DNA of 64,000 nt, taken from assembly GCA_040756135.1 (NCBI GenBank), contig JBFLZS010000004.1, positions 7,469 through 71,468 on the forward strand, read 5' to 3'. The stretch comes from Nitrospirota bacterium. Lineage in GTDB: Bacteria; Nitrospirota; Thermodesulfovibrionia; Thermodesulfovibrionales; SM23-35. Positions 1 through 64,000 of this stretch are shown here, piece after piece. Both the position numbers and the translations under genes were made by a program. Numbering within the stretch: position 1 is the stretch's first letter; each line of letters opens with the position of its first letter. The notes beneath the pieces are model-generated. The model made no database searches. It saw only the letters and a list, made by a program, of their open reading frames with translations, and was not told the DNA's origin.

Positions 1-166
1 CACAGGAAGACTTCCCGCATTTTCTGGCCATTTCATAGACATTGCCCTTGACCAAGGCGCCACGTCCGAATACAACCTTAACAGAGCGCTTTAATTCTTC
101 CAGAAGACGCTGCAAGTCCTGCCGAAGACGGCTGAGAGTTTCAATATCTGTCCTTCTTGCCTGCAT
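1..166 (-). CDS. partial hypothetical protein (N-terminal part only, runs off left edge); CGKxxC motif, DUF6788-like by recall
   Basis: ATG at 166..164 read leftwards gives MQARRTDIETLSRLRQDLQRLLEELKRSVKVVFGRGALVKGNVYEMARKCGKSSC and stays open to position 1. It is absent from the ORF track because it is truncated. Confidence 0.35.
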   Translation of the reverse strand, partial: MQARRTDIETLSRLRQDLQRLLEELKRSVKVVFGRGALVKGNVYEMARKCGKSSC

Positions 167-306
167 GTTATATATATTAATAGCATACAGACTTAGAAAA
201 AGTCCAGAGAAAAATGATGGGCTTAGAGAAATATAACGATTAGATACTTGTCGAGTGTGCACTGCCGAAGAAATATTGACTACTCTTCCCACTGTCTGAA
301 TTGCAG

Positions 307-2943
307 CTACGCTTCCACCTCTGCAACCGCCTCCTTCCTGAATACAATCTTATTGTCTTCAAAATCAACCTCGATCATATCCCCTTCATTAAATGTCCTG
401 TCAAGGATCTTCATCGCAAGGGGATTTAATATCTCTCTTTGCAGTGACCTCTTCAATGGCCTTGCTCCATAAACAGGGTCAAAGCCAATATCTGCAAAAT
501 ACTCCTTAGCACTATCTGTCAGCTTTAGGTCAACATTCTTCTCTTTTATGAATCTCTTCATCCTGTTCACCTGTATCTCCACAATCTGTTTTAGGAGCTC
601 TCTGGTCAGCGGGTTAAAGATGATTATCTCATCAACCCTGTTTAAGAATTCAGGCCTGAAGAATGTTTTAAGGTCTTCCATAATCTTTTCCTTCAACTCA
701 GCATCGCTGGCGACCCAGTAAGCAGACGGCTTCTTTGCCCTTTCTTCAAGCATCTCCTGTATATGTGTACCACCTATATTCGACGTCATAATAACCACCG
801 TATTTCTGAAATCAATTGTCCTTCCGTGGCTGTCAGTAAGCCTTCCATCGTCAAGGAGTTGTAACAGAAGATTGAATACCTCTGGATGGGCCTTTTCAAC
901 CTCATCAAACAGGATTACAGAATAAGGCTTCCTCCTTACAGCCTCAGTGAGCTGTCCACCTTCTTCATACCCTATATATCCAGGGGGTGCGCCGATAAGT
1001 CTTGATACTGTATGCCTTTCCTGATATTCAGACATATCTATTCTTATCATTGCGTTTTCGTCGTCGAATAAGAATTCCGCAAGTGCCTTTGCAAGCTCTG
1101 TTTTACCAACACCTGTTGGGCCGAGGAAGACAAATGAGCCGAGTGGTCTGTTCGGATCTTGAATTCCCGCACGAGCCCTTCTAACCGCATTTGATACCGC
1201 CTCAATTGCCTCATCCTGTCCAACAACCCTTTGCCTCAATCGCTCATCCATATGAATAAGCTTTTGGACCTCTCCCTCGAGCATTCTGCTCACAGGTATA
1301 CCAGTCCACTTAGAAACCACCTCTGCAATATCCTCCTCGTCCACCTCTTCTTTTAGCATTTTCCTCTTCTTCTGAGCCTCGAGAAGCTTTTTATTTTCAC
1401 TTTCAAGTGCCCTCTGGAGTTCAAGTAATTTTCCGTATCTGAGTTCTGCCGCCTTTGTCAGGTCTCCTTCACGCTCCGCCCTTTCTGACTCTATCTTTGT
1501 CTTTTCGATCTGCTCTTTGTGTTCCCGTATCTTTGCTATAATTTCTTTTTCACTCATCCATTGAGCTCGTAGTTCATCACGCCTCACCTGGAGCTCAGCC
1601 ATTTCCTTCGTTATCTTTTGGAGCTTATCCTTAGATTCTTTTGAATCCTCCCTCATCATTGCCTGCTTTTCTATCTCGTGCTGGCGTAACTTTCTTTCGA
1701 TCTCATCAAGCTCTACAGGCATGCTGTCTATCTCCATCCTGAGTTTTGACGCAGCTTCATCAATAAGGTCAATTGCCTTATCAGGAAGGAACCTGTCTGT
1801 AATGTATCTGTTTGAAAGAACCGCAGCAGAAATCAATGCAGAGTCCTTAATCTTAACTCCGTGATGAACCTCGTATCTTTCCTTAAGACCACGAAGTATT
1901 GATATCGTATCTTCAACACTCGGCTCCTTAATAAGGATGGGCTGGAACCTCCTTTCGAGCGCAGGGTCCTTTTCTATATGCTTTCTGTATTCATCAATAG
2001 TCGTTGCACCAATGCACCTGAGATCCCCCCTCGCAAGGGGAGGCTTTAGTATGTTTGATGCATCGATTGCACCTTCTGCTGCACCAGCACCCACAATAGT
2101 GTGAAGCTCATCTATGAATAAAATGACCTTTCCTTCTGCCTGCTCAATCTCCTTCAAGACCGCCTTTAGCCGTTCCTCAAATTCCCCCCTGAATTTTGTG
2201 CCGGCAACAATTGCACCCATATCAAGCGCAACCACCCTTTTGTCCTTTAATGTCTCTGGCACGTCACCTGCAACTATCCTCTGTGCAAGACCTTCTGCGA
2301 TAGCGGTCTTACCCACACCAGCCTCACCGATAATCACAGGATTGTTTTTTGTCCTTCTTGATAGAACCTGTATTATTCTCCTTATCTCATCATCTCTACC
2401 AATAACAGGGTCAAGCCTTCCCTTTTTTGCAAGCTCCGTGAGGTCACGGCTGTATCTCTTAAGCGCTTGATATTTTTCTTCAGGAGTTGGGTCTGTCACA
2501 CGCTGTGCACCCCTTATCTCCCTCATAGCTGAAAGGACTTTATCAGCAGATGCCCCATATCTTTTTAAGAGGTCTGAACATGGCCCGCCTATTGATATAA
2601 GCGAAAGTAGTAAATGTTCAACGCTCACATATTCATCAGTGAAGTGCTCTGCCTCTTTAGAAGCATTTTCAAATACCTCTTTCAATCTCGGCGATATATA
2701 TATCTGTCCTAAAGGCGTTGCAGCTATAACCTTCGGGAACTTGTCAATTATCTCTTCTGCATCCTTTTGCAGCGCTTTAGTATTAATCCCGAGCCTTTTG
2801 AGTATCTGAGAAGCAACACCTTCTTCGTCCTCAAGCAGTGCCCAGAGCAGATGTTCAGCATCAAGCTGCTGATTGCCCTTTTTCTCTGTAAGCTTCTGTG
2901 CTTCTTGTATCGCCTCCTGACTTTTTATTGTAAATTTATCCAT
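307..2943 (-). CDS. clpB: ATP-dependent chaperone/disaggregase ClpB
   Basis: 878 aa with two AAA+ modules (Walker [11 protein letters not shown] and [10 protein letters not shown]), a long coiled-coil middle domain and an N-terminal Clp-N repeat region. Confidence 0.97.
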
Positions 2944-2971
2944 TATTTAAAACCCTCCTTATTCTTACCTC

Positions 2972-3319
2972 TTACTCCTCTGAAAAAATCCTCTTAAACC
3001 TCTCAACAAAATCCCTTCTCATATCATCTTCAAGAAGGCTCATCATCTCTTCCATTTCTCTTTGAATTGCCTCGAGCCTTTGCTTCATTCTGAGTATTAC
3101 TTCGACTCCTGCCTTGTTTACCCCAAGTTCTCTCGTGAGTCTGAGAATCATATCAAGCCTCTCAACATCTTCTTCTGAATAGAGCCTCAGCCTGTGTGTT
3201 CGCTTTGGTGTTACAAGACCTTCTCTCTCATATAACCTCAGCGTCTGTGGATGCACATTTAGCATTTTGGCCACAACGCTTATCATGTATAAAGGTTGTT
3301 TTTTATCTTTTATAGCCAT
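2972..3319 (-). CDS. hspR: MerR-family heat-shock repressor HspR
   Basis: 115 aa with a MerR-type HTH (YMISVVAKMLNVHPQTLRLYEREGLVTP). It lies between dnaJ and clpB, and its start overlaps the dnaJ stop by 1 nt. Confidence 0.85.
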   Translation of the reverse strand: MAIKDKKQPLYMISVVAKMLNVHPQTLRLYEREGLVTPKRTHRLRLYSEEDVERLDMILRLTRELGVNKAGVEVILRMKQRLEAIQREMEEMMSLLEDDMRRDFVERFKRIFSEE

Positions 3320-4410
3320 TACTTGCTTACCATCCCTTTCCGAGGGCTTTCCCTGTAAAGAGACTCTATCTCTTTTATAGCCTCTTTGGCCTTACTGGTA
3401 ATGTCCTTTGGTACCACTATCTTTATAACGACGTACTGGTTACCTCTTACCCCGGTCTTTGGCGAAGGGAAACCCTTCCCTGAAAGTTTAAACCTCTGAC
3501 CACCCTGTGTGCCCGGTGGCAGAGTCATAGCTGCTACTCCATCTAATGTAGGAACCTCGACCTTTGCTCCGAGTGCGGTCTCACCAAAGGTAACAGGCAG
3601 ATCAATATAGACATCATCCCCTTTTCTTTTAAATATCGGATGGGGTCTTACAGTGATTTCTATATGGAGGTCTCCAGCAGGGCCACCACCAACGCCAGCA
3701 CCGCCCATGCCCCTTAATTTAACCCTGGAACCAGTATCAACGCCGGCCGGAATTTTTACTTTTATTGTTTCTGTCTGTAATATTTTCCCTTTTCCTCCAC
3801 AGGAACGGCAAACCTTTGTTACCTTCCTTCCGGTACCCCTGCAGTCAGGACATGGCTGGGACATCCTGAAAAAACCCTTTGAGGTTTTCAAGCTTCCCGT
3901 GCCCTTACATGTATCACATACCTGTGAAGACTCGGCTCCTGAACCATTACATGACGCACACGTGACTTCCCTGTTAAATGTGATAGGCTTTGTTACGCCG
4001 GAGAAAGCCTCTTCGAGGGAAAGCTCAAGGCCCATGACCATATCGGGTCCCTTTGCATATGCAGCCTCTGGTCCTGCCCTGGCACCAAAGAGATCTGAAA
4101 AGAAATCACCAAGGCCACCGAGATCAAAACTTTCCTTGAAATCATAAGTCTTGGCTCTTTCAAACCAGGGGCCTTCGCCCTCAAATGGAGAACGGCCAAA
4201 CTGATCATATTCAGCCCTCTTTTTCGGGTCACTCAGGACCTCGTATGCCTCATTGAGTTCTTTGAATTTCTGTTCTGCTGTCTTGTCGCCAGGATTAAGG
4301 TCAGGGTGATATTTGCGCGCAAGTCTTCTGTATGCCTTCTTTATCTCATCCTGTGAAGCACTTTTACTTACACCAAGGATATTATAGTAATCTTTTACAG
4401 CAGGAGCCAT
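3319..4410 (-). CDS. dnaJ: co-chaperone DnaJ (type I, with zinc finger)
   Basis: J domain with HPD ([15 protein letters not shown]), four CxxCxGxG repeats ([32 protein letters not shown]) and a C-terminal client-binding domain. Confidence 0.9.
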
Positions 4411-4431
4411 CCTTACCTTCCTTTATTTCAT

Positions 4432-4460
4432 ATCATATTAACTTAGTCAATTTTTGTCAA
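4432..4460 (-). promoter_or_regulatory. candidate sigma70-type promoter of dnaJ-hspR-clpB overlapping a HAIR-like inverted repeat
   Basis: On the minus strand: TTGACA (4460..4455), 17 nt, TATGAT (4437..4432), shortly upstream of the AAGGAAGG RBS. The overlapping CTTGACA-N7-ACTAAGT resembles the HspR operator CTTGAGT-N7-ACTCAAG. Confidence 0.4.
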
Positions 4461-4570
4461 GTACTTTGTTATGAGTGTTGCGTAAATATCATTCTTGCAC
4501 TATTTGTAAAAATCATAATTGCACATGTTACTAAGGAGACCATAAGTAAGAGCACATTGCTTATGTTTCC

Positions 4571-4646
4571 GTCATTCCCGCAGTTCTTAAGCGGGAATCC
4601 AGTCTTTTCTTTGGTTTTTCTGGATTCCTGCCTTCGCAGGAATGAC
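4571..4646. repeat. GTCATTCC hairpin doublet (family B)
   Basis: GTCATTCCCGCagttcttaaGCGGGAATCCAG, a spacer, then CTGGATTCCTGCcttcGCAGGAATGAC. The same architecture occurs at 44003, 59001 and inside the 168-bp elements. Confidence 0.7.
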
Positions 4647-4871
4647 ACAATAAACATGTCCCTGCAGGCTTTAAGCAGGGAGAGTAAGAACTTTACCTAA
4701 CAATATGTACACCAATGATTTCCCATATGTACACAAATGATTTTTCCGTAACAGTATTTTGTTATGAGAAGAAGATTAAATAATAATTTGGGTAAAAGTC
4801 ATGGGGTACCTTTGGAAGGGTAAAAAGGAACCATCCCTGTAGAAAAAGAAGCAGTTCTGATTATTTCAACC

Positions 4872-5864
4872 TTACTCGAGTCTTAATACGTCTCCTTTCT
4901 TTAACGTGGTTACACCGGATTTAGGATAACCGATTGAGAACTTATCCTGCACGGTTTTTACCTCAACCAAACCTACCATCTTTTCCTCCTGACCGAGCAC
5001 AAGGTTCGTATCAGGGTCTATGATAGCCTCGCCCACAGAATATGCCTTAAAAACCATTCCCGGCTTTATGTTCAGATTTGATCCTGCATTGATATAGACG
5101 TTCTCTCCCATTACCTTTATTACCTTTGCAGAGAATGGTATTGCTTCCATTTTTGATATAATAAAATTCACACAATCAGAGATTGCCTGCCTCGTTGCCT
5201 GACCAAGAGGAGTTTTCTTAAAGCCTTCTGCATTAAAATCTACTTGTCCCCTTGCGATACCAACACCGACACCAGAAGCCTCTGCGTGTCCAGTTGCATT
5301 ATGGGAATACAACACCTGCCCAGTTGTTGTATCAATTAGTCTTATATCAACAGCCACATGGGCGCTGGAAGTTTTTACGCCGAGCCTGAAGCCCGCGATA
5401 CCAATACCGCCTCCTCCACCAGATTCTGCCATATCAAATTCTGATACCACGCCTCTTAAGATTATCTGTGCTCCTAAGAGTTCACCCACCTTAGCAGCAG
5501 ACTCCTGTTTCACTAAACCTGTCTGGCCGAGTTCCTGCTCTCCTATGACATCTTGCAATACCTGTCTTTCTACTACTATGAACCTTCCGGTCTTCATGAG
5601 TTCTGTTGTAAGCATCTCTGCAAATCCTTCTCCAAGCTTCCAGTTCCCATATACACCGGTTACCTTGTTCTCGAACCTTGTCACTGCAACCCTTTTTTTG
5701 GGTCCATAATAAGGTGGATAAACAGGCCCAATAGGTTGAGCAGATTCCTTCTCCACAGTGCTTTCTTTTTCTTCCTCCATTGCAGACTGGTCAAAAGCAT
5801 ATGTGAATTTAACAGTAAAAGCCGACAACAGAATTACTAAAATACATATGTATTTCTTGAGCAT
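4872..5864 (-). CDS. CsgG-family (curli-type secretion channel) lipoprotein-like protein with extra C-terminal beta domain
   Basis: 330 aa with a signal peptide and CsgG-like core motifs (RVAVTRFENK, FAEMLTTELMKTGRFIVVERQ, LGAQIILRGVVSEF). Confidence 0.7.
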   Translation of the reverse strand: MLKKYICILVILLSAFTVKFTYAFDQSAMEEEKESTVEKESAQPIGPVYPPYYGPKKRVAVTRFENKVTGVYGNWKLGEGFAEMLTTELMKTGRFIVVERQVLQDVIGEQELGQTGLVKQESAAKVGELLGAQIILRGVVSEFDMAESGGGGGIGIAGFRLGVKTSSAHVAVDIRLIDTTTGQVLYSHNATGHAEASGVGVGIARGQVDFNAEGFKKTPLGQATRQAISDCVNFIISKMEAIPFSAKVIKVMGENVYINAGSNLNIKPGMVFKAYSVGEAIIDPDTNLVLGQEEKMVGLVEVKTVQDKFSIGYPKSGVTTLKKGDVLRLE

Positions 5865-6094
5865 AGTCTTTACCCCCGTATTAAAAAATTTCGTGTTATA
5901 AAATAAATATTACCATAGTTTAACCCAAATTACGCAAGGTTAAATAAAATACTCGTTATTTGTCATTCTGAACTTGTTTCAGAATCTCCTACTGTCATTT
6001 CCTTCCCATCCTTTAAGGAAGAAAGCATATTGTCATATTATCACAAAATACCAATTTATATGCGCTGGGCGCTTCGCCGCCGGTGCGCAGATAG

Positions 6095-6295
6095 ATAATA
6101 AAAATTCATAAAGAACGGTTATTCGTAGACACTGCATTATGTGAAAAATGCAAATCAACTGCGATTGTGTATGACATTGATTTGCTTGATCAAGATTTAA
6201 TTTCTGAAGCTTCGAAAATTACAAGAAAATCAGAAGCTCAAATCAAAAATGACTTAAAAAATGTTTACGAAATATTAAATAGAATAAAAGCCTAA
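6095..6295 (+). pseudogene. cassette ORF remnant without canonical start
   Basis: A 66-codon open frame (..CEKCKSTAIVYDIDLLDQDLISEASKITRKSEAQIKNDLKNVYEILNRIKA*) with no in-frame ATG. Its stop TAA lies inside the first attC-like site. Confidence 0.3.
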
Positions 6296-6345
6296 CGAAT
6301 CACTCCAGCGGATGGCTTTACAGCCACCGCTGATTTAAGTTGGCC
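6290..6345 (+). repeat. attC-like recombination site candidate 1
   Basis: GCCTAAC (fits RYYYAAC) ..cagcgg atggc tttaca gccac ccgctg.. GTTGGCC. It is an imperfect bulged hairpin of 56 bp placed at the 3' end of an ORF. Confidence 0.5.
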
Positions 6346-6360
6346 ATAATATAGAAGATA

Positions 6361-6795
6361 ATGATTCTGACGCTGACCATTGAGTGTATTTGGGGTGCTT
6401 ACCTGAAAGAGCCCTGTATTCGCGTAATTGAAATAGAGGAAAACGCAAGTCTCTATGAGTTACACGATGCGATTCAAGATACTGTTAATTTTGGGCGGGA
6501 TCATCCCTTTGAATTCTACTTAGCAAACAGTTCATCACCTCAGGCCCATAAATAATGGCTAACCGAAAAAGACGAATGGGAGGATAAGGAAGATGACTTT
6601 TATAGGATCAGGCTGACAGACATCTGGCCCACTGGCCGGAAGAAACTGTACTATCTATTCGATTTTGGGGACAACTGGACCTTTGAAATCCACAAAGAAC
6701 GGGGAGTAAGAGTGCCTGAGCCCGGAGTTAAATATCCAAGACTGATAAAAGCAATTGGTCCCAATCCAGAACAATATCCGAGATTTGAAGAATGA
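6361..6795 (+). pseudogene. pRiA4b ORF-3-like family protein interrupted by an in-frame TAA
   Basis: The frame-1 ORF stops at TAA 6553..6555 and continues in the same frame to TGA 6793..6795. The downstream part carries the family signature YLFDFGDNWTFEI. Confidence 0.7.
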
Positions 6796-6805
6796 ATGAG
6801 AAAAT

Positions 6806-6873
6806 GGCCAACATGGCCATGCACCGGATCGGCAAGAAACGGCTCTTGCCTCCCGGTTATGGCCATGTTATGC
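6806..6873 (+). repeat. attC-like recombination site candidate 2
   Basis: GGCCAAC, then outer stem AACATGGCCATgcACCGG / CCGGttATGGCCATGTT, with an inner perfect 7-bp hairpin GGCAAGA-N6-TCTTGCC, ending GTTATGC. It starts 11 bp after the upstream stop codon. Confidence 0.5.
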
Positions 6874-7076
6874 GATCAACGACATTTGGAGTCTGATGAA
6901 AAAGAAATAGTTGCCAATTTAAACAACATAATAAAGTAAAAGGAAATAAGAAAATAAATGCCTAACCACTCGCTCAAGAGGGACGCAGGACCGGCCGCCA
7001 TTTTTTTTCATCCCCGGTGTCAGTGCACCGCGCCCCTTAGCTCAGTCATCAAGATAAAGTAGATAAGGAGGGTATC

Positions 7077-7517
7077 ATGAAAACAGCGCCTTTAATTTTA
7101 GTCTTATCTCTTCTCATCCTTTTTTCCTATTCAGAAGCATTCAGTGCCAATCCCGCGCCTTACACTGAAGAGGCATACAAAAAAATTGAAGCAGAAGCGA
7201 AAATGAATAAGTCTATCTATGATGCAAATTTATCAAAAGAAGAAAATTTAAGAAAAACTGTAGAATTATTCCGTAGTATATATTCGAAGGCTGGCTATAA
7301 TTATGATGATACTATAATCAAAGTAGTTGATGATATGCGACATCATCCCGAACGCATTCCAAATAATCCATATTCTGTCCCAACAATGATATATGTTGGA
7401 GTACACATAATGATGTCCGAGTGCAATTACGTAAATGTGGATTGTCTGAAATTTTTTTCGTCTGATACTGCGGAAGCAATTATTTGGCTAATAAAAAATA
7501 CTGAGTTCAAGTTTTAG
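7077..7517 (+). CDS. hypothetical secreted protein (cassette ORF)
   Basis: 146 aa with a signal peptide (MKTAPLILVLSLLILFSYSEAFSA) and the RBS AAGGAGGG 5-12 nt upstream. No family was recognised. Confidence 0.6.
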   Translation: MKTAPLILVLSLLILFSYSEAFSANPAPYTEEAYKKIEAEAKMNKSIYDANLSKEENLRKTVELFRSIYSKAGYNYDDTIIKVVDDMRHHPERIPNNPYSVPTMIYVGVHIMMSECNYVNVDCLKFFSSDTAEAIIWLIKNTEFKF

Positions 7518-7710
7518 CGGTATATGACAGTTTGAGGAGTATCTTATCATATCTGAATGGGAAGGCATAACACGTCAATCAAGGCGATGGGGGATAAGCC
7601 TCTGCGGGTTTGCAAAAGTGCTTGCACCTGAATTTCTGTACGACAAAATGAAAGTCCTGGCATACGAATCAAGCCCGGAATAAGCCTGCTTTCAATAACA
7701 GCATCATAAG

Positions 7711-7739
7711 TTGACTTCAAGATTAATGTGGGTTATTAT
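7711..7739 (+). promoter_or_regulatory. candidate promoter of the RHH/MazF toxin-antitoxin pair
   Basis: TTGACT (7711..7716), 17 nt, TATTAT (7734..7739), located 34 nt upstream of the antitoxin ATG. Confidence 0.4.
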
Positions 7740-7772
7740 AGCTATAAATATCCACATTATATGGAGGACATA

Positions 7773-8003
7773 ATGAGAACAATACAGATGACTTTAGATG
7801 ATGACCTGGTTGTGGCAGTAGATAATATTGTTAAAAAACTGAAGACATCTCGTTCCGCTTTTGCCCGTAAAGCATTAAAGGATGCTATCAAACAGGTGAA
7901 TATAAATATGCTCGAAAAGAAACATAAAAAAGGATATGAGCGTCATCCTGTTGGCAAAACGGAATTAAATGTTTGGGAGACAGAACAAGAGTGGGGTGAT
8001 TAA
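7773..8003 (+). CDS. ribbon-helix-helix (CopG/MazE-like) antitoxin
   Basis: MRTIQMTLDDDLVVAVDNIVKKLKTSRSAFARKALKDAI is a typical RHH. GGAGG lies 6 nt before ATG 7773, while the track start at 7728 is GTG. The stop overlaps the toxin start. Confidence 0.8.
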   Translation: MRTIQMTLDDDLVVAVDNIVKKLKTSRSAFARKALKDAIKQVNINMLEKKHKKGYERHPVGKTELNVWETEQEWGD

Positions 8004-8314
8004 TGAAGCGGGGTGATGTGAGATGGTACAAGTTCAAAACTCCTGACAAGAAACGGCCAGTGGTTATTCTAACAAGAAATTCTATACTGGATTATTTAGC
8101 TGAGGTTACAGTTGCTCCAATAACTTCAATAATACGCGACATACCAAGCGAAGTACCTTTATCCCGTGAAGACGGCATGCATAAAGATTGCGCTATTAAT
8201 TGTGACCACATACAGACGGTTTCAAAATCAAAAATTGGGGCATTAATTACTACTTTATCTAAAGAGAAGCTGCTTGGGCTTCGCAACGCAATAAGTTTCG
8301 CTTTAAATCTATAA
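8003..8314 (+). CDS. PemK/MazF-family endoribonuclease toxin
   Basis: 103 aa with RGDVRWYKF..KKRPVVILT..VTVAPITS, the MazF/PemK core. It overlaps the antitoxin gene by 1 nt (ATGA arrangement: the TAA stop of the antitoxin ends on the first base of the toxin ATG). Confidence 0.9.
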   Translation: MKRGDVRWYKFKTPDKKRPVVILTRNSILDYLAEVTVAPITSIIRDIPSEVPLSREDGMHKDCAINCDHIQTVSKSKIGALITTLSKEKLLGLRNAISFALNL

Positions 8315-8330
8315 CTTCAAATGGAGGAAG

Positions 8331-8383
8331 AGCCAACAAATCACTGAGCCGTGGCGTTCTGCCACTGCTTAGTTTAGTTGTTT
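8331..8383 (+). repeat. attC-like recombination site candidate 3 (sequence-related to candidate 1)
   Basis: AGCCAAC aaatcactgagc cgtggc gttct gccact gcttagttta GTTGTTT. It aligns with site 1 (AAC.AATCACT..AGC.G.TGGC-loop-GCCAC.GCT.A.TTTA.GTTG) and lies 17 bp after the mazF stop. Confidence 0.5.
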
Positions 8384-8403
8384 AAAAGCTGCTTTTCAGA
8401 TAT

Positions 8404-10041
8404 TTAAACGGAGCGTCTTCCCTCCGCAATCTGTGCTCGAATGCGCTGCTTCTTGTATACCTTCCTGTTAAAATATAAGAATAATTTTGGAAGGATTGTG
8501 GTCGAAATGCCAAGCTGCTTGTCTAAGAGCTCGAACACCCAGTTAACTGCCCTCAGGATCGGGGTAAACGCAGCGGCAGTCAATCTGAAAAGCTGTCGGA
8601 CAGGGGAAAATATTAGAAATCTTTTGATTGTACTCAGCAAGGCCGGGAAAACCTTTGTCTTCTCAAGCCATGTATATCTGGTCATGGTCTCAAGGGCGCA
8701 GCAGAATAAATACAGAGGGTCTATAAATAGCCCCTCGTGGCGATAGAGTTTGAGGAGGGTTAACATTATCCTGAAAGGTGTCCTTTGAGCAAACTTGACC
8801 CTGTATTTAATCCTTGCAAGCTCGTCTCCCTCGATCCTTTCCATTCCAGGTATTGCCCTTCCTGTTTCAGGATCGTAGATAAGATTGTACATAGGGGAAC
8901 CCTTCTGAACACGGAACCTGTTAGTCACTAAGGTGTCAACATTCCACTTGCGTCCAAACCAGAGCATATCCGTCATATCCTCCTCTGTTTCACCCGGGGA
9001 CCCAAGGATAAAATTGCAGATTAATAAGATGTTTGTCTTCTGCATCATGCGCATGGCCTTTTCAATGCTTTTTAGGGTCTGACCTTTGCCATATAATCTA
9101 AGTGTTTCATTTTTAAGTGACTCAACCCCAAAACTCAATGCAAGGAGACCTGCCTCCTCCATTTTTTTAAGGGCTTCAACGCTGCTTTTAAGCACGTGGT
9201 CTATTCTTCCAGTCCCTATATAGAGTTTGCGAATCCTGTTCTGAAGCAGCAGATCCGAAAGCTCTTCAAGCATCTTCATATTGGTGGTCATGTCATCGTC
9301 AACCCAGCCTACGATAGGTGCATCTATCTCTTTTATTTCATTAAACAAGCTCCAGGCAGACCTGCCATGCCAGCGCATGAAATTGCCATCAAAGTCCTTC
9401 CCGTATTCAAAACAGAATTTACACCTGTAGTTACAACCCACGGCAGCCCGTATAAGGTCAGCCTTTATCCCCATCATATGATAATTGTACTTGGCGTTGC
9501 GCAGATTTCTTCTCGGGTAGATATCTTCAGGGAGGTCGTGGATGACCCGTTGGGTATAGACGACCTCGTCGCCTTTTCTATAGGCAAGGTTTTTGACATT
9601 TTCAGGTGTTCCCTCGTTAAGGAGTTCCATAATAGGAATCTCGGGATTGCCACGGATAATAACATCGATCTTCTGGTACATCTGTAATATTCTGTCAGGT
9701 TCTTTAAATCCTGTGCCTCCTGCAACAACCGGGATTCCGTCTGGGATCTGGAACAGTATGTCGGGTATAACATGGATATCCCACTTACCGAATATTGAAC
9801 AGTCCTCGAAATAGCCATAAAGACAAACAAGATCTGCGTTTCTTAGGTGCTCTTTAATATCCGTCTCATAACGCATATCTAAAAGTATTGCATTTCTACC
9901 AGTCGCAGCAACACCGGCCTGCATATATTCAGCAGCGATAGGCGGGAGGGCATAGTATGGATTAATGTACGTGAAAGGATAAACAATAACTACATTTTTG
10001 ATATCCCCTTTTCTTTTTTGTAAATAAGAAATGGAAACCAT
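8404..10041 (-). CDS. B12-binding-domain radical SAM protein with hydrophobic C-terminal extension
   Basis: 545 aa with an N-terminal Rossmann-like B12-binding part, the cluster motif GCNYRCKFC (CxxxCxxC) and a TIM-barrel region (GTGRID, SFGVES). Confidence 0.85.
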   Translation of the reverse strand: MVSISYLQKRKGDIKNVVIVYPFTYINPYYALPPIAAEYMQAGVAATGRNAILLDMRYETDIKEHLRNADLVCLYGYFEDCSIFGKWDIHVIPDILFQIPDGIPVVAGGTGFKEPDRILQMYQKIDVIIRGNPEIPIMELLNEGTPENVKNLAYRKGDEVVYTQRVIHDLPEDIYPRRNLRNAKYNYHMMGIKADLIRAAVGCNYRCKFCFEYGKDFDGNFMRWHGRSAWSLFNEIKEIDAPIVGWVDDDMTTNMKMLEELSDLLLQNRIRKLYIGTGRIDHVLKSSVEALKKMEEAGLLALSFGVESLKNETLRLYGKGQTLKSIEKAMRMMQKTNILLICNFILGSPGETEEDMTDMLWFGRKWNVDTLVTNRFRVQKGSPMYNLIYDPETGRAIPGMERIEGDELARIKYRVKFAQRTPFRIMLTLLKLYRHEGLFIDPLYLFCCALETMTRYTWLEKTKVFPALLSTIKRFLIFSPVRQLFRLTAAAFTPILRAVNWVFELLDKQLGISTTILPKLFLYFNRKVYKKQRIRAQIAEGRRSV

Positions 10042-10048
10042 TAGAGGA

Positions 10049-10861
10049 TTAGAGATTTTTAGATTGTCTGAGGAGAAAAGGCATTAACTCCCTCATAATG
10101 AGGCCTTCCCTGTAACCATTGCCGTTAGGATTTACCTTGACGACATCAGATCTCTCCCAGTTCTGGAACAGGTCAATAATCTTATTAATCGACTCTTGTT
10201 GCAGTCCCTCTATTGTCTCTCTAACCGGCAGAGAGGTAACGAGATTTTTATCAATAAAATCGTTTATCTTCTCCCGATAAAAAAGCGATAGGAATACCAT
10301 CCCTTTTAATATCCTTTTGTTTGTCTTGAAAGAAAATATAAACCTTTCAAGCGAATTCTCAAGGAAAAGATCATTCCTTGCCTGTATCTTCCTGTCAATT
10401 GCCATGGCTTGAAACCAGTAACTCTTGTCAATAATGCTATCAGCCTTTATCTCCATTACTGAATGCCTGAAATTTTTCTTATCGATTATATATGTGTTAT
10501 GAGCAACTGTATCAGCTGCAAGATGGCTCATATATCCGTATACGAATGCCCTCTGTTGTTTTGTCTTACTTGCCTTCATAAGATCAAAGGCAACATCCCA
10601 GTTGTGCGAGTTTTTTTCATAAGGGAGATATTTCTTTCCAACAATAATATCGGCCACAAGATTTCCATAAAGAAAATCCTTCCTATACCGCCTGATGATC
10701 TCGAATAATCCCGCGGGAAGCAGTGAACCCATGAAATACAGTTCATTCCCGATGTATATATGTGTTAACGGCCCCCATGCAAACGCCGCTGTTGGAATTA
10801 ACAAAAAAGATAAAATAATTAAAAATCTAAAAAATATCATTTCAGCTCCTTTAATTGTCAT
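10049..10861 (-). CDS. zinc-dependent phospholipase C-like family protein (exported)
   Basis: Signal/TM N-terminus followed by AWGPLTHIYIG and HLAADTVAHN histidine motifs. The assignment is recall-based. It ends 8 nt upstream of the rSAM start, so they probably form an operon. Confidence 0.5.
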   Translation of the reverse strand: MTIKGAEMIFFRFLIILSFLLIPTAAFAWGPLTHIYIGNELYFMGSLLPAGLFEIIRRYRKDFLYGNLVADIIVGKKYLPYEKNSHNWDVAFDLMKASKTKQQRAFVYGYMSHLAADTVAHNTYIIDKKNFRHSVMEIKADSIIDKSYWFQAMAIDRKIQARNDLFLENSLERFIFSFKTNKRILKGMVFLSLFYREKINDFIDKNLVTSLPVRETIEGLQQESINKIIDLFQNWERSDVVKVNPNGNGYREGLIMRELMPFLLRQSKNL

Positions 10862-11238
10862 ATTTTATAAGCATATATTAGCTTATTTTCTAAAGAAATA
10901 TCTACCTGATCCCGCTTTAACGTCAAACTCGCATATAAAAAAATCAGCAGTTAACCCGAAAAATGCAATTAAATAATGCAGATGTTGTGAAAAAATTTAT
11001 TTTTCGATACCTTAGTGTACCTTTAGCGAATGGGATAACGAATATTTTTATCAATAGAACATATAAAAATATTTTCGATAATTCATCGAGTTAAATAAAT
11101 TTTTGAACAATGTCTGCATTATTCGGGTTAAGGGAAAGATACATATGTTGAGAAAGAGAGAGCGCATATTTTATAATTCATTAATTTTCGTTGTAGAGAA
11201 ATCTCTAAGTTATTCCGTCGGAAGGAAAAGGTTTTTTT

Positions 11239-12267
11239 ATGAAAATGTACTTCTTTTTTAAGGTTATTACATTGCTATTTATTTTCTTTTTTACCCATCA
11301 AATTCTTTACTCATCCGAAATATTTTCTGATGAAAAACATCGGGAAGACGTACGTAAAGAGCCTGAGTCTCATGCTGCTGTTTCACTCGACCGCGTAATT
11401 GCAGTGGTCAACAAGGAAGTTATAACATGGAGCGAGCTATATAAGATGATGGAGCAGGAGGCAACAGACCATGTGAAGGCGTTGCATGAAGAAGAACGGA
11501 TGAATATATTTAAAGATAATGAGGCATTCTTTCTTGATAAGCTTATTGACCTGAGACTCCAGATCCAGGAGGCCAAGAGGCTTGGGCTTGGGGTTACACC
11601 CGAAGAAATGACAGAAGCTATAGAAAATATAAAAAAGAAATATTCATTGACTGATAACGCCTTAAGGGAATCTCTCGAAAAGGAAGGGTTAACATTTGAA
11701 GAGTACAGAAAAAGACTCTCTGAACAGATAACTGTCAGCAAGCTTGTCGGTCAGCAAATAAGAAGTAAAATTGTTATATCTGATAAAGAAGTAAAAAAAT
11801 ACATGGAGGAAAATAAAAAAAGATTCGGTGATGGTGAAACTCTCAGGCTGAGGCAGATATTCTTTAAGAGACCAAAAAATGATGCAGAGAAGAAGGCATT
11901 AGAAGACAGGGCAGATTTAATCATTCAGAAATTGAAGGCAGGTGAGGATTTCTCCGCACTTGCAAAAGAGTATTCTGAAGATCCTTCAGGAAAGTTTGGT
12001 GGTGATCTTGGGTTTATGAAAAAGGACCTTCTTGCAAAAGAATTCATTGATGTACTTGATACAATGAAAATAGGCGATTTCAGTATCCCATTCTGGTCTG
12101 AAAAAGGGCTTCACATTATAAAGCTTGAGGAAAAGGTATCGGCACAAAGTATAGATGAAGTGAGAGAAGATGTAAGGAAGCAATTGGCCGAGGATCAGTT
12201 TTCAGAGAGATATAAAAACTGGATTAAAGGCTTACGAGAGAAGGCCTATATTGAAATAAGGTTATAG
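11239..12267 (+). CDS. SurA-like periplasmic chaperone / parvulin peptidyl-prolyl isomerase
   Basis: Signal peptide, a SurA-N-like helical region and a PpiC parvulin domain (FSALAKEYSEDPSGKFGGDLGFMKK..GLHIIKLEEK). Confidence 0.8.
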   Translation: MKMYFFFKVITLLFIFFFTHQILYSSEIFSDEKHREDVRKEPESHAAVSLDRVIAVVNKEVITWSELYKMMEQEATDHVKALHEEERMNIFKDNEAFFLDKLIDLRLQIQEAKRLGLGVTPEEMTEAIENIKKKYSLTDNALRESLEKEGLTFEEYRKRLSEQITVSKLVGQQIRSKIVISDKEVKKYMEENKKRFGDGETLRLRQIFFKRPKNDAEKKALEDRADLIIQKLKAGEDFSALAKEYSEDPSGKFGGDLGFMKKDLLAKEFIDVLDTMKIGDFSIPFWSEKGLHIIKLEEKVSAQSIDEVREDVRKQLAEDQFSERYKNWIKGLREKAYIEIRL

Positions 12268-12298
12268 GTGCAAAATCTCTCTAAGTGCTTGATTTTAT

Positions 12299-12374
12299 TG
12301 GCGGTCCCAACGGGATTCGAACCCGTGTTTTAGCCTTGAGAGGGCCATGTCCTAGGCCTCTAGACGATGGGACC
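12299..12374 (-). tRNA. tRNA-Glu (anticodon CUC)
   Basis: The reverse complement folds as a cloverleaf: GGTCCCA acceptor, anticodon arm TGGCC-CTCTCAA-GGCTA, T arm ACGGG-TTCGAATC-CCGT, with an encoded CCA. It is close to the classic tRNA-Glu sequence. Confidence 0.9.
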
Positions 12375-12377
12375 GCT

Positions 12378-12451
12378 TGGCTGGGGAGAGAGGATTCGAA
12401 CCCCTGTAAGCAGATCCAGAGTCTGCCGTCCTGCCACTGGACGACTCCCCA
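12378..12451 (-). tRNA. tRNA-Gln (anticodon CUG)
   Basis: Reverse complement TGGGGAG..GCAGA-CTCTGGA-TCTGC..GGTTCGAATCC..CTCCCCA-G-CCA. The acceptor and anticodon stems pair fully (the T stem has one G-U pair). Confidence 0.9.
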
Positions 12452-12540
12452 AAAGTACTATTATTAGTACTATATAAATAATTAAGAAGGTAAAATGTAT
12501 TTCTACTATATCATAAAGCCTGAAACCCCATCAATAATTG

Positions 12541-13185
12541 TCACCTTTCAGTTATCACTTCATCAGGCAGTTCATCTACATCCCCGGGCGTTATTTGAAA
12601 ATGTTTGGCGAGCAATTCACCTGCTTGTCTCATAGCTTCACATAACGCATCACAGGCTCTACCATCTTTTATTCCATTAGAAACAATATTTGCGAATTTA
12701 TTCAGAGTTTCCTGTTCAATCTTTTCATAAATGCCTTTATCAGCAAGAACCCAGACTTTCCTTTCAAGTAAAGAAAGAAAAAATAAAATCCCTGTATTCT
12801 TTCTTGTCTTATAAAGTCCTTTCTCATAGAATGCCCTCACTGCCCTTTGCATTACTGTATGTTCTCTCCTTTTAAGCCCTATGAATCCAATTTTAAGGAG
12901 AGGGAATTTTTGAAAAATATACTGGGAGGGAAAAAAGAACAGGAAACTCCACGGTATGAAAAACCAGAGGGATGAATGGAAAAACAAAATTGTTAAAATT
13001 AATGATAAGAGGCTACCAAAGAATATCCCCCCTAATAATTCAGCCTCCATATATCGATCACTGCTGTCAACCACCATGACCGCAACTTCCCCAATTGTAC
13101 GCGATTCAACTTCATGGATGGTTTTTGTTATCCTTTCCATGTCCTCCTTTTTAAAAAACTTTTCTGCCTTTATCTTATATTTCAT
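12541..13185 (-). CDS. TPM-domain membrane protein (third gene of lemA-TPM-TPM operon)
   Basis: 214 aa with ITKTIHEVESRTIGEVAVMVVDSSDRY, TM helices, then a second alpha/beta part. Its start abuts the upstream stop. Confidence 0.7.
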   Translation of the reverse strand: MKYKIKAEKFFKKEDMERITKTIHEVESRTIGEVAVMVVDSSDRYMEAELLGGIFFGSLLSLILTILFFHSSLWFFIPWSFLFFFPSQYIFQKFPLLKIGFIGLKRREHTVMQRAVRAFYEKGLYKTRKNTGILFFLSLLERKVWVLADKGIYEKIEQETLNKFANIVSNGIKDGRACDALCEAMRQAGELLAKHFQITPGDVDELPDEVITER

Positions 13186-14099
13186 TACCAGTCCCCTGAC
13201 GCTCCACCACCACCAAAACCACCACCTCCACCGCCTCCGAAGTCACTGCCTCCGCCAAAACCTCCACCAAAATCACTGCCTCCTGATCCGCCTCCACCTG
13301 TACCATAATATCCGCTACCTGACCAGAAACCTCCGCCTCTGTAAACCCCCGCTGAAGAGAAAAGTATTGGAAGTAACAGACCTGAAATTAAACCTAATAA
13401 GGCAAAAAAAATGAGCCAGGAAAACCCAATTGAAGGAACTGTTAGATAAACGAATACAGGTAGCCCGATAGCTCCTGCTACAGCAGATAGAATACGCGAA
13501 ATGCTTCCGAGAACAAGCATAACAAAGGAGCCAAAAATGAGGAAAGTGATGAAGCGTGAAGAATTATTATGTTTCTGAGAAAGATTATTCCCATCAGCCT
13601 TGAACTCCCCTCTTGTTGCGTCGATTAGGGCATGGGCGCCGGAGATAAAACCTCCATCAAAGTCCCCTCTTTTAAACTGTGGCTTTATAACAAGGTCTAT
13701 AATCCGTCCTGCCATTAAATCTGTCAACCTTCCTTCAAGTCCCCTCCCTACCTCAATCCTTATCTTTCTTTCCTGTTTAGCAACAAGAAATATTACACCA
13801 TTATCTTTGACTTTCTGACCGATTTTCCATGCTTCAGCAACCTTAATGCTAAATTCTTCAAGCACCTCTCCCTCGAGAGATGGTATTGTCAAAATGACTA
13901 CCTGTGTCGAGTCTGTTTGTTCAAACGCCTTTAACTTATTTTCAAGTTCAGTCTCTGCTGAAGGCGATATCATATTGGCATAGTCATTGACATAGCCCTG
14001 AAGTTTCGGGACATCGAGGGCATGGGCGGAAGGAAATAAAAGGAAGATACAAGATGCAAGATACAAGATGCAAGATATAAATTTAAAATAGTTTTTCAA
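13185..14099 (-). CDS. TPM-domain protein (YgcG-like) with Gly-rich C-terminal tail
   Basis: Signal peptide, TPM core (VNDYANMISPS..STQVVILTIPSL..IRIEVGRGLEG), TM helices and a GGGSGGSDFGGGFGGG tail. Confidence 0.8.
   Translation of the reverse strand: MKNYFKFISCILYLASCIFLLFPSAHALDVPKLQGYVNDYANMISPSAETELENKLKAFEQTDSTQVVILTIPSLEGEVLEEFSIKVAEAWKIGQKVKDNGVIFLVAKQERKIRIEVGRGLEGRLTDLMAGRIIDLVIKPQFKRGDFDGGFISGAHALIDATRGEFKADGNNLSQKHNNSSRFITFLIFGSFVMLVLGSISRILSAVAGAIGLPVFVYLTVPSIGFSWLIFFALLGLISGLLLPILFSSAGVYRGGGFWSGSGYYGTGGGGSGGSDFGGGFGGGSDFGGGGGGGFGGGGASGDW
14044..14078. repeat. 7-bp tandem array (AAGATRC x5) inside the signal-peptide codons of the TPM gene
   Basis: aagatac aagatgc aagatac aagatgc aagatat. 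On the coding strand this spells ..ISCILYLASCIF... Confidence 0.85.
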
Positions 14100-14101
14100 A
14101 G

Positions 14102-14683
14102 TTAGAATTTTACCTTTGGAGCCTTTTCAGCCCCTGACTCAGCCTTAAAAGGCTCTCGAGATTTTAAATGCAATAGATATTTATTTGTGAAATTATTTGG
14201 GAATACCCTTATTGAGGTATTGAATGTCGCAACAGCATTGTTATAACGTGTGCGTGCAACATTTATCCTGTTTTCTGTCCCTTCCAGTTGATGCTGGAGG
14301 TCCTTAAAACGTTGGTCTGCCTTAAGATCAGGATATTTTTCTACTACTACCATAAGCCTTGAAAGTGCACTGCTCATTGCTGACTGTGTCTCCTGAAACT
14401 GTGCAAAAGTCTTGGGATCATCGAGAATACTCTTTGACATCTGAATCGTTCCAACCTTTGCCCTTGCCTCTGTCACTGCTGTCAAGGTCTCCCTCTCATG
14501 CTTTGCATATGCCTTTACTACCTCTACAAGATTAGGAATAAGATCGTTTCTTCTCTGATATGACGCCTCAACATCACCCCAAGCTGCTTTCACAGCCTCT
14601 TCATTCTTCTGCATGATGTTATAACCACAGCCGTAGAAACTTAAAAGCATAAGGATGAGTAAAATATAATTCTGTTTCTTCAT
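14102..14683 (-). CDS. lemA: LemA family protein
   Basis: 193 aa with an N-terminal anchor and the LemA signature (AWGDVEASYQRRNDLIPNLVEVVKAYAKHERETL). Confidence 0.9.
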   Translation of the reverse strand: MKKQNYILLILMLLSFYGCGYNIMQKNEEAVKAAWGDVEASYQRRNDLIPNLVEVVKAYAKHERETLTAVTEARAKVGTIQMSKSILDDPKTFAQFQETQSAMSSALSRLMVVVEKYPDLKADQRFKDLQHQLEGTENRINVARTRYNNAVATFNTSIRVFPNNFTNKYLLHLKSREPFKAESGAEKAPKVKF

Positions 14684-14766
14684 ATTTCCTCCTCAATTTT
14701 TTTATGGATGAAAGCTAAATATAATTTTTAACTATAACATATCTATTCTCAAAACTAAAAAATTAT

Positions 14767-14935
14767 GGTTCTTTCGTAAAAAAGTTGAAAATCATGAATA
14801 CTGGATTCCCGCCTGCGCGGGAATGACAAACTGCTTACAATTAAAAACGTCATTCCCCGACCCCCGATTACAACCTTCGAGGGCAGGCTTGATCGGGGAA
14901 TCCAGAGTGCCTTTTCAACTAAAATACGAAAGACA
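14767..14935. mobile_element. 168-169 bp MITE-like element, copy 1 (family C)
   Basis: Near-identical to 31988..32155. Terminal inverted repeats are TCTTTCGTAaaaaAGTTGAAAA / TTTTCAACTaaaaTACGAAAGA, and the interior consists of family-B hairpins. Confidence 0.8.
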
Positions 14936-15087
14936 CAAAATTATTAACCACAAGTGCGAAAACACATATTGCCATGTATGTGGTAAACTGCTGATAGAAA
15001 GATATTATTTGATATTAATGAAAAATATTAAGGACAATAGATGCCTGAAATATAGCACCATTATTCTTGGAAGGTTTGAATAAGATA

Positions 15088-16185
15088 ATGGGTCAATGCA
15101 AATTATGTAATATCACATCAAGCCTCATATCTAAAGAGATCAGTGTATGCCTTAAATGTATAAGAGAGAAACCCGAGGATGCCCTGCTACTTGCCTTGGA
15201 GGCACACAGAAGGAGCAGGTCTGCCTTTGGGCTTCCTGAAAATCCTCCTAAAGACCTTGAAGGTATCCCCTGTAACATCTGTGTGAATCAGTGCCGAATC
15301 CCTGAGAATGATATAGGATACTGCGGGTTAAGGAAAAATGAGGGTGGAAGGCTCATGGGTGTCTCACCAGAGCAAGGTAAACTTTCCTGGTATCATGATC
15401 CCCTTCCTACAAATTGTGTTGGAGACTGGGTATGCCCTGGAGGAACAGGGGCAGGCTACCCTAAATATGCTTACTCTCCTGGACCTGAGTATGGATATAA
15501 AAATCTTGCTGTTTTTTACCATGCGTGTTCATTCAATTGTCTATACTGCCAGAACTGGCACTTTAGAAGAGAGACCCTGAGGCCTCACACAACTTCGGTC
15601 CACAAACTCGTTTCATCTGTTGATAAAAAGACATCCTGTATTTGTTATTTCGGGGGTGACCCAACACCCCAGCTCCCATTTTCACTCAGGGCATCAAGAC
15701 TTGCCATTGAGGAAAATATGGACAGAATCCTCAGGGTATGCTGGGAGACAAATGGCTCCATGCATAAAGGACTCCTCGATAAGATGATGGAACTCTCGCT
15801 GATTTCTGGCGGCTGTATAAAGTTTGATTTAAAGGCATGGGACGAAAATCTCCATATCGTCCTGACAGGGATTACCAACAAAAGAACCCTGGAGAATTTT
15901 TTAAGGGTTGGTGAAAAGATTAAGGTAAGACAAATCCCTCCCCTTGTTATTGCGAGCACCCTGCTTGTACCCGGCTACATAGATGAAGATGAGGTAAGGC
16001 ATATTGCAAGATTCATAGCATCAATAAGTCCTGATATCCCATATGGCCTGCTGGCGTTTTATCCTCATTTTTATATGTCTGACATGCCTTTGACTACAAA
16101 GGTTCTTGCGGAGAGATGTCGAAGTGTTGCTCAGGAAGAGGGGCTCAGGAATGTGAGAATAGGGAATGTACATCTTCTTGCATAG
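15088..16185 (+). CDS. radical SAM activase-like protein (PflA / AmmeMemoRadiSam-type family)
   Basis: Cluster motif CSFNCLYCQNW, an N-terminal Cys-rich region (CKLCN..CLKC; CNICVNQC..YCG). ATG 15088 is preferred over the TTG at 15067. Confidence 0.7.
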   Translation: MGQCKLCNITSSLISKEISVCLKCIREKPEDALLLALEAHRRSRSAFGLPENPPKDLEGIPCNICVNQCRIPENDIGYCGLRKNEGGRLMGVSPEQGKLSWYHDPLPTNCVGDWVCPGGTGAGYPKYAYSPGPEYGYKNLAVFYHACSFNCLYCQNWHFRRETLRPHTTSVHKLVSSVDKKTSCICYFGGDPTPQLPFSLRASRLAIEENMDRILRVCWETNGSMHKGLLDKMMELSLISGGCIKFDLKAWDENLHIVLTGITNKRTLENFLRVGEKIKVRQIPPLVIASTLLVPGYIDEDEVRHIARFIASISPDIPYGLLAFYPHFYMSDMPLTTKVLAERCRSVAQEEGLRNVRIGNVHLLA

Positions 16186-16300
16186 TCAGGCTATAATGGC
16201 AATGAGTCTGTTCTTGATGCGAATGTTGTCTATTTATCGAAGCTTGCATCCATGGCCTCAATCGCCCTTGAGATCATCAAATTAAAAGAAAAAATTTCAG

Positions 16301-16475
16301 AGTTGTAATAGTGAGCACATTGATTTATAAAATCCCTCCTAACCTCCCTTTGCCAAAGGGAGGAATAATCCCCTCTTGAGAGGGGTGTAGGGGTAGTGTA
16401 ATACCCTCTTTGGCAAAGAGGGGCGAGGGGAGATTTTCTGAATAATATGAATTCTATTATAAGACCGTTATTAAC
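16301..16475. mobile_element. MITE-like element family A, copy 1 (inverted relative to copies 2, 3 and 5)
   Basis: Contains GGAGGGATTTTATAAA, CCCTTTGCCAAAGGGAGG, CCCCTCTTGAGAGGGG, CCCTCTTTGGCAAAGAGGGG and the terminus TATTATAAGACCGTTATTAAC. Confidence 0.8.
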
Positions 16476-16489
16476 TGTATGTCGCTTTT

Positions 16490-17185
16490 TTATTTCCTTC
16501 CAACAGGCATGATATAAAGTGGCTGTTCCCTGTCAGGCATCTTCATAATCTTTTTCACCTCATCATCGTAAAAGGCCCCGATAACCACTGCACCAAGATT
16601 GAGCGAGACTGCCTGCAGAAATACATTCTGGGCTGCATGACCGGCCTCAATATGCACATACCTTATGCCTCTCTCTCCATATTTCACGGTTGTTCGTTCA
16701 TAAACTGCTGAAAATACAATAACCGCAGGAGCATCTCTCACAGAAGACTGGTTGAGGGCAGCACTACACAGTTCATTCCTTTTATCGCCTTTTACAACCA
16801 TCTCGATCCCATGTTTATGCGGTCTATATCTATAAATTCCGCCTGGAAGGTCTCTTACATTGCCAGCAAAAATATACACCTCAAGAGGGTAAAGAGCCCC
16901 AGCGGAAGGAGCTGTTCTGAAACCGAATGAACCTGTAATTCCCTGTGCAGCCCAGAGGAGCTGTGAAACCTCAGCAAGTGTCAGAGGTTTGTCTTTATAA
17001 TCTCTGACACACCTTCTCTTAAGTAAGGCTTCTTCCACAGAAGTATTACTTTTATACGCAGGTTCAGGTAGTTTTATTATCTCTGACTCATCTTTTGACA
17101 TCGGTTCATCTTTCTCTTTTGCCTGCATTATTATAACAAATACTATCCCTATACATAGTACAATTATAGATAATAGGAATCTCAT
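16490..17185 (-). CDS. SagB-type nitroreductase-family dehydrogenase with N-terminal membrane anchor
   Basis: LLWAAQGITG..FRTAPSAGALYPLEVY..GIYRYRPHKHG..HIEAGHAAQNV. The start was moved to MRFLLSIIVL (ATG 17185) because upstream codons read through a repeat. Confidence 0.75.
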   Translation of the reverse strand: MRFLLSIIVLCIGIVFVIIMQAKEKDEPMSKDESEIIKLPEPAYKSNTSVEEALLKRRCVRDYKDKPLTLAEVSQLLWAAQGITGSFGFRTAPSAGALYPLEVYIFAGNVRDLPGGIYRYRPHKHGIEMVVKGDKRNELCSAALNQSSVRDAPAVIVFSAVYERTTVKYGERGIRYVHIEAGHAAQNVFLQAVSLNLGAVVIGAFYDDEVKKIMKMPDREQPLYIMPVGRK

Positions 17186-17377
17186 AATTGAATAGACATT
17201 ATTCAAAAAATCTCCCCTTTCCCCTCTTTGCCAAAGAGGGGTACACACCCCTTAATCCCCTCTTTATAGAGGGGAACTTTTCCTCCCGGAGCCTGCCCTG
17301 AGCGAAGTCGAAGGGGCAAAGGGAGGTGAGGGGGGATTTTATAAAACTAATGTAGTTATGAGAACGTTAATAATAGG
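17171..17377. mobile_element. MITE-like element family A, copy 2 (with extra internal insert)
   Basis: Termini TAATAGGAATCTCATAATTG .. GTTATGAGAACGTTAATAATAGG. The core is TCTCCCCTTTCCCCTCTTTGCCAAAGAGGGG plus a CCTGAGCGAAGTCGAAGG module. Confidence 0.8.
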
Positions 17378-17417
17378 AACGAATATGTCTTTGTCTTATT
17401 AATAATCAAAAATATCT

Positions 17418-18581
17418 CTAATAAGTTTTACTTCTTGCTGCCTCTTTTATCAATGCCTGGCCTATAACATTCCTCTGTATCTGATTTGTACCCTCATAAA
17501 TCTGGAGAATCTTTGCATCACGCATCATCTTCTCAACAGGATACTCCCTCATATATCCTGAGCCACCCATAACCTGGACCGCATTTGTGGTAACACGCAT
17601 AGCGACATCAGTCGCAAAAACCTTTGCCATTGCTGATTCCTTTGTTATATCCTTGGCACCACTGTCTATATACTTTGCCACTGAATAAACAAGCGCCCTT
17701 GCTGCCTCTATCTCTGTTGCCATATCTGCAAGCATATGCTGGACTGCCTGGAAACTTATTATGGGTTGTCCGAATTGGATGCGCTGCCTTGCAAACTTCA
17801 GCGCCTCTTCAAATGCACCCTGGGCTACTCCAACTCCCTGTGCCCCAACGCCTGTTCTCGAGTTATCAAGTGTTTTCATGGCCACAATAAACCCAAACCC
17901 TTCCCTCCCCAGGATATTATCCTTAGGGATTCTACAGTTATCGAATATAAGCTCTCTTGTAGTTGACGCCCTTATACCCATCTTTTTTTCTTTTTTGCCA
18001 AAATGGAAACCGGGAATTCCTTTTTCAACCATAAATGCAGAGGCGCCTCTTGCGCCCTTTGCCTTGTCAGTCATCGCGATTATCGTATAAATCTCTGCCT
18101 CGCCTCCATTTGTTATCCATTGCTTTGTGCCATTTAAAACATACTCATTTCCATCAAGCCTTGCGGTTGTCTGTATGCCCGCGGCATCGCTTCCTGCATT
18201 TGCCTCTGTAAGGCCAAATGCAACGAGCCTCTTTCCCGCTGCGATATCCGGAAGGTATTTCTTCTTCTGTTCGTCAGAACCGAAAAGAAGCATAGGATAT
18301 GTACCGAGGGCATTTGCTGCGAATGTTGTCGAAACACCAAGGCATGCCCTTGATAGTTCTTCAACCGCAATACACAACTCGAGACTTCCTTTTCCAAGCC
18401 CTCCGTATTCCTCAGGGATAAAAAGACCGAAGAGATCCGACTGAGCAAGCACCTTCATTATTTCCCATGGAAATTCCTCTTTCTCATCAAGTTCTTCTCT
18501 TACCGGAACGACCTTCTCCTCAGCTAACTGCCTTGTCAGTTCCTTTATCATTACCTGTTCTTCAGTCAAAAAGTAATCCAT
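17418..18581 (-). CDS. acyl-CoA dehydrogenase (short/medium-chain, butyryl-CoA dehydrogenase-like)
   Basis: 387 aa with the full ACAD architecture (GLTEANAGSDA, WITNGG, YEGTNQIQR). Confidence 0.92.
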   Translation of the reverse strand: MDYFLTEEQVMIKELTRQLAEEKVVPVREELDEKEEFPWEIMKVLAQSDLFGLFIPEEYGGLGKGSLELCIAVEELSRACLGVSTTFAANALGTYPMLLFGSDEQKKKYLPDIAAGKRLVAFGLTEANAGSDAAGIQTTARLDGNEYVLNGTKQWITNGGEAEIYTIIAMTDKAKGARGASAFMVEKGIPGFHFGKKEKKMGIRASTTRELIFDNCRIPKDNILGREGFGFIVAMKTLDNSRTGVGAQGVGVAQGAFEEALKFARQRIQFGQPIISFQAVQHMLADMATEIEAARALVYSVAKYIDSGAKDITKESAMAKVFATDVAMRVTTNAVQVMGGSGYMREYPVEKMMRDAKILQIYEGTNQIQRNVIGQALIKEAARSKTY

Positions 18582-18603
18582 TATTATCCTCTATTTTACT
18601 TTT

Positions 18604-18975
18604 TCATTCTTCAAAATATGCTGCAGATGAAGTCTCAGATTCCCAGACAGTAATAGCAGAGAGATGAATGTTACCGTTATTTATTTTTTTTCTGAGAGAG
18701 TCATAAATCCACTTTGCGATGTTTTCTGAAGATGGGTTTTTCTCGGTAAATGGGAATATATCATTCAAAAAGCTATGGTCAAGCGGTGCGACAACCTCTT
18801 CTGTAAGCCTCTTGAGTTCGTTGAAATCTATTACTATATCTATTTCATTAAGCCTTTCCGCAATAACATGCACCTGAACCTTCCAGTTATGGCCATGAAG
18901 TTTTTCACATTCCCCCCTGTAACCCCTGATCTGGTGAGCTGCTGAAAAATCTGTTTCTATCATCAATTCAAACAT
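18604..18975 (-). CDS. queD: 6-carboxy-5,6,7,8-tetrahydropterin synthase QueD
   Basis: 123 aa with FSAAHQIRGYRGECEKLHGHNW (CxxxHGH motif) and a PTPS fold. Confidence 0.9.
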   Translation of the reverse strand: MFELMIETDFSAAHQIRGYRGECEKLHGHNWKVQVHVIAERLNEIDIVIDFNELKRLTEEVVAPLDHSFLNDIFPFTEKNPSSENIAKWIYDSLRKKINNGNIHLSAITVWESETSSAAYFEE

Positions 18976-18993
18976 CTGTTACTTTCTAAGTTT

Positions 18994-19050
18994 TTTTAAA
19001 TGCATCAATAATAACCGTATTCAATATAAAATAGCAATTAGTCTCGCGAT
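18994..19050. repeat. 57-bp repeat, copy 1 (copy 2 at 20664..20720)
   Basis: TTTTAAATGCATCAATAATAACCGTATTCAATATAAAATAGCAATTAG is identical over 48 bp in both copies, and 7 of the next 9 nt match. Confidence 0.85.
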
Positions 19051-19102
19051 GATGGGGTCCGCGACAAAAAATGGGTAGGAACCTGGGTCCGTTCCAGAGG
19101 TG

Positions 19103-19753
19103 TTAATTTATTTTTTTCAAGCGGATCAATCTGTTTTTGTCCGAGGGGACATTAAACCACATGGTCTGTTCGTAGTATTCCTTGTACTCCGGAATTGCAT
19201 CGTAAAGAATGCTCTCTTCACGTTTTGCCCGTATCAAGATAAGGACAAATTGTAATAAAGCCAAAAGAGATACAGGCAATGTCTGATAGATCATCATCTC
19301 GTCAATGGCAAGGATGATATAAGCGAAATAAAGAGGATGCCTGATGTATTTATAGGGACCTGTCTTGACCAGTGAATTAGCCTCGGGCAACACAGTCAGG
19401 TTCGATTTTAGACTCAATAATGCCCAGATTATGAATAGACCGACAAGAAAATTCAGCAGCGTCCCCGTTTGCCTGAGAATATCAACGGGTGTAAGGCCGG
19501 GAGAAAAAAGGATAACAAAAATGGGATGAATAGATACCAATGAGCTTATGTAGATAGAACTGATTCTTCTGTCAATAAATCTTGGCTTGTTTTTTAGAGC
19601 CTTTATTAAGAAATAAATATCCATGAAATTGATGATAAGATAGGGAAGACAGATCAAAAATTTTATGCTGCTTGCTAAGCCGGCTATTTGCCTGATCATA
19701 AATGAGATGGAAACCAGGATCACAAGGAGATGCATTAAAAGTCGAATTTGCAT
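19103..19753 (-). CDS. ICMT/PEMT-family membrane methyltransferase
   Basis: Polytopic membrane protein with GPYKYIRHPLYFAYIILAI, characteristic of isoprenylcysteine carboxyl / phospholipid methyltransferases. Confidence 0.6.
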   Translation of the reverse strand: MQIRLLMHLLVILVSISFMIRQIAGLASSIKFLICLPYLIINFMDIYFLIKALKNKPRFIDRRISSIYISSLVSIHPIFVILFSPGLTPVDILRQTGTLLNFLVGLFIIWALLSLKSNLTVLPEANSLVKTGPYKYIRHPLYFAYIILAIDEMMIYQTLPVSLLALLQFVLILIRAKREESILYDAIPEYKEYYEQTMWFNVPSDKNRLIRLKKIN

Positions 19754-19786
19754 ATCACTATCCTGATAATTCTAAGAATTTTTAAG

Positions 19787-19940
19787 CTTATTAACGGTCT
19801 CAAAATAGAATTCATATTATTCGGAAAATCTCCCCTCACCCCTCTTTGCCAAAGAGGGGTATGATTCCTCCCTTTGGCAAAGGGAGGTTAGGAGGGATTT
19901 TATAAATCAATGTGCTCACTATTATGAGACTGTTAATAAC
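19787..19940. mobile_element. MITE-like element family A, copy 3 (most complete)
   Basis: TIRs CTTATTAACGGTCTCAAAATAG .. CTATTATGAGACTGTTAATAAC. The core is CCCCTCTTTGCCAAAGAGGGG and CCTCCCTTTGGCAAAGGGAGG. Confidence 0.85.
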
Positions 19941-19987
19941 TCAATTAATTACACATTCAAATATCTGTTACAGTATATCCATACCTT

Positions 19988-20509
19988 TTAAGTTTTCTTC
20001 TTGAAGACCGAGATGTAAGGGAGGTTCCTGAACTGGTTGTCATAATCAAGTCCATAGCCAACCACAAATACATTCGGTACTTCAAAACCTACGTAATCCA
20101 GTGGAACATCTACCAACCTTCTCTCTTTTTTGTCCAGGAATACACATATCTTTAGACTATTAGGTCCCCTCGCAAGAATCCTTTCCCGGACATAATTGAT
20201 AGTAATACCTGTATCAATTATATCGTCTACGAGAAGCACATCCCTATTCGATATGTCTTCCCTGATATCACAATGTATCTTCACCTCTCCTGTTGTATCA
20301 GTCTTTATATAACTTGAGGCCATTATAAAGTCAACCGTAAGGGGGACTTTGATAGCCCTGACAAGGTCTGAAAGAAACATGAAAGCACCTCTGAGAATTC
20401 CGACAGTTAGAATGTTCTTGCGAGCATAATCACTTGATATCCTCTCCGCAAGTTCTTTGACTTTAGACTGTATCTGCTTGGTTGTAAAAAGAGGTTTTCC
20501 TATTACCAT
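19988..20509 (-). CDS. hpt: hypoxanthine(-guanine) phosphoribosyltransferase
   Basis: 173 aa with the PRPP-binding loop VLLVDDIIDTGITI and an Hpt-type N-terminus. Confidence 0.92.
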   Translation of the reverse strand: MVIGKPLFTTKQIQSKVKELAERISSDYARKNILTVGILRGAFMFLSDLVRAIKVPLTVDFIMASSYIKTDTTGEVKIHCDIREDISNRDVLLVDDIIDTGITINYVRERILARGPNSLKICVFLDKKERRLVDVPLDYVGFEVPNVFVVGYGLDYDNQFRNLPYISVFKKKT

Positions 20510-20530
20510 ATGAATCCTCCTTTTATTTGA

Positions 20531-20960
20531 ATGCGTATTGTCAAAACTTAACCACAGAGAGCACAGAGAAAACCGAAACTACAGAGGACACGAAGAAATA
20601 ATTTATGTTTATAAAAGCTCCGTGTTCTCTGTGGTCTAAACTGTGGTTTCATGTCTTATCCTCTTTTAAATGCATCAATAATAACCGTATTCAATATAAA
20701 ATAGCAATTAGCCTTGCGATTATTCGAGGCCCGTTACACACCCCCGCACCCCCGAAAAGGGGCGTTGCCCCAACGGGGCTTTTCGCCCTCTCAAGAGGGG
20801 AATTCCCTCTCCCCTGGCGGGAGGGGCGAAAAAAAGAGGACAAAATGAAACCACAAAAAAAGAATTTCACCACAGAGCACACAGAGAAAAAGATATTTTT
20901 AAGTTTAAAAAACTCTGTGAACTTTGTGTTCTCTGTGGTTAATTTTTGACAATACGAGGG
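20531..20960. repeat. nested composite repeat
   Basis: Left arm CGTATTGTCAAAActtAACCACAGAGAgCACAGAG and right arm CTCTGTGAACTTTGTGTTCTCTGTGGTTAATTTTTGACAATACG are inverted copies. They bracket 20664..20720 and a run of GC-rich hairpins. Confidence 0.7.
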
Positions 20961-21042
20961 CGAGGGTGAGGGAGTGAGGCTTTATTTATGAACTCATTGG
21001 TAAAGGATGTTATAATAAACAATAAGATAATAAGATAATAAG

Positions 21043-23898
21043 ATGTCTATTAGAGTTTTTTATACCTCGTTTCTGTACAGAGAGTCCACAGATATCCTTC
21101 TCAAGGCAGCAATTGACAATATAAAGGACTCTGATTATTCAAAAATCCTTTATATCGCACCCACACCGAGAAAGGTCAGGGACTGTCAGAAGAGATTTCA
21201 TGGGCTAACCCTGTTAGATAACAAACACCTAACAGGGCTAACAGGAGGCTGCTACATCCACCCTGAGATGATGACGATAAAACAATTCTCAAAAAGACTT
21301 TATTCTCTGTATGGAGAAAAAAAAGTCATCCCCCGCTCTCTGATACCGATCATAATATCGAGGCTATCAGACAGGGGGATGGGTTTTGCATCTATTATCA
21401 CTAATTTTATCAATGAGATTAAACAGCGTCATCCTGACAAAGATATCAAAACTATTGGCAAGGAACTTAAGGCTATTTTTCACGAGCTCGGTATTCCTGA
21501 AGAGGTCTCCGTCAGGGCGATGGAGGCTCTCGAGATATTCGATGCATATCAAGAGCTCATGAATAAAAATTCTGCTGTGGATGAAAACGATATTATGGTA
21601 GCCTGTCCCGGCCTGATTGAGAGGCATAATTACCGCCCCACAATCCTTATACTCGATGGATTCTATGAACTTACCGGGTCGGAAGAGGCAATCCTGAAGA
21701 AGCTTATAACAAATGCAAAAGATACCTATATTTCAATCCCTTGCGATACTACTTTTTTAGATATAACAAGCAATTATATAAATTTTCTAAAGCATTACTT
21801 TAATATTGAAGAGGTCTATTTATATCCTGAAAAAGAGGCGATAGATCTTCGACATGCTCAGGTTTATCACCCATACCCTGGAATAGAGGAAGAGGTTGAA
21901 GGTATAGCAAGAAATATAAAGAACTGCTTTATATCCGGCAAGATAAGGGATTTAGAAAAAATAACAGTTACATTCCCTGCATTATATAAATATACAGATA
22001 TGGTAGGCCGTATCTTCACAAGATACGGCCTACCATACACCACCTCGATTTCAAAACCCGCTGGAAGGACACGACCCTTTCTCGACCTGATAGCGCTGCT
22101 TGAATCCGTAGCAGATGATTATCCGAGGCTCTCATTCTCAGAATGCCTTATATCACCCTATTTCAAAAATGTGCCTTCGGCACTTAAGGAATGGATACCT
22201 CATATTTGCCTCAGATCAGGCATAATCAAGGGAAAAGATGCATGGCTCAACCTCTCAAAGGCAATCAGCAATCAGCAATCAGCAATCAGCAATCTTATGC
22301 CCGATCTTGAAAAGGAACTTCGATGGGTCTTCAAGAAACTTGCTCCGCTGGAATCTATCAGGGATGGAGGGAGCTATAGCCAATACTGCGAGGTTATCAT
22401 TAAACTTTTGAATGACCTTGATTTCTCTGATGTCAGCAGTAAGGATATAGATCTAATGGAGCAGGTACTTGAGATACTAAAGGATCTTTCCTTTATTGAT
22501 AACCTCACCATTTTCAATCCTCATATTGCGACCCTCACATTGCGACAATTTACAGATGCCCTGAAGCATATCCTGAATGCTACAGAGACAGAAACAGAAG
22601 GTACAGGTGTTCAGGTCATGGGCTTCCCCGAGATAAGGGGTATCGAGCCTGAATATCTGTACATCGGGGGACTTAAGGACGAAGACCTGCCATCAAAGCC
22701 CGATATTGACCATATACTGCCTGATAGTGTAAGGACACAATTTGGGCTTGTAAACCTGAAAAGATATTTACTCCTCCAGAGATTTACATTCCAAAGGGCG
22801 ATAGAATCAACAAAAAATCTACACCTCTCCTATCCAGTTATGGAAGGGGATAGATTCTTTCTTCCCTCCCCTTTCCTTCCCTGGAACAGAGATGTAAAAC
22901 ATCAGGTTCACGGAATCTTCTCAAAGGAGGAAGATCTCATAAGAAAAGGCAGAACAGCCCTTGCATCATTTATAACAGAGATAGGAGGTATCGAAGAAAA
23001 GTTAAAAAATAAATTTGGAGAGGACTCTTATATCAGGGTCACAGATATAGATTCTTACAGGAGCTGTCCGAGAAGGTTCTTTATAGAAAAGGTCCTCCAG
23101 CTTGAACCATTAGAGATAAAAGAGTATGAGGTCGAGGCAAGGCTTCTCGGAACTATTGCCCATGAAATTATGCAGGCCCTGATATCAAAGCCATTTGCAG
23201 ATTTAGAAGATCTCAGGATTAGAGCAGAAGCGATAATAGACAAACTCCTCTCTGATAAACCTGTAGAAGACTACTGGAAAAAGGTGATTAAGGATACATT
23301 CCTTTCAATCCTGCCAGGAATATATGAACTCGAAAGCAAGCTTGCGGATGAAGGATATTCATTCATGCATGCAGAGGTTCCTGTTAGGGGCGAGGTTATA
23401 AAGGGAATAAAACTGAAGGGGAAGGTAGACAGGATAGATAAAAAAGTTCCGAGTTCCGAGTTCCGAGTTCCGAGTTCTAAGGATAATAAACTCGTCACTG
23501 ATGTTGTTGAGCTTATTGATTACAAGACAGGAACAACACAATTCAGTGGGTCACAGGTAATGACAAAGGGAGCTACACTTCAGTTGTTCCTGTATGCAGC
23601 ACTGTTAGAGGCTCTTGGAAACAAAGTAGAACGTGTAGGCATCTATTCACTCAAGGACATAAAGCTATCATGGATTCCCGGAAAGATTGATAAGAAAAAT
23701 AATCGGACAATCGATGACTATATTGGGTCAGGTCTCCGTTTCCTCAAGGAGACTGTATCAAAAGTGAGAAAGGGAGATTTTTCTGCATCCCCATTGAACG
23801 AGCAGACATGCAGGAACTGTCCTGAAAGACCATACTGTCCGTATGTACAAAAGACGGTTGCGGGGATGCTCCCCTCTCCCCTTGCGGGAGAGGGTTAG
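21043..23898 (+). CDS. addB: AddB-type helicase-nuclease subunit (PD-(D/E)XK nuclease with Fe-S cysteines)
   Basis: 951 aa with the C-terminal nuclease motif GKVDRID..ELIDYKTG plus CPRRF..CRNCPERPYCPY, directly upstream of addA. Confidence 0.8.
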   Translation: MSIRVFYTSFLYRESTDILLKAAIDNIKDSDYSKILYIAPTPRKVRDCQKRFHGLTLLDNKHLTGLTGGCYIHPEMMTIKQFSKRLYSLYGEKKVIPRSLIPIIISRLSDRGMGFASIITNFINEIKQRHPDKDIKTIGKELKAIFHELGIPEEVSVRAMEALEIFDAYQELMNKNSAVDENDIMVACPGLIERHNYRPTILILDGFYELTGSEEAILKKLITNAKDTYISIPCDTTFLDITSNYINFLKHYFNIEEVYLYPEKEAIDLRHAQVYHPYPGIEEEVEGIARNIKNCFISGKIRDLEKITVTFPALYKYTDMVGRIFTRYGLPYTTSISKPAGRTRPFLDLIALLESVADDYPRLSFSECLISPYFKNVPSALKEWIPHICLRSGIIKGKDAWLNLSKAISNQQSAISNLMPDLEKELRWVFKKLAPLESIRDGGSYSQYCEVIIKLLNDLDFSDVSSKDIDLMEQVLEILKDLSFIDNLTIFNPHIATLTLRQFTDALKHILNATETETEGTGVQVMGFPEIRGIEPEYLYIGGLKDEDLPSKPDIDHILPDSVRTQFGLVNLKRYLLLQRFTFQRAIESTKNLHLSYPVMEGDRFFLPSPFLPWNRDVKHQVHGIFSKEEDLIRKGRTALASFITEIGGIEEKLKNKFGEDSYIRVTDIDSYRSCPRRFFIEKVLQLEPLEIKEYEVEARLLGTIAHEIMQALISKPFADLEDLRIRAEAIIDKLLSDKPVEDYWKKVIKDTFLSILPGIYELESKLADEGYSFMHAEVPVRGEVIKGIKLKGKVDRIDKKVPSSEFRVPSSKDNKLVTDVVELIDYKTGTTQFSGSQVMTKGATLQLFLYAALLEALGNKVERVGIYSLKDIKLSWIPGKIDKKNNRTIDDYIGSGLRFLKETVSKVRKGDFSASPLNEQTCRNCPERPYCPYVQKTVAGMLPSPLAGEG
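22261..22294. repeat. 7-bp tandem array GCAATCA x~5 in frame inside addB
   Basis: gcaatca gcaatca gcaatca gcaatca gcaatc, translated as AISNQQSAISN. Confidence 0.9.
23446..23478. repeat. 7-bp tandem array GTTCCGA x~4.7 in frame inside the addB nuclease domain
   Basis: gttccga x4 plus gttct, translated as VPSSEFRVPSS, between the DRID and DYK nuclease motifs. Confidence 0.9.
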
Positions 23899-23909
23899 GG
23901 TGAGGGGGA

Positions 23910-26783
23910 ATGGAAAAGTATCTTGATATAACAAAAAGCGTTATCATCTCATCCCCTGCCGGTTCGGGAAAGACAGAGAAGCTCGCAAGGCGATATATAA
24001 GTTTGCTGCTTGGCGGCTCTGAAATAGAAAAAATACTTGCAATAACCTTTACTGAGAAGGCGGCAGCAGAGATGAAGGAAAGAATTCTCAGGATACTTGA
24101 AAAGGAAAACCCTGATATGTTCCTGAAGGTCAGGGAAAAGATGCCTCTCATGCGCATATCCACAATACATTCGTTCTGTCTTAAATTACTAAAACGGTTT
24201 TCAATAGAACTCGGCCTTGACCCTTCCCTTGAAGTAATAGATGAATTCAATGCATCCATCCTGTGGTCTGAGTCTGTGTATGAAAGCCTTATGGAAGAGA
24301 AAAATAGCCCTGACCTATTCTTCAATATGATGAAAAACAGGGGCGTCAAGGGCTGGGATAATCTATCCAGAATCCTCGATGAACTACACGGAAGGAGGCC
24401 GCATCCAGAGCTTATATTAAAAGAAAGTCGCCCTGTTGAGGGAGAAGAAGAAAAGAAAATCCTTGACCTGTATTCAAGATGTCTAAAACGTTATACTGAT
24501 AAAAAACGTGAAAGACATCTAATTGATTTTGACGATCTTGAGCTACTCGCGTATGAGGCCCTTGTCAAAAACCCTGAATGGCAGAACATCCTTTATTCAT
24601 TTGATGAACATACAGACCATATACTCGTGGATGAGTTCCAGGATACAAGCTCCCTGCAATGGAAGATTATAGACAAACTCACAGAAGAATGGCGCTCGGG
24701 CCTCGGTGCAAAAAGGGATTCTGGAAAGATACCAACCATCTTTCTCGTCGGAGATGAAAAACAGTCCATCTATCTCTTCAGGGGTGCAAATGTAAGCGTC
24801 TTTCGGGATGCAAAGGAGAAATTTTCCGAATGGCTCAGTAATGAATATTACTTTGAAGAGATACGGGAAAACTACAGGAGTCTGCCTGAAATAGTAAACT
24901 TTACAAACAGTCTTTTCAAAAGATTAATGCCTCCAACCCTGTATGAAAAATGGCGTACTATGTACACACCATTTGAGACAACAAGGGTAGGCAATGGCCA
25001 TGTCGAGCTTATCCTGATGGAAGGTAGTGAAGGCATAAAAAAGAGGCGTGAACAGGAAGCCTCGGCCTTATCAAAAAGGATACAATCATTAATTAATCAA
25101 TACGAGGTATGGGATGGGGAGACAAAGAGAACCTGCACCTATGGTGATATCGCGATACTTTTAAGAAAGAGAACACACCTCGGCATATTTGAAGATGCAT
25201 TAAGAAGAGAGGGAGTACCCTTCATTGTATTAAAAGGTATTGGTTTTTACGATGAGCCAGAGGTTGCAGTACTGAGAGAACTGCTTTCTTTTATCATTGA
25301 TCCGATGGATGATTATAGCCTGTTCTGTCTCCTCAGGTCTCCTCTTTTTGGTATTGACTACAGGATATTATTCAGACTGATTGATAAAAAAGGTGACCTC
25401 ACTTTATTAGAGAAACTTCAATCTCAAATCCCCCCTTCCCCCCCTTTACTAAAGGGGGGAAGGGGGGGATTAATGGCCCGTCATTTATCTGAGGCATTTA
25501 ATCTTATCTCCGGCTGGATCAGGAGATCTGCACATACACCCCTTGCTATTCTCCTTGAGGATGCGCTTTCAGAGACAAAGGGGTGGCAGTATTACTGGGA
25601 AAAACAGAGATATGTAAACATAAAAAAATTCATAGGACTTATTGAACAATATGAGTCACAAGGTTTCTCCAGCCTTGACATAAGGGAAAAACTCATCAAG
25701 GCAAGATGGGGTGAGGAGGCGAAGGCAAACATTAATACAGAGGGTATGAATGCTGTAAAGATAATGACAATTCATGCTGCTAAAGGCCTCCAGTTTCCAG
25801 TAGTATTCCTTCCGTCACTTGATGAAGATAATCTTCCAAGAAGCAGCTCAATAGTGATAGAGGAAGATGGAGAAAGGCTCTCTTTATCATACGAAGAAGA
25901 CCCTAATAAGAGGAAAAAGATTGGACATTTCATCAGGCGAAGGGAAAAAGAACTCGAAGAGGAAAAAAGACTCTTTTATGTTGCAATCACAAGGGCAAGG
26001 GATTTCCTCTGTATGCTCGGTGCACCAAAGAAAGAAGAAAAACATAAAGGAAGGCTCGCATATGTTACTGATAACCTCGAACACCTCTCTTCTCTCAAGA
26101 TAATAACCGAATCGGATATTAATGTCTTTAAAAATCCCCCCATCCCCCCTTTACCAAAGGGGGGTAAGGGGGGATTTATTTCTTACGAATTTTCAGAACA
26201 ATTCTTGTTTGAACCAGCATACACAGAACCCATCTCATATGAACCTTCACTCAAATGGCAGGATGTCACAGAGGATTTAGACATAAGGGTAAAACACGGT
26301 GAAGACTGGGTCTTACTTGGAAAGGTTTTTCATAGTCTCTTTGAAGAGCTCGCAAAGGGGATCATAAGGTTTGACGAAATAGAGAGAAGAACATTGATAC
26401 TTTTAAGAAATGAGATACATATAAAAAAAGATATAGAAAGATTGATGGAGATTATAAGAAAAGATTTTGAAAAGCTTGATTCATCGGGGTATCTAAAAGA
26501 TGTAGTTCTCCCGCAGATAAACTCCTATGCAGAGCTTCCTTTTATCATGCAGAAAGGAAACACAGTCTTCAGGGGCAGGATAGACAGGATTGTTATAAAA
26601 GATAATATCGCCAATATTTATGATTATAAGACCTTTCCTGTAAAAGAAAGAGAATTATCAGAACTTATTGATGAATACAGGTTCCAGATGGACATTTACA
26701 CGGCTGCTGCAGAAAAATTACTTTCCCTCAAGACAAAAGGGTACATCTTGTTTACACATTTGCCTTTACTGGTAGAGGTTTAG
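23910..26783 (+). CDS. addA: AddA-type UvrD-family helicase with C-terminal PD-(D/E)XK nuclease
   Basis: 957 aa with Walker A SPAGSGKTEKL, DEFQDTS, helicase motifs (IMTIHAAKGLQFP, YVAITRAR) and C-terminal GRIDRIV..IYDYKT. Confidence 0.85.
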   Translation: MEKYLDITKSVIISSPAGSGKTEKLARRYISLLLGGSEIEKILAITFTEKAAAEMKERILRILEKENPDMFLKVREKMPLMRISTIHSFCLKLLKRFSIELGLDPSLEVIDEFNASILWSESVYESLMEEKNSPDLFFNMMKNRGVKGWDNLSRILDELHGRRPHPELILKESRPVEGEEEKKILDLYSRCLKRYTDKKRERHLIDFDDLELLAYEALVKNPEWQNILYSFDEHTDHILVDEFQDTSSLQWKIIDKLTEEWRSGLGAKRDSGKIPTIFLVGDEKQSIYLFRGANVSVFRDAKEKFSEWLSNEYYFEEIRENYRSLPEIVNFTNSLFKRLMPPTLYEKWRTMYTPFETTRVGNGHVELILMEGSEGIKKRREQEASALSKRIQSLINQYEVWDGETKRTCTYGDIAILLRKRTHLGIFEDALRREGVPFIVLKGIGFYDEPEVAVLRELLSFIIDPMDDYSLFCLLRSPLFGIDYRILFRLIDKKGDLTLLEKLQSQIPPSPPLLKGGRGGLMARHLSEAFNLISGWIRRSAHTPLAILLEDALSETKGWQYYWEKQRYVNIKKFIGLIEQYESQGFSSLDIREKLIKARWGEEAKANINTEGMNAVKIMTIHAAKGLQFPVVFLPSLDEDNLPRSSSIVIEEDGERLSLSYEEDPNKRKKIGHFIRRREKELEEEKRLFYVAITRARDFLCMLGAPKKEEKHKGRLAYVTDNLEHLSSLKIITESDINVFKNPPIPPLPKGGKGGFISYEFSEQFLFEPAYTEPISYEPSLKWQDVTEDLDIRVKHGEDWVLLGKVFHSLFEELAKGIIRFDEIERRTLILLRNEIHIKKDIERLMEIIRKDFEKLDSSGYLKDVVLPQINSYAELPFIMQKGNTVFRGRIDRIVIKDNIANIYDYKTFPVKERELSELIDEYRFQMDIYTAAAEKLLSLKTKGYILFTHLPLLVEV
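25427..25471. repeat. GC-rich palindromic element (family P) in frame in addA
   Basis: AATCCCCCCTTCCCCCCCTTTACTAAAGGGGGGAAGGGGGGGATT, translated as IPPSPPLLKGGRGGL. Confidence 0.9.
26133..26176. repeat. GC-rich palindromic element (family P) in frame in addA
   Basis: AATCCCCCCATCCCCCCTTTACCAAAGGGGGGTAAGGGGGGATT, translated as NPPIPPLPKGGKGGF. Confidence 0.9.
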
Positions 26784-26893
26784 AGACAAAGAGGGGCATT
26801 ACACACCCCTACACCCCTCTCAAGAGGGGATTATTCCTCCCTTTGGAAAAGGGAGGTTAGGAGGGATTTTATAAGAATTACGTACACATTATT
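26784..26893. mobile_element. MITE-like element family A, copy 4 (left end truncated at addA stop)
   Basis: ..CAAAGAGGGGCATTACACACCCCTACACCCCTCTCAAGAGGGGATTATTCCTCCCTTTGGAAAAGGGAGGTTAGGAGGGATTTTATAAG... The right end runs into the ATG of the next gene. Confidence 0.75.
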
Positions 26894-27790
26894 ATGAAAC
26901 CATTATTAATTGTTCATGGAGGTGCCGGATCCAAAAGACCCGGCAAGGAGGTTTTTAAAAAGCTTTCCGGCTCACTCTCATCAGGTTATAAAATATTGAG
27001 CAAGGGCGGGACTGCCATAGACGCAATCGTTGAATCAATAATGCTTCTCGAAGACTCAGGAATCTTTAACGCAGGTTCGGGAGGGAACCTGCAACTTGAT
27101 GGTGTCAGAAGACTCGACGCATCGCTTATGGAGGGTCGGTACTTTAAGGCCGGCTCGGTAATCGGCCTTGAGGGCATACGAAACCCGATCAAGGTAGCAA
27201 GGTTTATTATGGACCTGCCTCATGTGATATTCACGAATAAAGGTGCAAAAAGGATTGCAGATGCAATAAAAATTGAGTCCTTACCAGAACCGGATAAAGA
27301 GTCGTTAGAGTATCTGGAAAAGATAAAGAAAAGGGAACAAGCACTGACCGAAATCTATAAACAGTATTTCTCGACAGTCGGGGCGGTTGCCTTAGATACA
27401 CATGGAGATATTGCAGCAGGTGCGTCAACAGGCGGGATACCTGCAATGCTTCCCGGAAGGGTCGGCGACACCCCTGTCATAGGGTCAGGTATATATGCGG
27501 AAAACTCACTTGGTGCTGTATCTTGTACCGGCGTGGGAGAATATATAATAAGGCTTTCTCTTGCAAAAGAGATATGTATGAATCTTAAGACCATGACTCC
27601 TTATAAGGCATCAGTATTGTCACTAAAACGGCTTTCTAAAATAGGCGGCGAGGCAGGGATCATATTAATAAATAATAAAGGGCGATTCACAATAATGCAT
27701 ACAACTGAATATATGCCTTCAGGATATGCTGACAATCGGGGATTTGTAATCAAAGAAGGATTTGAGAAGACCTCCATTGCTCTCTTCTGA
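26894..27790 (+). CDS. isoaspartyl peptidase / L-asparaginase (Ntn hydrolase)
   Basis: 298 aa with LIVHGGAG, NAGSGG and the autoprocessing site STVGAVALD. Confidence 0.88.
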   Translation: MKPLLIVHGGAGSKRPGKEVFKKLSGSLSSGYKILSKGGTAIDAIVESIMLLEDSGIFNAGSGGNLQLDGVRRLDASLMEGRYFKAGSVIGLEGIRNPIKVARFIMDLPHVIFTNKGAKRIADAIKIESLPEPDKESLEYLEKIKKREQALTEIYKQYFSTVGAVALDTHGDIAAGASTGGIPAMLPGRVGDTPVIGSGIYAENSLGAVSCTGVGEYIIRLSLAKEICMNLKTMTPYKASVLSLKRLSKIGGEAGIILINNKGRFTIMHTTEYMPSGYADNRGFVIKEGFEKTSIALF

Positions 27791-27892
27791 TGATGTTGCT
27801 TGCGAAATACTTAGCATTACCATCAATCAATTCTCTTAAAGCGAAAGATAATTGTTCATCAAACAGACTTTTCTTATCAGGTCTCATAAAGT

Positions 27893-28003
27893 TTAACCCG
27901 GGTTATTTATGAAATCATCCCATGTCAGTATCCCGTCCCTCCAGAGTCTTTTTTCAAGTTTCTCACCGATGCCGTTTAGGACACTGAATGTATTTCTTAT
28001 CAT
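27893..28003 (-). pseudogene. decayed 5' fragment of a gene (N-terminus resembles RNase-H-fold exonuclease family, recall-based)
   Basis: A 36-codon ORF MIRNTFSVLNGIGEKLEKRLWRDGILTWDDFINNPG*. A second short frame from ATG 27887 (MRPDKKSLFDEQLSFALRELIDGNAKYFA..) runs into the asparaginase 3' end. Confidence 0.3.
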
Positions 28004-28282
28004 TTGCCCCTATTATACCTCTTTAGCATTTAAAAGGATAAGGCTTAAAGTGTGAGGTAACTATATCCTTACACTATTATCGCTGAGGGTTGCCGCTAAG
28101 TGCGGAGGGTACATTCAGCATGATAAGTAAGTATTCAGACCCTTGATGATCCCCTTTGTCATTTTTTTCTCCCTTTAAAGCTGAGAGAGCATATCAAACT
28201 ATATATATGGCATTTTCGATATTGACTAACAACAGCATTTAATGATAAGATTACACATATAATTACACATATGGAGGGATGA

Positions 28283-28594
28283 ATGAAAAGAACAAATATT
28301 ATGCTTACCGATGAACAACATAAGAAACTGAAATCCTATGCAAAGAAAGAAGGGAGAACCCTCGGAGAGCTTGTTAGGGAAGCTTTGGATAACACTTATA
28401 AAAAGAGAAATATTTTAGAACACAGGAAAAATATTGCTCTTGATGCCTATCAGGAAGGCCTTATCAGTCTTGGAAAGCTGTCTGAGATTTTAGGCTTAGA
28501 CATAGTTAGTGGGAGACTATATCTAAAAGAAAAGAATATTCCACTTAAAGTTCAGGATCTCCAAGAAATTGCCAAGGATGCAGTGAATGCCTGA
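28283..28594 (+). CDS. antitoxin, RHH N-terminus plus UPF0175-like C-terminus
   Basis: MKRTNIMLTDEQHKKLKSYAKKEGRTLGELVREAL (RHH) and ..GLISLGKLSEILGL... It overlaps the downstream PIN gene by 8 nt. Confidence 0.7.
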   Translation: MKRTNIMLTDEQHKKLKSYAKKEGRTLGELVREALDNTYKKRNILEHRKNIALDAYQEGLISLGKLSEILGLDIVSGRLYLKEKNIPLKVQDLQEIAKDAVNA

Positions 28595-29084
28595 TGTCAT
28601 TTTTGACAACTGTGTTCTCAGCAATTTTGCCTTATCAGAAGCCGTCCATATCATCAGGAGACTTTATGAAAACACTTCATTTGTAACTAATTTTGTCGTT
28701 GCAGAAAATATGAAAGGTATTATTAAAGGATACAATGAGCTTAATAAAATAAGGGAGGCAATAAGAGAAGACTGGCTTAAGGAGGTAACTCTGGAGGGTC
28801 AGGAGGAGAAGAAACTCTTTGAATCGCTATCGGTGTCTTTAGGGCTGGGTGAGGCATCAAGCCTTGCTGTTGCAAAGACAAGGGGTTTCATTTTTGCCTG
28901 TGACGATATGGTTGCAAGAAGAGAGGCACAATTGCTGAATATAAAACTCACTGGAACTTTAGGGATACTCATAAAAGCTGTAAAAAAGAGGCTTATTTAT
29001 CAAAAAGAGGCAGATAGGATATTAGCCCGGATGGTTGAAAACGGCTTTTATTCACCTATAAGGTCGTTAAAGGAAATACTATAA
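28587..29084 (+). CDS. PIN-like (DUF3368-type) toxin
   Basis: 165 aa with GLGEASSLAVAKTRGFIFACDDMVARREAQLLNIKLTGTLGILIKA, typical of the DUF3368 PIN family. Confidence 0.7.
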   Translation: MPDVIFDNCVLSNFALSEAVHIIRRLYENTSFVTNFVVAENMKGIIKGYNELNKIREAIREDWLKEVTLEGQEEKKLFESLSVSLGLGEASSLAVAKTRGFIFACDDMVARREAQLLNIKLTGTLGILIKAVKKRLIYQKEADRILARMVENGFYSPIRSLKEIL

Positions 29085-29171
29085 CCTTTCTTAGTTTATC
29101 CCCATCTCTGCTATAATTAGTGCATGAAACGTTCATGTCTTAAAAAGACGCAAAGGATAATGAAAATTAGT

Positions 29172-29217
29172 AATCCCCCTTATACCCCCCTTTAGAAAAG
29201 GGGGGCAAGGGGGGATT
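29172..29217. repeat. family P palindrome fused to a conserved leader (twin of 35640..35684)
   Basis: AATCCCCCTTATACCCCCCTTTAGAAAAGGGGGGCAAGGGGGGATT, followed by TGAGGTATTTTCAG and a start codon. Confidence 0.9.
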
Positions 29218-29231
29218 TGAGGTATTTTCAG

Positions 29232-29717
29232 GTGAAACATATTGACAGAATATGCGAAAAATACAATATAGCCCTATGTTATCTCTTTGGCTCTCAACAG
29301 GACCAAGGGAAGGCCATTCTGGAAGGTAAGCAGGTTGAAGTGGTAGACACAGAATCAGATATTGATTTTGCGGTTCTGTTTAAAACGCCTCCTGAAAATT
29401 CCCTTGAAACCTATGCCTTGTTGAGCCTTGACCTTCAAGAACTCGTAACACCTTTTAAAGCTGACCTCCTTTTTCTACATGAGGTTGACCATTTGATACA
29501 GCTTGAGGCAATTAAAGGGATAAACATATATTCCTTTGACAATGTATTTAGAGATGAATATGAAGAAAAGGTGATGATGTTCGCATCGGATGAATTAGAG
29601 ATATTTAAAATGAATGAGAAAGATCTGTTAGAGGCGATAGACAATGGTTATTTCGAATTTGAATACAAAGCTGATAGATATAGACAGCGGTCTACGATTC
29701 GTAGAGGAGAGGGTTAG
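29232..29717 (+). CDS. MNT-type nucleotidyltransferase-domain protein (no adjacent HEPN partner)
   Basis: LCYLFGSQ...ESDIDFAVLF (the GS..DxD NTase motif). GTG 29232 was chosen by analogy with glgA, and the C-terminal GEG* is supplied by a repeat. Confidence 0.65.
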   Translation: MKHIDRICEKYNIALCYLFGSQQDQGKAILEGKQVEVVDTESDIDFAVLFKTPPENSLETYALLSLDLQELVTPFKADLLFLHEVDHLIQLEAIKGINIYSFDNVFRDEYEEKVMMFASDELEIFKMNEKDLLEAIDNGYFEFEYKADRYRQRSTIRRGEG

Positions 29718-29743
29718 GGTGAGGGGGGATTGGTAAGAGGAAA

Positions 29744-29983
29744 ATGAGGAATATAAAAGTCAGTCCGGAAACCATAGCAATATTGCAGGTACAGTTGGAG
29801 TTATTCAGGAAGAAATTCGGCAGGGACCCGGGACCTGAAGATCCTGTATTTTTCGACCCTAATTGCGATGTGCCGACACCAATTTTAAAGACGCAGTTAA
29901 AAGAAAGCTTAAGAAAAGCCTGCGAAAAAACAGGCGTTGACTATAGCAAGGCGATTGAAATGTTCAAAATTGATGATGCATAG
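29744..29983 (+). CDS. hypothetical 79-aa protein
   Basis: Open frame with the AAGAGGAAAA RBS region. No family was recognised. Confidence 0.4.
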   Translation: MRNIKVSPETIAILQVQLELFRKKFGRDPGPEDPVFFDPNCDVPTPILKTQLKESLRKACEKTGVDYSKAIEMFKIDDA

Positions 29984-29994
29984 AGGGTGAATTT

Positions 29995-30153
29995 ATGTCA
30001 ACCTTTCAGATACTTCATATCTCTGACCTTCATATAAAAACAAAAGAAGATTTTGACAGGTCTGTCGTTCTCGATCCACTCATCAAAAGAGTTATAGAAG
30101 ACCTGAAATTAGACTTTAAGCCGGAAATAGTTATAGTAGAAAAGACCTGCTGA
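29995..30153 (+). pseudogene. truncated metallophosphoesterase N-terminal fragment
   Basis: MSTFQILHISDLHIKTKEDFDRS..PEIVIV then a premature stop. The expected GD/GNHD motifs are missing. Confidence 0.45.
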
Positions 30154-30248
30154 AAGGCATGAAGAATTATTACACTTTTATTAAAAAGAACTATCCTCAC
30201 TTAATTCAAATGGGATGAGAAAATCTTCATCAATGGCAATCAGTATGG

Positions 30249-31133
30249 TCACTCATATACATTAATATCTCCCAAAACCACCCCGTTAATTTCTCTCACA
30301 GATTTTATTGGTGATTTAAATGTTATGGAATTACCATCCATCTCAAGAAGGATCCCCAGTGCCATTGTATCTTTATTATGATTCAGCCCGATTAGTGTGC
30401 CCTCTTTAAAGCCTATCTCTTTATGCATGAGTGGTTTACCATTATGAAAGAGGTGAACATCGTCCAATAAGAACTCGGCAACCTTTTTCTCATCGAAATA
30501 CTCATTAAATCTATCTTTTCTATATCTAATGCGGGACTCTCTACTTCTTTGCTGTGCCATTTTAGATGCTTTAATGCGATGAATATCGAGACCCTCGATC
30601 ATTGATAGAAGGTGTTCAAGTTCGTTATGCCTTTGTATGGCAATGATATGTTCAGGCATTATGGCCTTTATCTTTCCGATCTTTAATGACTTTCCAGCCT
30701 CGCCGTTAATTAAGCCTGTTGTATCTACAAGTACAAGTTCAGATTCTGATCTGCCGATGTCAACTAATTTTTTTACTCCCTCTATCATCAATGGGATTTT
30801 TTTTGCAGGGTTTAATGAACCAATAAAGAATATCTTATCAGTGCTAAAGTCTTTAATGTCTTCTGCTGTTTTGAATATCTTCATATTAATTGTACCGGGT
30901 AATCCGAGAGATGATTGTCCAATATCGGAGTCAATAAGTGAGGCAGCTCTATTTTTCGATATAAACCTTTCTATTAGATATCTTGTCAGTGTGGATTTAC
31001 CTGAATTGGTTATGCCTAAGAGCAAAGCGGTGCCTCTGCGATTTACAAGTCCTTCTACTAGATCTTCCCATTCAGGCTCTGGTGTAATTTCTAACCTCTT
31101 GTAACCCTTTGGCTGCCCTTTACCTGATGACAT
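30249..31133 (-). CDS. Clp1/Grc3-family P-loop protein (putative polynucleotide 5'-hydroxyl kinase)
   Basis: 294 aa with Walker A GITNSGKSTL followed by LIDSDIGQSSL (the DxDxGQ Clp1 signature) and VLVDTTG. Confidence 0.55.
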   Translation of the reverse strand: MSSGKGQPKGYKRLEITPEPEWEDLVEGLVNRRGTALLLGITNSGKSTLTRYLIERFISKNRAASLIDSDIGQSSLGLPGTINMKIFKTAEDIKDFSTDKIFFIGSLNPAKKIPLMIEGVKKLVDIGRSESELVLVDTTGLINGEAGKSLKIGKIKAIMPEHIIAIQRHNELEHLLSMIEGLDIHRIKASKMAQQRSRESRIRYRKDRFNEYFDEKKVAEFLLDDVHLFHNGKPLMHKEIGFKEGTLIGLNHNKDTMALGILLEMDGNSITFKSPIKSVREINGVVLGDINVYE

Positions 31134-31183
31134 CGATTAAGTATATATATTAAACCTGTGTAATCAATACCAATTGAGCCTGC

Positions 31184-31948
31184 CTACTCCTTATCTACCT
31201 TTGAATAAGGGAGATTGAGTTTAATAACCTGATTCTTTTCTCCGAGTTTTTCGATCTCTTTCCCATCAAATATTAGCTTTACTCCCCCTGCATTGCCGAT
31301 CTTTAATGAGAAACCATTTTTTGCCTGAAATTTGACTGACTCTCCTGGCTTTAGCAATATATCTTTTGTACTGGTATTATCTATATTTACAGAAAACCAT
31401 GTGGTGTCAGTAGCAAAAACCTCAAGGATGTGAACCCCGCTCCACGGCTTTACACCCGTGGCTTCCTGTGGAGCGGGGTGAAATGTCTCAACAACAGTCG
31501 GGGATATTTCTGGTTTGGTCTCGGCAGAGGGCGGAGGTATTTCTTTTTTGGTTTCGGGAGCGAATAGAGGCATTACAGTTTTTTCTCGCGAGAAATGGAA
31601 AAGAATAAATATAACAGTTATTATCAGTATTAACAGTGCTGGAATTAGTACGTATCTGGTCTTTAGCTTTTTCTTATACACATCCTCATTTTTAGGCATT
31701 TCTTTATTTTCGGTTTGGGGAGGTGAAATCTGTTGAATATAAGCCTTTATGGCAATCTCCGGATCGATGTTCAGAATTTTAGAATATTCGCGAATGTAAC
31801 CCTTTACATAAACCTCCTCTGGAAGCCCTTCAAATTCTTCATCCTCAATCGCCTTGAGGATTTTGTATCTTATTTTCAGGGTCTTGGAAATTTCATAGAG
31901 ATCCTGACCTGATTCTTCACGTCTCTTCCTTAATATCTCCCCTACCAA
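31184..31948 (-). CDS. rodZ: RodZ-like cytoskeleton protein (XRE HTH, TM segment, DUF4115-like C-terminus)
   Basis: N-terminal HTH (LRKRREESGQDLYEISKTLKIRYKILKAIE), a single TM helix, a Pro-rich linker and a C-terminal beta domain. Confidence 0.7.
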   Translation of the reverse strand: MVGEILRKRREESGQDLYEISKTLKIRYKILKAIEDEEFEGLPEEVYVKGYIREYSKILNIDPEIAIKAYIQQISPPQTENKEMPKNEDVYKKKLKTRYVLIPALLILIITVIFILFHFSREKTVMPLFAPETKKEIPPPSAETKPEISPTVVETFHPAPQEATGVKPWSGVHILEVFATDTTWFSVNIDNTSTKDILLKPGESVKFQAKNGFSLKIGNAGGVKLIFDGKEIEKLGEKNQVIKLNLPYSKVDKE

Positions 31949-31987
31949 TTTATCTCCTTATCTAAAGGTATTTCTAACAATAAAATA

Positions 31988-32155
31988 GGTTCTTTCGTAA
32001 AATAGTTGAAAATCATAAATACTGGATTCCCGCCTGCGCGGGAATGACAAACTGCTTACAATTAAAAACGTCATTCCCCGACCCCCGATTACAACCTTCG
32101 AGGGCGGGCTTGATCGGGGAATCCAGAAGCCTTTTCAACTAAAATACGAAAGACA
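31988..32155. mobile_element. 168-bp MITE-like element, copy 2 (family C)
   Basis: Near-identical to 14767..14935 with only a handful of substitutions, in the same orientation. Confidence 0.8.
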
Positions 32156-32231
32156 ATAAGATAATAACATAATATATAAAGTCAATAAAGCGAAAGAGCA
32201 TTGTAGACTGCCTGTGTTATTATAGCTAACG

Positions 32232-33545
32232 ATGAAGCGGGTTGTTGTAACAGGCATCGGTGCAGTTAGTTCCCTTGGAAATTCATTTTATGAGTCCTGG
32301 AGGGCTGCAAAAACAGGATTATCAGGCATACTGCCAATAACAAGATTTGATGTCTCTGATATGAGATGGAAGGTCGCAGGTGAGTTAAAGGGATTTGATG
32401 CAGGGAAATATCTTTCTCAAAAAGAGATGATCCGAGTTGACCCGTTTGTGCATTATGCTGTTGCTGCAGCAATGATGGCAGTAGAGGATGCAGGACTGAT
32501 AGATCAGAAGTCAGAAGTCAGAAGTCAGAAGTCAAATCCCCCTCCACCCCCCTTTACTAAAGGGGGGGTAGGGGGGATTACTAACTCCGAACTCTTAAAC
32601 TCTGCTGGGGTTATTATCGGTTCAAGCCGTGGAGGGATCACAACAATAGAAAAAGAGCTGCAAAAATTATACGCATCACGTATCACGCATCATGCATCAC
32701 GCATTTCTGCCTATCTCATGCCATCAACAACGATCAGCATGGCTTCGTCTTATGTTGCCCAAAAACTTGGTATAAAGGGCCACTGTCTCGGTATATCCAA
32801 TTCATGTGCATCAGGCACAAGTGCGATAGGTGAAGCATATAGGCTGATCAGGTCAGGCTATCAAGGTATCGTGCTATGTGGTGGAGCCGAAGCCCCTTTA
32901 TGCAGGATATGTATTGAAGGATATGGTTCATCAGGTGCTTTATCCAAGGTCAACGATCCCTCTGCGAGCAGGCCGTTTGACAGGACGAGGGATGGATTTG
33001 TCCTTTCAGAAGGCGCGTGTATTTTTGTCCTGGAAGATTATGAGAGTGCATTGCGAAGAGGTATAAGGACGTACGGAGAGATTGTAGGCTATGGGAATAC
33101 AACAGATGCATTTCATCAAACCATACCGGCCTCTGAAGGTGAGGCAAGGGCAATAAAGATGGCAATAGATGAGGCAGGATTGAAGCCTGAAGATATTGAT
33201 TTTATCAATGCACATGGTACATCGACACCCCTTGGTGATAAAACCGAGACAGAGGCGATAAAGCTGTCATTTGGCAAGAGAGCCTATTATATCCCTGTAA
33301 GTTCTACTAAATCCATGACTGGTCATATGCTTGCTGCATCCGGAGCCCTTGAGGCAGCTTTTACCTTAATGAGTATGAATGAAGGGGTTATTCCACCAAC
33401 AATCAATCTGAAAGAGAAAGACCCTGAATGTGATCTTAATTATGTAACCGAAACAAAAAGGGCTGATATTAAATCTGCTATTTCTAATTCATTCGGCTTT
33501 GGTGGGGTGAATGCGGTGCTGGTTTTTAAAAGGATTGGCCTCTGA
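32232..33545 (+). CDS. fabF: 3-oxoacyl-ACP synthase II (FabF) carrying two repeat-derived insertions
   Basis: KAS fold with active-site context NSCASGTSAIG, HGTSTPLGD and GHMLAASG. The extra segments are at 32505..32579 and 32671..32705. Confidence 0.9.
   Translation: MKRVVVTGIGAVSSLGNSFYESWRAAKTGLSGILPITRFDVSDMRWKVAGELKGFDAGKYLSQKEMIRVDPFVHYAVAAAMMAVEDAGLIDQKSEVRSQKSNPPPPPFTKGGVGGITNSELLNSAGVIIGSSRGGITTIEKELQKLYASRITHHASRISAYLMPSTTISMASSYVAQKLGIKGHCLGISNSCASGTSAIGEAYRLIRSGYQGIVLCGGAEAPLCRICIEGYGSSGALSKVNDPSASRPFDRTRDGFVLSEGACIFVLEDYESALRRGIRTYGEIVGYGNTTDAFHQTIPASEGEARAIKMAIDEAGLKPEDIDFINAHGTSTPLGDKTETEAIKLSFGKRAYYIPVSSTKSMTGHMLAASGALEAAFTLMSMNEGVIPPTINLKEKDPECDLNYVTETKRADIKSAISNSFGFGGVNAVLVFKRIGL
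32505..32579. repeat. composite insert: 7-bp array (CAGAAGT x4) plus family P palindrome, in frame in fabF
   Basis: cagaagt x4 then AATCCCCCTCCACCCCCCTTTACTAAAGGGGGGGTAGGGGGGATT, translated as KSEVRSQKSNPPPPPFTKGGVGGI. By my count the span is 75 bp. Confidence 0.9.
32671..32705. repeat. 7-bp tandem array (ACGCATC-like x5) in frame in fabF
   Basis: acgcatc acgtatc acgcatc atgcatc acgcatt, translated as ASRITHHASRIS. Confidence 0.85.
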
Positions 33546-34503
33546 ATTCCCTCATTGCCTCGTCTTGCAGTGTTTCTATATCGTTTCTGTATTTGGGTGA
33601 GAAATGCATTACGATAAGATTTTTAACCCCTGCATCCCTCGCAATCCTTCCGGTGATCTTTGCCGTAAGGTGGAACCTTTGTAGTGCCCTGTCTCTATCC
33701 TTCTCCATAAAATATGTCTCACAATAGAATGTATCAGAGTCGCGTACAAATTCTGCAATCTTTTTAATATTTTCATCATTTATGGACACATCAGTCACAT
33801 AAGATATCTTCTGACCTTTTGTTATATTTGCTATCTTTTCTAACTCTTCAAATTTATATCTCCTGTTAGAGACCACTAACTCTGTATCTCCTGATCTACG
33901 CTCTCTGATAGCCTTTTTCAATTCTGACAACCAGGGTCCTACAGGAAGTCCCATTTCTCTTAAGACGACCTTATTAATATTGATGTGAAATTCTTCCTCG
34001 ATCGAGAAGGCAAGACACGGTACCTGATGGTCTAACTGTACAGCCTTTATCCTAAATAGAGGCTCCCTTAAAATAATCCCGCTGAATTCAGACGTGCTAT
34101 TGTCTACCCTCTTAAAGTAGTTTCCAGCATGAAAGCTTGATGCGATCATTTTATCTCCCCTTATACAGAAAACCTCTATCTTCAAGGGATATTCTTTTAT
34201 AAGGTTCCATGTGTAGCCTCTGAGTTTGCCTTCTACACACTCAGTAATATTTGAAGGCCCATATACCCTCAGAGGCGTTTCCCTCCTCAGGAGTGCCCTG
34301 AGAAGTGTATCAAATCCTATGAAGTGGTCTATATGTGTATGTGTCACAAAGACGTCTGTTATCTTTTGCAGATCGCCAGGTTTGAGTCTGTCAATACTAC
34401 CTGCATCGAATAAAAATGCCCTCCTTTCCCTTATCATCCTGACAAAGAGAGTTGGGTCTTCAAAAGGGCCATTTACAAGTCTATGAATAAATGTAGATTT
34501 CAT
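33526..34503 (-). CDS. MBL-fold metallo-hydrolase (RNase Z-like)
   Basis: 325 aa with VFVTHTHIDHFIG (HxHxDH). Its 3' end overlaps the fabF 3' end convergently by 20 nt. Confidence 0.7.
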   Translation of the reverse strand: MKSTFIHRLVNGPFEDPTLFVRMIRERRAFLFDAGSIDRLKPGDLQKITDVFVTHTHIDHFIGFDTLLRALLRRETPLRVYGPSNITECVEGKLRGYTWNLIKEYPLKIEVFCIRGDKMIASSFHAGNYFKRVDNSTSEFSGIILREPLFRIKAVQLDHQVPCLAFSIEEEFHININKVVLREMGLPVGPWLSELKKAIRERRSGDTELVVSNRRYKFEELEKIANITKGQKISYVTDVSINDENIKKIAEFVRDSDTFYCETYFMEKDRDRALQRFHLTAKITGRIARDAGVKNLIVMHFSPKYRNDIETLQDEAMREFRGQSF

Positions 34504-34558
34504 GAGTGATTATATACCAATATGATATAATAATACCAAGATTACCATGGAGTATAGG

Positions 34559-34618
34559 GCATAGAGCGAAGAGGATAGAGTTTCATACCTTTAGCTCTTT
34601 GCTCCATGCTCTTTGCTA
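34559..34618. repeat. inverted pair of short 7-bp-periodic arrays upstream of galT-like gene
   Basis: catagag cgaagag gatagag ... ctctttg ctccatg ctctttg ctat. The CTCTTTG unit recurs inside kdsB. Confidence 0.5.
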
Positions 34619-34633
34619 TAAAGTGGAGGAAAT

Positions 34634-35629
34634 ATGTCAGAACTTAGAAAGGACCCTATATCCGGCCGCTGGGTTATTATCTCTGTAGAAAGAGGTAAAA
34701 GGCCAACAGATTTTGTCTCTCCTTCTCAGAGAAAAAAAGGTGGTTTCTGTCCCTTCTGCCCCGGTAACGAATATACTACACCAGCAGAAATAATGGCTTT
34801 TAGACCTTCTGATACAAAGCCGAATTCACCGGGATGGACGTTAAGGGTCATGTCTAATAAGTTTCCTGCCCTCCAGATATATGGAGACCTGAATAAGACA
34901 GGAGAGGGCATTTTTGACAAGATGAACGGGATAGGTGCTCATGAGGTTATTGTGGAGACACCAGATCACATGCTAACCCTCTCGACTATGCCGTTAAAGT
35001 CAGTTGAAGATGCACTTTGGGCATATTACCTACGACTCTCTGACCTAAAGAAAGATCAGCGTTTTAAGTATGTGCTGATATTTAAGAATGAAGGAGATGC
35101 TGCGGGTGCATCCCTTGAACATTCCCATACACAGTTGATCGCACTGCCGATTATCCCTAAACTGGTGAAAGAAGAGACCGATGCCGCAAAACGTTATTAT
35201 GATTTAAAGGAAAGATGTATTTTCTGTGATGTTATTAATCAGGAACTCGAAAGCAGGAAAAGGGTAATATACGAAAACGCAAGGTATGTTGCACTCGCAC
35301 CATTTGCGCCGAGTGCGCCTTTTGAGACGTGGATATTGCCTAAGAGGCATGAGTCGAGGTTCAGCCCTCCGGATAAGAGTTTCTCGGGTCTTGCAGAAAT
35401 ACTCCAGGTTATCCTGAAACAGATGGACAGGATACTCGATGTGCCTCCTTATAATTTCGTGTTACACACGTCTGCTTTTACCGATGAAATAAATGATTAC
35501 TACCACTGGCATATAGAGCTTGTGCCCAAGCTCACAAAGATTGCTGGCTTTGAGTGGGGTTCGGGTTTCTATATTAATCCTACACCTCCTGAGGAGTCAG
35601 CAAGGTTTATGAGGGAGGCAAAGATATAA
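34634..35629 (+). CDS. galactose-1-phosphate uridylyltransferase-family (HIT branch) nucleotidyltransferase
   Basis: CPFCPGNE zinc motif and the active site SLEHSHTQLIA (HxHxQ). It is adjacent to glgA. Confidence 0.85.
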   Translation: MSELRKDPISGRWVIISVERGKRPTDFVSPSQRKKGGFCPFCPGNEYTTPAEIMAFRPSDTKPNSPGWTLRVMSNKFPALQIYGDLNKTGEGIFDKMNGIGAHEVIVETPDHMLTLSTMPLKSVEDALWAYYLRLSDLKKDQRFKYVLIFKNEGDAAGASLEHSHTQLIALPIIPKLVKEETDAAKRYYDLKERCIFCDVINQELESRKRVIYENARYVALAPFAPSAPFETWILPKRHESRFSPPDKSFSGLAEILQVILKQMDRILDVPPYNFVLHTSAFTDEINDYYHWHIELVPKLTKIAGFEWGSGFYINPTPPEESARFMREAKI

Positions 35630-35639
35630 TGAAATTTGT

Positions 35640-35684
35640 AATCCCCCTATACCCCCCTTTAGAAAAGGGGGGCGAGGGGGGATT
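35640..35684. repeat. family P palindrome fused to a conserved leader (twin of 29172..29217)
   Basis: AATCCCCCTATACCCCCCTTTAGAAAAGGGGGGCGAGGGGGGATT, followed by TGAGGTATTTTCAG-ATG of glgA. Confidence 0.9.
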
Positions 35685-35698
35685 TGAGGTATTTTCAG

Positions 35699-37156
35699 AT
35701 GAAGATACTCATTGCAACTCCTGAAGCCGTACCTTATGTTAAGACCGGCGGCCTTGCAGATGTTGCGGGGTCCTTATTTAAGGAATACAGAAGGATGAAG
35801 AAAGAGGCATACATTATCCTGCCTTTTTATAAAAAGATAAAGGATGGCCAGTCTTCGATAGAGGATACAGGTGTCAGGATAAATGTTCCGGTAGGAGACA
35901 CGGTCATAGAGGGAAGGATTTTCAGCAATCAATATTCAACCTATTTTATAGGGTGTGATAAATTTTTTGACAGACAAGAACTTTATGGTACACCGGCGGG
36001 AGATTATAGTGATAATATATCGAGATTTGTATTTTTCTCAAGGGGGATAATCGAGGCATGTAAGGCTTTGAACTTTAAACCAGATGTAATCCACTGTAAT
36101 GACTGGCAGACAGGACTTGTGCCGCTTTATCTGAAGACAATATATAGAGGTGATAAATTTTTTAAAAATGTGGCTACTATACTTACAATACATAATCTTG
36201 GATACCAGGGTCTTTTCCCATCATCGGACTTACCCATCACAAATCTTGGGTGGGAGCTTTTCAACCCCGAGGGCATTGAATTCTACGGAAAGATAAATTT
36301 TCTTAAAGCAGGCATTATATCCGCAGATATCCTGAATACAGTTAGTAACACTTATGCAAAAGAAATCCTCAATAAAGAGTTTGGTTTTGGCCTTGACGGT
36401 GTGCTGCGAATGAGAGAGTCGGTACTTTACGGTGTTATAAACGGTATAGATTATGAAGAGTGGGACCCTTCGAGAGATCTGTTTATACCTGCTAATTATA
36501 GCTATAATGACATCTCGGGGAGGGCATTCTGTAAAAAGGAGCTTATGAGATTATTGTTTGGACCGTCAGACATTCTTGATGCCGAACGCATCCCGCTCAT
36601 AGGCATTGTCGGAAGGCTTTCTGCACAGAAGGGATTGGACCTTGTTCTACAGTCCATCGATGAACTCCTGTCCTTTGGTGTAAAGCTTGTTATCCTGGGT
36701 AAAGGTGATGAAGTGTACCACAACAGTTTTTCAGAGGTCGCAAAAAAATATAAAGGCAAGGTATCTGTTATCATTGGATTCGAAGAGCCACTTGCCCACA
36801 AAATTTACGCAGGTTCAGACTTTTTTCTGATGCCATCGAGGTACGAGCCATGCGGACTTGGCCAGCTTATAGCCCTGCGATATGGATGCATTCCTATAGC
36901 AAGAAGGACAGGTGGACCTTCTGATACTATACATGATTATGAGCCCCTGAAATCGAAGGGTACGGGTTTCCTTTTTTCTGATTACACACCCTCTGCAATG
37001 CAGGATGCCGTAAAAAGGGCCCTTTGCGTTTATACAGATGAGGATAAAAAGCACAAGATGATAATAGATGGTATGAATATGGATTTCTCATGGAAGAAAT
37101 CAGCAGAAAGATACATTGAACTCTATAATGCTGCTATAGAAAAAAGAAAGGCTTAA
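35699..37156 (+). CDS. glgA: glycogen synthase GlgA
   Basis: MKILIATPEAVPYVKTGGLADV N-terminus and a GT5 fold (PSRYEPCGL). ATG 35699 is preferred over the TTG at 35684. Confidence 0.92.
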   Translation: MKILIATPEAVPYVKTGGLADVAGSLFKEYRRMKKEAYIILPFYKKIKDGQSSIEDTGVRINVPVGDTVIEGRIFSNQYSTYFIGCDKFFDRQELYGTPAGDYSDNISRFVFFSRGIIEACKALNFKPDVIHCNDWQTGLVPLYLKTIYRGDKFFKNVATILTIHNLGYQGLFPSSDLPITNLGWELFNPEGIEFYGKINFLKAGIISADILNTVSNTYAKEILNKEFGFGLDGVLRMRESVLYGVINGIDYEEWDPSRDLFIPANYSYNDISGRAFCKKELMRLLFGPSDILDAERIPLIGIVGRLSAQKGLDLVLQSIDELLSFGVKLVILGKGDEVYHNSFSEVAKKYKGKVSVIIGFEEPLAHKIYAGSDFFLMPSRYEPCGLGQLIALRYGCIPIARRTGGPSDTIHDYEPLKSKGTGFLFSDYTPSAMQDAVKRALCVYTDEDKKHKMIIDGMNMDFSWKKSAERYIELYNAAIEKRKA

Positions 37157-37169
37157 TAAGGTATTTCTG

Positions 37170-39614
37170 ATGGATACAGCACACAAACAAAAACTTGCTG
37201 AAATAATTTTTGAAAACATCCAGGACGGTATTATAATGCTTGATAGAAGCTACAGGATACTCGCTGTTAATAAATCTGCAGAGAAATGGATAGAAAACCC
37301 CTCCTCTGACCTTATAGGTAAAGACTGCGCTGAATTATTTCATGATCTTACAGGGATATGTCCACATTGTGCAGCCAAGGTCACGTTCGAAACAGGAGAG
37401 GTCAATATTGTGACGCAGAAAGGGAATCTTAAAAATACTGCATATTACGCTGAACTTTCAGCATATCCTGTAAAGAATGAGACAGGGGAGGTTATTGAAT
37501 GTGTTGTATTTATTCAGGATGCAACTGAAAGGATGCTCTGTCATGATGAGATTCTTGGTCTTTATAACGAGGTTACCCAGACAAAGGAGTATATCGAGGG
37601 AATTATAGAAAACTCGGCAGATGCAATAGTCACCTCTGATCTCGATGGGTTTATTACCTCATGGAATGAAGGGGCAGAGAGAATATATGGATTCACAAAG
37701 GAAGAGGCATTGGGGAAATTTTTACCTTTTCTTCCTGAATTTCTCATTGACCCTGAATGGGAAAACACTCAAAGGATAAAGAATGGAGAGGTACTGAAGG
37801 ATATGGAGACCTTCAGGAAGAGGAAGGATGGTACGATCATAACAGTCAGTCTTACGCTTTCTCCGATTAAAGATGTGGCAGGTCGGGTTATTGGTATCAG
37901 CGGTATATCCAGGGATATATCAGAGAAGAAACGTATTGAGAGAGAGCTGATCATGAGGAACCAGGAACTTTCGAGACTCTTATTTATCAGTTCAGCTATG
38001 AGGGGGACACTTGAACTTGACAGGTTGTTAAGAATGGTTCTTGCTGCAGTTACCATGGGCGATGGGCTCGGCTTTAATCGGGCAATCCTTTTCCTGGTTG
38101 ATGAAAAAAGGAATATATTGAAGGGGGCTGTGGGGGTAGGGCCTGCGAGTTCTGAGGAGGCGTGGCGTATATGGGAGAGACTTTCCATAGAGAAGAAGAC
38201 GCTGGCTGACATAATGCATGATATAGAAATTGGGCCGTTGAGAAAGGATTCTTTTTTTGACAGACTCAGCCGCGGTATGGAGATACCTTTGTCAGAGGAA
38301 ACAATTCTTACAAAGACCGTGAAAGAGAAGAAACCTTTTAATATTCATGATGTAAAAGAAGAACCACTCTCAGATACACTCCTAATACAGCAGTTGGGCA
38401 CACATGCTTATTCAGTTTCGCCTCTGATATCGAGGGATAAGGTAATAGGAGTCCTCTGGGTTGACAACCATTTCAACAGGAGGCCTATAGCTGAGGGAGA
38501 TATGAGGTTTCTCAGCGGTTTTTCAAACCATATTGCAACAGCCATAGAGAGCGCAAGGCTCTTTGAGCAGGTAGCCCTTGCAGAGCAGGAACTTGAGAAT
38601 ATATTTGAGTCAATATCTGATATGGTCTACTTCATTACGAAGGATTATGTGTTAAAGAACATCAATAAGGCTGTCAGCAAGAGGCTGGGTAAACCTGTAG
38701 AGGAAATCACAGGGAAGAAATGCTATGAGGTAATTCATGGTATGAACGGACCGCGGGCAGAGTGCCCGCATCATAAAACTATTGAGACAGGGAAGGCATT
38801 TGTAGAGGAGGTTGAAGACCATCATCTTGGCGGTACGTTCATATTTTCAAGCTCTCCGATATTTGATACGGCAGGGGAATTTATAGGTACGGTAAATGTA
38901 GTTAGTGATATAACAGAGCTGAAAAACCTGCGTGAGAGGCTTATAATGGCAGAGAGGATGGCGGCACTCGGAGAAGTTGCAGCAAAAGTAGCTCATGAGA
39001 TAAGGAATCCTCTTGTCTCTCTTGGGGGGTTTGCAAAAAGACTTGAGAAGAAGTTAGACGGCAACCTGAAAGAGTATGCAGATATAATTGTAAAGGAAGT
39101 CGAAAGACTTGAGGGCATACTTAATGAGATTCTCAGTTTTGTTAAGGAAACAAGGGTTGTAAAGGAAACAGTCGATTCTGCCAGACTTATTGAAGATGTT
39201 ATCTCTCTTACAAAATCCGATCTTGAAGAGCGGGATGTAGTTCTCGTCAGAGAAATTGGCGAGCGTATCGAGATGTATATAGATCCTAACAGGATGAAAG
39301 AAGCCCTGCTTAATATACTGAAAAATGCTGTTCAGGCTGTGGGCAGTAACGGTAAAATATTAATAAAGACATATATTAAAGATAATAATGCTGTGGTTGA
39401 GATAAAAGATACAGGCGCAGGAATAGCCGAGGAGGACCTGCCGTTTATATTTGACCCTTTCTTTACTACAAAAAGGACAGGTACCGGACTTGGCCTTGCT
39501 ATAACACACAGGATTATAGAAGAGCACTCGGGAAATATTGAGGTAGAGAGCAAGCCCGGCGCGGGAAGCATATTCAGGGTATTTATACCATTGAAAATGA
39601 GAAGTGAAAAATAA
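37170..39614 (+). CDS. multi-sensor histidine kinase (PAS-PAS-GAF-PAS-HisKA-HATPase)
   Basis: 814 aa with H-box AHEIRNPL, N-box NILKNAVQA, and G boxes DTGAGI and GTGLGLAI. Confidence 0.85.
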   Translation: MDTAHKQKLAEIIFENIQDGIIMLDRSYRILAVNKSAEKWIENPSSDLIGKDCAELFHDLTGICPHCAAKVTFETGEVNIVTQKGNLKNTAYYAELSAYPVKNETGEVIECVVFIQDATERMLCHDEILGLYNEVTQTKEYIEGIIENSADAIVTSDLDGFITSWNEGAERIYGFTKEEALGKFLPFLPEFLIDPEWENTQRIKNGEVLKDMETFRKRKDGTIITVSLTLSPIKDVAGRVIGISGISRDISEKKRIERELIMRNQELSRLLFISSAMRGTLELDRLLRMVLAAVTMGDGLGFNRAILFLVDEKRNILKGAVGVGPASSEEAWRIWERLSIEKKTLADIMHDIEIGPLRKDSFFDRLSRGMEIPLSEETILTKTVKEKKPFNIHDVKEEPLSDTLLIQQLGTHAYSVSPLISRDKVIGVLWVDNHFNRRPIAEGDMRFLSGFSNHIATAIESARLFEQVALAEQELENIFESISDMVYFITKDYVLKNINKAVSKRLGKPVEEITGKKCYEVIHGMNGPRAECPHHKTIETGKAFVEEVEDHHLGGTFIFSSSPIFDTAGEFIGTVNVVSDITELKNLRERLIMAERMAALGEVAAKVAHEIRNPLVSLGGFAKRLEKKLDGNLKEYADIIVKEVERLEGILNEILSFVKETRVVKETVDSARLIEDVISLTKSDLEERDVVLVREIGERIEMYIDPNRMKEALLNILKNAVQAVGSNGKILIKTYIKDNNAVVEIKDTGAGIAEEDLPFIFDPFFTTKRTGTGLGLAITHRIIEEHSGNIEVESKPGAGSIFRVFIPLKMRSEK

Positions 39615-39669
39615 GAAGTGAGAAGTGAAATCTTAACTTCCTATTTCCTATTTTCCACTTCCTACTTTT
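39597..39669. repeat. inverted 7-bp-periodic arrays forming an imperfect hairpin between kinase and regulator genes (possible attenuator or terminator)
   Basis: gagaagt gaaaaat aagaagt gagaagt gaaa / acttcct atttcct attttcc acttcct actttt. The left arm encodes the last residues and the stop of the kinase. Confidence 0.5.
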
Positions 39670-39685
39670 AAGAAGGAGGAGAGAT

Positions 39686-40033
39686 ATGAAGATACTTGTG
39701 GTTGATGATGACCTGCACATCCAAAGGCTATATAAAGAGGAGTTTGAAGATGAGGGCTATGAAGTCGTTGTAGCATCCAATGGGCAGGAGGCAATGGAGC
39801 TATTCGATAAAGAAATCCCTGATATTGTTACTCTTGATATTCTTTTGCCCGACATAGACGGAATACGAATTCTGAGACAGATGAAGGAAAAGAACCCCAG
39901 GATACCCATTATCATGTCTACCGCCTATGATTACAGGGATGATTTTGCTGTATGGGCTTCAGAGGCATATATTGTTAAGTCATCAGATCTTGACGAGTTG
40001 AAGTCCATGATAAAGAAGCTTACCAATAAGTAA
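39686..40033 (+). CDS. single-domain CheY-like response regulator
   Basis: 115 aa with VVDDD, DILLPDIDG and the STAY motif, and a strong AAGGAGGA RBS. Confidence 0.88.
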   Translation: MKILVVDDDLHIQRLYKEEFEDEGYEVVVASNGQEAMELFDKEIPDIVTLDILLPDIDGIRILRQMKEKNPRIPIIMSTAYDYRDDFAVWASEAYIVKSSDLDELKSMIKKLTNK

Positions 40034-40035
40034 TA

Positions 40036-42036
40036 ATGTCGCGTGAAATCTATCTTGAAAGCACACCTTTACACGAGGCGATAGCGAAGTGGCTTAAAAA
40101 GCTTGATTCTGAAGGGGTTATGAGGCCACTCTCAGGGGAAACAATCAAGGTTGTAAATTCCCTTGGAAGAGTTACCGCTGAGGCAATCATCGCAAATATC
40201 TCTTCTCCGTTTTACCATTCGTCAGCGATGGATGGCTATGCCGTGAGATTCGCAGATACTTTTGGTGCCTCAGAGAGGACTCCTAAAAGGTTAAAGATAG
40301 GAGAACATACAGTTTATGTTGATACAGGTGATCCTATGCCTGACGGGTTTAACGCAGTAATAATGATAGAGGATGTAAATATAATAAAAAGTCAGAAGTC
40401 AGAAGTCAGAAGTCAGACAAATCCCCCCTTTCCCCCCTTTACTAAAGGGGGGTTAGGAGAAATTGATGAATACATCGAGATAATTTCGCCTGCAACACCC
40501 TGGCAGCATGTGAGGGTAATTGGTGAAGACATTGTGGCTACAGAGCTGATACTACCTGAGAATCATAAGATAAGACCTGTTGACATAGGTGCAATGCTAA
40601 CAGGCGGGCATATAGAGGTGATTGTCAGGAAAAGACCGCGTGTTGTTGTTATCCCGACAGGTACGGAACTTGTTGAGGCAGGAGGGGATTTAAAGAAAGG
40701 TGATATTATCGAATATAACTCAAGAATCTTCAGCGGTCTTGTCTCTGAATGGGGAGGTGAGTCTATCAGATTCAGGATTATACCCGATGTGATCGAAGAA
40801 CTGAAAAGGGCGATACTGGATGCCCTCGACATGGGGGACCTGGTTGTTGTTAATGCTGGTGCATCTGCTGGCTCGGAAGACTTCACTGCAAAGGCTATAA
40901 ATGAGCTCGGAGAAGTGATACTCCATGGCGTTAGCATAAAGCCGGGTAAGCCCGTCATCCTTGGATGGATAAAAGGTAAACCCATTCTTGGCATACCCGG
41001 CTATCCTGTATCTGCTTATATAACATTCAATCTATTTGCAAGGCCACTTATTTATAAATGGCAGGGTCTCGATATAGAAGGGCCTGAGATATTGAGGGCG
41101 AAGATTTCGAGGCAGGTCGCATCTACCTTAGGACATGAGGAATTCCTTAGAGTAAAGGTGGGGAAGGTCGGTGATAATTTTATCGCAACCCCTGTTAGCC
41201 GTGGAGCAGGTATACTTATGTCTCTTGTACGTGCTGATGGTTTTGTCCGAATACCTGCTATGTCCGAAGGTATTGGTGCAGGCACAGAGGTAGATGTGGA
41301 GCTAATGAGGTCTAAAGGCGATATTGAAAATACGATTGTCTGTATCGGAAGCCATGACAATGCCCTCGATCTGCTTGCTAATATACTAAAGAAGAGGCAT
41401 CCTAAGTTTTCTCTCTCATCAGCCCATGTGGGTTCAATGGGAGGTCTGATGTCATTAAAGAGAGGAGAGGCATATATGGCAGGAACACATCTGTTAGATG
41501 AGAAGACAGGGGAGTACAATGTATCATTTATAAAAAGACTTCTTCCTGATAAAAAGATCCTCCTCATAAATCTTGTCTATAGAGAGCAGGGTCTTGTTGT
41601 GCTAAAAGGTAATCCCAAAAACATAAATGGATTTGAAGACTTAACAAGAAGTGATGTCGTGTTTGTCAACAGACAGGCCGGTGCAGGAACAAGGCTTCTT
41701 ACAGATAAGTGTTTAAGAGAACTTGGGATAAAACCTGAAAATGTAAAAGGTTATGAAAGGGAGGAATATACACACATGGGCGTTGCATCTGCGGTGCTTA
41801 CAGGGGTTGCAGACACTGGCCTTGCAATACTTGCATCTGCGAGGGCATTAAATCTCGATTTTATCCCTGTTGCAAAGGAAAGATATGACCTTGCAATACC
41901 TCGTGAATTCTTTGAGACGGAGATGCTTCAGAATCTCATAAAGATTATAAGCGAGGACACAGAATTCAAGGATATGGTGATGGCGCTTGGGGGATACGAT
42001 ATATCAGATATGGGAAAGGTGATGTATGAAGGTTAA
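40036..42036 (+). CDS. moeA: MoeA molybdopterin molybdenumtransferase fused to a periplasmic-binding-protein-like domain
   Basis: 666 aa with MoeA domains (SAMDGYAV, GGVSxG-like GASAGSEDF, PGKP, PGYPVS) plus a C-terminal PBP-like module. Confidence 0.85.
   Translation: MSREIYLESTPLHEAIAKWLKKLDSEGVMRPLSGETIKVVNSLGRVTAEAIIANISSPFYHSSAMDGYAVRFADTFGASERTPKRLKIGEHTVYVDTGDPMPDGFNAVIMIEDVNIIKSQKSEVRSQTNPPFPPFTKGGLGEIDEYIEIISPATPWQHVRVIGEDIVATELILPENHKIRPVDIGAMLTGGHIEVIVRKRPRVVVIPTGTELVEAGGDLKKGDIIEYNSRIFSGLVSEWGGESIRFRIIPDVIEELKRAILDALDMGDLVVVNAGASAGSEDFTAKAINELGEVILHGVSIKPGKPVILGWIKGKPILGIPGYPVSAYITFNLFARPLIYKWQGLDIEGPEILRAKISRQVASTLGHEEFLRVKVGKVGDNFIATPVSRGAGILMSLVRADGFVRIPAMSEGIGAGTEVDVELMRSKGDIENTIVCIGSHDNALDLLANILKKRHPKFSLSSAHVGSMGGLMSLKRGEAYMAGTHLLDEKTGEYNVSFIKRLLPDKKILLINLVYREQGLVVLKGNPKNINGFEDLTRSDVVFVNRQAGAGTRLLTDKCLRELGIKPENVKGYEREEYTHMGVASAVLTGVADTGLAILASARALNLDFIPVAKERYDLAIPREFFETEMLQNLIKIISEDTEFKDMVMALGGYDISDMGKVMYEG
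40391..40464. repeat. composite insert: 7-bp array (GTCAGAA x4) plus family P palindrome, in frame in moeA
   Basis: gtcagaa x3 gtcagac then AATCCCCCCTTTCCCCCCTTTACTAAAGGGGGGTTAGGAGAAATT, translated as SQKSEVRSQTNPPFPPFTKGGLGEI. Confidence 0.9.
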
Positions 42037-43287
42037 TTATCCCTTTTTTTGTGGTTCTCCTTTTTCTTCAACCTCGCCTTCAATAAGTCTTTTTGCACCA
42101 ATAAATCTTTTGAAATAATATGGGGTTTCGAGACTGTCAATAGTAACCTTCTTGCCCCTTGATGATGCATGTATAAAAAGGTTATTGCCGAGATAAATCC
42201 CTACATGTGAGGGGAAGGATGCATATGTCCTGAAGAAGACGAGGTCACCTATAGAAAGCTCTTCCTTATCAACAGGATTTCCTTCAGAGAATTGCTCTCT
42301 TGCCGACCGTGGAAGATTTATCCCGATCAGGCTATAGACCTTTTGAACATATGCTGAGCAGTCAATCCCGAGAAGGCTGCTTTCGCCAAACCTGTAAGGA
42401 ATACCTAACAATTTTTTTGCGAAAAGGATAAGCCTTTCCTTCATACTGAGTTCTTTTAGGCCGGGGTCTTCAGATTCAGAGGCCTTCTTTATCTCATCTT
42501 CGATATGTGGCTGTGAAAGTATTGCCTCGTGATTTTTTATTTCAGCCACTTCAACCACGGGTTCTAAAAGGATTTTCTGACCCGGTTTTAATAAGTTTGT
42601 CTCGAGATTATTGATATCCATCAGCTCATCAGGATCGATATTAAACTTCTTTGCAATCTTCCAGATATTGTCGCCTTTTTCCACAGTATAATTCCTTGGC
42701 TCGGTTCGTTTAACAAGGAGCTTTCGTCCTATTCTTAGTTTTTTTGATCTAAGATTGTTGATCTCCTTGAGTTCATCTATTGATATTGAGTACTTTTTCG
42801 ATAAGAAAAATAAGGTATCGCCTCTTTTTACTACGTGGTATAAAGAATCCTCTTGACGTTTCACCGTTTCAATATTATCACCTGAAAATCCCCTATTTCC
42901 CTTTTTAAAATCCCCCTCTAATCCCCCTTTATTAAATCCCCCCTCACCCCCCTTTGCTAAAGGGGGGGTGGGGGGATTATCCATTTTCCAAAGTGTATGG
43001 GAGGATTCAGTGTGATTAACTTTATCTTTCTTTTGGGCAAGTTTATTCTTCTTTGGAGCTCCTTTTTTATTCGATGGAATGGTTATTTTTATGCCTGGTT
43101 TAAGATTAGCAGGCCTTAAATTATTAACTTTAATGATATCTTGTGTTCTAACCTTAAATTTTTTAGCTATTTTATATGGGTTGTCGCCTTTTTTTATTGT
43201 ATAAGTTGTATCAGCGTAAATATTGCCTGTGATAAAAGTTGCAAGCGTAAGGATAACAATAAAAAGATAAAGCCTTATCATACTCAC
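42037..43287 (-). CDS. LysM-repeat NlpC/P60 peptidoglycan hydrolase
   Basis: Signal peptide, three LysM repeats (YTIKKGDNPYKIAKKF, VVKRGDTLFFLSKKY, YTVEKGDNIWKIAKKF) and NlpC/P60 motifs (GIDCSAYV..H). Confidence 0.85.
   Translation of the reverse strand: MSMIRLYLFIVILTLATFITGNIYADTTYTIKKGDNPYKIAKKFKVRTQDIIKVNNLRPANLKPGIKITIPSNKKGAPKKNKLAQKKDKVNHTESSHTLWKMDNPPTPPLAKGGEGGFNKGGLEGDFKKGNRGFSGDNIETVKRQEDSLYHVVKRGDTLFFLSKKYSISIDELKEINNLRSKKLRIGRKLLVKRTEPRNYTVEKGDNIWKIAKKFNIDPDELMDINNLETNLLKPGQKILLEPVVEVAEIKNHEAILSQPHIEDEIKKASESEDPGLKELSMKERLILFAKKLLGIPYRFGESSLLGIDCSAYVQKVYSLIGINLPRSAREQFSEGNPVDKEELSIGDLVFFRTYASFPSHVGIYLGNNLFIHASSRGKKVTIDSLETPYYFKRFIGAKRLIEGEVEEKGEPQKKG
42886..42978. repeat. family P palindrome preceded by three extra AATCCCC half-sites, in frame in the LysM hydrolase gene
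   Basis: aaaATCCCCtatttccc..AATCCCCCtct AATCCCCCttt..AATCCCCCCTCACCCCCCTTTGCTAAAGGGGGGGTGGGGGGATT. On the coding strand this gives DNPPTPPLAKGGEGGFNKGGLEGDFKKGNRGFSG. Confidence 0.85.
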
Positions 43288-43296
43288 CTCCCATAA

Positions 43297-43830
43297 TTAA
43301 GCAGCTTCCTCCCGTACAAGGTCCTTAAGAGTCGGTAACTCTGTAAGGTCCTTCAAACCGAAATATTGTAAAAATTCTCTTGTTGTCCCGTAAAGAAAAG
43401 GCCTTCCAGGTACATCTTTGCGGCCCATTATCTTTACAAGCCTTTTTTCAAGAAGGGTCTTGATAGCGCTGTCAGAATTAACACCCCTGATCTGTTCAAT
43501 CTCAGCCCTGATTACAGGTTGTTTGTATGCTATTATAGCCAGGGTTTCGAGGGCAGGCATTGATAGTCTGCTCGATATATGTGTACTCCTGAACTTCTTT
43601 ATCCACTCTTCGTACTCAGGATTTGTTACCATCTGATAGCCATTGGCAATTTCAACTATGAATAGCCCTTTATTTCGCTCTCTGTACTCTATGATAAGTT
43701 CGTTAAGGAGGCTTTTTATTTCAGACTCAGGAAGTTCTATTATATCTTTTACAGCGGAAAGCGTTATCGGTTCCCCTGAAAGAAACAAAAAAGCCTCAAG
43801 TATCGATTTCTTTTCTATGTCTTCCATCAC
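43297..43830 (-). CDS. scpB: segregation and condensation protein B
   Basis: 177 aa with two winged-helix repeats (LEAFLFLSGEPI.., ALETLAIIAYKQPVIRAEIEQIRGV). Confidence 0.88.
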   Translation of the reverse strand: MMEDIEKKSILEAFLFLSGEPITLSAVKDIIELPESEIKSLLNELIIEYRERNKGLFIVEIANGYQMVTNPEYEEWIKKFRSTHISSRLSMPALETLAIIAYKQPVIRAEIEQIRGVNSDSAIKTLLEKRLVKIMGRKDVPGRPFLYGTTREFLQYFGLKDLTELPTLKDLVREEAA

Positions 43831-44002
43831 AAGACGTTAAAATATACCAGAAATTAGCCTAAAAATTCAATCTTTTTCTTCAAAAAAATTTTCTTTGATG
43901 ATTTCTTTAGTTTGCTGCTTAATGCATCATCTATTGTATTTTTTTGCCCTTTTTAGTAGCGATATGATGGCTACGTAGTTTCTGTGTATAAAGTCGGGTT
44001 TT

Positions 44003-44110
44003 GTCATTGTCCGGCTTGACCGGACAATCCATGGTTCTACAAGCTCACCATGACAATTGTCACCCTGAGCCTGCCGAAGGGTGGATTCCCCGATCAAGTC
44101 GGGGAATGAC
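44003..44110. repeat. GTCATTGYCC hairpin doublet (family B) with a central GTCACCCTGAGCCTGCCGAAGGGTG module
   Basis: GTCATTGTCCGGcttgaCCGGACAATCCATGG ... GGATTCCCCGAtcaagTCGGGGAATGAC. Confidence 0.7.
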
Positions 44111-44261
44111 GGAATATTCAATTTGCAATTTATACATAGACTCTACGGAGTTTTAACAAGACTTAAAAAACTGTCAGAAGATAGAGGAATTAGCAGTATA
44201 AATAGGCTAATGACAACGGAACCACTCCCGATGTATAATTTTGCTAAAAGGGGTTTTTCAT

Positions 44262-45359
44262 ATGAAGAGGCTTGTTGTAAAGATTGGCAGTAATATACTC
44301 GCTGACGGGAAAAAAGGGCTTGATACAAAAAGGATCTCATCTATAGCACGCGAAATATCTGAACTACAAGATATGGGATATGATATTGTCCTTGTCTCAT
44401 CGGGTGCTATCGCTGCTGGCATGGGTAAACTTAGTTTAAAAGAAAAACCAAGAGATATAAAACTTAAACAGGCTGTTGCGGCAATCGGACAGAGTAGCCT
44501 CATGTGGGCTTATGAGAGGAGCTTTGGAGATTATAGAAAGAAAGTAGCACAGGTGTTACTTACACGAGATGATCTTTCTGACCGGAAAAGATACATTAAC
44601 TCTAAGAACACACTTCTTACATTACTTTTATATAAGATTATCCCAATAATAAACGAAAATGATACCGTTGCAACTGATGAGATAAGGTTTGGAGATAATG
44701 ACTATCTTGCCTCTCTCGTTGCAAGTCTTATAGAGGCTGAGAGGCTTATAATACTTTCAGATGTTGATGGGCTTTATACAGAAGACCCGAGGCGAAGTGT
44801 AAAGGCAAAGATTATTGATTATGTGGAGGAAATAACGCCCGAAATCGAGGAAAAAGCAGGAGGTACAGGAAGCGCAGTGGGTACAGGAGGAATGTATTCA
44901 AAACTCCTTGCTGCTAAACAGGCAGTTAGTCATGGTATCATTGTGCATATAATCAGCGGGAGAAAGGATGGACTCCTGACGTCTCTTGTGCAAGGTAAAC
45001 ATTGTGGGACTATATTCGAGCCAAAAAAGGAAAAGTTGTCGTCAAGGAAGGGCTGGATTGCTTATGGCAGCCGTTCAAAAGGAAGCCTTATTATAGATGA
45101 AGGTGCAATAAAGGCACTGATACAGGGGGGCAAGAGCCTTCTTCCTTCAGGTATTGTCACTGTTGAGGGTGATTTTGACACAGGCGATGCAGTCTACTGC
45201 CTTGATTCAAAAGGGAACCGTATTGCTAAAGGTCTGACCAATTATTCATCTTCAGAGATTGACAAAATAAAGGGCAGAAAGACATCAGAGATTGAAAAGG
45301 TTCTCGGGTATAAATACTCTGATGAGGCGATACACAGAGACAATTTGGTGTTATTGTAA
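44262..45359 (+). CDS. proB: glutamate 5-kinase (with PUA domain)
   Basis: MKRLVVKIGSN.., NENDTVA and a C-terminal PUA domain. ATG 44262 is preferred over the TTG at 44241. Confidence 0.92.
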   Translation: MKRLVVKIGSNILADGKKGLDTKRISSIAREISELQDMGYDIVLVSSGAIAAGMGKLSLKEKPRDIKLKQAVAAIGQSSLMWAYERSFGDYRKKVAQVLLTRDDLSDRKRYINSKNTLLTLLLYKIIPIINENDTVATDEIRFGDNDYLASLVASLIEAERLIILSDVDGLYTEDPRRSVKAKIIDYVEEITPEIEEKAGGTGSAVGTGGMYSKLLAAKQAVSHGIIVHIISGRKDGLLTSLVQGKHCGTIFEPKKEKLSSRKGWIAYGSRSKGSLIIDEGAIKALIQGGKSLLPSGIVTVEGDFDTGDAVYCLDSKGNRIAKGLTNYSSSEIDKIKGRKTSEIEKVLGYKYSDEAIHRDNLVLL

Positions 45360-45371
45360 ACTTAAAAATTC

Positions 45372-46379
45372 TTACACTATTCCTTCTTTCAGTATATCAT
45401 GCAGGTGAATAATCCCAATAGGTTTCCCTTTATTATCAGGCACCACAAGTGCCGTTATTGAATAGCTCTCCATAATGGATAATGCCTTTGCCGCAAGTTC
45501 TTCTTCAGATACTGTCTTTGGATTTCTTGTCATGACTTCACCTGCTGATAAATCAAAGAGCTTTCCTCCCCATCTTTCTAATCCCCTTCTTACATCTCCA
45601 TCTGTTATTACTCCGGCAATTTTTCCGTCATCGTCTAAAACAATAGTATGACCGAGCCTCTTGGATGACATTTCTATAACTGCCTTAGACATTGGAGTTT
45701 CGGGTAACACTAAAGGCAGACTTTCACCAGTAAGCATTAAATCTTTTACCTTAATAAGAAGCTTTTTGCCGATGCTGCCCCTCGGATGGAAAAAGGCAAA
45801 ATCTTCTTCTTTAAACCCTCTCTTTAAAAGCAATGCAACTGCAAGGGCATCACCCATCGCCATTGCCGCTGTTGTCGATGCGGTGGGAACAACACCAATA
45901 GGGTATGCCTCTTTTTTTACAGAGACATCGAGGGTAACATCTGCTACCTTTGAAAGGGTTGCATTCGGATTGCCTGTTATTGAGATGATGTGAACATTAA
46001 ACCTTTTTAGAAAAGGTATGAGTCCAAGAATCTCTTCTGTCTCACCGCTATTTGAGATGGCGATAATGACGTCATCCGAAGTAACCATCCCGAGGTCACC
46101 ATGGCTTGCCTCAGCAGGATGAAGAAAGAATGCGGGTGTACCGGTTGATGCAAGTGTGGCTGCTATTTTCTTGCCCACGAGACCTGACTTACCCATCCCC
46201 GTGATAACGACTCTCCCTTTACTTGAATAAACAATATCTACTGCCTTCTCAAAATTACTGTTGAGTTTCTCGATCAAGGCATAAACAGCATCAGCTTCTG
46301 TCTTTAAAACCTTTTTCGCTATATCAAGGATACTGACCTTAGAACGGGCTTTCTTTTCCAATGCCTTTTTCTTCCCCAT
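45372..46379 (-). CDS. kdsD: arabinose-5-phosphate isomerase (KdsD/KpsF, SIS plus 2xCBS)
   Basis: SIS domain (VITGMGKSGLVGKKIAATLASTGTP) followed by a tandem CBS pair. Confidence 0.88.
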   Translation of the reverse strand: MGKKKALEKKARSKVSILDIAKKVLKTEADAVYALIEKLNSNFEKAVDIVYSSKGRVVITGMGKSGLVGKKIAATLASTGTPAFFLHPAEASHGDLGMVTSDDVIIAISNSGETEEILGLIPFLKRFNVHIISITGNPNATLSKVADVTLDVSVKKEAYPIGVVPTASTTAAMAMGDALAVALLLKRGFKEEDFAFFHPRGSIGKKLLIKVKDLMLTGESLPLVLPETPMSKAVIEMSSKRLGHTIVLDDDGKIAGVITDGDVRRGLERWGGKLFDLSAGEVMTRNPKTVSEEELAAKALSIMESYSITALVVPDNKGKPIGIIHLHDILKEGIV

Positions 46380-46516
46380 ATCCCCTCTTCGCTTTATTGT
46401 AGAAGTATAGCCAAAAATACCAAGATATTATATCTCATAACCTCTTTTTTAAAAAGAATTTTAAGCATCATATTTCGTCAGTCTTAAACAAATAAAACAA
46501 GAAATTGCTTCAAAAA

Positions 46517-47362
46517 TTATAATGAGTTGCAGGATATCGAAAGAGACTTCACTGATTGGTCTATTGCCTTAACAGAGGCCAGAAGTTTCTCTACTTCATC
46601 CAGTTTTATCATATTCGGGCCATCGCATAAGGCCTTATCAGGCTCCGGATGGACCTCCATGAATAGCCCATCAACACCAACCGCTACTGCTGCCCTCGCA
46701 AGAGGTTCTGCAAATTCCTTCTGACCGCCTGAACAGTTTCCCCGCCCTCCTGGAAGTTGTAGACTATGAGTAACATCAAAGATGACAGGGTATCCAAAGG
46801 ACCTCATTATAGATAATCCCCTGAAGTCAACGACAAGATTGTTATATCCAAAAGAAGTACCCCGCTCTGTAATAAAAATATTCTGGTTTCCTGTTGATGT
46901 GAACTTCTCTATTATATTTTTAATGTCCCAAGGCGCAAGGAATTGCCCCTTTTTGACATTAACAGGTTTTCCTGTCTTTGATGCAGAAAGGATTAGATCA
47001 GTCTGCCTGGATAAAAAAGCAGGAACCTGAAGGACATCAAGAATATCTGCAGCAGGCTTGACCTCCTCTACTGAATGTACATCTGAGATTACAGGGATGT
47101 TAAATTTGCTCCTGACGTCGGAAAGTACCTTTAATCCCTTCTCTAAGCCGGGTCCTCTAAAGGAAGAGATAGAGGTTCGATTAGCCTTATCATAGGAACT
47201 CTTGAATAGAAGAGGGAGACCAATTCGTTCACATATCTTTTTCAGTCTTTCCGCAGTGTAAAATATAACTTCTTCGCTTTCGATAACGCATGGCCCGGCA
47301 ATAATGAAAAGAGGATTATTACCTCCAAGCCTTGTATTTGCTATATTTATTTCCTTCGTCAA
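46517..47362 (-). CDS. kdsA: 3-deoxy-8-phosphooctulonate synthase
   Basis: 281 aa with FKSSYDKANRTS, VQVPAFLSRQTDL and DVTHSLQ. Confidence 0.92.
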   Translation of the reverse strand: MTKEINIANTRLGGNNPLFIIAGPCVIESEEVIFYTAERLKKICERIGLPLLFKSSYDKANRTSISSFRGPGLEKGLKVLSDVRSKFNIPVISDVHSVEEVKPAADILDVLQVPAFLSRQTDLILSASKTGKPVNVKKGQFLAPWDIKNIIEKFTSTGNQNIFITERGTSFGYNNLVVDFRGLSIMRSFGYPVIFDVTHSLQLPGGRGNCSGGQKEFAEPLARAAVAVGVDGLFMEVHPEPDKALCDGPNMIKLDEVEKLLASVKAIDQSVKSLSISCNSL

Positions 47363-47364
47363 TA

Positions 47365-49829
<2,465 letters not shown>

Positions 49830-49935
49830 TATGTAGTATTATTATATATTTCTTTATCATAACTTGACAATGTTTTTTTATAAACAGTATATTCTCTCTT
49901 TAGTTTATAAAAAGTAAAGTAGAAAAGGAAGATAT

Positions 49936-51603
49936 ATGGCAACAAAACACAAGATTCCAGGCTCTCCGTGGAGGGCATATATTGAGAGTGCATTTTTTGC
50001 AAATTCTGTAAGAAAGACAACGATGGCTGAACTCTATAAACTCGCTACAACACAACCCGAAGTTGTCACAACCTCTGAGCCTATATATAAGCCGGAGCAG
50101 TTTGGACTTCCTAAGAATGCTAATGTCCTTATCTCTAATGATGGAGGAATTGTAGGACGGACAGCGAGGTCAAGGCGGTTAGTTCGTGAAATGGGGAAGG
50201 ATAGGGATAGGGATAGATATCTATCCCTTATAGGAGAGGCCGTTTACAATTTCAACCGACGTGAGGGGTTGTGGCTTGAAGGGATTGTTGGGTTGCATCC
50301 CGATTTTATGGTTAAGGCACATCTTTTGAGCCCTGCAACTGATGCGAAGAACATGCTTGATTGGGGTTTCAATTTTACCCCATGGATGAAACCATGGAGT
50401 GACCTGTATGTGAAGTCACGTATATTAGATGAGCCAGATATACTCGTATTTGCTGACCCTGAATGGTCGCATCCTGATTTCCCCAGTGGACTTGTCATTA
50501 TCGATGAGATGCAAAATTGTATCGCTATTTTAGGATTACGCTATTTCGGTGAGAGGAAAAAGGGTACACTGACTCTTGCCTGGACTATTGGTGTTCGACA
50601 GAATATGGTTGCCTGCCATGGGGGCATTAAGAAGATTGGCAACAAACCTCCGGTTGCTGTATTCGGGCTGTCTGGTTCTGGAAAATCTTCAATTACCAAT
50701 AGCCATGATCATGCAGGGACATTAAGAGAGGATGAAAAGGTTACCGTTATTCATGATGATGCATTCTTAATAGACCTGGAACATGACTTTACCGTTGCGC
50801 TTGAGCCGAGTCTTTTCGATAAAACAGATGCAGTTGAATTTCAGGATGATATAATCAAGTATTTCTATTCAGCCCAGAATGTAGCTGTAACAGAGCTCCC
50901 TGATGGCAGTAAGAAAATGGTCTGTGCAGATATCAGGAACGACAACGGTCGTTGTATTAAGACAAGGGATATGTTTAACCATGCAGATTTCTGCGAAAGA
51001 CCATGCATGGTCATATGGTTACAGAAGGATACAAGCCTGCCACCTATCTGCAAGGTTAATTCAATAAACCTTGCTGTGGCCATGGGGGCATCACTGAGCA
51101 CAATGCGTGCTAAAGGGGTAGAAAATGTTGACCCGAAGGAACTCGAAAAATTAGTGATTGAGCCCTTTGCAAACCCATTCAGGGTTCACCCACTTTTAGA
51201 AGATTGCATACAATTTAAAAAACTGTTCAAACTGGGGACAGAATGCTATATTATGAACACGCATGCCTTTGGTCTGCCAAGGACTCTGGTAGATATTCCG
51301 AAGGATCTCTCGCTCTCCATTGTCACAGAACTGGTAAGGGGGAACATCGAGTGGAGGGAATGGAAGGCGTTTCAGGGACTTTTACTACCCAAAAACGGGA
51401 AAGAGTTGTTTGGTGCTGATTATGATAAAAAATATAAGCCAACAAGGGATCCAGAGTATCTTAGATTCTTGCGCGACAGGATGCAGGACCGTATTACTTA
51501 CTTATCTAACAAGAGAGACATGGAACAAGATATGGACAGTGTCTTTATTGACCCCCTTGTTGCGGCAAGAACTGTGATTGACCAGATTTTGCACCCTATT
51601 TAG
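49936..51603 (+). CDS. PEP carboxykinase (ATP)-family protein, divergent
   Basis: 555 aa with a kinase-1a-like loop FGLSGSGKSSITN and an overall PckA-like length. The assignment is recall-based. Confidence 0.55.
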   Translation: MATKHKIPGSPWRAYIESAFFANSVRKTTMAELYKLATTQPEVVTTSEPIYKPEQFGLPKNANVLISNDGGIVGRTARSRRLVREMGKDRDRDRYLSLIGEAVYNFNRREGLWLEGIVGLHPDFMVKAHLLSPATDAKNMLDWGFNFTPWMKPWSDLYVKSRILDEPDILVFADPEWSHPDFPSGLVIIDEMQNCIAILGLRYFGERKKGTLTLAWTIGVRQNMVACHGGIKKIGNKPPVAVFGLSGSGKSSITNSHDHAGTLREDEKVTVIHDDAFLIDLEHDFTVALEPSLFDKTDAVEFQDDIIKYFYSAQNVAVTELPDGSKKMVCADIRNDNGRCIKTRDMFNHADFCERPCMVIWLQKDTSLPPICKVNSINLAVAMGASLSTMRAKGVENVDPKELEKLVIEPFANPFRVHPLLEDCIQFKKLFKLGTECYIMNTHAFGLPRTLVDIPKDLSLSIVTELVRGNIEWREWKAFQGLLLPKNGKELFGADYDKKYKPTRDPEYLRFLRDRMQDRITYLSNKRDMEQDMDSVFIDPLVAARTVIDQILHPI

Positions 51604-51618
51604 AAAGGCCATAATGTT

Positions 51619-52308
51619 TTGGATTTCTCGAGTATCGCAAGGCAGATAATCATATCGGTATTCCCTATCCTGATAGCTATTATATTTCATGAGCTTTCTC
51701 ATGGTTTTGTTGCAAACAGATTGGGTGACCCGACAGCCAAGATGATGGGCAGGCTTACACTGAATCCGATAGCCCATATTGACCCGATCGGAACGATACT
51801 AATGCCCCTTATGCTTTTAATTTTTACTAATGGTCAGTTTGTTTTTGGATATGCAAAACCAGTCCCTATAAATCCGATGAACTTCAAAAATCCTAAAAGG
51901 GATATGGCAATTTCAGCGGCTGCAGGTCCAATAACAAATATCCTTCTTGCAATTCTTAGTGCATTAACCCTTCATTTTCTGCTGAAACCTTTATTAAATT
52001 TCCTGCCCGGATATATTTCGAATATTGTTATTCTGCCTTTGCTGATGATATTTACATATTCAGCTCTTGTGAATATTGTCTTAGCATGTTTTAACATGAT
52101 ACCGATACCTCCTCTTGATGGGGGAAGAGTATTGACCGGTTTACTCCCGTATAAACAGGCGATCTCATTCAGTAAAATAGAACCCTTTGGTTTTCTGATT
52201 GTTATTTTACTGATAGTTACAAATATAGCAAACTATTTCATCGTTCCTTTCATATTCTTTTTTGTGAATCTACTTCAACTTAAATATTTCTTGGCATTAC
52301 TCCATTAA
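51619..52308 (+). CDS. M50-family site-2 protease-like membrane metalloprotease
   Basis: HELSHGFVA (HExxH) in the first TM region, and NMIPIPPLDGGRV (the NxxPxxxLDG motif). Confidence 0.8.
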   Translation: MDFSSIARQIIISVFPILIAIIFHELSHGFVANRLGDPTAKMMGRLTLNPIAHIDPIGTILMPLMLLIFTNGQFVFGYAKPVPINPMNFKNPKRDMAISAAAGPITNILLAILSALTLHFLLKPLLNFLPGYISNIVILPLLMIFTYSALVNIVLACFNMIPIPPLDGGRVLTGLLPYKQAISFSKIEPFGFLIVILLIVTNIANYFIVPFIFFFVNLLQLKYFLALLH

Positions 52309-52403
52309 ATAATCGAGGATTGGTTCCTTCCTGAATTGCAAGATCAAATACTCATTTGGAAACACGGGGATATTGAATGGAAATTTATGGTAAAAGCGGA
52401 TAA

Positions 52404-52685
52404 CTACGGATGACTGCCAACGTGTGCGCTGAACCTCCCTTCAAGCTCACCCAGCTTATTCGCCAGAAGCATATAATCTCTTTCAAAATGGCTTACTATA
52501 GCCCTTATATCAACCTCAATACGCTCAAGCCTTTTATCCATTTGCTCAAATCGCTTATCCATCTGCTCAAATCGCTTATCCATTTGCTCAAATCTTTTAT
52601 TTGTATCTTCCCTCAGTTTGCCTATTTCATCCCTTATAGATATGAGTATTTCTACTGTAATATCCCTGACCTTCCCTTTCTCCAT
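52404..52685 (-). CDS. small coiled-coil protein with 21-bp (7-aa) tandem repeat
   Basis: 93 aa, KRFEQMD KRFEQMD KRFEQMD KRLERIE. No family was assigned. Confidence 0.55.
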   Translation of the reverse strand: MEKGKVRDITVEILISIRDEIGKLREDTNKRFEQMDKRFEQMDKRFEQMDKRLERIEVDIRAIVSHFERDYMLLANKLGELEGRFSAHVGSHP

Positions 52686-52931
52686 TAAATCTCCTTTTTA
52701 CACAAATTATATCAAAACACATGCTATTATAGCATCTATGTCCTGCGTCATGTAAAATGTAACCATATAGACAATCGTTGCGATATTTATAATATAACTA
52801 CATACTTGTCCAAAATCTTTACCCAGATAGAGATCCTGATAATTCAGATAAATATGATATAATTTAAAACCCTTAAAAATAGAAGGTATAAGGTAAAAAA
52901 TATTTCAAAGATTATATGAGGTAATGGGTAA

Positions 52932-53918
52932 ATGAATAAGGAAAGGGTACTCAGCGGAATGCAGGCAAGTGGAAGGTTGCATCTCGGCAACCTAATAGGG
53001 GCATTGAGCAACTGGGTGGGGCTTCAGGACAAATATGATTGTTATTACTTTGTTGCAGACTGGCATGCACTTACTACAGGATATGCAGACACGTCATCTA
53101 TAAAAGAATCTACAACGGATATTCTCATAAATTTCTTGGCAGCAGGCATTGATCCTGAAAAATGCACGATATTTATTCAATCGAGGGTACTTGAACATGC
53201 AGAGCTACACCTTCTTCTCTCGATGATAACCCCGCTCGGCTGGCTCGAAAGGGTTCCTACGTACAAAGAAAAACAGCAGGAACTCAAAGACAGAGACTTA
53301 TCCACATATGGTTTTCTCGGATACCCGCTCCTTCAGACCGCTGATATTATCATATACAGAGCTAAGTATGTTCCTGTGGGAATTGACCAGGTTCCACACT
53401 TAGAGATAAGTCGAGAGATTACAAGACGTTTTAATTATCTTTATAGAGAAATTTTCCCTGAACCGGAGGCATTGCTTACAGAGTTTCCGAAGGTTGTAGG
53501 AATCGATGGAAGAAAGATGTCAAAGAGTTATGAAAATGCAATATATCTTTCTGACACGCCTGAAGAGGTTGAGCAAAAATTAAGGACTATGGTTACCGAT
53601 CCTGCAAGAATAAAGAGGACAGATACAGGTAACCCAGAGTTATCCCCTGTTTACCAACTCCACAAGATTTTCTCATCAAAAGAGGAGCAGGAAGAGGTAG
53701 CAGAGGGATGTAGAACTGCGGCTATTGGCTGTATTGACTGCAAAAAGATTCTCATCAAGAATGTCTTCAAGGTCATGGATCCAATCTGGACAAAGCGCAA
53801 TGGACTCCTTAATAATCCTGATGTCCTTCATGATATCGTGGATAAAGGAACAGAAAAGGCAAAAAGAGTTGCCGGAGAGACCATGAGACTTGTCAGAGAG
53901 GCAATGGGCTTATATTGA
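52932..53918 (+). CDS. trpS: tryptophan--tRNA ligase
   Basis: 328 aa with a HIGH-type loop (SGRLHLGNLIG), KMSKS and a class Ic architecture. Confidence 0.95.
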   Translation: MNKERVLSGMQASGRLHLGNLIGALSNWVGLQDKYDCYYFVADWHALTTGYADTSSIKESTTDILINFLAAGIDPEKCTIFIQSRVLEHAELHLLLSMITPLGWLERVPTYKEKQQELKDRDLSTYGFLGYPLLQTADIIIYRAKYVPVGIDQVPHLEISREITRRFNYLYREIFPEPEALLTEFPKVVGIDGRKMSKSYENAIYLSDTPEEVEQKLRTMVTDPARIKRTDTGNPELSPVYQLHKIFSSKEEQEEVAEGCRTAAIGCIDCKKILIKNVFKVMDPIWTKRNGLLNNPDVLHDIVDKGTEKAKRVAGETMRLVREAMGLY

Positions 53919-53960
53919 GCCCCTCTTAACAAAAATGCATTAAAATTAGAAAGAGTTTAT

Positions 53961-54275
53961 CTATTTTTTAAAATTCCTCTCGTTATTTCTATGTCGCTTA
54001 ACCGGAACAGGGGAAAGATTTGGGTTGAGGGTATATGCCTCTTTAAAGTATTTTATTGATTCAGAATAATTCTTCATCTTATAGCTGGCATAACCAAGAA
54101 GGTAATAAGCATATGGATCAGGGTTCTTCTCAACATATTCCTTCAGATATTTTGCAGCTTTCTTAAAATCTCCCTTTTTATAAAAAGAGAGGGCATCTTT
54201 AAACCCACCGGTATCTGCAAAAACCAACGAACTCATTAGAAATAAGGCTATTAATCCCAGTATAAAAATTCTCAT
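53961..54275 (-). CDS. TPR-repeat exported protein
   Basis: Signal peptide MRIFILGLIALFLMSSLVFA and TPR motifs (AYYLLGYASYKMKNYSESIKYFKEAY). AGGAGG lies 8 nt upstream and overlaps the PBP1A stop. Confidence 0.7.
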   Translation of the reverse strand: MRIFILGLIALFLMSSLVFADTGGFKDALSFYKKGDFKKAAKYLKEYVEKNPDPYAYYLLGYASYKMKNYSESIKYFKEAYTLNPNLSPVPVKRHRNNERNFKK

Positions 54276-54285
54276 AACAAACCTC

Positions 54286-56595
54286 CTAATCAAAATTAAG
54301 ATCCTTGTATCTATCCTTTGTCCCGAGGATAGAGGTAGATGGTGCATACTGTCTTGGCTCTGAACCTTCCTTGAAATATTCTTTAATACCCGCTGATTCG
54401 TCCTTTGATAAAAGTCCTGTCACAGGATCTATAGTATGACTAACTATGCCTTCAGGGATAGGGAATTCTTCAACCTCCCCGCTCAGGAAATCCTTCATAA
54501 AATACACCCAGAGAGGAGACGCTGCGCGAGCACCTGTCTCCCGAGGACCGAGTGACCTCATATCGTCAAAGCCAACCCACGCAACAGAGACTAAATTTGT
54601 TGAATAGCCTACAAACCATGCATCCCTGTACTCATTTGTTGTCCCGGTCTTTCCAGCAACCGGCCTGCCGAGTGCCTTTGCCCTCCATCCCGTGCCGTTT
54701 TTTACAACATCCTCCATCATCGAGGTTATCAGGAATGCAGTCTGTGGACTTATAACCTCCTCTGCTTCTGGTTCATTGCTTTCGAGAACCTTACCTTTTG
54801 AATCAGTGATATATTTTACTGCAATAGGTTTTATCTTCATGCCACCATTCGCAAATACGCTGTAACTCAAGGCAAGATCAAAAGGAGTAAGACTTAATGA
54901 ACCGAGAGCTACTGTAAGATCTCTCGGCATGTCACTCTGAATGCCCACAGTTCTTGCAAATTCCAGCAGGTTATCTATTCCTACAGCATCGACTAATTTC
55001 ACTGTAACGACATTTCTTGAATAAGTTAATGCCTCTCTAAGAGTTGTAGGCCCATAAAATTTGTGGTCATAGTTTTCAGGACTCCATTCCCCTTTTGGTC
55101 CTCCTTGGTAGGTCACGGGTTCATCTACCATGATGCTTGCAGGGGTAAAGCCGTAGTCAAGAGCGGCTGCATATATAATCGGCTTGAATGCAGAACCTGG
55201 CTGGCGTCTTGCATATATGGCCCTGTTAAACTCGCTTTTTACAAAATCATACCCGCCGATAATTGCCCTGATAAATCCGGTATCAGGCTCTAAAGACACT
55301 AAGGCTCCTTCTACTTCCGGTTCCTGCTCAAGTGAAAGTCGGACATCGCTGCCACGTATACTTTTTATGCTTACCTTTACTATATCTCCGGGTTTAAGAA
55401 TCTGTGTCAGCCTGAAATCTTTCAAAACCTTGCCAGTCTTCTTCTTCGGGTCGATGACATTTGAAGCCCATGTTGCATCCTCGATTAAAAGCCTCCCTAT
55501 AATGCCTCTTGTTTTTATTATGGCCTCATTATTACTAACCTTTAGAACAAGTCCTGAAGAGATATCACCTGGGGTTGTGACAACCGAGGTTGTGAACTCT
55601 TTCACTTTCATCTCTTTTTCAAAATCAATGTCTGTTTTATGTTCTAACGGACCACGCCATCCTCTTCTTTTGTCAAGCTCCCTTAGCCCTTGCTGCAGGG
55701 CCTTCGCAGCCGACAATTGTGCCCTTCTATCTAATGTTGTATATACCTTCAACCCCTTTTTATATACTGCCTCTTCACCATATTTTTCTTCAAGATATTT
55801 TCTTATATAATCTATGAAGTAGTTGTTTGCCTCTATGCCCTTCCTCGTGCTTGAAAGATAAACGGGCTGTCTTAGTGCATTATCTTTTTCGGATCTTTTA
55901 ATAAAACCTTCTTCCTCCATGCGCGAAAGTACGATACTCTGTCTCTCCTTTGCCTTTGCCAGATTATTGTAAGGGGAATATAATAAAGGCGCCTTTATGA
56001 GACCTGCAATAAACGCAGCTTCAGACAAGGTTATATCTTTAACCGATTTCCCAAAATATATCCTCGAAGCCATCTCAACACCATATGCACCATGGCCGAA
56101 ATAGACCTTATTCAGGTAGAGTTCGAGTATCTCTTTCTTTGAGAGGTTCTTTTCTATCTTTATAGCGAGCGCTGCCTCCCTGAGCTTTCTTTTAAGGGTT
56201 TTCTCCGGTGTAAGAAACATCACCTTTGCAAGCTGCTGGGTTATTGTGCTTCCGCCCTCCTTGAGTTCCACATAAAGAATGTCCTTGATGACCGCCCTCG
56301 CTATGGCAAGATAATCAATTCCCTTATGCCTCCAGAACCTTGAATCTTCAACCGCTATCACAGCATTTATTACGTGTTCTGGTATCTTATCCAGTGGGAC
56401 AAATATACCTTTTTCTACTTTGAGTTCTCCTATAAGGACATCATCGTCAGCATATATCTTTGTGCCTGCTGTAGGCCTGTATTGCTTAATCTCTTCAATT
56501 GATGGCATACCTCTGCTGACCGCCAGATAGCCCCCAGCAGAGGTACCAAGTAAGATTGAAAAGGATGCGAGGATAATAATAAATTTCAGTCTCAT
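54286..56595 (-). CDS. penicillin-binding protein 1A (bifunctional transglycosylase/transpeptidase)
   Basis: GT51 motifs (EDSRFWRHKGID, GGSTITQQ) and TP motifs (SAFKP, SRN, KTGTT). ATG 56595 is preferred over the TTG at 56631. Confidence 0.92.
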   Translation of the reverse strand: MRLKFIIILASFSILLGTSAGGYLAVSRGMPSIEEIKQYRPTAGTKIYADDDVLIGELKVEKGIFVPLDKIPEHVINAVIAVEDSRFWRHKGIDYLAIARAVIKDILYVELKEGGSTITQQLAKVMFLTPEKTLKRKLREAALAIKIEKNLSKKEILELYLNKVYFGHGAYGVEMASRIYFGKSVKDITLSEAAFIAGLIKAPLLYSPYNNLAKAKERQSIVLSRMEEEGFIKRSEKDNALRQPVYLSSTRKGIEANNYFIDYIRKYLEEKYGEEAVYKKGLKVYTTLDRRAQLSAAKALQQGLRELDKRRGWRGPLEHKTDIDFEKEMKVKEFTTSVVTTPGDISSGLVLKVSNNEAIIKTRGIIGRLLIEDATWASNVIDPKKKTGKVLKDFRLTQILKPGDIVKVSIKSIRGSDVRLSLEQEPEVEGALVSLEPDTGFIRAIIGGYDFVKSEFNRAIYARRQPGSAFKPIIYAAALDYGFTPASIMVDEPVTYQGGPKGEWSPENYDHKFYGPTTLREALTYSRNVVTVKLVDAVGIDNLLEFARTVGIQSDMPRDLTVALGSLSLTPFDLALSYSVFANGGMKIKPIAVKYITDSKGKVLESNEPEAEEVISPQTAFLITSMMEDVVKNGTGWRAKALGRPVAGKTGTTNEYRDAWFVGYSTNLVSVAWVGFDDMRSLGPRETGARAASPLWVYFMKDFLSGEVEEFPIPEGIVSHTIDPVTGLLSKDESAGIKEYFKEGSEPRQYAPSTSILGTKDRYKDLNFD

Positions 56596-56723
56596 TTTTG
56601 AATTATAACTTTGATAAAGAAGACGTGTCAAAACAACATTAGGTGAGGAAACATTAAAACTTCTTGCAACAGGCTATTTTACTAAAAATGGATTACCTTC
56701 AGATTAAAAAATTTATAGATTAT

Positions 56724-57797
56724 TTAATCACCAAAACTGATGCCCAAAGACCTCGCTGTTTGGATTATATCACTGTCCAGAGGCACTGTTTTCATTTTAC
56801 CAATTGCCTCTTTGATTGGTACTGCACAGATCTCGGTGGAACGAAGTGCAACCATTGTGCCGAACTTGCCAGCCTCAGCAAACCTTATCGCTGCGGTGCC
56901 AAATCTCAAACAGAGCAGCCTGTCGAAGGTAGTAGGGGCACCCCCCCTTTGTAAATGACCGAGAACTATCACCCTCGTCTCTTTTCCGGTCTTCTCCTGG
57001 ATATTATCGGCCACTTTCTTACCTATCCCACCGAGTCTGATCTCACCATGACATTCTTCGATCACTGTTACATCTCCCCCAATAGGTTTGGCTCCCTCTG
57101 CAACAACGACAATAGCGTAATTCTGTCCAATAACCTTTAGTTGTCTTATCTTATTACACACTTTTTCAATATCAAATGGGATCTCGGGTATCAGGATGAC
57201 ATCGGATGAACCCGAAATGCCCGAATAAAGCGCTATCCAGCCCACATATCTTCCCATTACCTCAACAACCATTACCCTATCGTGAGATTTAGCAGTAGTA
57301 TGAAGTTTATCTATAGCCTCAGTTGCTGTATTGACCGCTGTATCAAAACCGAATGTGACATCAGTCGAATTTATATCATTATCAATTGTTTTAGGAATAC
57401 CGATTACAGGAACGCCTTTCTCCGAAAACTTATTCGCAATGCTAAGGCTCCCGTCACCTCCAATCGCAACAAGTGCATCAAAACCCAGGGCCTTAAATTT
57501 CGAAACCACTTCATCAGAAATATCCGTCTCCACAACATTTCCATCAGGCATTTCCACAGGATATCTGAACGGGTCGCCCTTGATTGCAGAACCGAGAATC
57601 GTGCCCCCGATATTTGTAATATCCCAGACAGATTCCGGTGTCAGACGTACAACCTGATTCGTATCAATAAGACCCCGATAACCATATTTTATCCCATAAA
57701 CCTCCCACCCTTTTTTGTAGGCAGCAAGAACTACACCACGGATTACTGCGTTCAACCCAGGTGCATCACCGCCTCCAGTATTAACAGCTATCTTCAT
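56724..57797 (-). CDS. pfkA: 6-phosphofructokinase
   Basis: 357 aa with GGDAPGLNA, IGGDGS, PKTIDND and the MGR motif. Confidence 0.92.
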   Translation of the reverse strand: MKIAVNTGGGDAPGLNAVIRGVVLAAYKKGWEVYGIKYGYRGLIDTNQVVRLTPESVWDITNIGGTILGSAIKGDPFRYPVEMPDGNVVETDISDEVVSKFKALGFDALVAIGGDGSLSIANKFSEKGVPVIGIPKTIDNDINSTDVTFGFDTAVNTATEAIDKLHTTAKSHDRVMVVEVMGRYVGWIALYSGISGSSDVILIPEIPFDIEKVCNKIRQLKVIGQNYAIVVVAEGAKPIGGDVTVIEECHGEIRLGGIGKKVADNIQEKTGKETRVIVLGHLQRGGAPTTFDRLLCLRFGTAAIRFAEAGKFGTMVALRSTEICAVPIKEAIGKMKTVPLDSDIIQTARSLGISFGD

Positions 57798-57815
57798 TTT
57801 ATCTGAAATCCTCCT

Positions 57816-58922
57816 CTAAGGTTTCCCGTATTCTTCAAATCTTCCACCTTTTGTAATCCAGACAACATAAGGTGCTGCCGTTATATCACCATTTGAATCG
57901 AAACCTATCTTTCCAAGGGCACCGCTGAATGTCATTGAATGTAACTTATTGATGATTGTTTTCCCTTCAGTTGTCTTAGCCTCTTTAATTGCAGTCAACA
58001 AGATATTTGTAGCGTCATAGGCATAAATAGAATATGGGCCAATTTCTCCGTATCGTGACTGGTATCTGTCAATAAAGCCTTTTGCTGACGGGATATTCTT
58101 CGGGTCAGGGCTGAATGTAAGATAGGTACCTTCTGCTGGACGGGTTCCAGCGATCTCGATAAATTTTGGATCTATCGTTCCGTCACCGCTCATGAATTTA
58201 GCGTTCAATCCAAGTTCATTAGCTTGTTTTACAAGGAGTCCTGCCTCAGGGTAAATGCCTCCGAAAAAGATGAGTTCAGGTTTTTTAGACTTTACTGTAG
58301 TGAGAACCATTTTGAAATCTTTATCCCCCTGGATAATCCCTCCATAATAAACTACCTTGACCTTATCAACTATGAACTTTTTGAACTCATCAGCAAGACC
58401 CTTGCCGTATGTTGTGTTATCATGAAGAATAGCTATGTTATTAAGTTTAAGATAATTTATAACAAAATCTGCTGCAATCTTACCTTGCTGATCATCCCTG
58501 CCACAAACCCTGAATACCCCCTTATAACCCTTTTCTGTAAGTTGAGGGTTTGTTGATGCAGGGGTAATCATTGGAATTTCTGCGCTATTGTAAACATCTG
58601 ATGCAGGTATGGAGCAACTTGAATTGAAATGGCCAATAACTCCGACTACGCCCTCATTAACCATCTTATTTGCAACAGCAACTGCCTGTTTGGGGTCATG
58701 CTGGTCGTCGCTTACTATCATCTGGACCCTCTTGCCAAGGACACCACCTTTACTATTCCATTCCTCAACTGCAAGCGAGACACCGTTCTTAAAATCCATA
58801 CCCATTTTTGCCTGGTCACCTGTCATAGGGCCTGCAATGCCAATCTTTATTGTCTCGTCTTTTTTCTGGCATGCTGAAAACAATAAACAAAAAGACATGA
58901 TAATGAATAAAATCTTCCTCAT
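57816..58922 (-). CDS. branched-chain amino acid ABC transporter substrate-binding lipoprotein (LivK/LivJ family)
   Basis: Lipobox LLFSAC and a type I PBP fold (IKIGIAGPMTGDQA.., GVIGHFNSS). Confidence 0.88.
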   Translation of the reverse strand: MRKILFIIMSFCLLFSACQKKDETIKIGIAGPMTGDQAKMGMDFKNGVSLAVEEWNSKGGVLGKRVQMIVSDDQHDPKQAVAVANKMVNEGVVGVIGHFNSSCSIPASDVYNSAEIPMITPASTNPQLTEKGYKGVFRVCGRDDQQGKIAADFVINYLKLNNIAILHDNTTYGKGLADEFKKFIVDKVKVVYYGGIIQGDKDFKMVLTTVKSKKPELIFFGGIYPEAGLLVKQANELGLNAKFMSGDGTIDPKFIEIAGTRPAEGTYLTFSPDPKNIPSAKGFIDRYQSRYGEIGPYSIYAYDATNILLTAIKEAKTTEGKTIINKLHSMTFSGALGKIGFDSNGDITAAPYVVWITKGGRFEEYGKP

Positions 58923-59000
58923 TTTTGTGTAATTCTCCTTCTATATCTTTTATCTTCTTTGAAAACTTACTAAGACGGCCATAAGTAAGGATACATGATC

Positions 59001-59069
59001 GTCATTGCCCGACTTGATCGGGCAATCCAGAGAAAGGAACTGGATTCTCCGGTTGAGCCGGAGAATGAC
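59001..59069. repeat. GTCATTGCCC hairpin doublet (family B)
   Basis: GTCATTGCCCGActtgaTCGGGCAATCCAG ... CTGGATTCTCCGGttgaGCCGGAGAATGAC. Confidence 0.75.
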
Positions 59070-59169
59070 AAACGGACAAAACTATGTCGCCATACTAATG
59101 ACCTCATTAGTACATATAACATTTTAATAATGTCGGGTCTTGAATTCAATATTTCTTTTTAAAGAATCC

Positions 59170-59889
59170 CTACTCTCCAAGATAGGCATTCCTTACCTTT
59201 TCATTTCTTAACAACTCTTCACCGATGCCTTGCAGTACCAACCTCCCGTTTTCAAGAACATAACCTCTGTTTGACAGTTTTAAGGCTGCCTTCGCATTCT
59301 GCTCGACAAGGAGAATTGTAACACCTTCACTATTAATTTCTTTTATGGTTTTGAATATCTTGCTCACAATAATAGGTGCAAGCCCGAGAGAAGGCTCATC
59401 CAGAAGAAGAAGCTTAGGATGAGACATAAGTGCCCTGCCTATTGCAAGCATCTGCTGTTCCCCTCCACTCAACGTACCAGCCATCTGTTTATATCTTTCT
59501 TTCAGAATGGGGAAAAGGTTGTACACCATTTCAAGAGAGGATTCAAAATTGCCTCGATTAGAAAATCCTCCCATCTCAAGATTCTCTATTATGGTTAGTT
59601 TAGGAAAAATCCTTCTACCTTCGGGTATCTGGCTTATACCCATTTCAACAATCCTATGAGGAGGAATTCCTTTAATACTTTCCCCATTAAATACAATATC
59701 ACCTGAAAAAGGTCTCAATATCCCGGATATCGTCATAAGTGTTGTAGATTTTCCGGCCCCATTGCTCCCGATGAGGCAGACTATTTCACCATGTTCGACT
59801 TCTATATCAATACCCTTTAAAGCCTCAATAGGGCCGTAGGATACATGAACATCAACAAGCTTTAGCATAGCCTCTATTTGCATGGACAA
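59170..59889 (-). CDS. livF: branched-chain amino acid ABC transporter ATP-binding protein LivF
   Basis: Walker A GSNGAGKST, signature LSGGEQQ, Walker B LLLLDEPS and C-terminal AYLGE. The true start may be the downstream ATG giving MLKLVDVHVSYG. Confidence 0.9.
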   Translation of the reverse strand: MSMQIEAMLKLVDVHVSYGPIEALKGIDIEVEHGEIVCLIGSNGAGKSTTLMTISGILRPFSGDIVFNGESIKGIPPHRIVEMGISQIPEGRRIFPKLTIIENLEMGGFSNRGNFESSLEMVYNLFPILKERYKQMAGTLSGGEQQMLAIGRALMSHPKLLLLDEPSLGLAPIIVSKIFKTIKEINSEGVTILLVEQNAKAALKLSNRGYVLENGRLVLQGIGEELLRNEKVRNAYLGE

Positions 59890-59901
59890 GAAATAATTTC
59901 T

Positions 59902-61248
59902 CTACCATATACAATTACATTTAATTTGTTCATATTCCATCTTCAGACTATTCCACATAGCTATTGTTTCTTTGCAAAGAGCAACCTTATTGTAATTATG
60001 TTTTGATTTCAGGTGTTTTATTATTGTCGAGTACATTGTAAATCGTGTTTGAAAATCAATCTTTTTGCCCCAATTAGAAGATTCTCTTAAATACTTAACC
60101 CAGCTTTTATCTGAACAGCCATTAATAGTGCTTTGCAGCCCCCTTAAAGAACCGAGAGTAATTCGTTCCGGGAAAAGATGCTCAAAAATTAAATCTACCA
60201 ATTGCAAATAGGATTCTTCCCATCCATCTATTGGAACCATTGGATCTATTCTAAGCCTGACTTCATATCCTGCATGGTAAACCTTTTTTGCTGCCTCGAT
60301 TCTCTTTAAAACAGGAGGTGCTTTCTTCTCCCACATTTTGGCAACAGGTATAGCATTGAGACTAAAGCTTATAATTACTTGACCGTGTGGTTCAAGTTCT
60401 AAAAGATTTTTTACATTGATGGATTTGGTTAAAAATAAAACTTTATGTAGTTTTTGAGTTTGAAATATGGGAATAATGAATTTTGAAAATGGGGATCCGC
60501 CATTTTCAGACATTAGTGAATCAGCAATTTCACCCGTATTTAGGACTTCTGGTGTCTCGACCTCCTCTAAAAATCTTCTGGTATGTTGTTCTATTTTCTC
60601 ATAAGACTTGACCACAGGTTCTTTGCCATTAGGTCTGAATCTAAAAGTCCCTTTTAAATAACACCAGCTACAGTCATAGGGACAGCCATAAGCCCACTTA
60701 AGTTCAAGAAAATGAGGGCAAACTACATCAGTTGATTTCTCAGGGGAAGGCGTCTTATCAAATCTTATAATTATAGAGCCATCATTGACTCGCTCCACCA
60801 ATATTTCTTTTTTACCGCTAAGTTGTGGATATTCCTTATAATAAATTTTTGGCTTTAAGGTTTGCTTAGGAATGAAGAATAAAAATTCAGCAGTTGCAGG
60901 GTTATTTTGTGGAAATATTATTCTATCCTGTTCACTCAATCCTCTTAGAGTTTTAGAAGTGATTCTTTCTATTTTAACTTTATTTTTCTTTTCTAATTCT
61001 TTAAGTGCCTCTCTATAGTGTTTATCAATATAAGGTGGTTCAGAATACCAAGGTTCGCATACTTCTTCCTGGATTTTTTCATATTCTATAACTCTTCCTT
61101 TAAACCGCTCCAATAAATGCTTCTTTAAATCGTCAATGTTGTTTATGTCAAATAGTTTAGTTTGATACCTTGCTGCTAAATCTTTAGGGCCCAGATATGC
61201 AAAATTACCCTCTGCACTTTGATTATACATAATGTTTTTCATTGACAT
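59902..61248 (-). CDS. radical SAM protein, spore-photoproduct-lyase-like core with a roughly 170-aa uncharacterised N-terminal domain
   Basis: 448 aa with the cluster motif GCPYDCSWCYLKG (CxxxCxxC) at about residue 190. The C-terminal 260 aa are SPL/SplB-like by recall, and the N-terminal region was not assigned. Confidence 0.6.
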   Translation of the reverse strand: MSMKNIMYNQSAEGNFAYLGPKDLAARYQTKLFDINNIDDLKKHLLERFKGRVIEYEKIQEEVCEPWYSEPPYIDKHYREALKELEKKNKVKIERITSKTLRGLSEQDRIIFPQNNPATAEFLFFIPKQTLKPKIYYKEYPQLSGKKEILVERVNDGSIIIRFDKTPSPEKSTDVVCPHFLELKWAYGCPYDCSWCYLKGTFRFRPNGKEPVVKSYEKIEQHTRRFLEEVETPEVLNTGEIADSLMSENGGSPFSKFIIPIFQTQKLHKVLFLTKSINVKNLLELEPHGQVIISFSLNAIPVAKMWEKKAPPVLKRIEAAKKVYHAGYEVRLRIDPMVPIDGWEESYLQLVDLIFEHLFPERITLGSLRGLQSTINGCSDKSWVKYLRESSNWGKKIDFQTRFTMYSTIIKHLKSKHNYNKVALCKETIAMWNSLKMEYEQIKCNCIW

Positions 61249-61250
61249 TT

Positions 61251-61577
61251 TTATTCTCTCTCGAGATATTTTACAATCCTTCTTGCAATCTCAAAAACAG
61301 CAGCAAGCTGGGTAGCTTTGACCTCTTTTAAGCCCTTAATCTGCATTAACTCTTTCAGTGATATTCCCATAAGCCCATATAAAGAATGATACTTCTCTAA
61401 TATTTCATCCGCAATATTCTGCGCTGACTTGCCTTTTACTCCAGAGCTTAAAATTATTGCTAAAAGTTCACTTTCAGTGCATGAATCCGGCCCAAGCCTT
61501 CGAAATTTGCCCCCCGGATGTTTCCAAGAGACATTCTTATTATCTTTTGTTCCTGATAAAGCAACATCCTTTTCCAT
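61251..61577 (-). CDS. RadC N-terminal (helix-hairpin-helix) domain-only protein, lacking the JAB/MPN domain
   Basis: 108 aa, ESELLAIILSSGVKGKSAQNIADEILEKYHSLYGLMGISLKELMQIKGLKEVKATQLAAVFEIARR, which matches the RadC N-terminal consensus. It stops 2 nt before the rSAM start. Confidence 0.65.
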   Translation of the reverse strand: MEKDVALSGTKDNKNVSWKHPGGKFRRLGPDSCTESELLAIILSSGVKGKSAQNIADEILEKYHSLYGLMGISLKELMQIKGLKEVKATQLAAVFEIARRIVKYLERE

Positions 61578-61719
61578 AGTTATATGTCCTCTAAATAAAT
61601 TAGCAATAGTTTACTCGATAAGCTTTTCTCTTGCTCTCTCAACTTTTGGCCAATCCGGAATCTTCAATCTATATTCAGCCATGCCTTAATTATTTTCTAT
61701 AAACCCTTTTGCAACAAAT

Positions 61720-62163
61720 TCACTTTATCAACGAATTTAATAATTCCTTCATCTTATTTAAAAATTCTGATGCAGATTTCACCGCCTGTTCTGCTTCCTC
61801 GTCTGTTGAGAAAAAACTTAAATCATACTGGTCGTTATGCCTTATTTCCCTGTGGTGATCAAGTAAATCAACCCATTTCTTTTTAAGTTTTTTTGTCTTG
61901 ACATATTTTTCTTCAAGATATCTGGCAACGCAGGCATGACTTTTTTCCCTAAAACCATCAAAGAACAGGATTGCTCTTGCAGAATGAAACATAACCATGT
62001 AAGATGCAAGGACAGAAGAATCAAATGCTTCACTTTTAAGTGTCTTTTCTGCCTCTTTTAACCATTTTTCTGACCTTTCGATGGAACGGAATGCCTTCTC
62101 TCTTGAAGGCGGAATTTTCCTTAATAATCCCTCACTTATGCAGTCATTATAACTGAATGCCAC
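61720..62163 (-). CDS. HEPN-domain protein (toxin partner of upstream NTase)
   Basis: 147 aa, all-helical, with an R-x4-H region (HHREIRHNDQY). It overlaps the NTase gene by 17 nt. Confidence 0.7.
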   Translation of the reverse strand: MAFSYNDCISEGLLRKIPPSREKAFRSIERSEKWLKEAEKTLKSEAFDSSVLASYMVMFHSARAILFFDGFREKSHACVARYLEEKYVKTKKLKKKWVDLLDHHREIRHNDQYDLSFFSTDEEAEQAVKSASEFLNKMKELLNSLIK

Positions 62164-62686
62164 CTTTATCTCCGTATATGATTATTGAGCCAAAAGCCAA
62201 TGAATGATAGAATAGTGTATCCTCTTTTTTTAATTTCTCAATCTTTTTATCAGTCAAAAAAAGAATCCTTAAGTTCTTTATTGCTTTGTTTAATTCTGAT
62301 GTTAAGGCAGCCTGTTTCTCTTCACTTGTTTCTCCAATCATTATCCATAAATCAACATCCGAATCTTCATTATTTTCACCTTTTGCACAACTTCCATATA
62401 ATCCCACCGATTTAATAAAAGGGTATTTTTCAAATATTTTTGTACTGATATGATTTATGTTTAATAATATCCTAATTCCTTTCGTTACTGAGGAATTATT
62501 TATGACAAATTTTCCATTTGACTTTTTGGCTATACCTTCTTTTACCAAAATGTCAAAATATTTAGAAACAAGTCCCTTGCTCAGTTTAAGTTGATTTGCA
62601 ATATTATTAACACTGATGTTATCTCTTTTATAGATAACAGTTTCAAGGATTCTTATTCTTTCTCTCGTTGAAAATATATTTTCCAT
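62147..62686 (-). CDS. nucleotidyltransferase-domain protein with N-terminal winged HTH (MNT-type antitoxin)
   Basis: wHTH (ISVNNIANQLKLSKGLVSKYFDILVKEGI) and the NTase motif GLYGSCAKGENNEDSDVDLWI. Confidence 0.75.
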   Translation of the reverse strand: MENIFSTRERIRILETVIYKRDNISVNNIANQLKLSKGLVSKYFDILVKEGIAKKSNGKFVINNSSVTKGIRILLNINHISTKIFEKYPFIKSVGLYGSCAKGENNEDSDVDLWIMIGETSEEKQAALTSELNKAIKNLRILFLTDKKIEKLKKEDTLFYHSLAFGSIIIYGDKGGIQL

Positions 62687-62946
62687 GTTCCCATCACATA
62701 AACTAATTGTTCACGATTTATGAACTTATCGTTCATATTTTATGAACACTTTATGCTTTTGTCAAATGTTATCTTTAGGTTAATCCTTCATTGCTTTTTC
62801 ACTTGTCCATTTTGGATATTATTATTCTTTAAGATGGGCCAATCTGGAATCTTCAATTTTTATTCAGCTCTATGAATTATTGACTATGTCCGCCGCTCTG
62901 AGATTCAGAGTTTCTTTGCTTTGCAACAACTTATTCGTTTGATTTT

Positions 62947-63294
62947 TCAAATGAAATCGAATAGATAATCAGTTGGATTTTCTTTGGGCCATTCTGAGAC
63001 ATATTCTAAAATCGCATCTGCAATCCCTTTAAAATCGTTCAGTTTGTAAGACGATGAGACTATCAGTACTCCTTTATGTGATATATTACTTGCGAAAAAT
63101 TGACGGGTAAGAATGATGTAATCGTTTCTGTTTCGAGTTATGAAGCAACGCTTCTCTAAGGCTGCATATTCTAATTGTTCCTGATCTGTAAATCCTGTTC
63201 GTCCAAGCTCATGCACGCTAATAGCATCTATGCCCTTCTCTCTGAGGATAACTGCTATTTGTGGGCTCAGGTCTTCATCCAGGAGAAGCTTCAT
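62947..63294 (-). CDS. DUF5615-type PIN-like toxin
   Basis: MKLLLDEDLSPQIAVILREKGIDAISVHELG..D. It overlaps the upstream DUF433 gene by 4 nt. Confidence 0.7.
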   Translation of the reverse strand: MKLLLDEDLSPQIAVILREKGIDAISVHELGRTGFTDQEQLEYAALEKRCFITRNRNDYIILTRQFFASNISHKGVLIVSSSYKLNDFKGIADAILEYVSEWPKENPTDYLFDFI

Positions 63295-63707
63295 CCCTTC
63301 TTCCTGACAAATGGAAGTTCAGAATGGGCTTTCTCCTTACTCCATGCCCTGTTCATCTCTATCAATTTTTTTATTTCATCAGGATAGGTCTTTGCATACC
63401 CAATTGCTGCCATGATCTGTCTGTCTGTAAGCCAGTGAAATGTCTCTTTTAAGGCATGGATATCATTATTGAGTTCCTGATAGGCTGATATAAGTTCCCA
63501 GACATCTATCCCTGTACCTTCAATCCGCGCACGCCTTCCTGCAGGTCCATCAACAAAGACTATCCCGGGACACTTCCTCATCTTCACGGCTTCAGTAATT
63601 AGTTCTGATGTGAGACTTGAGAAAGTTTCTTTTTTTGTGTGTAGAAGGCTTTCAACATCAGATAAAGTCTTTTTATCTATACGAATACTCTTAACGACAC
63701 TACTCAT
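63291..63707 (-). CDS. DUF433-domain antitoxin-like protein
   Basis: CPGIVFVDGPAGRRARIEGTGIDVWELISAY, a DUF433-type core. GGAGGGG lies 4-10 nt upstream of the start. Confidence 0.7.
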   Translation of the reverse strand: MSSVVKSIRIDKKTLSDVESLLHTKKETFSSLTSELITEAVKMRKCPGIVFVDGPAGRRARIEGTGIDVWELISAYQELNNDIHALKETFHWLTDRQIMAAIGYAKTYPDEIKKLIEMNRAWSKEKAHSELPFVRKKG

Positions 63708-63718
63708 TTTCCCCTCCG

Positions 63719-63870
63719 TATATTAAAGGTCTCATAATTGAATTGACATTTATCAGAAAATCTCCCCTTGCCCCTCTTTGCCAAAGAGGGGTATTATTCC
63801 TCCCTTTGGCAAAGGGAGGTTAGGAGGGATTTTATAAATTATTGTATTCATTTTTTAGACTGTTAATAAG
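63719..63870. mobile_element. MITE-like element family A, copy 5
   Basis: TATTAAAGGTCTCATAATTG..TCTCCCCTTGCCCCTCTTTGCCAAAGAGGGG..CCTCCCTTTGGCAAAGGGAGGTTAGGAGGGATTTTATAAA..TTTTAGACTGTTAATAAG. Confidence 0.85.
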
Positions 63871-63926
63871 TATATGTATACATCATACTACATTGTAATA
63901 TTATACTTGTCAAGACACAACACCTT

Positions 63927-64000
63927 TCAATATTCCTTACCAAGATAAGCCTCTATAACCATCTTATCCGTCTTTATATCTGCTGGTAGCCCTTCAGCAA
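63927..64000 (-). CDS. livG: partial ABC transporter ATP-binding protein, LivG-like C-terminus (runs off right edge)
   Basis: The reverse strand reads ..AEGLPADIKTDKMVIEAYLGKEY*, the typical LivG/LivF C-terminal AYLG motif. Confidence 0.55.
   Translation of the reverse strand, partial: AEGLPADIKTDKMVIEAYLGKEY

Follow-up and report, generated by a model that had tools for sequence, protein, structure and literature searches.

The 2.5-kb block at positions 5865-8403 of the 64-kb stretch of DNA analyzed here (the window) is very likely the relic of an integron cassette array of the CALIN type, decayed and residing in a Nitrospirota chromosome. CALINs are clusters of attC sites that lack an integron integrase, and they are viewed in the literature as degraded integrons (Cury et al. 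2016, PMC4889954; IntegronFinder 2.0, PMC9024848). We consider the array to be more than a mere array without integrase, namely decayed and probably immobile, because features needed for recombination are damaged in four of its five sites. The initial annotation of this DNA had proposed a CALIN-type array; this reading is supported by covariance models and by homology, but the decay had been missed. The block is bounded by two minus-strand genes, a CsgG-like gene (4872-5864) and a radical-SAM gene (8404-10041), and all plausible ORFs between them are on the plus strand, which is the layout that had been described. A scan of genome contigs for the radical-SAM protein revealed one Desulfobacterales MAG with 70% identity and no shared neighbors. 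Searches for exact copies of the CsgG-like, MazF and 146-aa proteins matched no contig.

A tblastn search with IntI1 over the 64 kb (of a 97.6-kb contig) returned nothing better than E = 2.9, in line with the earlier observation that no intI is visible in the window. No intI, and no recognizable attI or Pc of a complete integron, adjoins the block, whose left neighbor is the CsgG-like gene; for attI, no general model exists. The array would begin somewhere in 5866-6094, where no attI remnant could be delimited. A weak model match at 5918-5945 was considered as left boundary and set aside, as it was at noise level (E = 2.7-4.5).

We searched for attC sites with three covariance models, R1, R2 and R3, which were trained without the window sequence and served as surrogates for the IntegronFinder model. 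R1 was trained on 12 class-1 cassette attCs, R2 on 48 attCs including those of environmental arrays adjoining intI, and R3 on 133 attCs from metagenomic arrays. R2 and R3 were derived iteratively from R1, and the only check on their training hits was where, and on which strand, they lay with respect to intI. The class-1 arrays were sampled from plasmids, and redundancy set in quickly. Calibration of the surrogates was shortened, so that E-values are rough. Taxon-specific attC models, including one for Deltaproteobacteria, have been published (PMC8352920 supplement). The window was scanned without filters on both strands, a search space of 128 kb. The best matches of every model were found only on the plus strand and inside the block, at 6290-6345 (site 1), 6806-6873 (site 2) and 6960-7054 (site 3), with a partial match at 8332 (site 5). 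Scores were 21.8 (site 1), 17.5 and 16.1 bits with R1, 35.5 (site 3), 23.8 (site 2), 20.9 (site 1) and, for the partial match, 13.0 bits with R2, and 44.2 (site 1), 24.2, 18.9 and 18.0 bits (the last partial, at site 5) with R3. All remaining matches had E ≥ 0.7. The initial annotation had named an attC model that scores none of its candidates as an outcome speaking against a cassette array; across the 64 kb, the surrogates scored candidates alone. In the control loci, attCs were recovered on the expected strand adjoining intI with 16-70 bits, and the control scans returned no attC in 15 kb of an unrelated MAG and none in 33 kb of other loci. A search of Rfam, which holds no attC family, matched two tRNAs only. 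With the surrogate models, the block thus contains three to four attC hits on the plus strand, spaced 87-1278 bp apart, and no integrase in 64 kb. Like a CALIN, it has two or more model-detected attCs within 4 kb of each other on the same strand, no integrase lies close by, and its cargo of small ORFs, a pseudogene and a toxin-antitoxin pair fits the view of CALINs as degraded integrons. Unlike a standard CALIN, it was called by surrogate models and not by attc_4.cm, and its decay is unusually explicit.

Folding, which had been suggested as a check, was done as single-stranded DNA. The folds of the three main palindromes were far more stable than those of dinucleotide shuffles (z = -3.2 to -6.4), with 0-3 of 200 shuffles folding as well. 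The whole candidate stretches at 6960 and 7565 did not fold better than their shuffles. The box positions quoted previously (6290/6339, 6806/6867, 8331/8377, 6960 and 7565) are all correct. Sites 1, 2 and 5 have both boxes, R'' and R'; site 3 lacks R', and site 4 has a mutated R'. The expected extrahelical bases were present as bulges on the correct arm (R''/L'') at sites 1, 2 and 3, but both were missing at site 5. All five sites have homologues among the attCs of metagenomic arrays.

Site 1 is a member of a 58-nt family, here called F58, with R'' GCCTAAC at 6290 and R' GTTGGCC at 6339 (R3, E = 4e-9; nhmmer with the F58 HMM, E = 7.5e-16). Compared to the family, its loop is longer by 1 nt and its 3' spacer shorter by 3 nt (TCAGTC to TAA). 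Site 2 is of a 68-nt type, with R'' GGCCAAC (6806) and R' GTTATGC (6867). Its R''/L'' arm carries a single bulged G, there is a single C/T mismatch, and the spacers are by chance complementary. It aligns without indels to attCs of metagenomic arrays, with 86% identity to L109:372-430 (a 42-bit attC), and was detected by R2 with E = 0.0025; its folding z is -6.4. Judged from its sequence, site 2 is the only one that looks structurally intact.

Site 3, of a 95-nt type, and site 4 (7565-7648, plus strand), a decayed copy of an ~86-nt type, had been described as weaker candidates. Both are attC-derived by homology, but the label does not suit site 3, which is the top-scoring attC under the general model R2 (E = 5.6e-6). 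Its layout is canonical (R'' GCCTAAC, 5 nt, L'' GCT-C-AAG, whose C and A are bulged, L' CTTAGC, TCAGTC), and it aligns collinearly to L071:9656-9750 as far as the base preceding R'. The R' position itself reads ATCAAGA and has no GTT, so that the site has lost its crossover point. We considered a junction made by the integrase at a secondary site as the cause and rejected it: the conserved G that precedes the crossover is missing as well, and a plain deletion or rearrangement is therefore more likely than a secondary-site insertion. Site 4 was not detected by R1, R2 or R3 and was recognized from blastn hits and from an alignment with MAFFT to two relatives, L089:1153-1238 (a 53-bit attC) and L151:2749-2835. 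Its 5' half is intact (GCATAAC ACGTC AAT-C-AAG); L' has lost about 5 nt, and R' reads GACAAA instead of GTTAGG.

Site 5 (8331-8386, plus strand) is a diverged F58 member (nhmmer, E = 9.6e-5) with R'' AGCCAAC. The palindromes at 6290 and 8331 had been considered alignable, and indeed both match the one family HMM. The boxes assigned to the latter, AGCCAAC at 8331 and GTTGTTT at 8377, do exist, but by family alignment R' is GTTTAAA at 8380-8386. Both F58 bulges (C16 and A23) are missing, which makes the site a plain hairpin. Its inner stem and T-rich tail fit a terminator pattern (8351-8365), and mazF and the radical-SAM gene converge on it. Recombination of attCs requires extrahelical bases and R boxes. 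From the uniformity of the family and what is known about these elements we infer that the damaged sites have lost their function.

The cargo agrees well with what had been read from the block: an ORF remnant, a pRiA4b-ORF3-like pseudogene, a small secreted protein with its own RBS and an RHH/MazF pair with its own promoter, all on the plus strand. The frame of cassette 1 (6095-6295) has no start before a GTG at 6167 and no Pfam match. From this GTG it encodes 42 aa (6167-6295), its stop TAA lies inside the R'' box of site 1, and it is probably what remains of the 3' part of a small gene. Cassette 2 (6361-6795) contains a PRiA4_ORF3-like gene inactivated by a single in-frame TAA (6553-6555), as seen from its read-through translation; PF07929 matches both halves (6361-6555 and 6556-6795). 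Only about 86 nt of cargo are left in cassette 3 (6874-6959), and the entire cassette is a 181-bp stub. The end of its frame, EKEIVANLNNIIK followed by the stop, resembles that of cassette 1 (direct repeat D1, translations). Cassette 4 (7077-7517) encodes a protein of 146 aa with a hydrophobic N-terminal leader and no Pfam match, preceded by GGAGG at 7066-7070 and 100% identical to MEW6416815.1 of NCBI (Nitrospirota MAG). Homologues (L054-L058) are located in same-strand islands of small ORFs. No attCs were detectable in these islands, including the flanks of the L054 and L056 genes, and hence there is no evidence of this gene moving as a cassette elsewhere. A decayed F58 copy lies just upstream of the homologue in L054. 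Cassette 5 (7773-8314) carries an RHH_1 antitoxin (7773-8003, PF01402) and a MazF/PemK toxin (8003-8314, PF02452), whose genes overlap by one base. Ahead of the pair we found a promoter-like site (7711-7759, plus strand) consisting of TTGACT-17-TATTAT (7711-7739), overlapped by an 18-nt palindrome of perfect spacing (inverted repeat I9, 7724-7759). This site likely serves the toxin-antitoxin pair as an autoregulated promoter and operator.

To collect F58 copies we used a 23-nt pattern derived from site 1; it occurred in at least 120 metagenome contigs, compared to about 7 expected by our own estimate. The copies are exactly 58 nt long in 70 of 75 cases, their R''/R' boxes are variable, and compensatory changes (CAG/CTG to GTG/CAC) occur. 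Sites 1 and 5 match the F58 HMM, yet depart from the family in length or bulges. F58 copies sit in same-strand arrays with 2 to 12 attC hits, and R2 detected 204 attCs in 80 F58 contigs, on one strand per contig. A full-length, divergent intI adjoins the arrays in contigs L073, L085 and L100. Furthermore, the 68-, 95- and ~86-nt attC types matched by sites 2, 3 and 4 come from the same arrays as F58.

These data bear on the possibility that the palindromes are intrinsic terminators or REP-like hairpins resembling attCs by chance, in a block that would be a plain accessory-gene island. Like such hairpins, the sites are short intergenic palindromes 3' of genes, site 5 may act as a terminator and fits the pattern with its inner stem, and the islands around the 146-aa homologues gave no attC hits. 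A genuine, separate REP-like family (GTCATTC...GAATC) is also present in the window, with one copy at 5962-5986. However, attCs differ from these elements by asymmetric bulges on one arm, AAC/GTT boxes, occurrence in arrays only and association with intI. The attC-trained models pick exactly the candidate sites and the plus strand, and every site is homologous to attCs of intI-adjoining arrays. R2, R3 and the family HMM found no further copies of F58 or the other sites elsewhere in the 64-kb window, whereas metagenomic copies occur in same-strand attC arrays, and terminator-like sites are not enriched (3 versus 2.4 expected). Membership in another repeat family had been raised as a possible objection; the palindromes are indeed members of repeat families, and these consist of attC sites in arrays. 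The chance-likeness explanation is close to refuted, and we regard it as highly improbable.

Another possibility is a live array, a working satellite whose cassettes are excised and reshuffled in trans by an integrase from another part of the genome. The window covers 64 kb of the 97.6-kb contig, so the rest of the genome could encode such an enzyme, and integrases of the matching clade are present in Nitrospirota MAGs of the window's submission batch. In addition, site 2 looks intact and site 1 retains both boxes and both bulges. One Nitrospirota MAG carries an integron (L179) with intI and three cassettes beside uvrB and uvrA. L179 was considered as part of the window's own genome, but its protein accessions are about 267,000 apart from those of the window, which makes it a different MAG. 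Activity in trans is also opposed by the lesions in R', L', spacer length and extrahelical bases across four of the five sites, and by the pseudogene and the stub among the cassettes. We therefore consider a live array unlikely and retain the reading as a decayed relic.

The related integrases are 84-97% identical to each other and labelled Anaerolineales, Methylomirabilota, Deltaproteobacteria and Nitrospirota. Such similarity across the labels of four phyla, the Nitrospirota MAG as source and the tendency of repeated attCs to disturb assembly (PMC9024848) could point to an assembly or binning artefact, in which a foreign organism's cassette array was joined into a Nitrospirota contig. The block, however, is internal, with unique genes on either side in one continuous sequence, and its GC content (0.33-0.45) grades into the flanks. 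Its attCs are diverged and of four types, leaving little scope for repeat-driven misjoins. An artefact is thus very hard to credit.

The decayed array shares the grammar of ORF plus attC on one strand with sedentary chromosomal integrons such as the Vibrio superintegron and with the complete environmental integrons L085 and L179, and its attC types with L085-like arrays. Large chromosomal integron arrays carry toxin-antitoxin cassettes with their own promoter, as does the block. Unlike these integrons, it lacks intI, attI and Pc, has five cassettes only, and contains attCs of four types instead of one species-typical repeat. Class-1 cassette attCs (aadA1, cmlA5, blaOXA-10, catB3 and others) have the same arrangement of R'' RYYYAAC, 5 nt and L'' with a bulged base on one arm and L', 5-6 nt and GTTRRRY on the other, and R1, trained on class-1 cassettes only, detects the window sites. 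The latter nevertheless belong to environmental families and score 16-22 bits with R1, compared to 40-70 bits for the training cassettes.

Anatomy and homology suggest that five cassettes, each with cargo followed by attC, were once lined up on one strand. The enzyme responsible would have been an integron integrase akin to those that accompany these attC types in metagenomes from sediment and groundwater, acting by recombination of the folded attC bottom strand at the AAC/GTT triplet. By now, integrase and attI no longer adjoin the array, which is eroded. The decay is seen directly in alignments to intact relatives, affecting the spacer of site 1, R' of site 3, L' and the GTT of site 4, and the bulges of site 5, and it extends to the cargo gene with the stop codon and to the 181-bp stub. 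At present, the cassettes are probably essentially fixed. The RHH-MazF pair with its own promoter and operator is the part most likely to be functional and may aid persistence of the block; expression of the 146-aa protein, which is predicted to be exported, may continue. The bulge-less site 5 is probably only a hairpin now, perhaps a terminator between the convergent genes. A wider scenario, which we put forward tentatively and think rather doubtful, would see F58 and its partner integrase clade as a single integron platform that travels widely in anoxic sediments and groundwater. In that case, the window would document the entry of this platform into Nitrospirota and its subsequent domestication, with the toxin-antitoxin cassette anchoring the block and a bulge-less attC re-used as convergent-gene terminator.

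The block is a genuine but unremarkable representative of a known type of element and adds little new, since CALINs are counted in thousands, with 2961 in RefSeq complete genomes (PMC9024848). Only 2 of the CALINs in these genomes are from the host phylum (PMC9024848). The block provides a worked example, site by site, of attC erosion after integrase loss by spacer deletion, loss of R' and loss of extrahelical bases. Furthermore, it connects the chromosome of a Nitrospirota bacterium with an environmental lineage of attCs and integrases that is abundant and very conserved, and this F58/integrase lineage could serve for tracing cassette flow between phyla in sediments.

The 2.5-kb block (5865-8403) lies between two minus-strand genes, the CsgG-like gene (4872-5864) and the radical-SAM gene (8404-10041), and all credible ORFs inside it are on the plus strand. 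Five plus-strand attC candidates (sites 1-5) start at 6290, 6806, 6960, 7565 and 8331 and end cassettes 1-5, respectively. Cassette 1 holds an ORF remnant, an open frame (6095-6295) with no start codon ahead of the GTG at 6167. A PRiA4_ORF3-like pseudogene follows, split by a single in-frame TAA into two halves (6361-6555 and 6556-6795) that both match PF07929. The cargo of cassette 3 is an 86-nt stub, and the entire cassette comprises only 181 bp. The last codons and R'' box region of this stub (6948-6981) are 76% alike to the end of cassette 1 (6278-6311). The terminal frames read …EIVANLNNIIK and …NVYEILNRIKA, respectively, up to the stop codon, and 6874-6939 was also noted in this comparison. 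Judged by this resemblance, the gene of cassette 1 may have a truncated relative in cassette 3. The next gene (7077-7517) is preceded by a GGAGG ribosome-binding site and encodes a 146-aa protein that starts with a hydrophobic leader. This protein lacks a match in Pfam, and its sequence is identical (100%) to that of MEW6416815.1, a protein of a Nitrospirota MAG. Cassette 5 carries an RHH antitoxin and a MazF/PemK toxin (7773-8314, Pfam matches) downstream of a promoter-like site, TTGACT-17-TATTAT. Abutting 18-nt inverted-repeat arms at 7724-7759 (TAATGTGGGTTATTATAG / CTATAAATATCCACATTA, 83% complementary) overlap the -10 of this promoter and are likely the operator for the RHH antitoxin. To the right of the block, a sharp low-GC stretch (0.26-0.33; 10800-11400) is found just past a Zn-dependent phospholipase C-like gene, and adjacent tRNA-Glu(CTC) and tRNA-Gln(CTG) genes are located on the minus strand (12299-12451).

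The initial annotation had read this block as an integrase-less cassette array. A tblastn search with IntI1 found no integrase in the 64-kb window, and the three palindromes it had listed fold as ssDNA significantly better than shuffles (z = -3.2 to -6.4). Since layout, cargo, folding and the IntI1 search bear it out, the observation was accurate.

Rfam contains no attC family, and surrogate covariance models were therefore built from sequences outside the window. The aadA1 attC sequence, used as a query, matched 2475 plasmids at a coverage of 80% or more; for 1962 of these, identity was ≥99%. Model R1 was seeded with 12 different attCs from class-1 arrays on plasmids, and its alignment was checked for the canonical attC layout, in which a 5-nt spacer separates the R box from an L box carrying a single bulged base. 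In this alignment 82.8% of cells were paired, 0 of 500 shuffles were as good, and shifting the partner column abolished the pairing signal. With filters off and both strands scanned, the top three R1 matches in the window were all on the plus strand, at 6290-6345 (21.8 bits, E=0.0066), 6960-7054 (17.5 bits) and 6806-6873 (16.1 bits), and every other match had an E-value of about 1 or above; covariance-model E-values rest on a shortened calibration. In control loci fetched by integrase homology, R1 recovered attCs of 16-70 bits on the strand predicted from the intI position, and a 15-kb stretch of an unrelated MAG gave no R1 match at E≤1. In three IMG/VR contigs (L036, L037, L038) the attCs lie downstream of intI on the same strand, an inverted integrase orientation compared to the usual divergent layout. 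Two further models came from R1 by iteration: R2 was built from 48 R1 matches in integrase-homology loci, and R3 from 133 attCs of metagenomic arrays holding copies of the 58-nt attC family F58. R2 scored 6960-7054 at 35.5 bits (E=5.6e-6), 6806-6873 at 23.8 and 6290-6345 at 20.9, with a partial match at 8332 (13.0 bits). Ranked by score, R3 returned 44.2 (at 6290-6345), 24.2, 18.9 and 18.0 bits at these four places, its next-best match being the reverse strand of site 1 (12.4 bits). All three models agree that attC-like sites in the window are confined to the block, in one orientation and each directly downstream of an ORF.

Sites 1 and 5 match F58, but both depart from it in length or bulges. 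Comparison locus L054 encodes a 76%-identical homologue of the 146-aa protein with a decayed site 1 copy directly upstream, and the 23 nt common to site 1 and this copy served as search pattern. The pattern was found in at least 120 metagenome contigs (L059-L178) from sediment, freshwater and groundwater, where by our own rough estimate about 7 were expected by chance; the pattern itself comes from the window, whereas the copies found with it, and their surroundings, are independent. Of the 75 complete copies among the matches listed, 70 have a length of exactly 58 nt. The consensus is GCCTAAC AAATC ACT-C-CAGCGG-A-TGGCT TAC AGCCA CCGCTG ATT TCAGTC GTTAGGC, with variable R''/R' boxes and compensatory stem changes from CAG/CTG to GTG/CAC. 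On 80 of these contigs R2 detected 204 attCs (E≤0.1), lying on one strand per contig with one weak exception; F58 copies (24-48 bits) are mixed among other attC types. About 11 of 86 copies among the matches listed are truncated or decayed, and some are solitary in long contigs (L120, 127 kb; L129, 43 kb). In L054 the decayed copy (1212-1262) lies in a same-strand island (1-3620) around the homologue, with HicB, an unknown ORF and a DUF2283 gene, and an AAA_14/DUF4143 ATPase, terminating at a putative tRNA gene (judged by eye). L054 contains no model-detectable attC; the island may be another fossil array.

The palindromes belong to attC families, including those of arrays beside intI, and this homology together with the model scans effectively excludes chance hairpins, terminators or REP elements. 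The inner stem and T-rich tail of site 5 also match a terminator pattern. The window's true REP-like family differs in sequence. This hairpin repeat, GTCATTC-(stem-loop-stem)-GAATC, is REP-like and no attC; it occurs 7 times against 0.2 expected (4571-4599, 4623-4646, 5962-5986, 14804-14827, 32025-32048, 44084-44110, 59043-59069), with stems that differ between copies but are self-complementary each time. The left edge of the block holds one copy, and the downstream region of the CsgG-like gene is flanked by two; similar copies occur at L054:645-680 and L126:405-434.

Comparison with intact relatives revealed the state of each site. An F58 HMM has two matches in the window and none elsewhere in it, 6291-6341 (E=7.5e-16) and 8333-8383 (E=9.6e-5). 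In site 1 (6290-6345) the loop is one base longer and the 3' spacer 3 nt shorter than in F58, a family in which the length of this spacer is highly uniform. Site 2 (6806-6873) is collinear, with zero indels, with L109:362-429 (42 bits), L100 and L148, and departs from them mainly by one mismatch. Site 3 (6960-7054) is collinear with a 95-nt attC (L071:9656-9750) through the base that precedes R', then continues into unrelated sequence (ATCAAGA...); the downstream gene's ribosome-binding site lies just 12 nt off. Site 4 (7565-7648) derives from an attC type of about 86 nt (L089:1153-1238, 53 bits) and has decayed, with an intact 5' half, about 5 nt of L' deleted and GTT changed to GAC. The 3' half of site 5 (8331-8386) is collinear with F58 and its R' reads GTTTAAA (8380-8386); it lacks both bulged bases and is therefore a plain hairpin. 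Hence, all five sites are attC-derived and form a same-strand cluster in which four sites (of five) and two cargos (of five) are damaged. The R box and the extrahelical bases have published roles in attC recombination. Because of these roles and the strict length conservation of F58, the damaged sites would probably recombine no more. The toxin-antitoxin pair appears to be the part likeliest still active.

Full-length intI genes lie divergent beside the arrays of L073, L085 and L100, their products sharing 44-48% identity with other IntIs. L085, with intI (1486-2529) and at least 10 cassettes, represents a textbook integron. Its integrase clade (P0144-P0263) comprises 84-97% identical proteins labelled Anaerolineales, Methylomirabilota, Deltaproteobacteria and Nitrospirota, which reflects either cross-phylum spread or binning noise; taxon labels of MAG proteins may mirror binning errors. 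The clade is very abundant. L179, a contig of a Nitrospirota MAG other than the window's genome, carries intI and three cassettes beside uvrB and uvrA (attCs of 31-46 bits); clearly, Nitrospirota MAGs carry integrons. The array probably owes its assembly to an integrase resembling the L085 and L179 enzymes and has decayed since. A satellite array that is still active, with its integrase encoded in another part of the genome, is conceivable, as the analysis covered part of one contig, but the lesions in sites and cargos make it rather improbable. Misassembly is unlikely, since the block is internal and unique genes flank both sides.

The CALIN label fits the IntegronFinder definition, at least two attCs and no integrase. 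The IntegronFinder authors view CALINs as degraded integrons, in agreement with the block described here; their survey of RefSeq complete genomes counted 2961 CALINs, of which just two came from the phylum Nitrospira (PMC9024848). The block adds one more case to an already known element type. Some value beyond that lies in the clear erosion series, in the hyper-conserved attC family of 58 nt and in an integrase clade with labels from four phyla.

Follow-up and report, generated by a model that had tools for sequence, protein, structure and literature searches.

A GC-rich hairpin repeat that recurs in a metagenome-assembled genome (MAG) of the Nitrospirota, mostly in frame inside conserved genes, raises the question of what kind of element it is and how it came to lie there. 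The repeat, named F1, reads AATCCCCCC-N3-5-CCCCCCTTTnnnAAAGGGGGG-N3-GGGGGGATT, has a typical length of 45 bases (44-46 bp), and occurs seven times in the 64-kb stretch of DNA that was analysed, hereafter the window. Its core, CCCCCCTTTnnnAAAGGGGGG, was found without mismatch at positions 25439, 26144, 29185, 32547, 35652, 40432 and 42947, and a search tolerating up to three mismatches returned 20 matches in the window compared to 0.01 expected from 100 shuffles. Five of the seven copies are in frame within the genes of AddA (two copies), FabF, MoeA and a LysM/NlpC-P60 protein, while the other two are intergenic; this perfect C6/G6 form is mostly intragenic (5/7), the window being about 85% coding. 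A preliminary description of this DNA had listed the seven copies, their host genes and five encoded peptides. All seven copies were located where it placed them, Pfam supported the gene names, and the peptides read exactly as quoted. The features of the window are as follows, with the strand given where one is assigned.

16330..16437: intergenic mosaic doublet with a Y-type left half, an extra small hairpin and an X-type right half
17209..17340: mosaic doublet whose right hairpin loop is broken by another palindrome (CCCTGAGCGAAGTCGAAGGG), a nested insertion
19826..19901: REPIN-kind doublet, AAAATCTCCCC-TCA-CCCCTCTTTGCCAAAGAGGGG-7 nt-CCTCCCTTTGGCAAAGGGAGG-TTA-GGAGGGATTTT
23910-26783: AddA-like UvrD helicase with PD-(D/E)XK nuclease (Pfam)
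25427..25471: first F1 insert of AddA, reading in frame as aa 506-520, IPPSPPLLKGGRGGL
26133..26176: second F1 insert of AddA, reading in frame as aa 742-756, NPPIPPLPKGGKGGF, within the linker that precedes the nuclease domain
26803..26871: mosaic element located between addA and the asparaginase gene
29160..29233, plus strand: intergenic F1 (core 29172-29217) with flanks AATGAAAATTAGT ... TGAGGTATTTTCAG-GTG, upstream of a nucleotidyltransferase gene
32232-33545: FabF (Pfam)
32504..32594, plus strand: FabF composite insert made of (CAGAAGT)x4, F1 at 32535-32579 and the heptamer remnant ACTAACTCCGAACTC, encoding aa 90-118
35628..35698, plus strand: 71-nt insertion at the galT-glgA junction (F1 core 35640-35684), supplying the galT TAA stop and the glgA GAGG-N9-ATG
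40036-42036: MoeA fused to a PBP-like domain (Pfam)
40389..40464, plus strand: MoeA composite insert made of (AAGTCAG)x4 followed by F1 at 40420-40464 with a decayed right arm, encoding KSQKSEVRSQTNPPFPPFTKGGLGEI
42037-43287, minus strand: three LysM domains and NlpC/P60 (Pfam)
42899..42978: insert in the minus-strand LysM/NlpC-P60 gene, made of F1 at 42935-42978 and two partial arm repeats, lying in frame within the linker of the protein, NPPTPPLAKGGEGGF
63758..63833: second X/Y doublet copy

Folded as single-stranded DNA, six of the seven F1 copies form a two-stem hairpin with an internal loop (-16.9 to -20.7 kcal/mol, z = -2.8 to -5.3), and no shuffled sequence folds equally well. The MoeA copy, in which the right arm has decayed (GGAGAAATT), reaches only -11.1 kcal/mol. 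The whole F1 unit is one inverted repeat, and terminal inverted repeats are therefore present. Beyond F1, the window holds 7-8 further hairpin modules; 14 modules were counted in the 64 kb. In these modules two stem positions change from C-G to T-A on both sides, and no one-sided change was seen. Because of these paired changes, two compensated variant subfamilies could be defined, CCTCCC/GGGAGG and CCCCTC/GAGGGG. The variants occur as intergenic inverted doublets (16330-16437, 17209-17340, 19826-19901, 26803-26871 and 63758-63833); the one at 19826..19901 folds at -22 kcal/mol (z = -4.7) and is 87% identical to the copy at 63721-63855.

The basic unit of the family is a tagged hairpin, AAATCCCCCC-N3-CCCCCCTTT-N3-AAAGGGGGG, that forms a half-unit of about 33 nt, and the 45-mer of the window is its minimal fused form, a single hairpin with a tag on both sides. 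Units end in AAATCCCCCC / GGGGGGATTT within the window, as do 121 of the 143 genome matches listed. The copies in FabF and MoeA are embedded within 7-nt tandem arrays, and the two intergenic copies are units of about 71 nt with common flanks that extend past the 45-mer. These intergenic copies, at 29172 and 35640, are 95% identical over 61 nt, including a GAGG flank that resembles a ribosome-binding site, and 16325-16394 and 26805-26874 are 99% complementary over 70 nt. Such similar pairs are signs of recent activity.

The preliminary description had argued that a palindrome of C- and G-runs encodes Pro followed by Gly, making insertions tolerable, and this argument proved right. CCC and GGG runs give Pro and Gly in every frame, and only one frame in three meets a stop codon, in the TTTnnnAAA centre. 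F1 is 15 codons long and stop-free in two of three frames on either strand, and all five coding copies use the two open frames. The coding copies are probably tolerated because they add 15 codons, have two stop-free frames and encode Pro/Gly loop peptides, and they would presumably be translated as part of the host proteins.

The same peptide lying at the same position in distant orthologues without the palindrome had been named as the observation that would speak against insertion; instead, distant orthologues lack the peptide, and most orthologues carry no such insert. The peptide at AddA site 1 is found in about 10 of 120 AddA homologues, and at this site L123 keeps only the left half, owing to a 24-nt deletion, while L121 has heptamer-like sequence instead. 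At AddA site 2 the peptide occurs in 2 of 120 homologues, the source protein and P0124, and L121, L122 and L123 carry a different palindrome (CGCCATGAGCTTGTCGAAGGGTCACATG) at the same position. The FabF segment varies from 8 to 64 aa across 120 homologues, with the site essentially empty in 8. Solved FabF structures have 3 residues compared to 29 here; in the B. subtilis enzyme (4LS6) these 3 residues lie between conserved blocks. An AF2 model of FabF, of low overall confidence (mean pLDDT 70), predicts residues 94-115 as coil with pLDDT <50. The MoeA site is empty in L133, L139 and L189, holds only heptamers in L126, L131 and L138, and holds other palindromes in L125 and L134. The LysM/NlpC-P60 insert was absent from all 11 relatives compared, where the site is empty.

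Intergenic sites gave a similar picture. In most of 80 relatives the stop and start codons overlap (GATATGAAGATAC) at the galT-glgA junction, which represents the empty site, and the addA-asparaginase spacer of L122, 7 nt long, is likewise empty. Alignment breaks fall exactly on palindrome edges: the MoeA alignment with L125 breaks at 40417 and resumes at 40467, and at galT-glgA the blastn alignment to L125 stops at 35632 and picks up again at 35699. Neither a cut site nor a clean target-site duplication was definable; at galT-glgA, AT, an imperfect ATGAA or nothing may be duplicated, and other sites are replacements. Furthermore, different palindromes are flanked by the same arrays, (AGTCAGA)n and (CTCCGAA)n, at the fabF and moeA sites of this genome and L125. 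Several sites are not simple insertions but turnover hot spots at which palindromes have been swapped and 7-nt tandem repeats collected. Between species at about 88% nucleotide identity the coding copies are not alike, and their decay is exemplified by the MoeA right arm, the half deletion in L123 and L171. Altogether, these results support the view of F1 as a selfish-looking palindrome, in frame in conserved genes, that behaves like a Rickettsia palindromic element (RPE).

Exact cores number 7 in the 64 kb of the window compared to 6 in 794 kb of relatives, a density about 14 times higher that suggests a recent lineage-specific expansion. The element is nevertheless not bound to this lineage. 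The half-unit (AAATCCCCCC-N3-hairpin) is present in many bacterial phyla and in viral and phage contigs, both as singlets and as inverted doublets, and as a tandem mosaic in L316. Among the genome matches listed (n = 143), at least 110 carry a single arm, at least 11 both arms and at least 22 neither, with doublets in both orientations; among the viral-contig matches listed (n = 145), at least 117 carry a single arm. Isolate or complete genomes with the element include those of Sulfurimicrobium lacus, Chromatium okenii, Lysobacter, Luteimonas and Pelotalea.

In other genomes, inverted half-units bracket genes for a protein of about 119 aa that was identified as DUF559 (PF04480, 4e-39), a Vsr-like protein of EDxHD type that matches PDB 3HRL. 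The fit is precise: the G-run arm adjoining the gene sits at its start, the ATG follows the arm at a distance of 1 nt, and the spacer contains the stop codon. L039 has the order hairpin-GGGGGGATTT-DUF559-AAATCCCCCC-hairpin, in L326 (Sulfurimicrobium lacus AP022853.1), L327 and L328 the gene lies between doublets with the same start and stop arrangement, and L316 is also linked to DUF559. Units with DUF559 and the 45-mers have the same 33-nt ends, and gene-less GGGGGGATTT/AAATCCCCCC junctions with a 10-30 nt spacer exist in L030, L018, L040, L099 and L006. C-terminal tails that translate the element were found in 76 of 120 close DUF559 homologues. A strict motif was present in 45/120 DUF559 tails compared to 0/240 FabF/AddA controls, and 58 of 150 diverse representatives had it. 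Distant DUF559 genes, in Picosynechococcus and Deinococcus, lie between inverted C-run/G-run repeats of other sequence. The family counts 27,671 cluster representatives at E <= 0.001.

Neither a DUF559 gene nor any transposase was detected across the 64 kb of the window and the 794 kb of DNA from relatives, and no recurring gene family was found next to the copies. Of the loci selected by pattern, about 240, only 2 contained a DUF559 gene. None of the copies in the window codes for a nuclease; the homing-family nuclease occurs only at related loci in other genomes. DUF559-containing genes have been assigned to the EDxHD homing-endonuclease family (PMC9403480), itself described elsewhere (PMC3384342, PMC3239194). 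Among the genes affected by predicted inverted-repeat inversions, DUF559 genes show a 14-fold enrichment (PMC9881135), and in Legionella, hot spots of intragenomic recombination include DUF559 segments (PMC12308824). Adjacency by itself gives no direction, as DUF559 could simply home into palindromes.

The bracketing of DUF559 by half-units points to an undescribed selfish-DNA system. We consider it about an even call that the 45-bp units are non-autonomous hairpin selfish DNA of the REP/MITE kind with a DUF559 nuclease as partner. A wider claim, according to which the C6/G6 hairpins and their variants are ends and gene-less derivatives of a so far unrecognised, pan-bacterial class of selfish element with a minimal DUF559 gene in tagged hairpins as its autonomous form, is put forward tentatively, as somewhat short of even. 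A classical REP or MITE could give a similar picture if a conventional transposase encoded elsewhere, either a RAYT of the IS200/IS605 type or a DDE enzyme, moved the units and DUF559 were an unrelated neighbor. REP/BIME/REPIN repeats share the layout of singlets, inverted doublets and mosaics, a single terminal inverted repeat makes up the entire element, and REPs within genes, many of which serve replication and repair, have been described before (PMC3733652). We nonetheless judge this unlikely, since the ends read AAT/ATT rather than the GTAG/CGTC tags of RAYT-associated superfamilies (PMC3733652), neither a RAYT (Y1) nor a DDE transposase was seen within the window or beside copies, and it is DUF559 that units bracket repeatedly and with precision. 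An equally doubtful proposal is that the units spread or exchange by some other route, for example ectopic gene conversion or replication slippage among dispersed copies with microhomology in the flanking heptamer arrays, DUF559 being a homing parasite that landed on head-to-head palindrome dimers. The homing-endonuclease assignment of DUF559-containing genes, the position of the gene exactly between GGGGGGATTT and AAATCCCCCC next to gene-less junctions with a 10-30 nt spacer, the alignment breaks at palindrome edges and the presence of different palindromes inside matching arrays at the fabF and moeA sites of this genome and L125 all fit it. Conversely, start and stop signals built from the arms suggest long co-evolution of one unit, distant DUF559 clades with their own matching inverted repeats fit cognate pairs better than opportunistic homing, and gene conversion alone cannot account for arrival where no earlier repeat stood, as at the galT-glgA overlap.

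Selection by the host would offer a different account, in which intergenic units serve as bidirectional terminators or RNA stability hairpins and coding units as flexible linkers or regulatory pause sites. The order of A-tract, GC hairpin and T-tract does resemble a bidirectional terminator, palindromy is maintained through compensatory changes, and the two intergenic copies carry a stop codon, GAGG and a start codon, so that the galT-glgA expression signals are kept. Coding copies are nevertheless absent from most orthologues and decay, and their sites hold unrelated palindromes or nothing, which makes this account improbable. Assembly or sequencing artefacts, such as poly-G/poly-C chimeras, were a concern because G/C homopolymers are error-prone and the source is a MAG. 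They can practically be set aside, since the same inserts recur with point differences in independent JGI, ENA and NCBI assemblies, the element is also present in isolate and complete genomes, and all coding copies keep the frame; assembly artefacts had been among the refuting outcomes named in the preliminary description.

If the units are hairpin selfish DNA with a DUF559 partner, their mobility would presumably depend on nuclease cutting plus repair, with DUF559 as the likely agent. By analogy with REP and RAYT, a DUF559 nuclease encoded elsewhere in the genome would nick or cut at the hairpins, and an element copy from another locus would enter the break, allowing units to spread and exchange. 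The G-run arm may act as the ribosome-binding site of the bracketed DUF559 gene. During a recent expansion in this lineage, copies would have settled in tolerant places, namely loops and linkers of AddA, FabF, MoeA and LysM and gene junctions. Hot spots would then gather 7-nt microsatellites and other palindrome families, with cassettes replaced over species-level divergence, and coding copies would survive as flexible Pro-run/Gly-run loops and decay neutrally after insertion.

How far F1 matches known systems depends on the property compared. RPE-1 to RPE-10 (Ogata et al. 2000, summarised in PMC10969869) are about 100-150 bp long, occur in Rickettsia alone and carry a peptide characteristic of each family. 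The resemblance to RPEs noted in the preliminary description holds for behaviour: a hairpin repeat (6/7 copies) lies in frame in unrelated housekeeping ORFs that stay open, and its peptide is absent from orthologues and may lie at the surface. It does not extend to kinship, and F1 is an analogue rather than a relative. Set against RPEs as they are described, this element of a Nitrospirota MAG differs in length (44-46 bp) and sequence family, has no Rfam match and shows no sign of homology or evident sequence relationship; it also has C6/G6 runs, singlets and doublets, a DUF559 link and a range of many phyla and viral contigs.

REP/BIME/REPIN repeats and their RAYT enzymes (PMC3116915, PMC3733652) are closer in architecture. 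Both are short tagged hairpins forming singlets, inverted doublets and mosaics, both have an enzyme gene, present once, between inverted units, and some REPs are intragenic, often in repair genes (PMC3733652). The half-unit of about 33 nt falls within the 20-40 nt of imperfect REP palindromes in many copies, and the terminal inverted repeats are as in MITEs. Unlike REPs, the units carry the tag AAATCCCCCC instead of GTAG/CGTC, and the bracketed gene is the Vsr-like DUF559 instead of a Y1 transposase. The C6/G6 form is not predominantly extragenic, the variant doublets being intergenic, and near-identical sequence occurs in distant phyla, in contrast to REPs, which as a rule are specific to a species. 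EDxHD homing endonucleases such as I-Bth0305I (PMC3239194, PMC3384342) share the nuclease family with DUF559 genes (PMC9403480), include free-standing selfish genes, and use a break-and-copy route that would explain cassette exchange. Known members reside in group I introns or inteins or lie free in phage, and possess an extra DNA-binding region as well as a long, unique target, whereas the sequences here indicate a minimal protein of about 119 aa that appears to be paired with a multicopy hairpin repeat.

The heptamers encode 7-aa periodic peptides (QKSEVRS, TNDQ-type) that resemble cyanobacterial ones. Cyanobacterial STRR and small dispersed repeats likewise comprise 7-nt tandem arrays and very small palindromes. 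The TAACTGA repeats of Beggiatoaceae (PMC4679880) are similar in their abundant 7-nt tandem arrays, tiny palindromes and nesting, sometimes in genes. The cyanobacterial and Beggiatoaceae repeats are described as mainly intergenic and belong to other phyla, and heptamer arrays combined with a C6/G6 palindrome within conserved Nitrospirota enzymes were not found in the literature searched. GC-rich palindromes are also tolerated in frame in protein genes in the case of the mitochondrial GC clusters of yeast var1. The same holds for the mitochondrial coding palindromes of Nematomorpha (PMC6649704). Both are organellar, belong to different sequence families and lack an associated nuclease gene of the DUF559 type.

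In-frame selfish palindromes have been treated as nearly a peculiarity of Rickettsia (PMC10969869). Our observations indicate that RPE-like behaviour is frequent in a free-living Nitrospirota, with five in-frame events within 18 kb, and that the repeat family is common to many phyla and viral contigs. MAG annotation, protein alignments and trees will consequently contain 15-aa Pro/Gly cassettes and neighbouring 7-aa periodic peptides, and many hypothetical ...PPFxKGG... peptides are translated repeats. Small repeats can land and turn over on a species timescale in surface loops of essential enzymes, a cheap source of loop variation. Furthermore, bracketing by half-units gives a testable function for the large DUF559 family and suggests a second enzyme/hairpin partnership beside REP/RAYT. 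If a DUF559 gene in tagged hairpins is indeed a nuclease-based counterpart of REP/RAYT, the family would gain a function, and a widespread source of Pro/Gly loop insertions and cassette turnover within conserved bacterial proteins would be explained.

The preliminary description had placed a 44-46 bp C6/G6 palindrome (the 45-mer, a hairpin with a tagged arm on both sides) at seven positions. Its consensus and all seven coordinates proved correct, as the core CCCCCCTTTnnnAAAGGGGGG was found without mismatch at the following starts.

Exact core positions in the window
25439, 0 mismatches, AddA site 1 (copy 25427-25471)
26144, 0 mismatches, AddA site 2 (copy 26133-26176)
29185, 0 mismatches, intergenic
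32547, 0 mismatches, fabF
35652, 0 mismatches, intergenic
40432, 0 mismatches, moeA
42947, 0 mismatches, LysM/NlpC-P60 gene

Pfam bore out the host genes as named there (an AddA-type helicase-nuclease, FabF, a fusion of MoeA with a PBP-like domain, and LysM/NlpC-P60), and the five peptides quoted are exact translations of the coding copies. The window belongs to a Nitrospirota MAG with affinity to Thermodesulfovibrionales; its AddA is identical to a protein of an NCBI MAG, encoded on a contig of 97.6 kb, and an exact search for its FabF matched no record. With up to 3 mismatches allowed, 20 core matches were found in the window versus 0.01 expected. Folded as single strands, six of the seven copies form two C/G stems with a 3x3 to 5x3 internal loop (-16.9 to -20.7 kcal/mol), and no shuffled sequence folds as well as these six; the right arm is gone from the MoeA copy. 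For the purine mirror repeats, G-quadruplex or H-DNA formation was also considered as a possibility. Another 7-8 hairpins in the window are variants with one stem position altered on both sides (CCTCCC/GGGAGG; CCCCTC/GAGGGG). Two pairs carry such compensatory changes and none a one-sided change, and the variant hairpins bear matching variant arms. The perfect C6/G6 form is intragenic in 5 of 7 cases (the window is about 85% coding), and the variants are intergenic, forming inverted doublets and mosaics.

Intergenic inverted doublets and mosaics of variant hairpins
16330-16437
17209-17340, a doublet with another palindrome nested within its hairpin loop
19826-19901
26803-26871
63758-63833

A pair of mosaics with 99% identity across 70 nt, and the two intergenic C6/G6 copies with 95% identity across 61 nt, point to recent copying.

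Comparison of orthologues, which the preliminary description had called for, revealed that the inserted segments are missing from most AddA homologues, from all 11 relatives compared at the LysM site and from some FabF and MoeA proteins. The AddA site 1 peptide occurs in about 10 of 120 homologues, and the source protein shares that of site 2 with a single relative (86% identity). Because AddA anchors were not detected in the metagenome loci centred on GalT, the two sites were compared at the DNA level using four separately fetched genes: in relatives with 87-91% protein identity, site 2 holds another palindrome, CGCCATGAGCTTGTCGAAGGGTCACATG, and site 1 a half-deleted copy or heptamer-like sequence. 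In FabF, the segment from DAGL to GVIIGSSRGG varies from 8 to 64 aa across 120 homologues; it contains a peptide of the palindrome family in 36 and is essentially empty in 8. The insert of the window consists, in order, of (CAGAAGT)x4, the palindrome and a second heptamer remnant, with predicted junction peptides such as GGVGGITNSELLNSAGVIIGSSR. FabF residues 90-118 align to 3 residues of B. subtilis FabF (4LS6), and in an AlphaFold model residues 94-115 are predicted, at low confidence, as coil that joins a helix to a strand; this model, built from a shallow alignment, is poor overall (mean pLDDT 70) and was used solely for this local statement. The relatives for the remaining sites were 80 loci with 80-98% protein identity, gathered by a metagenome scan that used the neighbouring GalT as query. 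At the MoeA site, three of these loci have no insert and others have heptamer arrays of differing unit, the same palindrome or other palindromes; the LysM insert is absent in 11 of 11 relatives.

Other C-run/G-run palindromes also occupy the same loops, at the moeA site of two GalT-centred relatives (L125, 8706-8784; L134) and at the FabF site of homologues P0005, P0018 and others, giving the peptides SPPLNPPLSKGGSYRGG, TPSLTLPPRGGGQGWGG and PPTHPSPSRGEGKGG. This suggests that several palindrome families may compete for the same protein loops.

Gene junctions were affected as well. The galT stop and glgA start overlap (GATATGAAGATAC) in most of the 80 relatives, and in the window a 71-nt insertion at this junction brings a new stop codon together with a GAGG site and the start codon. 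Between addA and the asparaginase gene, a mosaic fills a spacer of 110 nt in the window, where one relative has just 7 nt. The alignment to the closest locus, L125 (86-96% nucleotide identity), breaks precisely at the palindrome edges, and no fixed target-site duplication could be defined. Exact cores number 7 in the 64 kb of the window versus 6 in 794 kb of relatives, indicating a lineage-specific expansion. Taken as a whole, the coding and junction copies are real arrivals of recent evolutionary date, and their sites are not places of one clean insertion each but hot spots where palindromes are replaced and nested.

The window also harbors many 7-nt tandem arrays, 4-5 units long and perfect or nearly so (14044-14077, 22261-22294, 23445-23477, 32504-32534, 32671-32704, 39598-39667, 40389-40417 and 49248-49327). 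Most lie in coding regions (a TPM-domain gene, addB twice, fabF twice, moeA and a kdsB-like gene) and yield 7-aa periodic peptides; relatives carry a different unit sequence at the same protein sites. Other repeats were observed. A radical-SAM gene and fabF are each preceded by one copy of a 180-nt direct repeat (14767-14948 and 31988-32168; 98% identical across 140 nt). Another widespread type of palindrome, GGATTCCCGCCTGCGCGGGAATGAC and GTCATTCCCCGA...TCGGGGAATCC, makes up this repeat. Additional palindrome families occur at 43990-44120 and 59000-59029, namely CACCCTGAGCCTGCCGAAGGGTG (SLSKG / PELVEG type) and GGATTCCCCGATCAAGTCGGGGAATGAC; the CACCCTGAGCCTGCCGAAGGGTG type fills AddA site 2 in the addA relatives L121-L123 and is nested inside the 17209-17340 mosaic. 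An inverted mosaic repeat of about 190 nt (85-93% identity; 16280-16474 and 19788-19950) flanks a 3.4-kb block and could permit its inversion. This block (16.3-19.9 kb) was considered as a transposon and dropped because its genes are ordinary metabolic ones (nitroreductase, acyl-CoA dehydrogenase, PTPS, ICMT-like). Both addB (23887-23918) and the nucleotidyltransferase gene (29706-29737) carry at their 3' ends a G-rich repeat of 32 nt (GGAGAGGGTTAGGGTGAGGGGG..., 88% identity), and a 21-nt tandem repeat (about 2.9 copies, 95% matches, 52534-52594) lies within a small minus-strand ORF (52404-52685). Directly upstream of the intergenic copy at 29172 is a UPF0175/DUF3368 gene pair (28283-29084), which we take to be a possible toxin-antitoxin pair. 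Rfam at gathering scores returned two tRNAs only over the whole window; near the AddA copies, a cutoff of E <= 10 yielded no more than chance matches to hairpins such as miRNA precursors. At 25933-26029, RF03531 (C. difficile sRNA included in helicase gene) scored 51.7 bits versus a gathering score of 65.2; the match overlaps the AddA-coding region, immediately 5' of the part that encodes the conserved RLFYVAITRAR block, and most likely reflects coding-sequence conservation, not RNA.

A genome scan with one genome per species recovered at least 143 matches at at least 119 loci, versus about 9 matches that we calculate by chance for a uniform 596-Gb collection. The matches listed span Nitrospirota, Desulfobacterota, Beta- and Gammaproteobacteria, Acidobacteriota, Chloroflexota, Ignavibacteriota, Methylomirabilota, Elusimicrobiota and Deinococcota. 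Among the 143 listed, the left arm alone (AAATCCCCCC-N2-3) is conserved in 53, the right alone in 57, both in 11 and neither in 22, and the matches listed on viral contigs have the same arm statistics. Like REP/BIME repeats, the units form tandem mosaics and doublets, the latter with their arms facing either out or in. A stop-free frame of at least 60 aa extends on both sides in 41 of the 143 listed (about 29%), some in very long ORFs.

Inspection of the region between paired units in the collected loci revealed a candidate partner. In locus L039 (3340-3770), a DUF559 gene lies exactly between hairpin-CGA-GGGGGGATTT and AAATCCCCCC-TC-hairpin, and in viral contig L316 (5705-6248) another adjoins three tandem half-units (single arm plus hairpin, AAATCCCCCC-N3-CCCCCCTTTnnnAAAGGGGGG). 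The bracketed protein belongs to PF04480 (4e-39) and matches PDB 3HRL. Among its 120 closest DUF559 homologues (within P0241-P0510), 50 have a C-terminal tail read through the hairpin (...KSPPAPLLQRGE, ...NPPCPPFSKGG) and 26 more end in ...NPP or ...KSP with a stop codon from the spacer, so that 76 carry element-encoded tails; a strict motif occurs in 45 of 120 DUF559 tails versus 0 of 240 control tails. The full layout, found in L326 (Sulfurimicrobium lacus, in which SKTS_05910 is a bracketed DUF559), L327 and L328, is doublet, R-arm, one base, ATG...DUF559...AAT CCC CCC TAG-hairpin, doublet, with the start codon 1 nt past the G-run arm and the stop codon within the spacer. In a library of representatives chosen at 50% identity, 27,671 belong to the family (E <= 0.001), and 58 of the best 150 of these have element-derived tails or leaders. 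On plasmids of Picosynechococcus and Deinococcus, DUF559 genes that are more distantly related have other C-run/G-run inverted repeats on both sides. Among all loci collected before L326-L328, jackhmmer detected DUF559 in L039 and L316 only, and a viral-contig scan with the DUF559 alignment returned only the query locus.

DUF559-containing genes have been placed among the EDxHD homing endonucleases (PMC9403480; for the family itself, see PMC3239194 and PMC3384342). They are 14-fold enriched among targets of predicted inverted-repeat inversions (PMC9881135), and in Legionella DUF559 segments act as hot spots of recombination (PMC12308824). This published work is consistent with a role as partner enzyme; in the library searched, papers that mention DUF559 do so outside titles and abstracts, and those consulted do not tie it to a repeat family.

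The element is very probably a selfish REP-like repeat tolerated in frame. Its survival in ORFs follows from the sequence itself, which spans 15 codons, encodes Pro and Gly in every frame and closes one frame of three. The preliminary description had argued tolerance from Pro and Gly in most frames; this holds in every frame. The TTTnnnAAA centre closes only one, and the five coding copies use the two open ones. Frame-three peptides, e.g. SPLTPLFQRGE, occur elsewhere where the loop lacks a stop. As to how it moves, we propose that the 45-mers would be minimal, gene-less members of a hairpin/DUF559 system, that a nuclease encoded elsewhere would cut at hairpins, and that repair would copy the unit from another locus. 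Such a system would explain how units spread, replace one another at the same site and nest within hairpin loops, and why a single lineage shows a burst. Since neither the window nor the relatives' loci, as searched, yielded a DUF559 gene, the enzyme step is one we infer, and we give the whole chain roughly even odds of being right.

Mobilization by a conventional RAYT or IS enzyme would suit the REP-like organization, and we regard it as unlikely. Pfam searches of about 45 of the 58 window ORFs of at least 90 aa detected no transposase, integrase or DUF559, and clustering of ORFs across the 119 pattern-selected genome loci gave generic families only (kinases, response regulators, ABC ATPases, MCPs) and no transposase. 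Just as improbable, in our estimate, is that DUF559 merely homes into palindromes that spread by conversion through heptamer arrays. Such arrays adjoin copies in other phyla too (e.g. Gallionella L079, Nitrospirae L035). The compensatory stem changes might speak for a host function, which we consider very doubtful given the empty orthologous sites. An artefact is scarcely conceivable, as isolates and complete genomes are among the matches listed.

The likeness to Rickettsia palindromic elements (RPEs) that had been proposed stands for the way the element works; membership fails on length, host and family. In organization it resembles REP/BIME/REPIN repeats, but it has neither the GTAG nor the CGTC tag, lies largely within genes, and its units bracket a different enzyme, DUF559. 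Literature searches by DNA strings returned HIV polypurine-tract papers only, and by translated peptides nothing. Intragenic REPs are already on record (PMC3733652), so the principle is not new. What is new is the palindrome family itself: how often it sits within essential genes in a lineage that is free-living, how it is coupled to heptamer arrays and conserved across phyla, and its association with DUF559, a link that may well, at somewhat less than even odds, define a new class of selfish element.

Follow-up and report, generated by a model that had tools for sequence, protein, structure and literature searches.

A small hairpin-forming repeat, probably mobile, provides a putative translation-initiation leader at two unrelated genes of a Nitrospirota bacterium

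RESULTS

Two near-identical segments end at the start codons of unrelated genes

The window, meaning the whole 64-kb stretch of DNA analyzed here, contains two forward-strand genes that begin at the edge of the same repeat. The first encodes MNT, a Polbeta-type nucleotidyltransferase (29232..29717), and the second is glgA (35699..37156). Both window proteins are present in the NCBI annotation with 100% identity and coverage, as products of 161 aa (P0121) and 485 aa (P0001), respectively, and their N termini fit those of homologues (MKxID for MNT and MK(I/x)L for GlgA). Pfam Polbeta spans residues 3-103 of MNT, and Glyco_transf_5 covers residues 2-237 of GlgA, corresponding to profile positions 1-238. 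In both proteins, the domain begins at residues 2-3.

Sequence comparison confirmed the first-pass annotation of this DNA, which had described the segments 29172-29234 and 35640-35701 as almost identical; they match over 62-63 nt and are separated by two substitutions and one indel. Furthermore, the two start codons at which that annotation had them end, GTG 29232 for MNT and ATG 35699 for glgA, are those given by NCBI. The repeat itself was correctly recognized, but its coordinates were drawn too short. The similarity between copies reaches approximately 87 nt (about 29151-29236 versus 35617-35703), and the whole inserted units measure 108 nt at MNT (29124/29131 to 29231/29238) and 70 nt at glgA (35629/35634 to 35698/35703).

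Each copy is organized as a three-tier hairpin with an inner, an outer and a third stem. In the MNT copy (forward strand), the core nested palindrome (29172..29217) reads AATCCCCC-N-CCCCCCTTT-AGA-AAAGGGGGG-N-GGGGGATT. Its outer stem joins AATCCCCC (29172-29179) with GGGGGATT (29210-29217), and the inner hairpin (29185-29205) has AGA as its loop. The third stem pairs TGAAAAT (29161-29167) with ATTTTCA (29224-29230); across the two copies, TGAAAT or TGAAAAT stands opposite ATTTTCA. Upstream of the core lies a left module (29131..29171), conserved in 11 long-form copies from different loci and composed of GTTCATG, a small hairpin (GTCTT-AAA-AAGAC, 29137-29149), CAAAGGATA and ATGAAAAT (29160-29167). 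Downstream, the right module or leader (29218..29231) consists of T, GAGG (29219-29222), T, ATTTTCA and a final G. The glgA copy is a short form (35634..35698, forward strand), with its core at 35640-35684 (arms at 35640-35647 and 35677-35684, inner hairpin at 35652-35672), GAGG at 35686-35689 and ATTTTCA at 35691-35697. The GAGG resembles a Shine-Dalgarno (SD) motif in its sequence and position: a 9-nt spacer separates it from GTG 29232, and ATG 35699 likewise sits 9 nt past it. Within the three-tier structure, it falls in the internal loop that separates the third stem from the second.

The stable hairpin that the first-pass annotation had placed 5' of the leader is also found in RNA folding, with predicted energies of -40.2 kcal/mol (z -3.8) for 29126-29250 around the MNT copy and -45.1 kcal/mol (z -4.75) for the glgA copy. 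The predicted MNT fold leaves GAGG in an internal loop and GTG just beyond the third stem, and in the predicted glgA fold the SD motif and the start are partly paired with the first glgA codons. When up to 3 mismatches were allowed, the inner palindrome matched 8 sites of the window. These give 15 strand matches, because most sites match both strands, against an expectation of 0.00 from shuffled sequences, and a chance origin of the palindrome repeats is excluded.

Syntenic relatives supply the empty sites

Both copies can be recognized as insertions because syntenic relatives supply the corresponding empty sites. At loci L247-L250, the gene order UPF0175-DUF3368-MNT is the same as in the window, with a single ATGAAAC (...CTGCTATAATTAGTAC|ATGAAACAGATTGAC) and a gap of 39 nt before MNT, versus 147 nt in the window. 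The filled site of the window reads ...TGCTATAATTAGTGC-ATGAAAC-(101 nt)-GTGAAAC-ATATTGAC. Aligned in this way, the MNT copy is a 108-nt insertion between ATGAAAC (29124..29130, forward strand), which holds the native start codon left behind, and GTGAAAC (29232-29238, forward strand), which contains the GTG start. The stranded ATG opens a 23-codon upstream ORF that stops at TAG 29193-29195, in the hairpin loop.

The native flank at MNT also retains an extended -10-like box, TGCTATAAT (29109..29117, forward strand), 6 nt upstream of the native ATG. This promoter-like box lies outside the element and was not called by a simple -35/-10 promoter scan. The arrangement TATAAT-N6-ATG precedes MNT orthologues in three unrelated contexts (L248, L251 and L253), and a fourth locus group (L247/L249/L250) has TATACT before MNT. 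From the recurrence of TATAAT-N6-ATG in unrelated contexts, we infer that the native MNT mRNA would be leaderless. It is important to consider the state of this gene. Its partner HepT has been lost in this genome, reduced to 12 codons, and the MNT C terminus has been altered by another repeat. Given the loss of HepT, MNT expression may not matter to the cell and selection may be weak; thus, tolerance of the insertion at this gene may reflect relaxed selection.

At glgA, relatives with 85% GlgA identity (L123-L126 and L254-L256) have a galT stop that overlaps the glgA start (GGTATGAAG; GCAAAGGTATGAAGATACTG), and those with 88% GlgA identity (L120-L122) carry an unrelated, AT-rich spacer of 103 nt between galT and glgA and no element. 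The window reads GCAAAGATATA-ATGAA-(65 nt)-ATGAA-GATACTC. By this comparison, the glgA copy is an insertion of 70 nt, flanked left and right by ATGAA. The left repeat (35629..35633, forward strand) overlaps the galT stop TAA (35627-35629), and the right one (35699-35703, forward strand) contains the ATG start. Here, the stranded ATG opens a 31-codon out-of-frame ORF whose stop, TGA 35722-35724, lies 24 nt into glgA. The left flank GCAAAG..ATAATGAA was considered as a part of the element and rejected: element-free relatives share that galT 3' end, so GCAAAG..ATA is the native end of galT.

The leader is inserted, and the start codon appears to be rebuilt

The GAGG-N9 leader (GAGGTATTTTCAG) is absent from the element-free orthologous sites, and therefore it is part of the inserted DNA rather than native sequence. 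This agrees with the first-pass view that the repeat carries an SD-like site plus spacer, since GAGG-N9 came in with the element at both loci. The broader proposal that the repeat supplies the initiation region holds for the GAGG leader but not for the start codon, which would be rebuilt from the native direct repeat and not simply donated.

The junctions support this distinction. The direct repeats are ATGAAAC/GTGAAAC, 108 nt apart, at MNT and ATGAA/ATGAA, 70 nt apart, at glgA. In long forms of the element, the left junction is almost always A-TGAAAC, and the right one is CAG-G-TGAA followed by gene-specific sequence. Short forms have CAG-ATGAA at the right junction (the glgA copy of the window, L140, L187 and L195), and the junction core common to the forms is TGAA(A). 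(A)TGAA(A) is also the commonest Met-Lys gene start. As read from these junctions, the native first base (A) remains at the left junction, and the start codon is rebuilt from the (A/G)TGAA direct repeat; the element contributes no more than the first base of the new codon (G, in long forms), which would explain the many GTG starts. The junction repeat itself would be compatible with a duplicated target, with a shared crossover core or with microhomology.

With the start codon rebuilt and a ribosome-binding site brought along, the genes probably remain translatable after insertion, and we infer that ribosomes would use the donated SD motif together with the RTG start. Across copies, the upstream ORFs opened by the stranded ATG are 4 to 35 codons long and differ in frame and stop. 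Because of this variability, the idea that they encode a conserved peptide was rejected, and a coding role is unlikely. A relay role, through melting of the hairpin or through termination followed by re-initiation, would be possible.

A census places the cassette at many unrelated N termini

Metagenomes were scanned with a pattern for the core and tail (AAGGGGGG-N2-4-GGGGGATTT-N3-12-ATTTTCA), which returned at least 120 loci. The subfamily consensus reads (A/G)TGAAAC-ATTCATG-(small hairpin)-ACAAAGGAT(A/G)-ATGAAAAT-.. in its 5' part and TAATCCCCCC-N-CCCCCCTTTAGAAAAGGGGGG-N-GGGGGGATTTGA(A)(A)GG(G)TATTTTCAG-(G/A)TGAA(A) in its 3' part. The short form of the element measures 70 nt; the long form, at 108 nt, includes an additional covarying hairpin. 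When 11 long-form copies from different loci were aligned (A3), conservation extended exactly from ATGAAAC to RTGAA, and the flanks were unrelated on both sides. The small left hairpin covaries among these 11 copies, with 4 of its 5 pairs changed on both sides, and the TGAAAAT/ATTTTCA and AATCCCCC/GGGGGATT pairings are all kept. A purine-rich motif (GAGG, AAGG or GGGG) precedes RTG by 8-10 nt in nearly all subfamily copies, its exact sequence being variable.

The census for start-codon bias that the first-pass annotation had proposed revealed a strong bias. Among the matches listed, 14 of the 23 informative unique copies have an ORF of 160 or more codons that begins at the terminal RTG, compared with 11.7% of RTGAR sites overall in the same loci (binomial P = 2.5e-8). 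This subfamily-specific test was used in place of a cruder one that pooled all tail variants and counted co-oriented downstream genes (39/103 versus 28/92). Since the census favors conserved copies, those listed may be enriched for selected ones. Approximately 40% of the subfamily copies are not at the starts of long ORFs, and some lie upstream of a native SD motif.

Several of these ORFs have Pfam domains beginning at residues 3-6 (NirB-like reductase, MnmA, PanC, FAD oxidoreductase and amidohydrolase), and others begin with a signal peptide or membrane anchor (an SBP_bac_5 protein, TamB and a T2SS-K protein). The downstream genes have no common functional theme. The cassette thus recurs at many unrelated true N termini, and its description in the first-pass annotation as a portable palindrome-plus-leader unit for unrelated genes is supported by the empty sites and the census together.

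The cassette belongs to a wider palindrome family

The window contains at least 13 copies of a wider palindrome family, including variant cores (CCTCCC/GGGAGG and CCCCTC/GAGGGG) that preserve pairing. Five copies in the window are in frame inside genes: one in fabF, one in moeA, two in an addA-like gene and one in a gene for a LysM/NlpC protein. The fabF copy (32489..32598, forward strand) consists of heptamer repeats, (CAGAAGT)n, followed by a nested palindrome, and residues 90-118 of FabF have no counterpart in solved FabF structures. This site is polymorphic among near-identical strains, which carry heptamer repeats, a different palindrome or, as in the window, both. The moeA copy (40384..40460, forward strand) accompanies a MoeA of 666 aa, versus 651 aa in relatives. 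The two copies in the AddA-like helicase-nuclease (25426-25470 and 26131-26177, forward strand) have Pfam domains (UvrD, UvrD_C and PDDEXK) on both sides, and the compound copy of the LysM/NlpC-P60 protein (42878..42990, reverse strand), with right module ATTTTCAGGTGA, forms a linker between LysM domains.

Beyond the window, the inner palindrome (CCCCCCTTT-NNN-AAAGGGGGG) was found at a minimum of 119 genome loci, at 30-73% G+C. Among the matches listed are Nitrospirota, Desulfobacterota, Beta- and Gammaproteobacteria, Methylomirabilota, Aminicenantes, Dehalococcoidia, Kapaibacteria and others, and the isolates among them include Chromatium okenii, Thiospirillum jenense, Lysobacter, Luteimonas (complete genome) and Pelotalea. 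The arm AAATCCCCCC and/or GGGGGGATTT accompanies 133 of 141 matches (both arms in 19, one arm in 114). One-arm units often form inverted pairs around a spacer, and in other lineages most units are hairpins that keep a conserved arm (AAATCCCCCC) on one flank. The cassette is one subfamily of a widespread family of nested C6/G6 palindromes that also inserts in frame inside genes.

Searches for a mobilizing enzyme and for known signals

All-against-all clustering of 3,583 ORFs from approximately 240 loci revealed no candidate for a mobilizing enzyme; the neighbor clusters were only generic (response regulators and kinases, ABC ATPases, TPR and Fe-S proteins). A phmmer search of approximately 250 short loci with approximate IS200 TnpA and RAYT queries gave no match, and pairs of arms 0.3-5 kb apart did not define a consistent gene-enclosing unit. 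A promoter scan found no promoter-like site inside the element. A literature search for the literal sequences found nothing relevant in the limited collection searched, and a keyword search returned only general reviews of repeats and MITEs.

DISCUSSION

The most probable explanation, to which we give a probability of roughly 0.75, is that the two segments are independent insertions of a subfamily of small, noncoding, hairpin-forming mobile repeats (MITE- or REP-like) and that native initiation was replaced by SD-led initiation. In this model, the element would comprise an optional left module (ATTCATG, the small covarying hairpin and ACAAAGGATA-ATGAAAAT), the nested C6/G6 palindrome and a right module in which SD-like GAGG is followed by TATTTTCAG. 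It would integrate at, or be retained at, (A)TGAA(A), and the target sequence would then be present on both sides. The native start and native signals would be stranded at the left junction, opening a short ORF into the hairpin, and the right junction would gain a new RTGAA start that shares the reading frame of the gene and follows the GAGG of the element by 9 nt. Initiation would thereby switch from leaderless (MNT) or coupled through the galT stop and glgA start (glgA) to SD-led, just 3' of a stable hairpin. The agent could be a recombinase or transposase acting at TGAA, or microhomology-templated copying. The hairpin may stabilize the 5' end or modulate access, and the hairpin or the upstream ORF may affect mRNA stability or coupling.

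A tentative alternative dispenses with transposition, so that homology- or microhomology-templated repair, or template switching, would copy the cassette between loci. The palindrome would stall replication, ATGAA(A) ends and SD-like flanks would anneal at other gene starts, and the start-codon association would reflect sequence similarity with no targeting enzyme. The native galT 3' end at the left junction of the glgA copy (GCAAAGATATAATGAA) resembles the left module of the element (ACAAAGGATAATGAAAAT) at about 13 of 16 nt, which hints at homology-assisted insertion rather than classical transposition. Furthermore, the junction repeat varies in length (5 nt at glgA, 6-7 nt at MNT and approximately 3 to 6 nt in other long-form copies), no transposase was found near the copies, and the modules adjoin in varied arrangements: at L145, L182 and L207, a right-module-like sequence (purine-rich motif plus ATTTTCA) directly precedes a left module. 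However, the boundaries of the long form are sharp and identical across loci, and the high copy number of the core in many phyla is more easily explained by dedicated, horizontally spread machinery.

A role mainly in transcription or mRNA stability, as a terminator, attenuator, RNase barrier or insulator with an incidental GAGG, is unlikely. The hairpins are very stable, and family copies do lie between convergent or tandem genes (16330-16451, 19789-19923 and 26790-26887). Nevertheless, the stem is followed by TGAGGTATTTTC and not by a U-tract, the terminator scan called neither copy, and the element is not a canonical terminator. Many copies are also in frame inside coding regions, and a conserved spacing between the purine-rich motif and true starts at many loci would not be expected if the motif were incidental.

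It is considerably less probable that the element is a nonmobile, cis-regulatory RNA motif of the 5' untranslated region, that is, a regulon-type leader bound by a protein or ligand. Conservation of sequence and structure before many genes and covariation in one helix would suit such a leader, but its presence or absence varies at orthologous loci, the genes downstream share no functional theme, and the same core is found inside ORFs and between convergent genes. In addition, Rfam matched only two tRNAs in the window at the gathering threshold and nothing credible in the focal region at a permissive one. Finally, a one-off local segmental duplication or gene conversion between the two loci, with no portability, would account for their approximately 95% identity and for the similarity extending some 20 nt left of the palindrome, but it is highly improbable, as the two insertions are of unequal length (108 versus 70 nt) with different left boundaries, and the census contradicts it with near-identical cassettes before many other genes in other samples.

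A more ambitious version of the mobile-repeat reading, which we regard as doubtful at this stage, is a start-codon-homing element. Horizontally spread machinery would recognize the cross-phylum AAATCCCCCC/C6-TTT hairpin core, and the subfamily would integrate specifically at ATGAA(A) starts, exchanging native initiation, leaderless or coupled, for SD-led initiation behind a 5' hairpin, with the stranded start acting as a relay upstream ORF. If true, translation initiation would here be rewired naturally and in a self-compensating way, as opposed to random insertion filtered by selection.

Among known systems, the closest analogues by likeness appear to be Neisseria REP2 and the similar IR sequences of Borrelia plasmids, for the initiation region, and the Rickettsia palindromic elements, for in-frame insertion. 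Like REP2, the element is a multicopy intergenic repeat with internal stem-loops, and its GAGG-N9-RTG at true N termini in many loci makes the resemblance a functional one only. REP2 carries a promoter, is without terminal inverted repeats and is confined to Neisseria. In contrast, the element described here has no evident promoter, contains a nested palindrome, is bordered by direct repeats, would rebuild the start from its target and has a core that crosses phyla. Unrelated protein-coding genes tolerate the palindromic repeats of Rickettsia in frame (PMC10969869), and the same is true of the family copies in fabF, moeA, the addA-like gene and the LysM/NlpC gene; this is a likeness of behavior, and we do not file the element as a member of that group. 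The Rickettsia elements, which code for a conserved peptide and occur in Rickettsia alone, measure approximately 100-150 bp, whereas the core considered here comprises approximately 45 nt of C6/G6 runs, occurs across many phyla and has one subfamily specialized for start codons.

The element also resembles MITEs (Correia, ERIC, Nezha and Chunjie) in being small, noncoding, hairpin-forming and multicopy, with inverted arms, direct repeats at the junctions and a filled/empty polymorphism between relatives at both loci. Its insertions of 70 and 108 nt are within the usual size (under approximately 500 bp) and have no conserved ORF, and its inverted repeats are TGAAAAT/ATTTTCA and AATCCCCC/GGGGGATT. 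A putative target duplication is present in the form of the direct repeats, for which an origin in a staggered cut is only one possible reading. No autonomous parent or transposase was found in the approximately 250 short loci. Chunjie has reportedly been found inserted in an operon without disrupting it. Unlike in MITEs, the junction repeat is a specific start-codon sequence, and the cross-phylum core is unusual for that class. With REPs and REPINs, the family shares a hairpin with a flanking arm (AAATCCCCCC) and inverted pairs around a spacer, reminiscent of tagged REPs and REPIN doublets. A GTAG/CGTC tag defines two REP superfamilies (PMC3733652), but the family lacks this tag, having AAATCCCCCC/GGGGGGATTT as its flanking arm, and its five in-frame intragenic copies in the window indicate that it is not limited to extragenic sites. 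No RAYT gene was found in the loci examined. The element is best described as a MITE/REP-like repeat that would supply an initiation region, unusual for the apparent rebuilding of the start at ATGAA targets and for its cross-phylum core.

Under the preferred reading of a mobile repeat, these loci show how such an element can sit on the start codon, the point at which a gene is most sensitive, without the gene being destroyed. Where present, it would change the mode of initiation from leaderless or coupled to SD-led, and often the start codon from ATG to GTG, which bears on the evolution of 5' untranslated regions and of operon coupling. The finding is also relevant to the annotation of gene starts in metagenome-assembled genomes, since the family additionally makes in-frame insertions and false N-terminal extensions. 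The cassette could represent a natural portable part for translation initiation, and the conservation of its core in genomes of 30-73% G+C across many phyla points to a widespread and apparently undescribed recognition machinery.

In-frame copies and associated repeats

The nested palindrome, the C6/G6 hairpin core of this family of small repeats, also lies in frame within coding genes of the window: fabF (32489-32598), moeA (40384-40460), an addA-like gene with two copies (25426-25470 and 26131-26177) and, on the minus strand, a LysM/NlpC-P60 gene (42878-42990). The host genes are intact, and their proteins gain P-, G- and K-rich stretches of approximately 15 to 30 residues (e.g., NPPPPPFTKGGVGG), an arrangement that resembles the Rickettsia palindromic elements. 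Tandem repeats of a heptanucleotide, either (CAGAAGT)n or (AGCAATC)n, frequently adjoin palindromes in the window; their tracts (32489-32534, 40384-40415, 39597-39628 and 22259-22295) show partial complementarity to the sequence across the palindrome, on its opposite side. These heptamers are similar to the cyanobacterial STRR repeats.

Between genes, hairpins are grouped by twos or threes into compound clusters (16330-16451, 17180-17354, 19789-19923, 26790-26887 and 63721-63855). Their variant cores, CCTCCC/GGGAGG and CCCCTC/GAGGGG, are enclosed by a single AAATC...GATTT outer stem and represent compensatory changes at the family level. Among the metagenome loci, a second abundant subfamily of the tail, the module 3' of the core, reads GAAAATNCATTTCC-AAATCCCCCC...GGGGGGATTTATGATTTTCAT(G/A)(G/T)TTCG (L130, L134, L144, L149, L155, L161, L164, L166, L204, L209, L215, L229, L231, L240 and L241). 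The sequence downstream of it is conserved, and this subfamily is not associated with start codons.

A 140-nt repeat, with two copies 98% identical (14767-14906 and 31988-32127) and further segments at 14909-14948 and 32129-32168, sits upstream of the open reading frame at 15067 and upstream of fabF. Since it contains other palindromes (TTCCCGCCTGCGCGGGAA and GATTCCCCGA...TCGGGGAATC), it constitutes a separate repeat family, for which Rfam gave no credible match.

Gene starts and gene ends

A recurrent box, ...CT(C/T)TGCTATAA(T), precedes start codons by only a few nucleotides (1515-1541, 29090-29116 and 34595-34621); it hints that this organism has extended -10 promoters whose transcripts carry a very short leader or none. 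The MNT/HepT toxin-antitoxin pair looks degenerate: in the 29643-29737 region, only the first 12 codons of the HepT (HEPN) toxin remain, and the MNT C terminus gains 11 residues from a G-rich repeat, GGAGAGGGTTAGGGTGAGGGGG, found again at 23887-23918.

Variability of the fabF site

The content of the fabF loop differs among three relatives. Heptamers and palindrome are both present in the window (32489-32598), only heptamer repeats occur in the syntenic locus L254 (1430-1480), and a different palindrome, C7/G7, occupies the syntenic locus L255 (1400-1470). Because this site is filled differently in L254 and L255 despite their identical GlgA, the fabF site is hypervariable at the strain level.

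Follow-up and report, generated by a model that had tools for sequence, protein, structure and literature searches.

A heptamer array joined to a G/C-rich hairpin in fabF and moeA of an uncultivated Nitrospirota lineage resembles a dispersed small repeat

The window analysed here, a stretch of 64,000 nucleotides, carries a composite module in two functionally unrelated genes, each of which remains an intact ORF. The module consists of a 7-nt tandem array (array A) followed by a G/C-rich hairpin. One host gene is fabF, whose product has 120 homologues at 70–87% identity and matches FabF entries in the PDB at E 1e-114. The other encodes MoeA fused to a PBP-like domain; its product matches NCBI MEW6416846.1, a protein of a Nitrospirota MAG, at 100% identity. 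The protein collection that includes MoeA of this contig lacks the exact FabF product. The two loci comprise the following features:

32232..33545, + strand: fabF, beta-ketoacyl-ACP synthase II, intact 437-aa ORF (Pfam ketoacyl-synt, Ketoacyl-synt_C)
32504..32534, + strand: array A in fabF, (CAGAAGT) x4.4 (TRF period 7, 100% matches), translated as QKSEVRSQKS
32535..32579, + strand: 45-nt two-tier G/C hairpin in fabF, an inverted repeat reading AAT C5 TCCA C6 TTT ACT AAA G7 TA G6 ATT
32580..32606, + strand: degenerate array B in fabF, ACTAACT CCGAACT CTTAAACT.., related to (GAACTCC)n
40036..42036, + strand: moeA fused to a PBP-like domain, intact 666-aa ORF (Pfam MoeA_N, MoCF_biosynth, MoeA_C, PBP_like)
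40389..40417, + strand: array A in moeA, (AAGTCAG) x4.1 (TRF and pattern search), with the unit and orientation of fabF, translated as KSQKSEVRSQ
40420..40464, + strand: 45-nt hairpin in moeA, an inverted repeat with 77% complementarity, in phase 0

The fabF module reads (CAGAAGT)x4 + CA + AATCCCCCTCCACCCCCCTTTACTAAAGGGGGGGTAGGGGGGATT at 32505-32579 and the moeA module reads GTCAGAA x3 + GTCAGAC + A + AATCCCCCCTTTCCCCCCTTTACTAAAGGGGGGTTAGGAGAAATT at 40391-40464, both on the + strand; counted from the first array base the spans are 32504-32579 and 40389-40464. An earlier note on this DNA had described the composite module at these sites, on the same strand and in the same phase, and this is borne out. 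Its strings were exact apart from the omission of 1–2 linker bases and of one mismatch in the fourth moeA unit, and it correctly placed the modules between EDAGL and GVIIGS in FabF and after AVIMIEDV in MoeA. The hairpin AAT lies in codon phase 0 in both genes, giving the peptides ..QKSEVRSQKSNPPPPPFTKGGVGG.. (fabF) and ..SQKSEVRSQTNPPFPPFTKGGLGE.. (moeA), with the fabF hairpin itself translating as NPPPPPFTKGGVGGI. The predicted in-frame translation of the insert is a Ser/Lys/Pro/Gly-rich stretch of 25–30 aa. Global alignment of the two modules gives 83% identity (64/77 columns, with a single 3-nt gap), and the similarity extends past low-complexity C/G runs to the heptamer array, the CAAAT junction, the TTTACTAAA loop and the ATT end. 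A pattern search of the 64-kb window with the 21-mer AGTCAGAAGTCAGAAGTCAGA, allowing up to 3 mismatches, finds only the fabF and moeA loci (expected 0.00). We rejected TAGAGGATG, found upstream of both modules, as a part of the element: it consists of conserved host codons (E-D-A and E-D-V) that are present in orthologues with empty sites, and its occurrence at both loci is a coincidence.

Both hairpins belong to a family with the architecture AAT-C6-N2-5-C6-TTT-NNN-AAA-G6-N2-3-G6-ATT, a 45-nt two-tier G/C hairpin. A search for its core CCCCTTTACTAAAGGGG that allows up to 3 mismatches finds 7 loci in the window (14 matches, both strands) compared to 0.12 expected in 64 kb, and more family copies are present in related MAG loci. 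The window copies outside fabF and moeA are:

25426..25474, + strand: copy in the AddA-like helicase-nuclease ORF (23910-26783), no adjoining array, read in the other open frame as IPPSPPLLKGGRGG
26132..26181, + strand: second copy in the AddA-like ORF (23910-26783), no adjoining array
29172..29218, + strand: intergenic copy directly upstream of a nucleotidyltransferase gene, with flanks in common with the copy at 35640
35640..35685, + strand: intergenic copy directly upstream of glgA, with 96% identity to that at 29173
42899..42980, − strand: copy whose left arm is repeated in tandem, within the linker of a LysM/NlpC-P60 gene (42037-43287), read as NPPTPPLAKGGEGG

Five of the seven copies thus lie inside ORFs (FabF, MoeA, AddA twice, LysM/NlpC-P60), in frame in otherwise intact genes, in a window that is 85% coding. 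The flanks of the two intergenic copies match over ~17 nt on the left and ~22 nt on the right, and this shared flanking sequence takes in the start codon and a GAGG motif that resembles a ribosome-binding site. The hairpin parts of fabF and moeA are 82% identical, and that of fabF is closer (91%) to the copy at 42935. The two are not mutual nearest relatives and are therefore not recent copies of one another. The 4-nt left flanks of the hairpin copies are AGTC, AGAC, TCTC, TAAC, TGAC, TTAA, TAGT, TTGT and TATT.

Low-complexity chance, or an artefact of repeat assembly in metagenomic data, is a highly improbable source of these likenesses. The MAG origin of the DNA and the abundance of C/G runs and tandem repeats in the element would be compatible with it, but the chance expectation is 0.00–0.12, both ORFs are intact and in frame, and the sequencing read is longer than the module. 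Moreover, the composites are found again at orthologous sites in assemblies made independently from other samples (L001, L247, L006 and L127), which in practice refutes this explanation.

Both modules are pure insertions relative to solved structures: the HMMER alignment splits at each of them, with 29 aa where B. subtilis FabF has 3 residues and 28 aa where P. horikoshii MoeA has 2. In an AlphaFold model of FabF with low overall confidence (mean pLDDT 56), residues 93–118 are unstructured. A comparison of orthologues, as proposed in the earlier note, reveals empty sites. The fabF site is empty in L129 (24 nt, compared to 108 nt in the window) and the moeA site in both L128 and L129 (15 nt, compared to 93 nt); further orthologues with empty sites are P0088, P0095, P0104, P0162, P0184 and P0237. 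The inserts therefore do not go back to the ancestor of the phylum. Hypervariability marks the two sites, at which 121 homologues each show 102 and 95 distinct insert peptides, and a crude UPGMA tree requires at least 13–21 gains or losses of the hairpin peptide. Orthologues of the LysM/NlpC-P60 gene carry decayed hairpin copies in L127 and L246 and none in L128, which shows vertical inheritance of the linker copy with decay. Comparing filled with empty sites reveals no direct repeat at the ends that would mark a target-site duplication, though the sites are so diverged that one might go unseen. Beyond the hairpin itself there is no terminal repeat, no defined terminus and no conserved flanking tag, and no transposase is found among the ~47 ORFs scanned in the window.

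The shared reading phase of the two modules, to which the earlier note had drawn attention, is real but carries little weight since stop codons largely dictate it. In reverse complement, (CAGAAGT)n runs into TGA whichever frame is used, and stops also close one of the hairpin's three frames, so that only one orientation and two of the three frames are viable. The AddA copy at 25427 reads in the second open frame.

The array and the hairpin meet at a defined junction, ..AGAAGTC directly followed by AAATCCCCCC, in fabF (window, L001 and L247) and in moeA (L006), with a 3-nt deletion at the moeA junction in the window and L127 copies. Related Nitrospirota have this junction at five or six further places, genic as well as intergenic: in a GT39-like membrane protein (L002, P0262), in a pilin-like ORF (P0263) and at two intergenic sites (L003, L004). 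L002–L004 were found by querying the junction itself and thus show recurrence rather than frequency. An exhaustive phmmer search with a 35-aa peptide from the window gave four matches, two of them useful (P0262 and P0263), HMMER's handling of low complexity making it a poor census, and a 45-aa synthetic composite peptide matched only tiny ORFs from heptamer arrays in cyanobacteria and others. The recurrence of the junction in genes and intergenic sites confirms the proposal that heptamer arrays are physically linked to the palindrome family.

In all junction loci examined, array A stops at the hairpin and never resumes 3′ of it, which is not what random insertion into an array of 4–5 units would give. 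Array B, (GAACTCC)n, lies 3′ of the hairpin in fabF (window, L001 and L247) and in moeA of relatives (L246 and L130). At this position the B arrays of L001 and L247 fabF and of L246 and L130 moeA are clearer than that of the window. Fuller copies have the layout (CAGAAGT)n / hairpin slot / (GAACTCC)n, with A and B flanking the slot in the same order in fabF and moeA. The hairpin is 45 nt long and reaches 75–100 nt with its arrays, and the full unit is larger than 75 bp. Together, the insertion relative to structures and empty sites, the dispersed family and the recurring junction indicate shared, copied DNA that is neither convergent nor ancestral. The earlier note had argued for transposition or recombination of a roughly 75-bp unit; common origin rather than convergence stands, while a “75-bp transposon” is too simple a description.

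Array and hairpin are nevertheless separable, with parts that turn over independently. In the window, 5 of 7 hairpins have no array and 9 of 11 arrays have no hairpin. In L128 fabF, A runs straight on into B, CAGAAGT CAGAAGT CAGAACT TTGAACT CCGAACT, and there is no hairpin. L246 moeA, whose protein is 89% identical, shares the (AGTCAGA)x4 of the window at this site, but the hairpin at the array boundary belongs to another family, and in L130 moeA the slot is filled by a hairpin of a third type. These observations fit a possible, if rather doubtful, history of independent assembly. Arrays would have grown by slippage in loops tolerant of length change and hairpins of several families would later have inserted preferentially at the 3′ boundary of (CAGAAGT)n, with the array end as a landing pad, the likeness of fabF and moeA reflecting target preference instead of copying of a composite. 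That the fabF and moeA hairpins are not nearest relatives points the same way, as does the wide occurrence of hairpin-free heptamer arrays in general, and of (CAGAAGT)n in particular, in metagenomes across many phyla, where none of 126 arrays has the hairpin. However, units A and B would have had to arise twice, in the same order and at unrelated sites, when the window holds 10 different units in 11 arrays. In addition, the empty sites hold no CAGAAGT seed and no conserved target motif is seen at the array-less hairpin copies.

The 11 arrays (TRF) lie inside conserved ORFs in eight cases, and orthologous arrays carry ~2, 4, 5 or 6 copies. CAGAAGT is 2–10 times commoner in viral contigs than three composition-matched controls (43 stretches compared to 22, 7 and 4), and these control counts led us to reject it as a uniquely favoured heptamer. 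We also rejected arrays A and B as inverted partners that extend the hairpin, as hairpin-less A-B sequences fold no better than shuffles (z +0.6 to +0.7).

The predicted RNA fold of the fabF hairpin has an energy of –32.7 kcal/mol, matched by 1 of 200 shuffles for the bare hairpin and by 0 of 200 in a 101-nt context; that of the moeA hairpin is –21.1 kcal/mol. Such stability might suggest that the module is useful, with the hairpin pausing transcription or translation, stabilising the message or marking a recombination site, or with a flexible Pro/Gly loop altering the protein. The stem architecture is kept while the spacers vary, composites persist in orthologues down to 78–92% protein identity, and two intergenic copies stand right upstream of start codons with the ribosome-binding-site-like flank in common. 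We nevertheless regard usefulness as quite improbable. Close relatives lack the module or have another insert, and each site shows about 100 inserts as well as empty sites. Copies decay, as in the LysM linker and in the outer 3′ arm of the moeA hairpin, which reads GGAGAAATT in place of GGGGGGATT and is intact, like its partner, in the orthologous L127 and L006 copies. There is little sign of compensatory covariation, spacer changes being mostly non-compensatory with full complementarity in just 3 of 18 hairpin copies, and neither Rfam nor any known RNA family matches the module. The host genes, finally, have no function in common. The element is most likely selfish or neutral DNA to which surface loops are tolerant, rather than a protein feature under selection.

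On balance we lean, with modest confidence, towards reading the two modules as copies of a small repeat that is dispersed in one uncultivated Nitrospirota lineage, whose relatives are labelled Thermodesulfovibrionales. The composite lies in permissive loops of unrelated housekeeping genes and in intergenic DNA, and comparison with orthologues and structures shows it to be an insertion. It would have been copied between loci as a unit in which array A and the hairpin, at the least, and probably also array B travelled together. Inside genes, survival would require the orientation that is free of stops and either of the two open frames, which would explain why the fabF and moeA modules share strand and phase. 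After arrival, replication slippage may shift array copy number and unit, and hairpins may decay, vanish or give way to other hairpin families at the same array boundary. Copying could proceed by hairpin-directed transposition on single-stranded DNA, through an enzyme encoded elsewhere, or by template switching or ectopic gene conversion for which the heptamer arrays provide the priming site; the data fit both candidates alike. It is conceivable but unlikely that (CAGAAGT)n / slot / (GAACTCC)n is a cassette site, in which the arrays are landing pads and hairpin families are exchanged by single-stranded-DNA recombination (attC-like or IS200-like) inside essential genes, continually rewriting surface loops. 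The different hairpins at the same array boundary in L246 moeA and in the window invite this comparison with attC sites and IS200/IS605 ends. If true, it would be a new bacterial route to protein indel diversity and would give a role to heptanucleotide repeats, which so far have none.

The mobile GC clusters of yeast mitochondria are G/C-rich palindromes of 30–50 nt in an A+T-richer genome, polymorphic for presence and absence and occasionally in frame (var1). They differ from the element described here in being organellar, of unrelated sequence and free of heptamer arrays. In bacteria, the closest parallel in behaviour is the RPE, the “protein-coding palindrome” found in frame in many housekeeping genes of Rickettsia (Ogata et al. 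2000, 2002, summarised in PMC10969869). Both are dispersed palindromes that lie in frame in unrelated intact genes, are absent from orthologues, are predicted to add a peptide and have no transposase nearby. RPEs are ~100–150 bp long and carry a CGTC tag at one end (PMC3733652), whereas the present element is a 45-nt G/C hairpin with no CGTC tag and no sequence similarity to RPEs, has heptamer arrays and hairpin exchange, and resides in a free-living Nitrospirota lineage instead of an obligate intracellular host. Without RPE homology, size or tag, it is RPE-like in behaviour and not a member of that family.

REP/BIME elements form GTAG- and CGTC-tagged superfamilies, and some REPs lie inside genes, notably DNA repair genes (PMC3733652). 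Among the DNA repair genes here, AddA has two hairpins and AddB two arrays. Like REPs, the element is a short, G/C-rich, imperfect palindrome in many copies, at times with clustering or duplicated arms. Unlike them, it has no conserved GTAG or CGTC at either end, a two-tiered stem and an association with 7-nt arrays, and 5 of 7 window copies are intragenic, whereas REPs are mainly extragenic. No RAYT or IS200-like (IS200/IS605-type) gene is found among the ~47 window ORFs. Bacterial MITEs (PMC10969869) are similarly small, non-autonomous, built on inverted repeats and patchy among relatives, and they are able to create in-frame fusions (PMC10969869); the present element is shorter, with no separate terminal inverted repeats and no target-site duplication detected. 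The same window does contain a clear MITE-like element of 150 bp, whose terminal inverted repeats are 12 nt long and whose interior holds a related double hairpin:

19790-19939: MITE-like element, first copy
63722-63870: MITE-like element, second copy

By analogy, then, the element may be placed with the RPE-like, intragenic REP or MITE-like kind.

The arrays, with 4.1–4.4 copies by TRF, are heptanucleotide SSRs by the definition of three or more head-to-tail units. Over-representation of heptanucleotide repeats has been described by Mrazek and co-workers, and examples include cyanobacterial STRR, GGGGATT in Nostoc and TAACTGA in Beggiatoaceae; they are described as mainly intergenic (PMC4692102, PMC4679880). 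Known arrays and those of the window share tandem 7-nt units, copy numbers that vary between relatives, array pairs that are at times inverted and capable of forming stem-loops, and stop codons in the unit that limit the coding orientation. The arrays here differ in that 8 of 11 lie in conserved ORFs and that one type is joined to a hairpin.

Our search found no literature on these repeats in Nitrospirota. As far as could be found, neither the coupling of a hairpin to a heptamer array nor the swap of hairpins with the array staying put has been described before. In-frame palindromes of the protein-coding kind have so far been seen as peculiar to Rickettsia, apart from scattered reports of intragenic REPs. 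The Nitrospirota lineage described here, free-living and uncultivated, behaves in the same way, with a high density in its core genes (FabF, MoeA, AddA/AddB, KdsB and a cell-wall hydrolase). Genes with such inserts may be mis-called as pseudogenes in annotation. The gain and loss of 20–45 residues in surface loops bears on protein evolution, and the lineage offers a tractable system for the role of heptamer repeats and the movement of small hairpin repeats.

The fabF and moeA genes of the window each carry a module in which an array of CAGAAGT heptamers (array A) runs directly into a two-tier G/C hairpin; the module sequences match those described in the earlier note.

32504-32534: array A in fabF, (CAGAAGT)x4.4, within ORF 32232-33545
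ending at 32579: fabF hairpin, directly after array A; CA, then the 45-nt palindrome AATCCCCCTCCACCCCCCTTTACTAAAGGGGGGGTAGGGGGGATT
40389-40417: array A in moeA, the CAGAAGT unit of fabF, x4.1, within the MoeA/PBP-like fusion ORF 40036-42036
ending at 40464: moeA hairpin segment, directly after array A; AATCCCCCCTTTCCCCCCTTTACTAAAGGGGGGTTAGGAGAAATT

Pairwise alignment of the two modules gives 64 identical positions out of 77 with a single 3-nt gap; the similarity is not limited to C/G runs. Both ORFs are intact, and the common reading phase claimed for the modules is borne out, both hairpins starting in codon phase 0. A 21-mer of the heptamer (≤3 mismatches) occurs only in these two modules, against 0.00 expected, and the hairpin core occurs at seven loci against 0.12 expected. 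Chance therefore does not explain the modules.

Alignment of the two proteins to solved structures shows that the modules are insertions. HMMER splits both alignments exactly around them: FabF residues 90-118 correspond to 3 residues in B. subtilis FabF (4ls6), and MoeA residues 118-145 to 2 residues in P. horikoshii MoeA (1uz5). A search of relatives revealed empty sites. In L129, the syntenic locus of a related MAG, the fabF site measures 24 nt compared to 108 nt in the window, and the moeA site 15 nt compared to 93 nt; the moeA site of another related locus, L128, is also empty. The inserts are thus not ancestral to the phylum, and neither of the findings that would have refuted the earlier note is seen. 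Target-site duplications were sought as well, and none is visible between the window and related loci, although the divergence of these sites may hide one.

Each of the two sites is a hot spot. In 121 sequences per gene, the FabF stretch from EDAGL to GVIIGS takes the form of 102 different peptides of 4-46 aa, and the MoeA stretch from IEDVNI to IEII that of 95 peptides of 5-45 aa. The sites may be empty, or hold heptamer-derived peptides, hairpin-derived peptides or combinations of these. The heptamer-derived peptides have a 7-aa periodicity and stem from several units (SQKSEVR, SQQSAVG, AQSIEHR, NAECGMR, SFNSSLVTRHSSL and others), while the hairpin-derived peptides form at least three families: NPPLPPF[TSA]KGG.GG; SPPLNPPL.KGG..RGG; and PPTHPSPSRGEGKGG or NTPSLTLPPRGGGQGWGGG. 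A crude UPGMA tree calls for no fewer than 21 changes of state of the hairpin peptide in FabF and no fewer than 13 in MoeA. The nearest homologues are often unlike the query here: a FabF that is 87% identical (P0001) has the array and lacks the hairpin, and a MoeA that is 90% identical (P0124) has neither array A nor hairpin, its one array here being short and built of a different unit (AAATTCC). Turnover is thus quick. That the module is maintained for a selected function appears improbable.

The earlier note had proposed the transposition or recombination of a unit of about 75 bp. A survey for the heptamer-hairpin junction (AGTCAGAAGTCAGA-N0-3-CAAATCCCCC) in one genome per species, 185,579 species in all, gives four loci, all in two Nitrospirota MAGs.

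L001: fabF orthologue
L002: gene for a GT39-like membrane protein, with the same reading frame
L003 and L004: two intergenic sites

An exhaustive protein search added a second orthologue of the membrane protein and a pilin-like ORF (P0262, P0263). The junction thus recurs at unrelated loci. An artefact is extremely unlikely. At all composite loci from both searches array A ends at the hairpin and never restarts beyond it. In the fuller copies a second array, (GAACTCC)n or array B, lies 3′ of the hairpin, both in fabF (window, L001 and L247) and in moeA (L246 and L130), and the B arrays of the two genes share an identical 13-mer, TAACTCCGAACTC. Since heptamer units are so varied, it is improbable that A and B arose independently on the two sides of a hairpin, in matching order, in genes unrelated to each other. 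This weighs against independent targeted assembly at each site, which we regard as a possible but less likely account.

The unit is not indivisible. In the fabF of L128, array A grades into B without a hairpin (CAGAAGT CAGAAGT CAGAACT TTGAACT CCGAACT). The moeA of L246, whose protein is 89% identical, has (AGTCAGA)x4 as in the window and at the identical place, behind which come another hairpin, CACCCCCTCCCTAACCCTCCCCCCTCGAGGGGGAGGGCAAGGTTGGGGGGGAGG, and array B; the moeA slot of L130 holds a third hairpin type. The hairpin parts of the fabF and moeA composites share 82% identity, and neither is the other's nearest neighbour. The proposed unit therefore stands as a recurrent junction and falls as a fixed block, its parts being separable and its hairpin exchangeable. 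It is best described as a slot between two arrays; the layout as a whole was probably copied from locus to locus, and the hairpin that occupies the slot can be exchanged.

We lean towards a model in which the composite would first be copied between loci and the hairpin exchanged later at the array boundary. Candidate routes would be a hairpin-specific enzyme, encoded elsewhere, that acts on single-stranded DNA, or template switching or gene conversion with the arrays as priming sites. Two intergenic hairpin copies, at 29172 and 35640 (regions 29120-29240 and 35588-35710), are 96% identical and share flanks beyond the hairpin. Hairpin copies can thus bring along neighbouring sequence, which favours recombinational copy-paste. 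The shared flanks include TTTGAGGTATTTTCAG, which runs straight into the start codons, GTG in a nucleotidyltransferase gene and ATG in glgA; the repeat thus gives two unrelated genes the same ribosome-binding-site-like leader.

The hairpin consensus, AAT-C6-N2-5-C6-TTT-NNN-AAA-G6-N2-3-G6-ATT, comprises an outer and an inner stem. The fabF copy folds with -32.7 kcal/mol and the moeA copy, whose outer arm is decayed, with -21.1 kcal/mol. Five of the seven copies fall within long ORFs: AddA has two, and FabF, MoeA and a LysM/NlpC-P60 protein have one apiece. As 85% of the window is coding, the copies are placed almost randomly with respect to genes. For intragenic copies the reading phase is 0 (NPP.PPF.KGG) or 1 (IPP.PPLLKGG), phase 2 having stops in the loop; the reading frame of the module passes this stop-codon filter. 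Orthologous copies of the LysM-linker hairpin are decayed in L127 and L246, and L128 has none, a pattern of vertical inheritance with decay. In the window's copy (42899-42961) the left arm is repeated in tandem about three times with a period of 25-26, and L002, L003 and L004 likewise have arms that are nested or duplicated. The hairpin family matches no Rfam entry, and its ends lack a conserved GTAG or CGTC tag.

Other small repeats were also noted. A 150-bp element with sharp ends, present in two copies that are 92% identical (19790-19939 and 63722-63870), has 12-nt terminal inverted repeats (TTAACGGTCTCA ... TGAGACTGTTAA) and an interior double G/C hairpin with an architecture like that of the 45-nt palindromes. 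It has the appearance of a true MITE, and the small hairpins may be related to it or derive from it. Between scpB and proB, three different hairpins (GTCATTGTCCGGCTTGACCGGACAATCC, CACCCTGAGCCTGCCGAAGGGTGG, ATTCCCCGATCAAGTCGGGGAATGAC) cluster in intergenic DNA (44003-44110) and represent another repeat type, with no credible Rfam match. Just 3′ of the fabF stop in two related MAGs (L127 2445-2459, L129 4006-4020), a different small hairpin, CCCCTTACTAAGGGG, with outer CCCTCC/GGAGG-like arms may be a terminator. An intergenic 21-nt tandem repeat (x2.9, TTATCCATTTGCTCAAATCGC) and two adjacent minus-strand tRNA genes lie at window positions 52534-52594 and 12302-12451.

The window contains 11 period-7 arrays with 10 different units, starting at 14044, 22261, 23445, 32504, 32671, 34589, 39598, 39636, 40389, 49248 and 49297. 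Each is 29-34 nt long with 4.0-4.9 copies; arrays of 3 or of at least 6 copies, though detectable, are absent from the window. Eight lie within conserved ORFs (two each in AddB, FabF and KdsB, one each in MoeA and a TPM-domain protein), and only the two CAGAAGT arrays adjoin a hairpin. All forward frames of (CAGAAGT)n are free of stop codons and its reverse complement has TGA in all frames, so it can survive in genes in one orientation only. The second fabF array, (ACGCATC)x4.9 at 32671-32704, encodes YASRITHHASRIS and replaces a native loop of similar length, with just 4 extra residues compared to B. subtilis FabF; this region varies among homologues. Between histidine-kinase and response-regulator genes (39590-39675), (TGAGAAG)x4.4 and the inverted (ACTTCCT)x4.6 form a long hairpin (-23.4 kcal/mol, z -5.0), a layout of array, spacer and inverted array that is common among metagenome contigs with (CAGAAGT)n.

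The window is an ordinary chromosomal region (ClpB, DnaJ, AddB/AddA, FabF, GlgA, MoeA, PyrG, KdsB, TrpRS, PBP1, PFK), and a scan of about 47 ORFs in it found no transposase. NCBI MEW6416846.1, encoded on a 97.6-kb Nitrospirota MAG contig, matches the window's MoeA at 100% identity, and the MAGs with the closest FabF and MoeA homologues bear the labels Nitrospirota, Nitrospirae or Thermodesulfovibrionales. The exact FabF product (32232-33545) is absent from a 15-billion-protein collection (best match 87% identical) that holds the MoeA of the same contig at 100%; the depositor's annotation may use another start, or fabF may have been called a pseudogene because of the insert.

The building blocks themselves are widespread in metagenome and viral-type contigs. 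Metagenome contigs with (CAGAAGT)3 number more than 120 and have 33-69% G+C; many of their arrays pair with an inverted array across a short spacer, and none of the 126 arrays has the hairpin 3′ of it. In viral-type contigs CAGAAGT is 2-10 times commoner than three composition-matched controls. The hairpin core is found in 40 stretches of viral-type contigs (48-65% G+C in those inspected), often with a single outer arm. One of these contigs, L165 (IMGVR_UViG_3300035670_001258, 54% G+C), has tandem runs of the family's inner hairpin (CCCCCCTTTNNTAAAGGGGGG) at 2253-2414 and 6096-6198, spaced 41-51 nt apart. On present evidence, the fusion of array and hairpin is restricted to a narrow Nitrospirota clade.

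The literature yielded no description of these repeats in Nitrospirota. The module behaves in the same way as Rickettsia palindromic elements (RPE) and intragenic REPs (PMC10969869, PMC3733652), and the arrays are ordinary members of the heptanucleotide simple sequence repeats (PMC4692102, PMC4679880). Membership in the RPE or REP families is rejected on size, tag and sequence. What is new compared to these systems is that hairpin and heptamer array are coupled, that hairpins are swapped while the array ahead of them is conserved, and that the repeats are dense in core genes.
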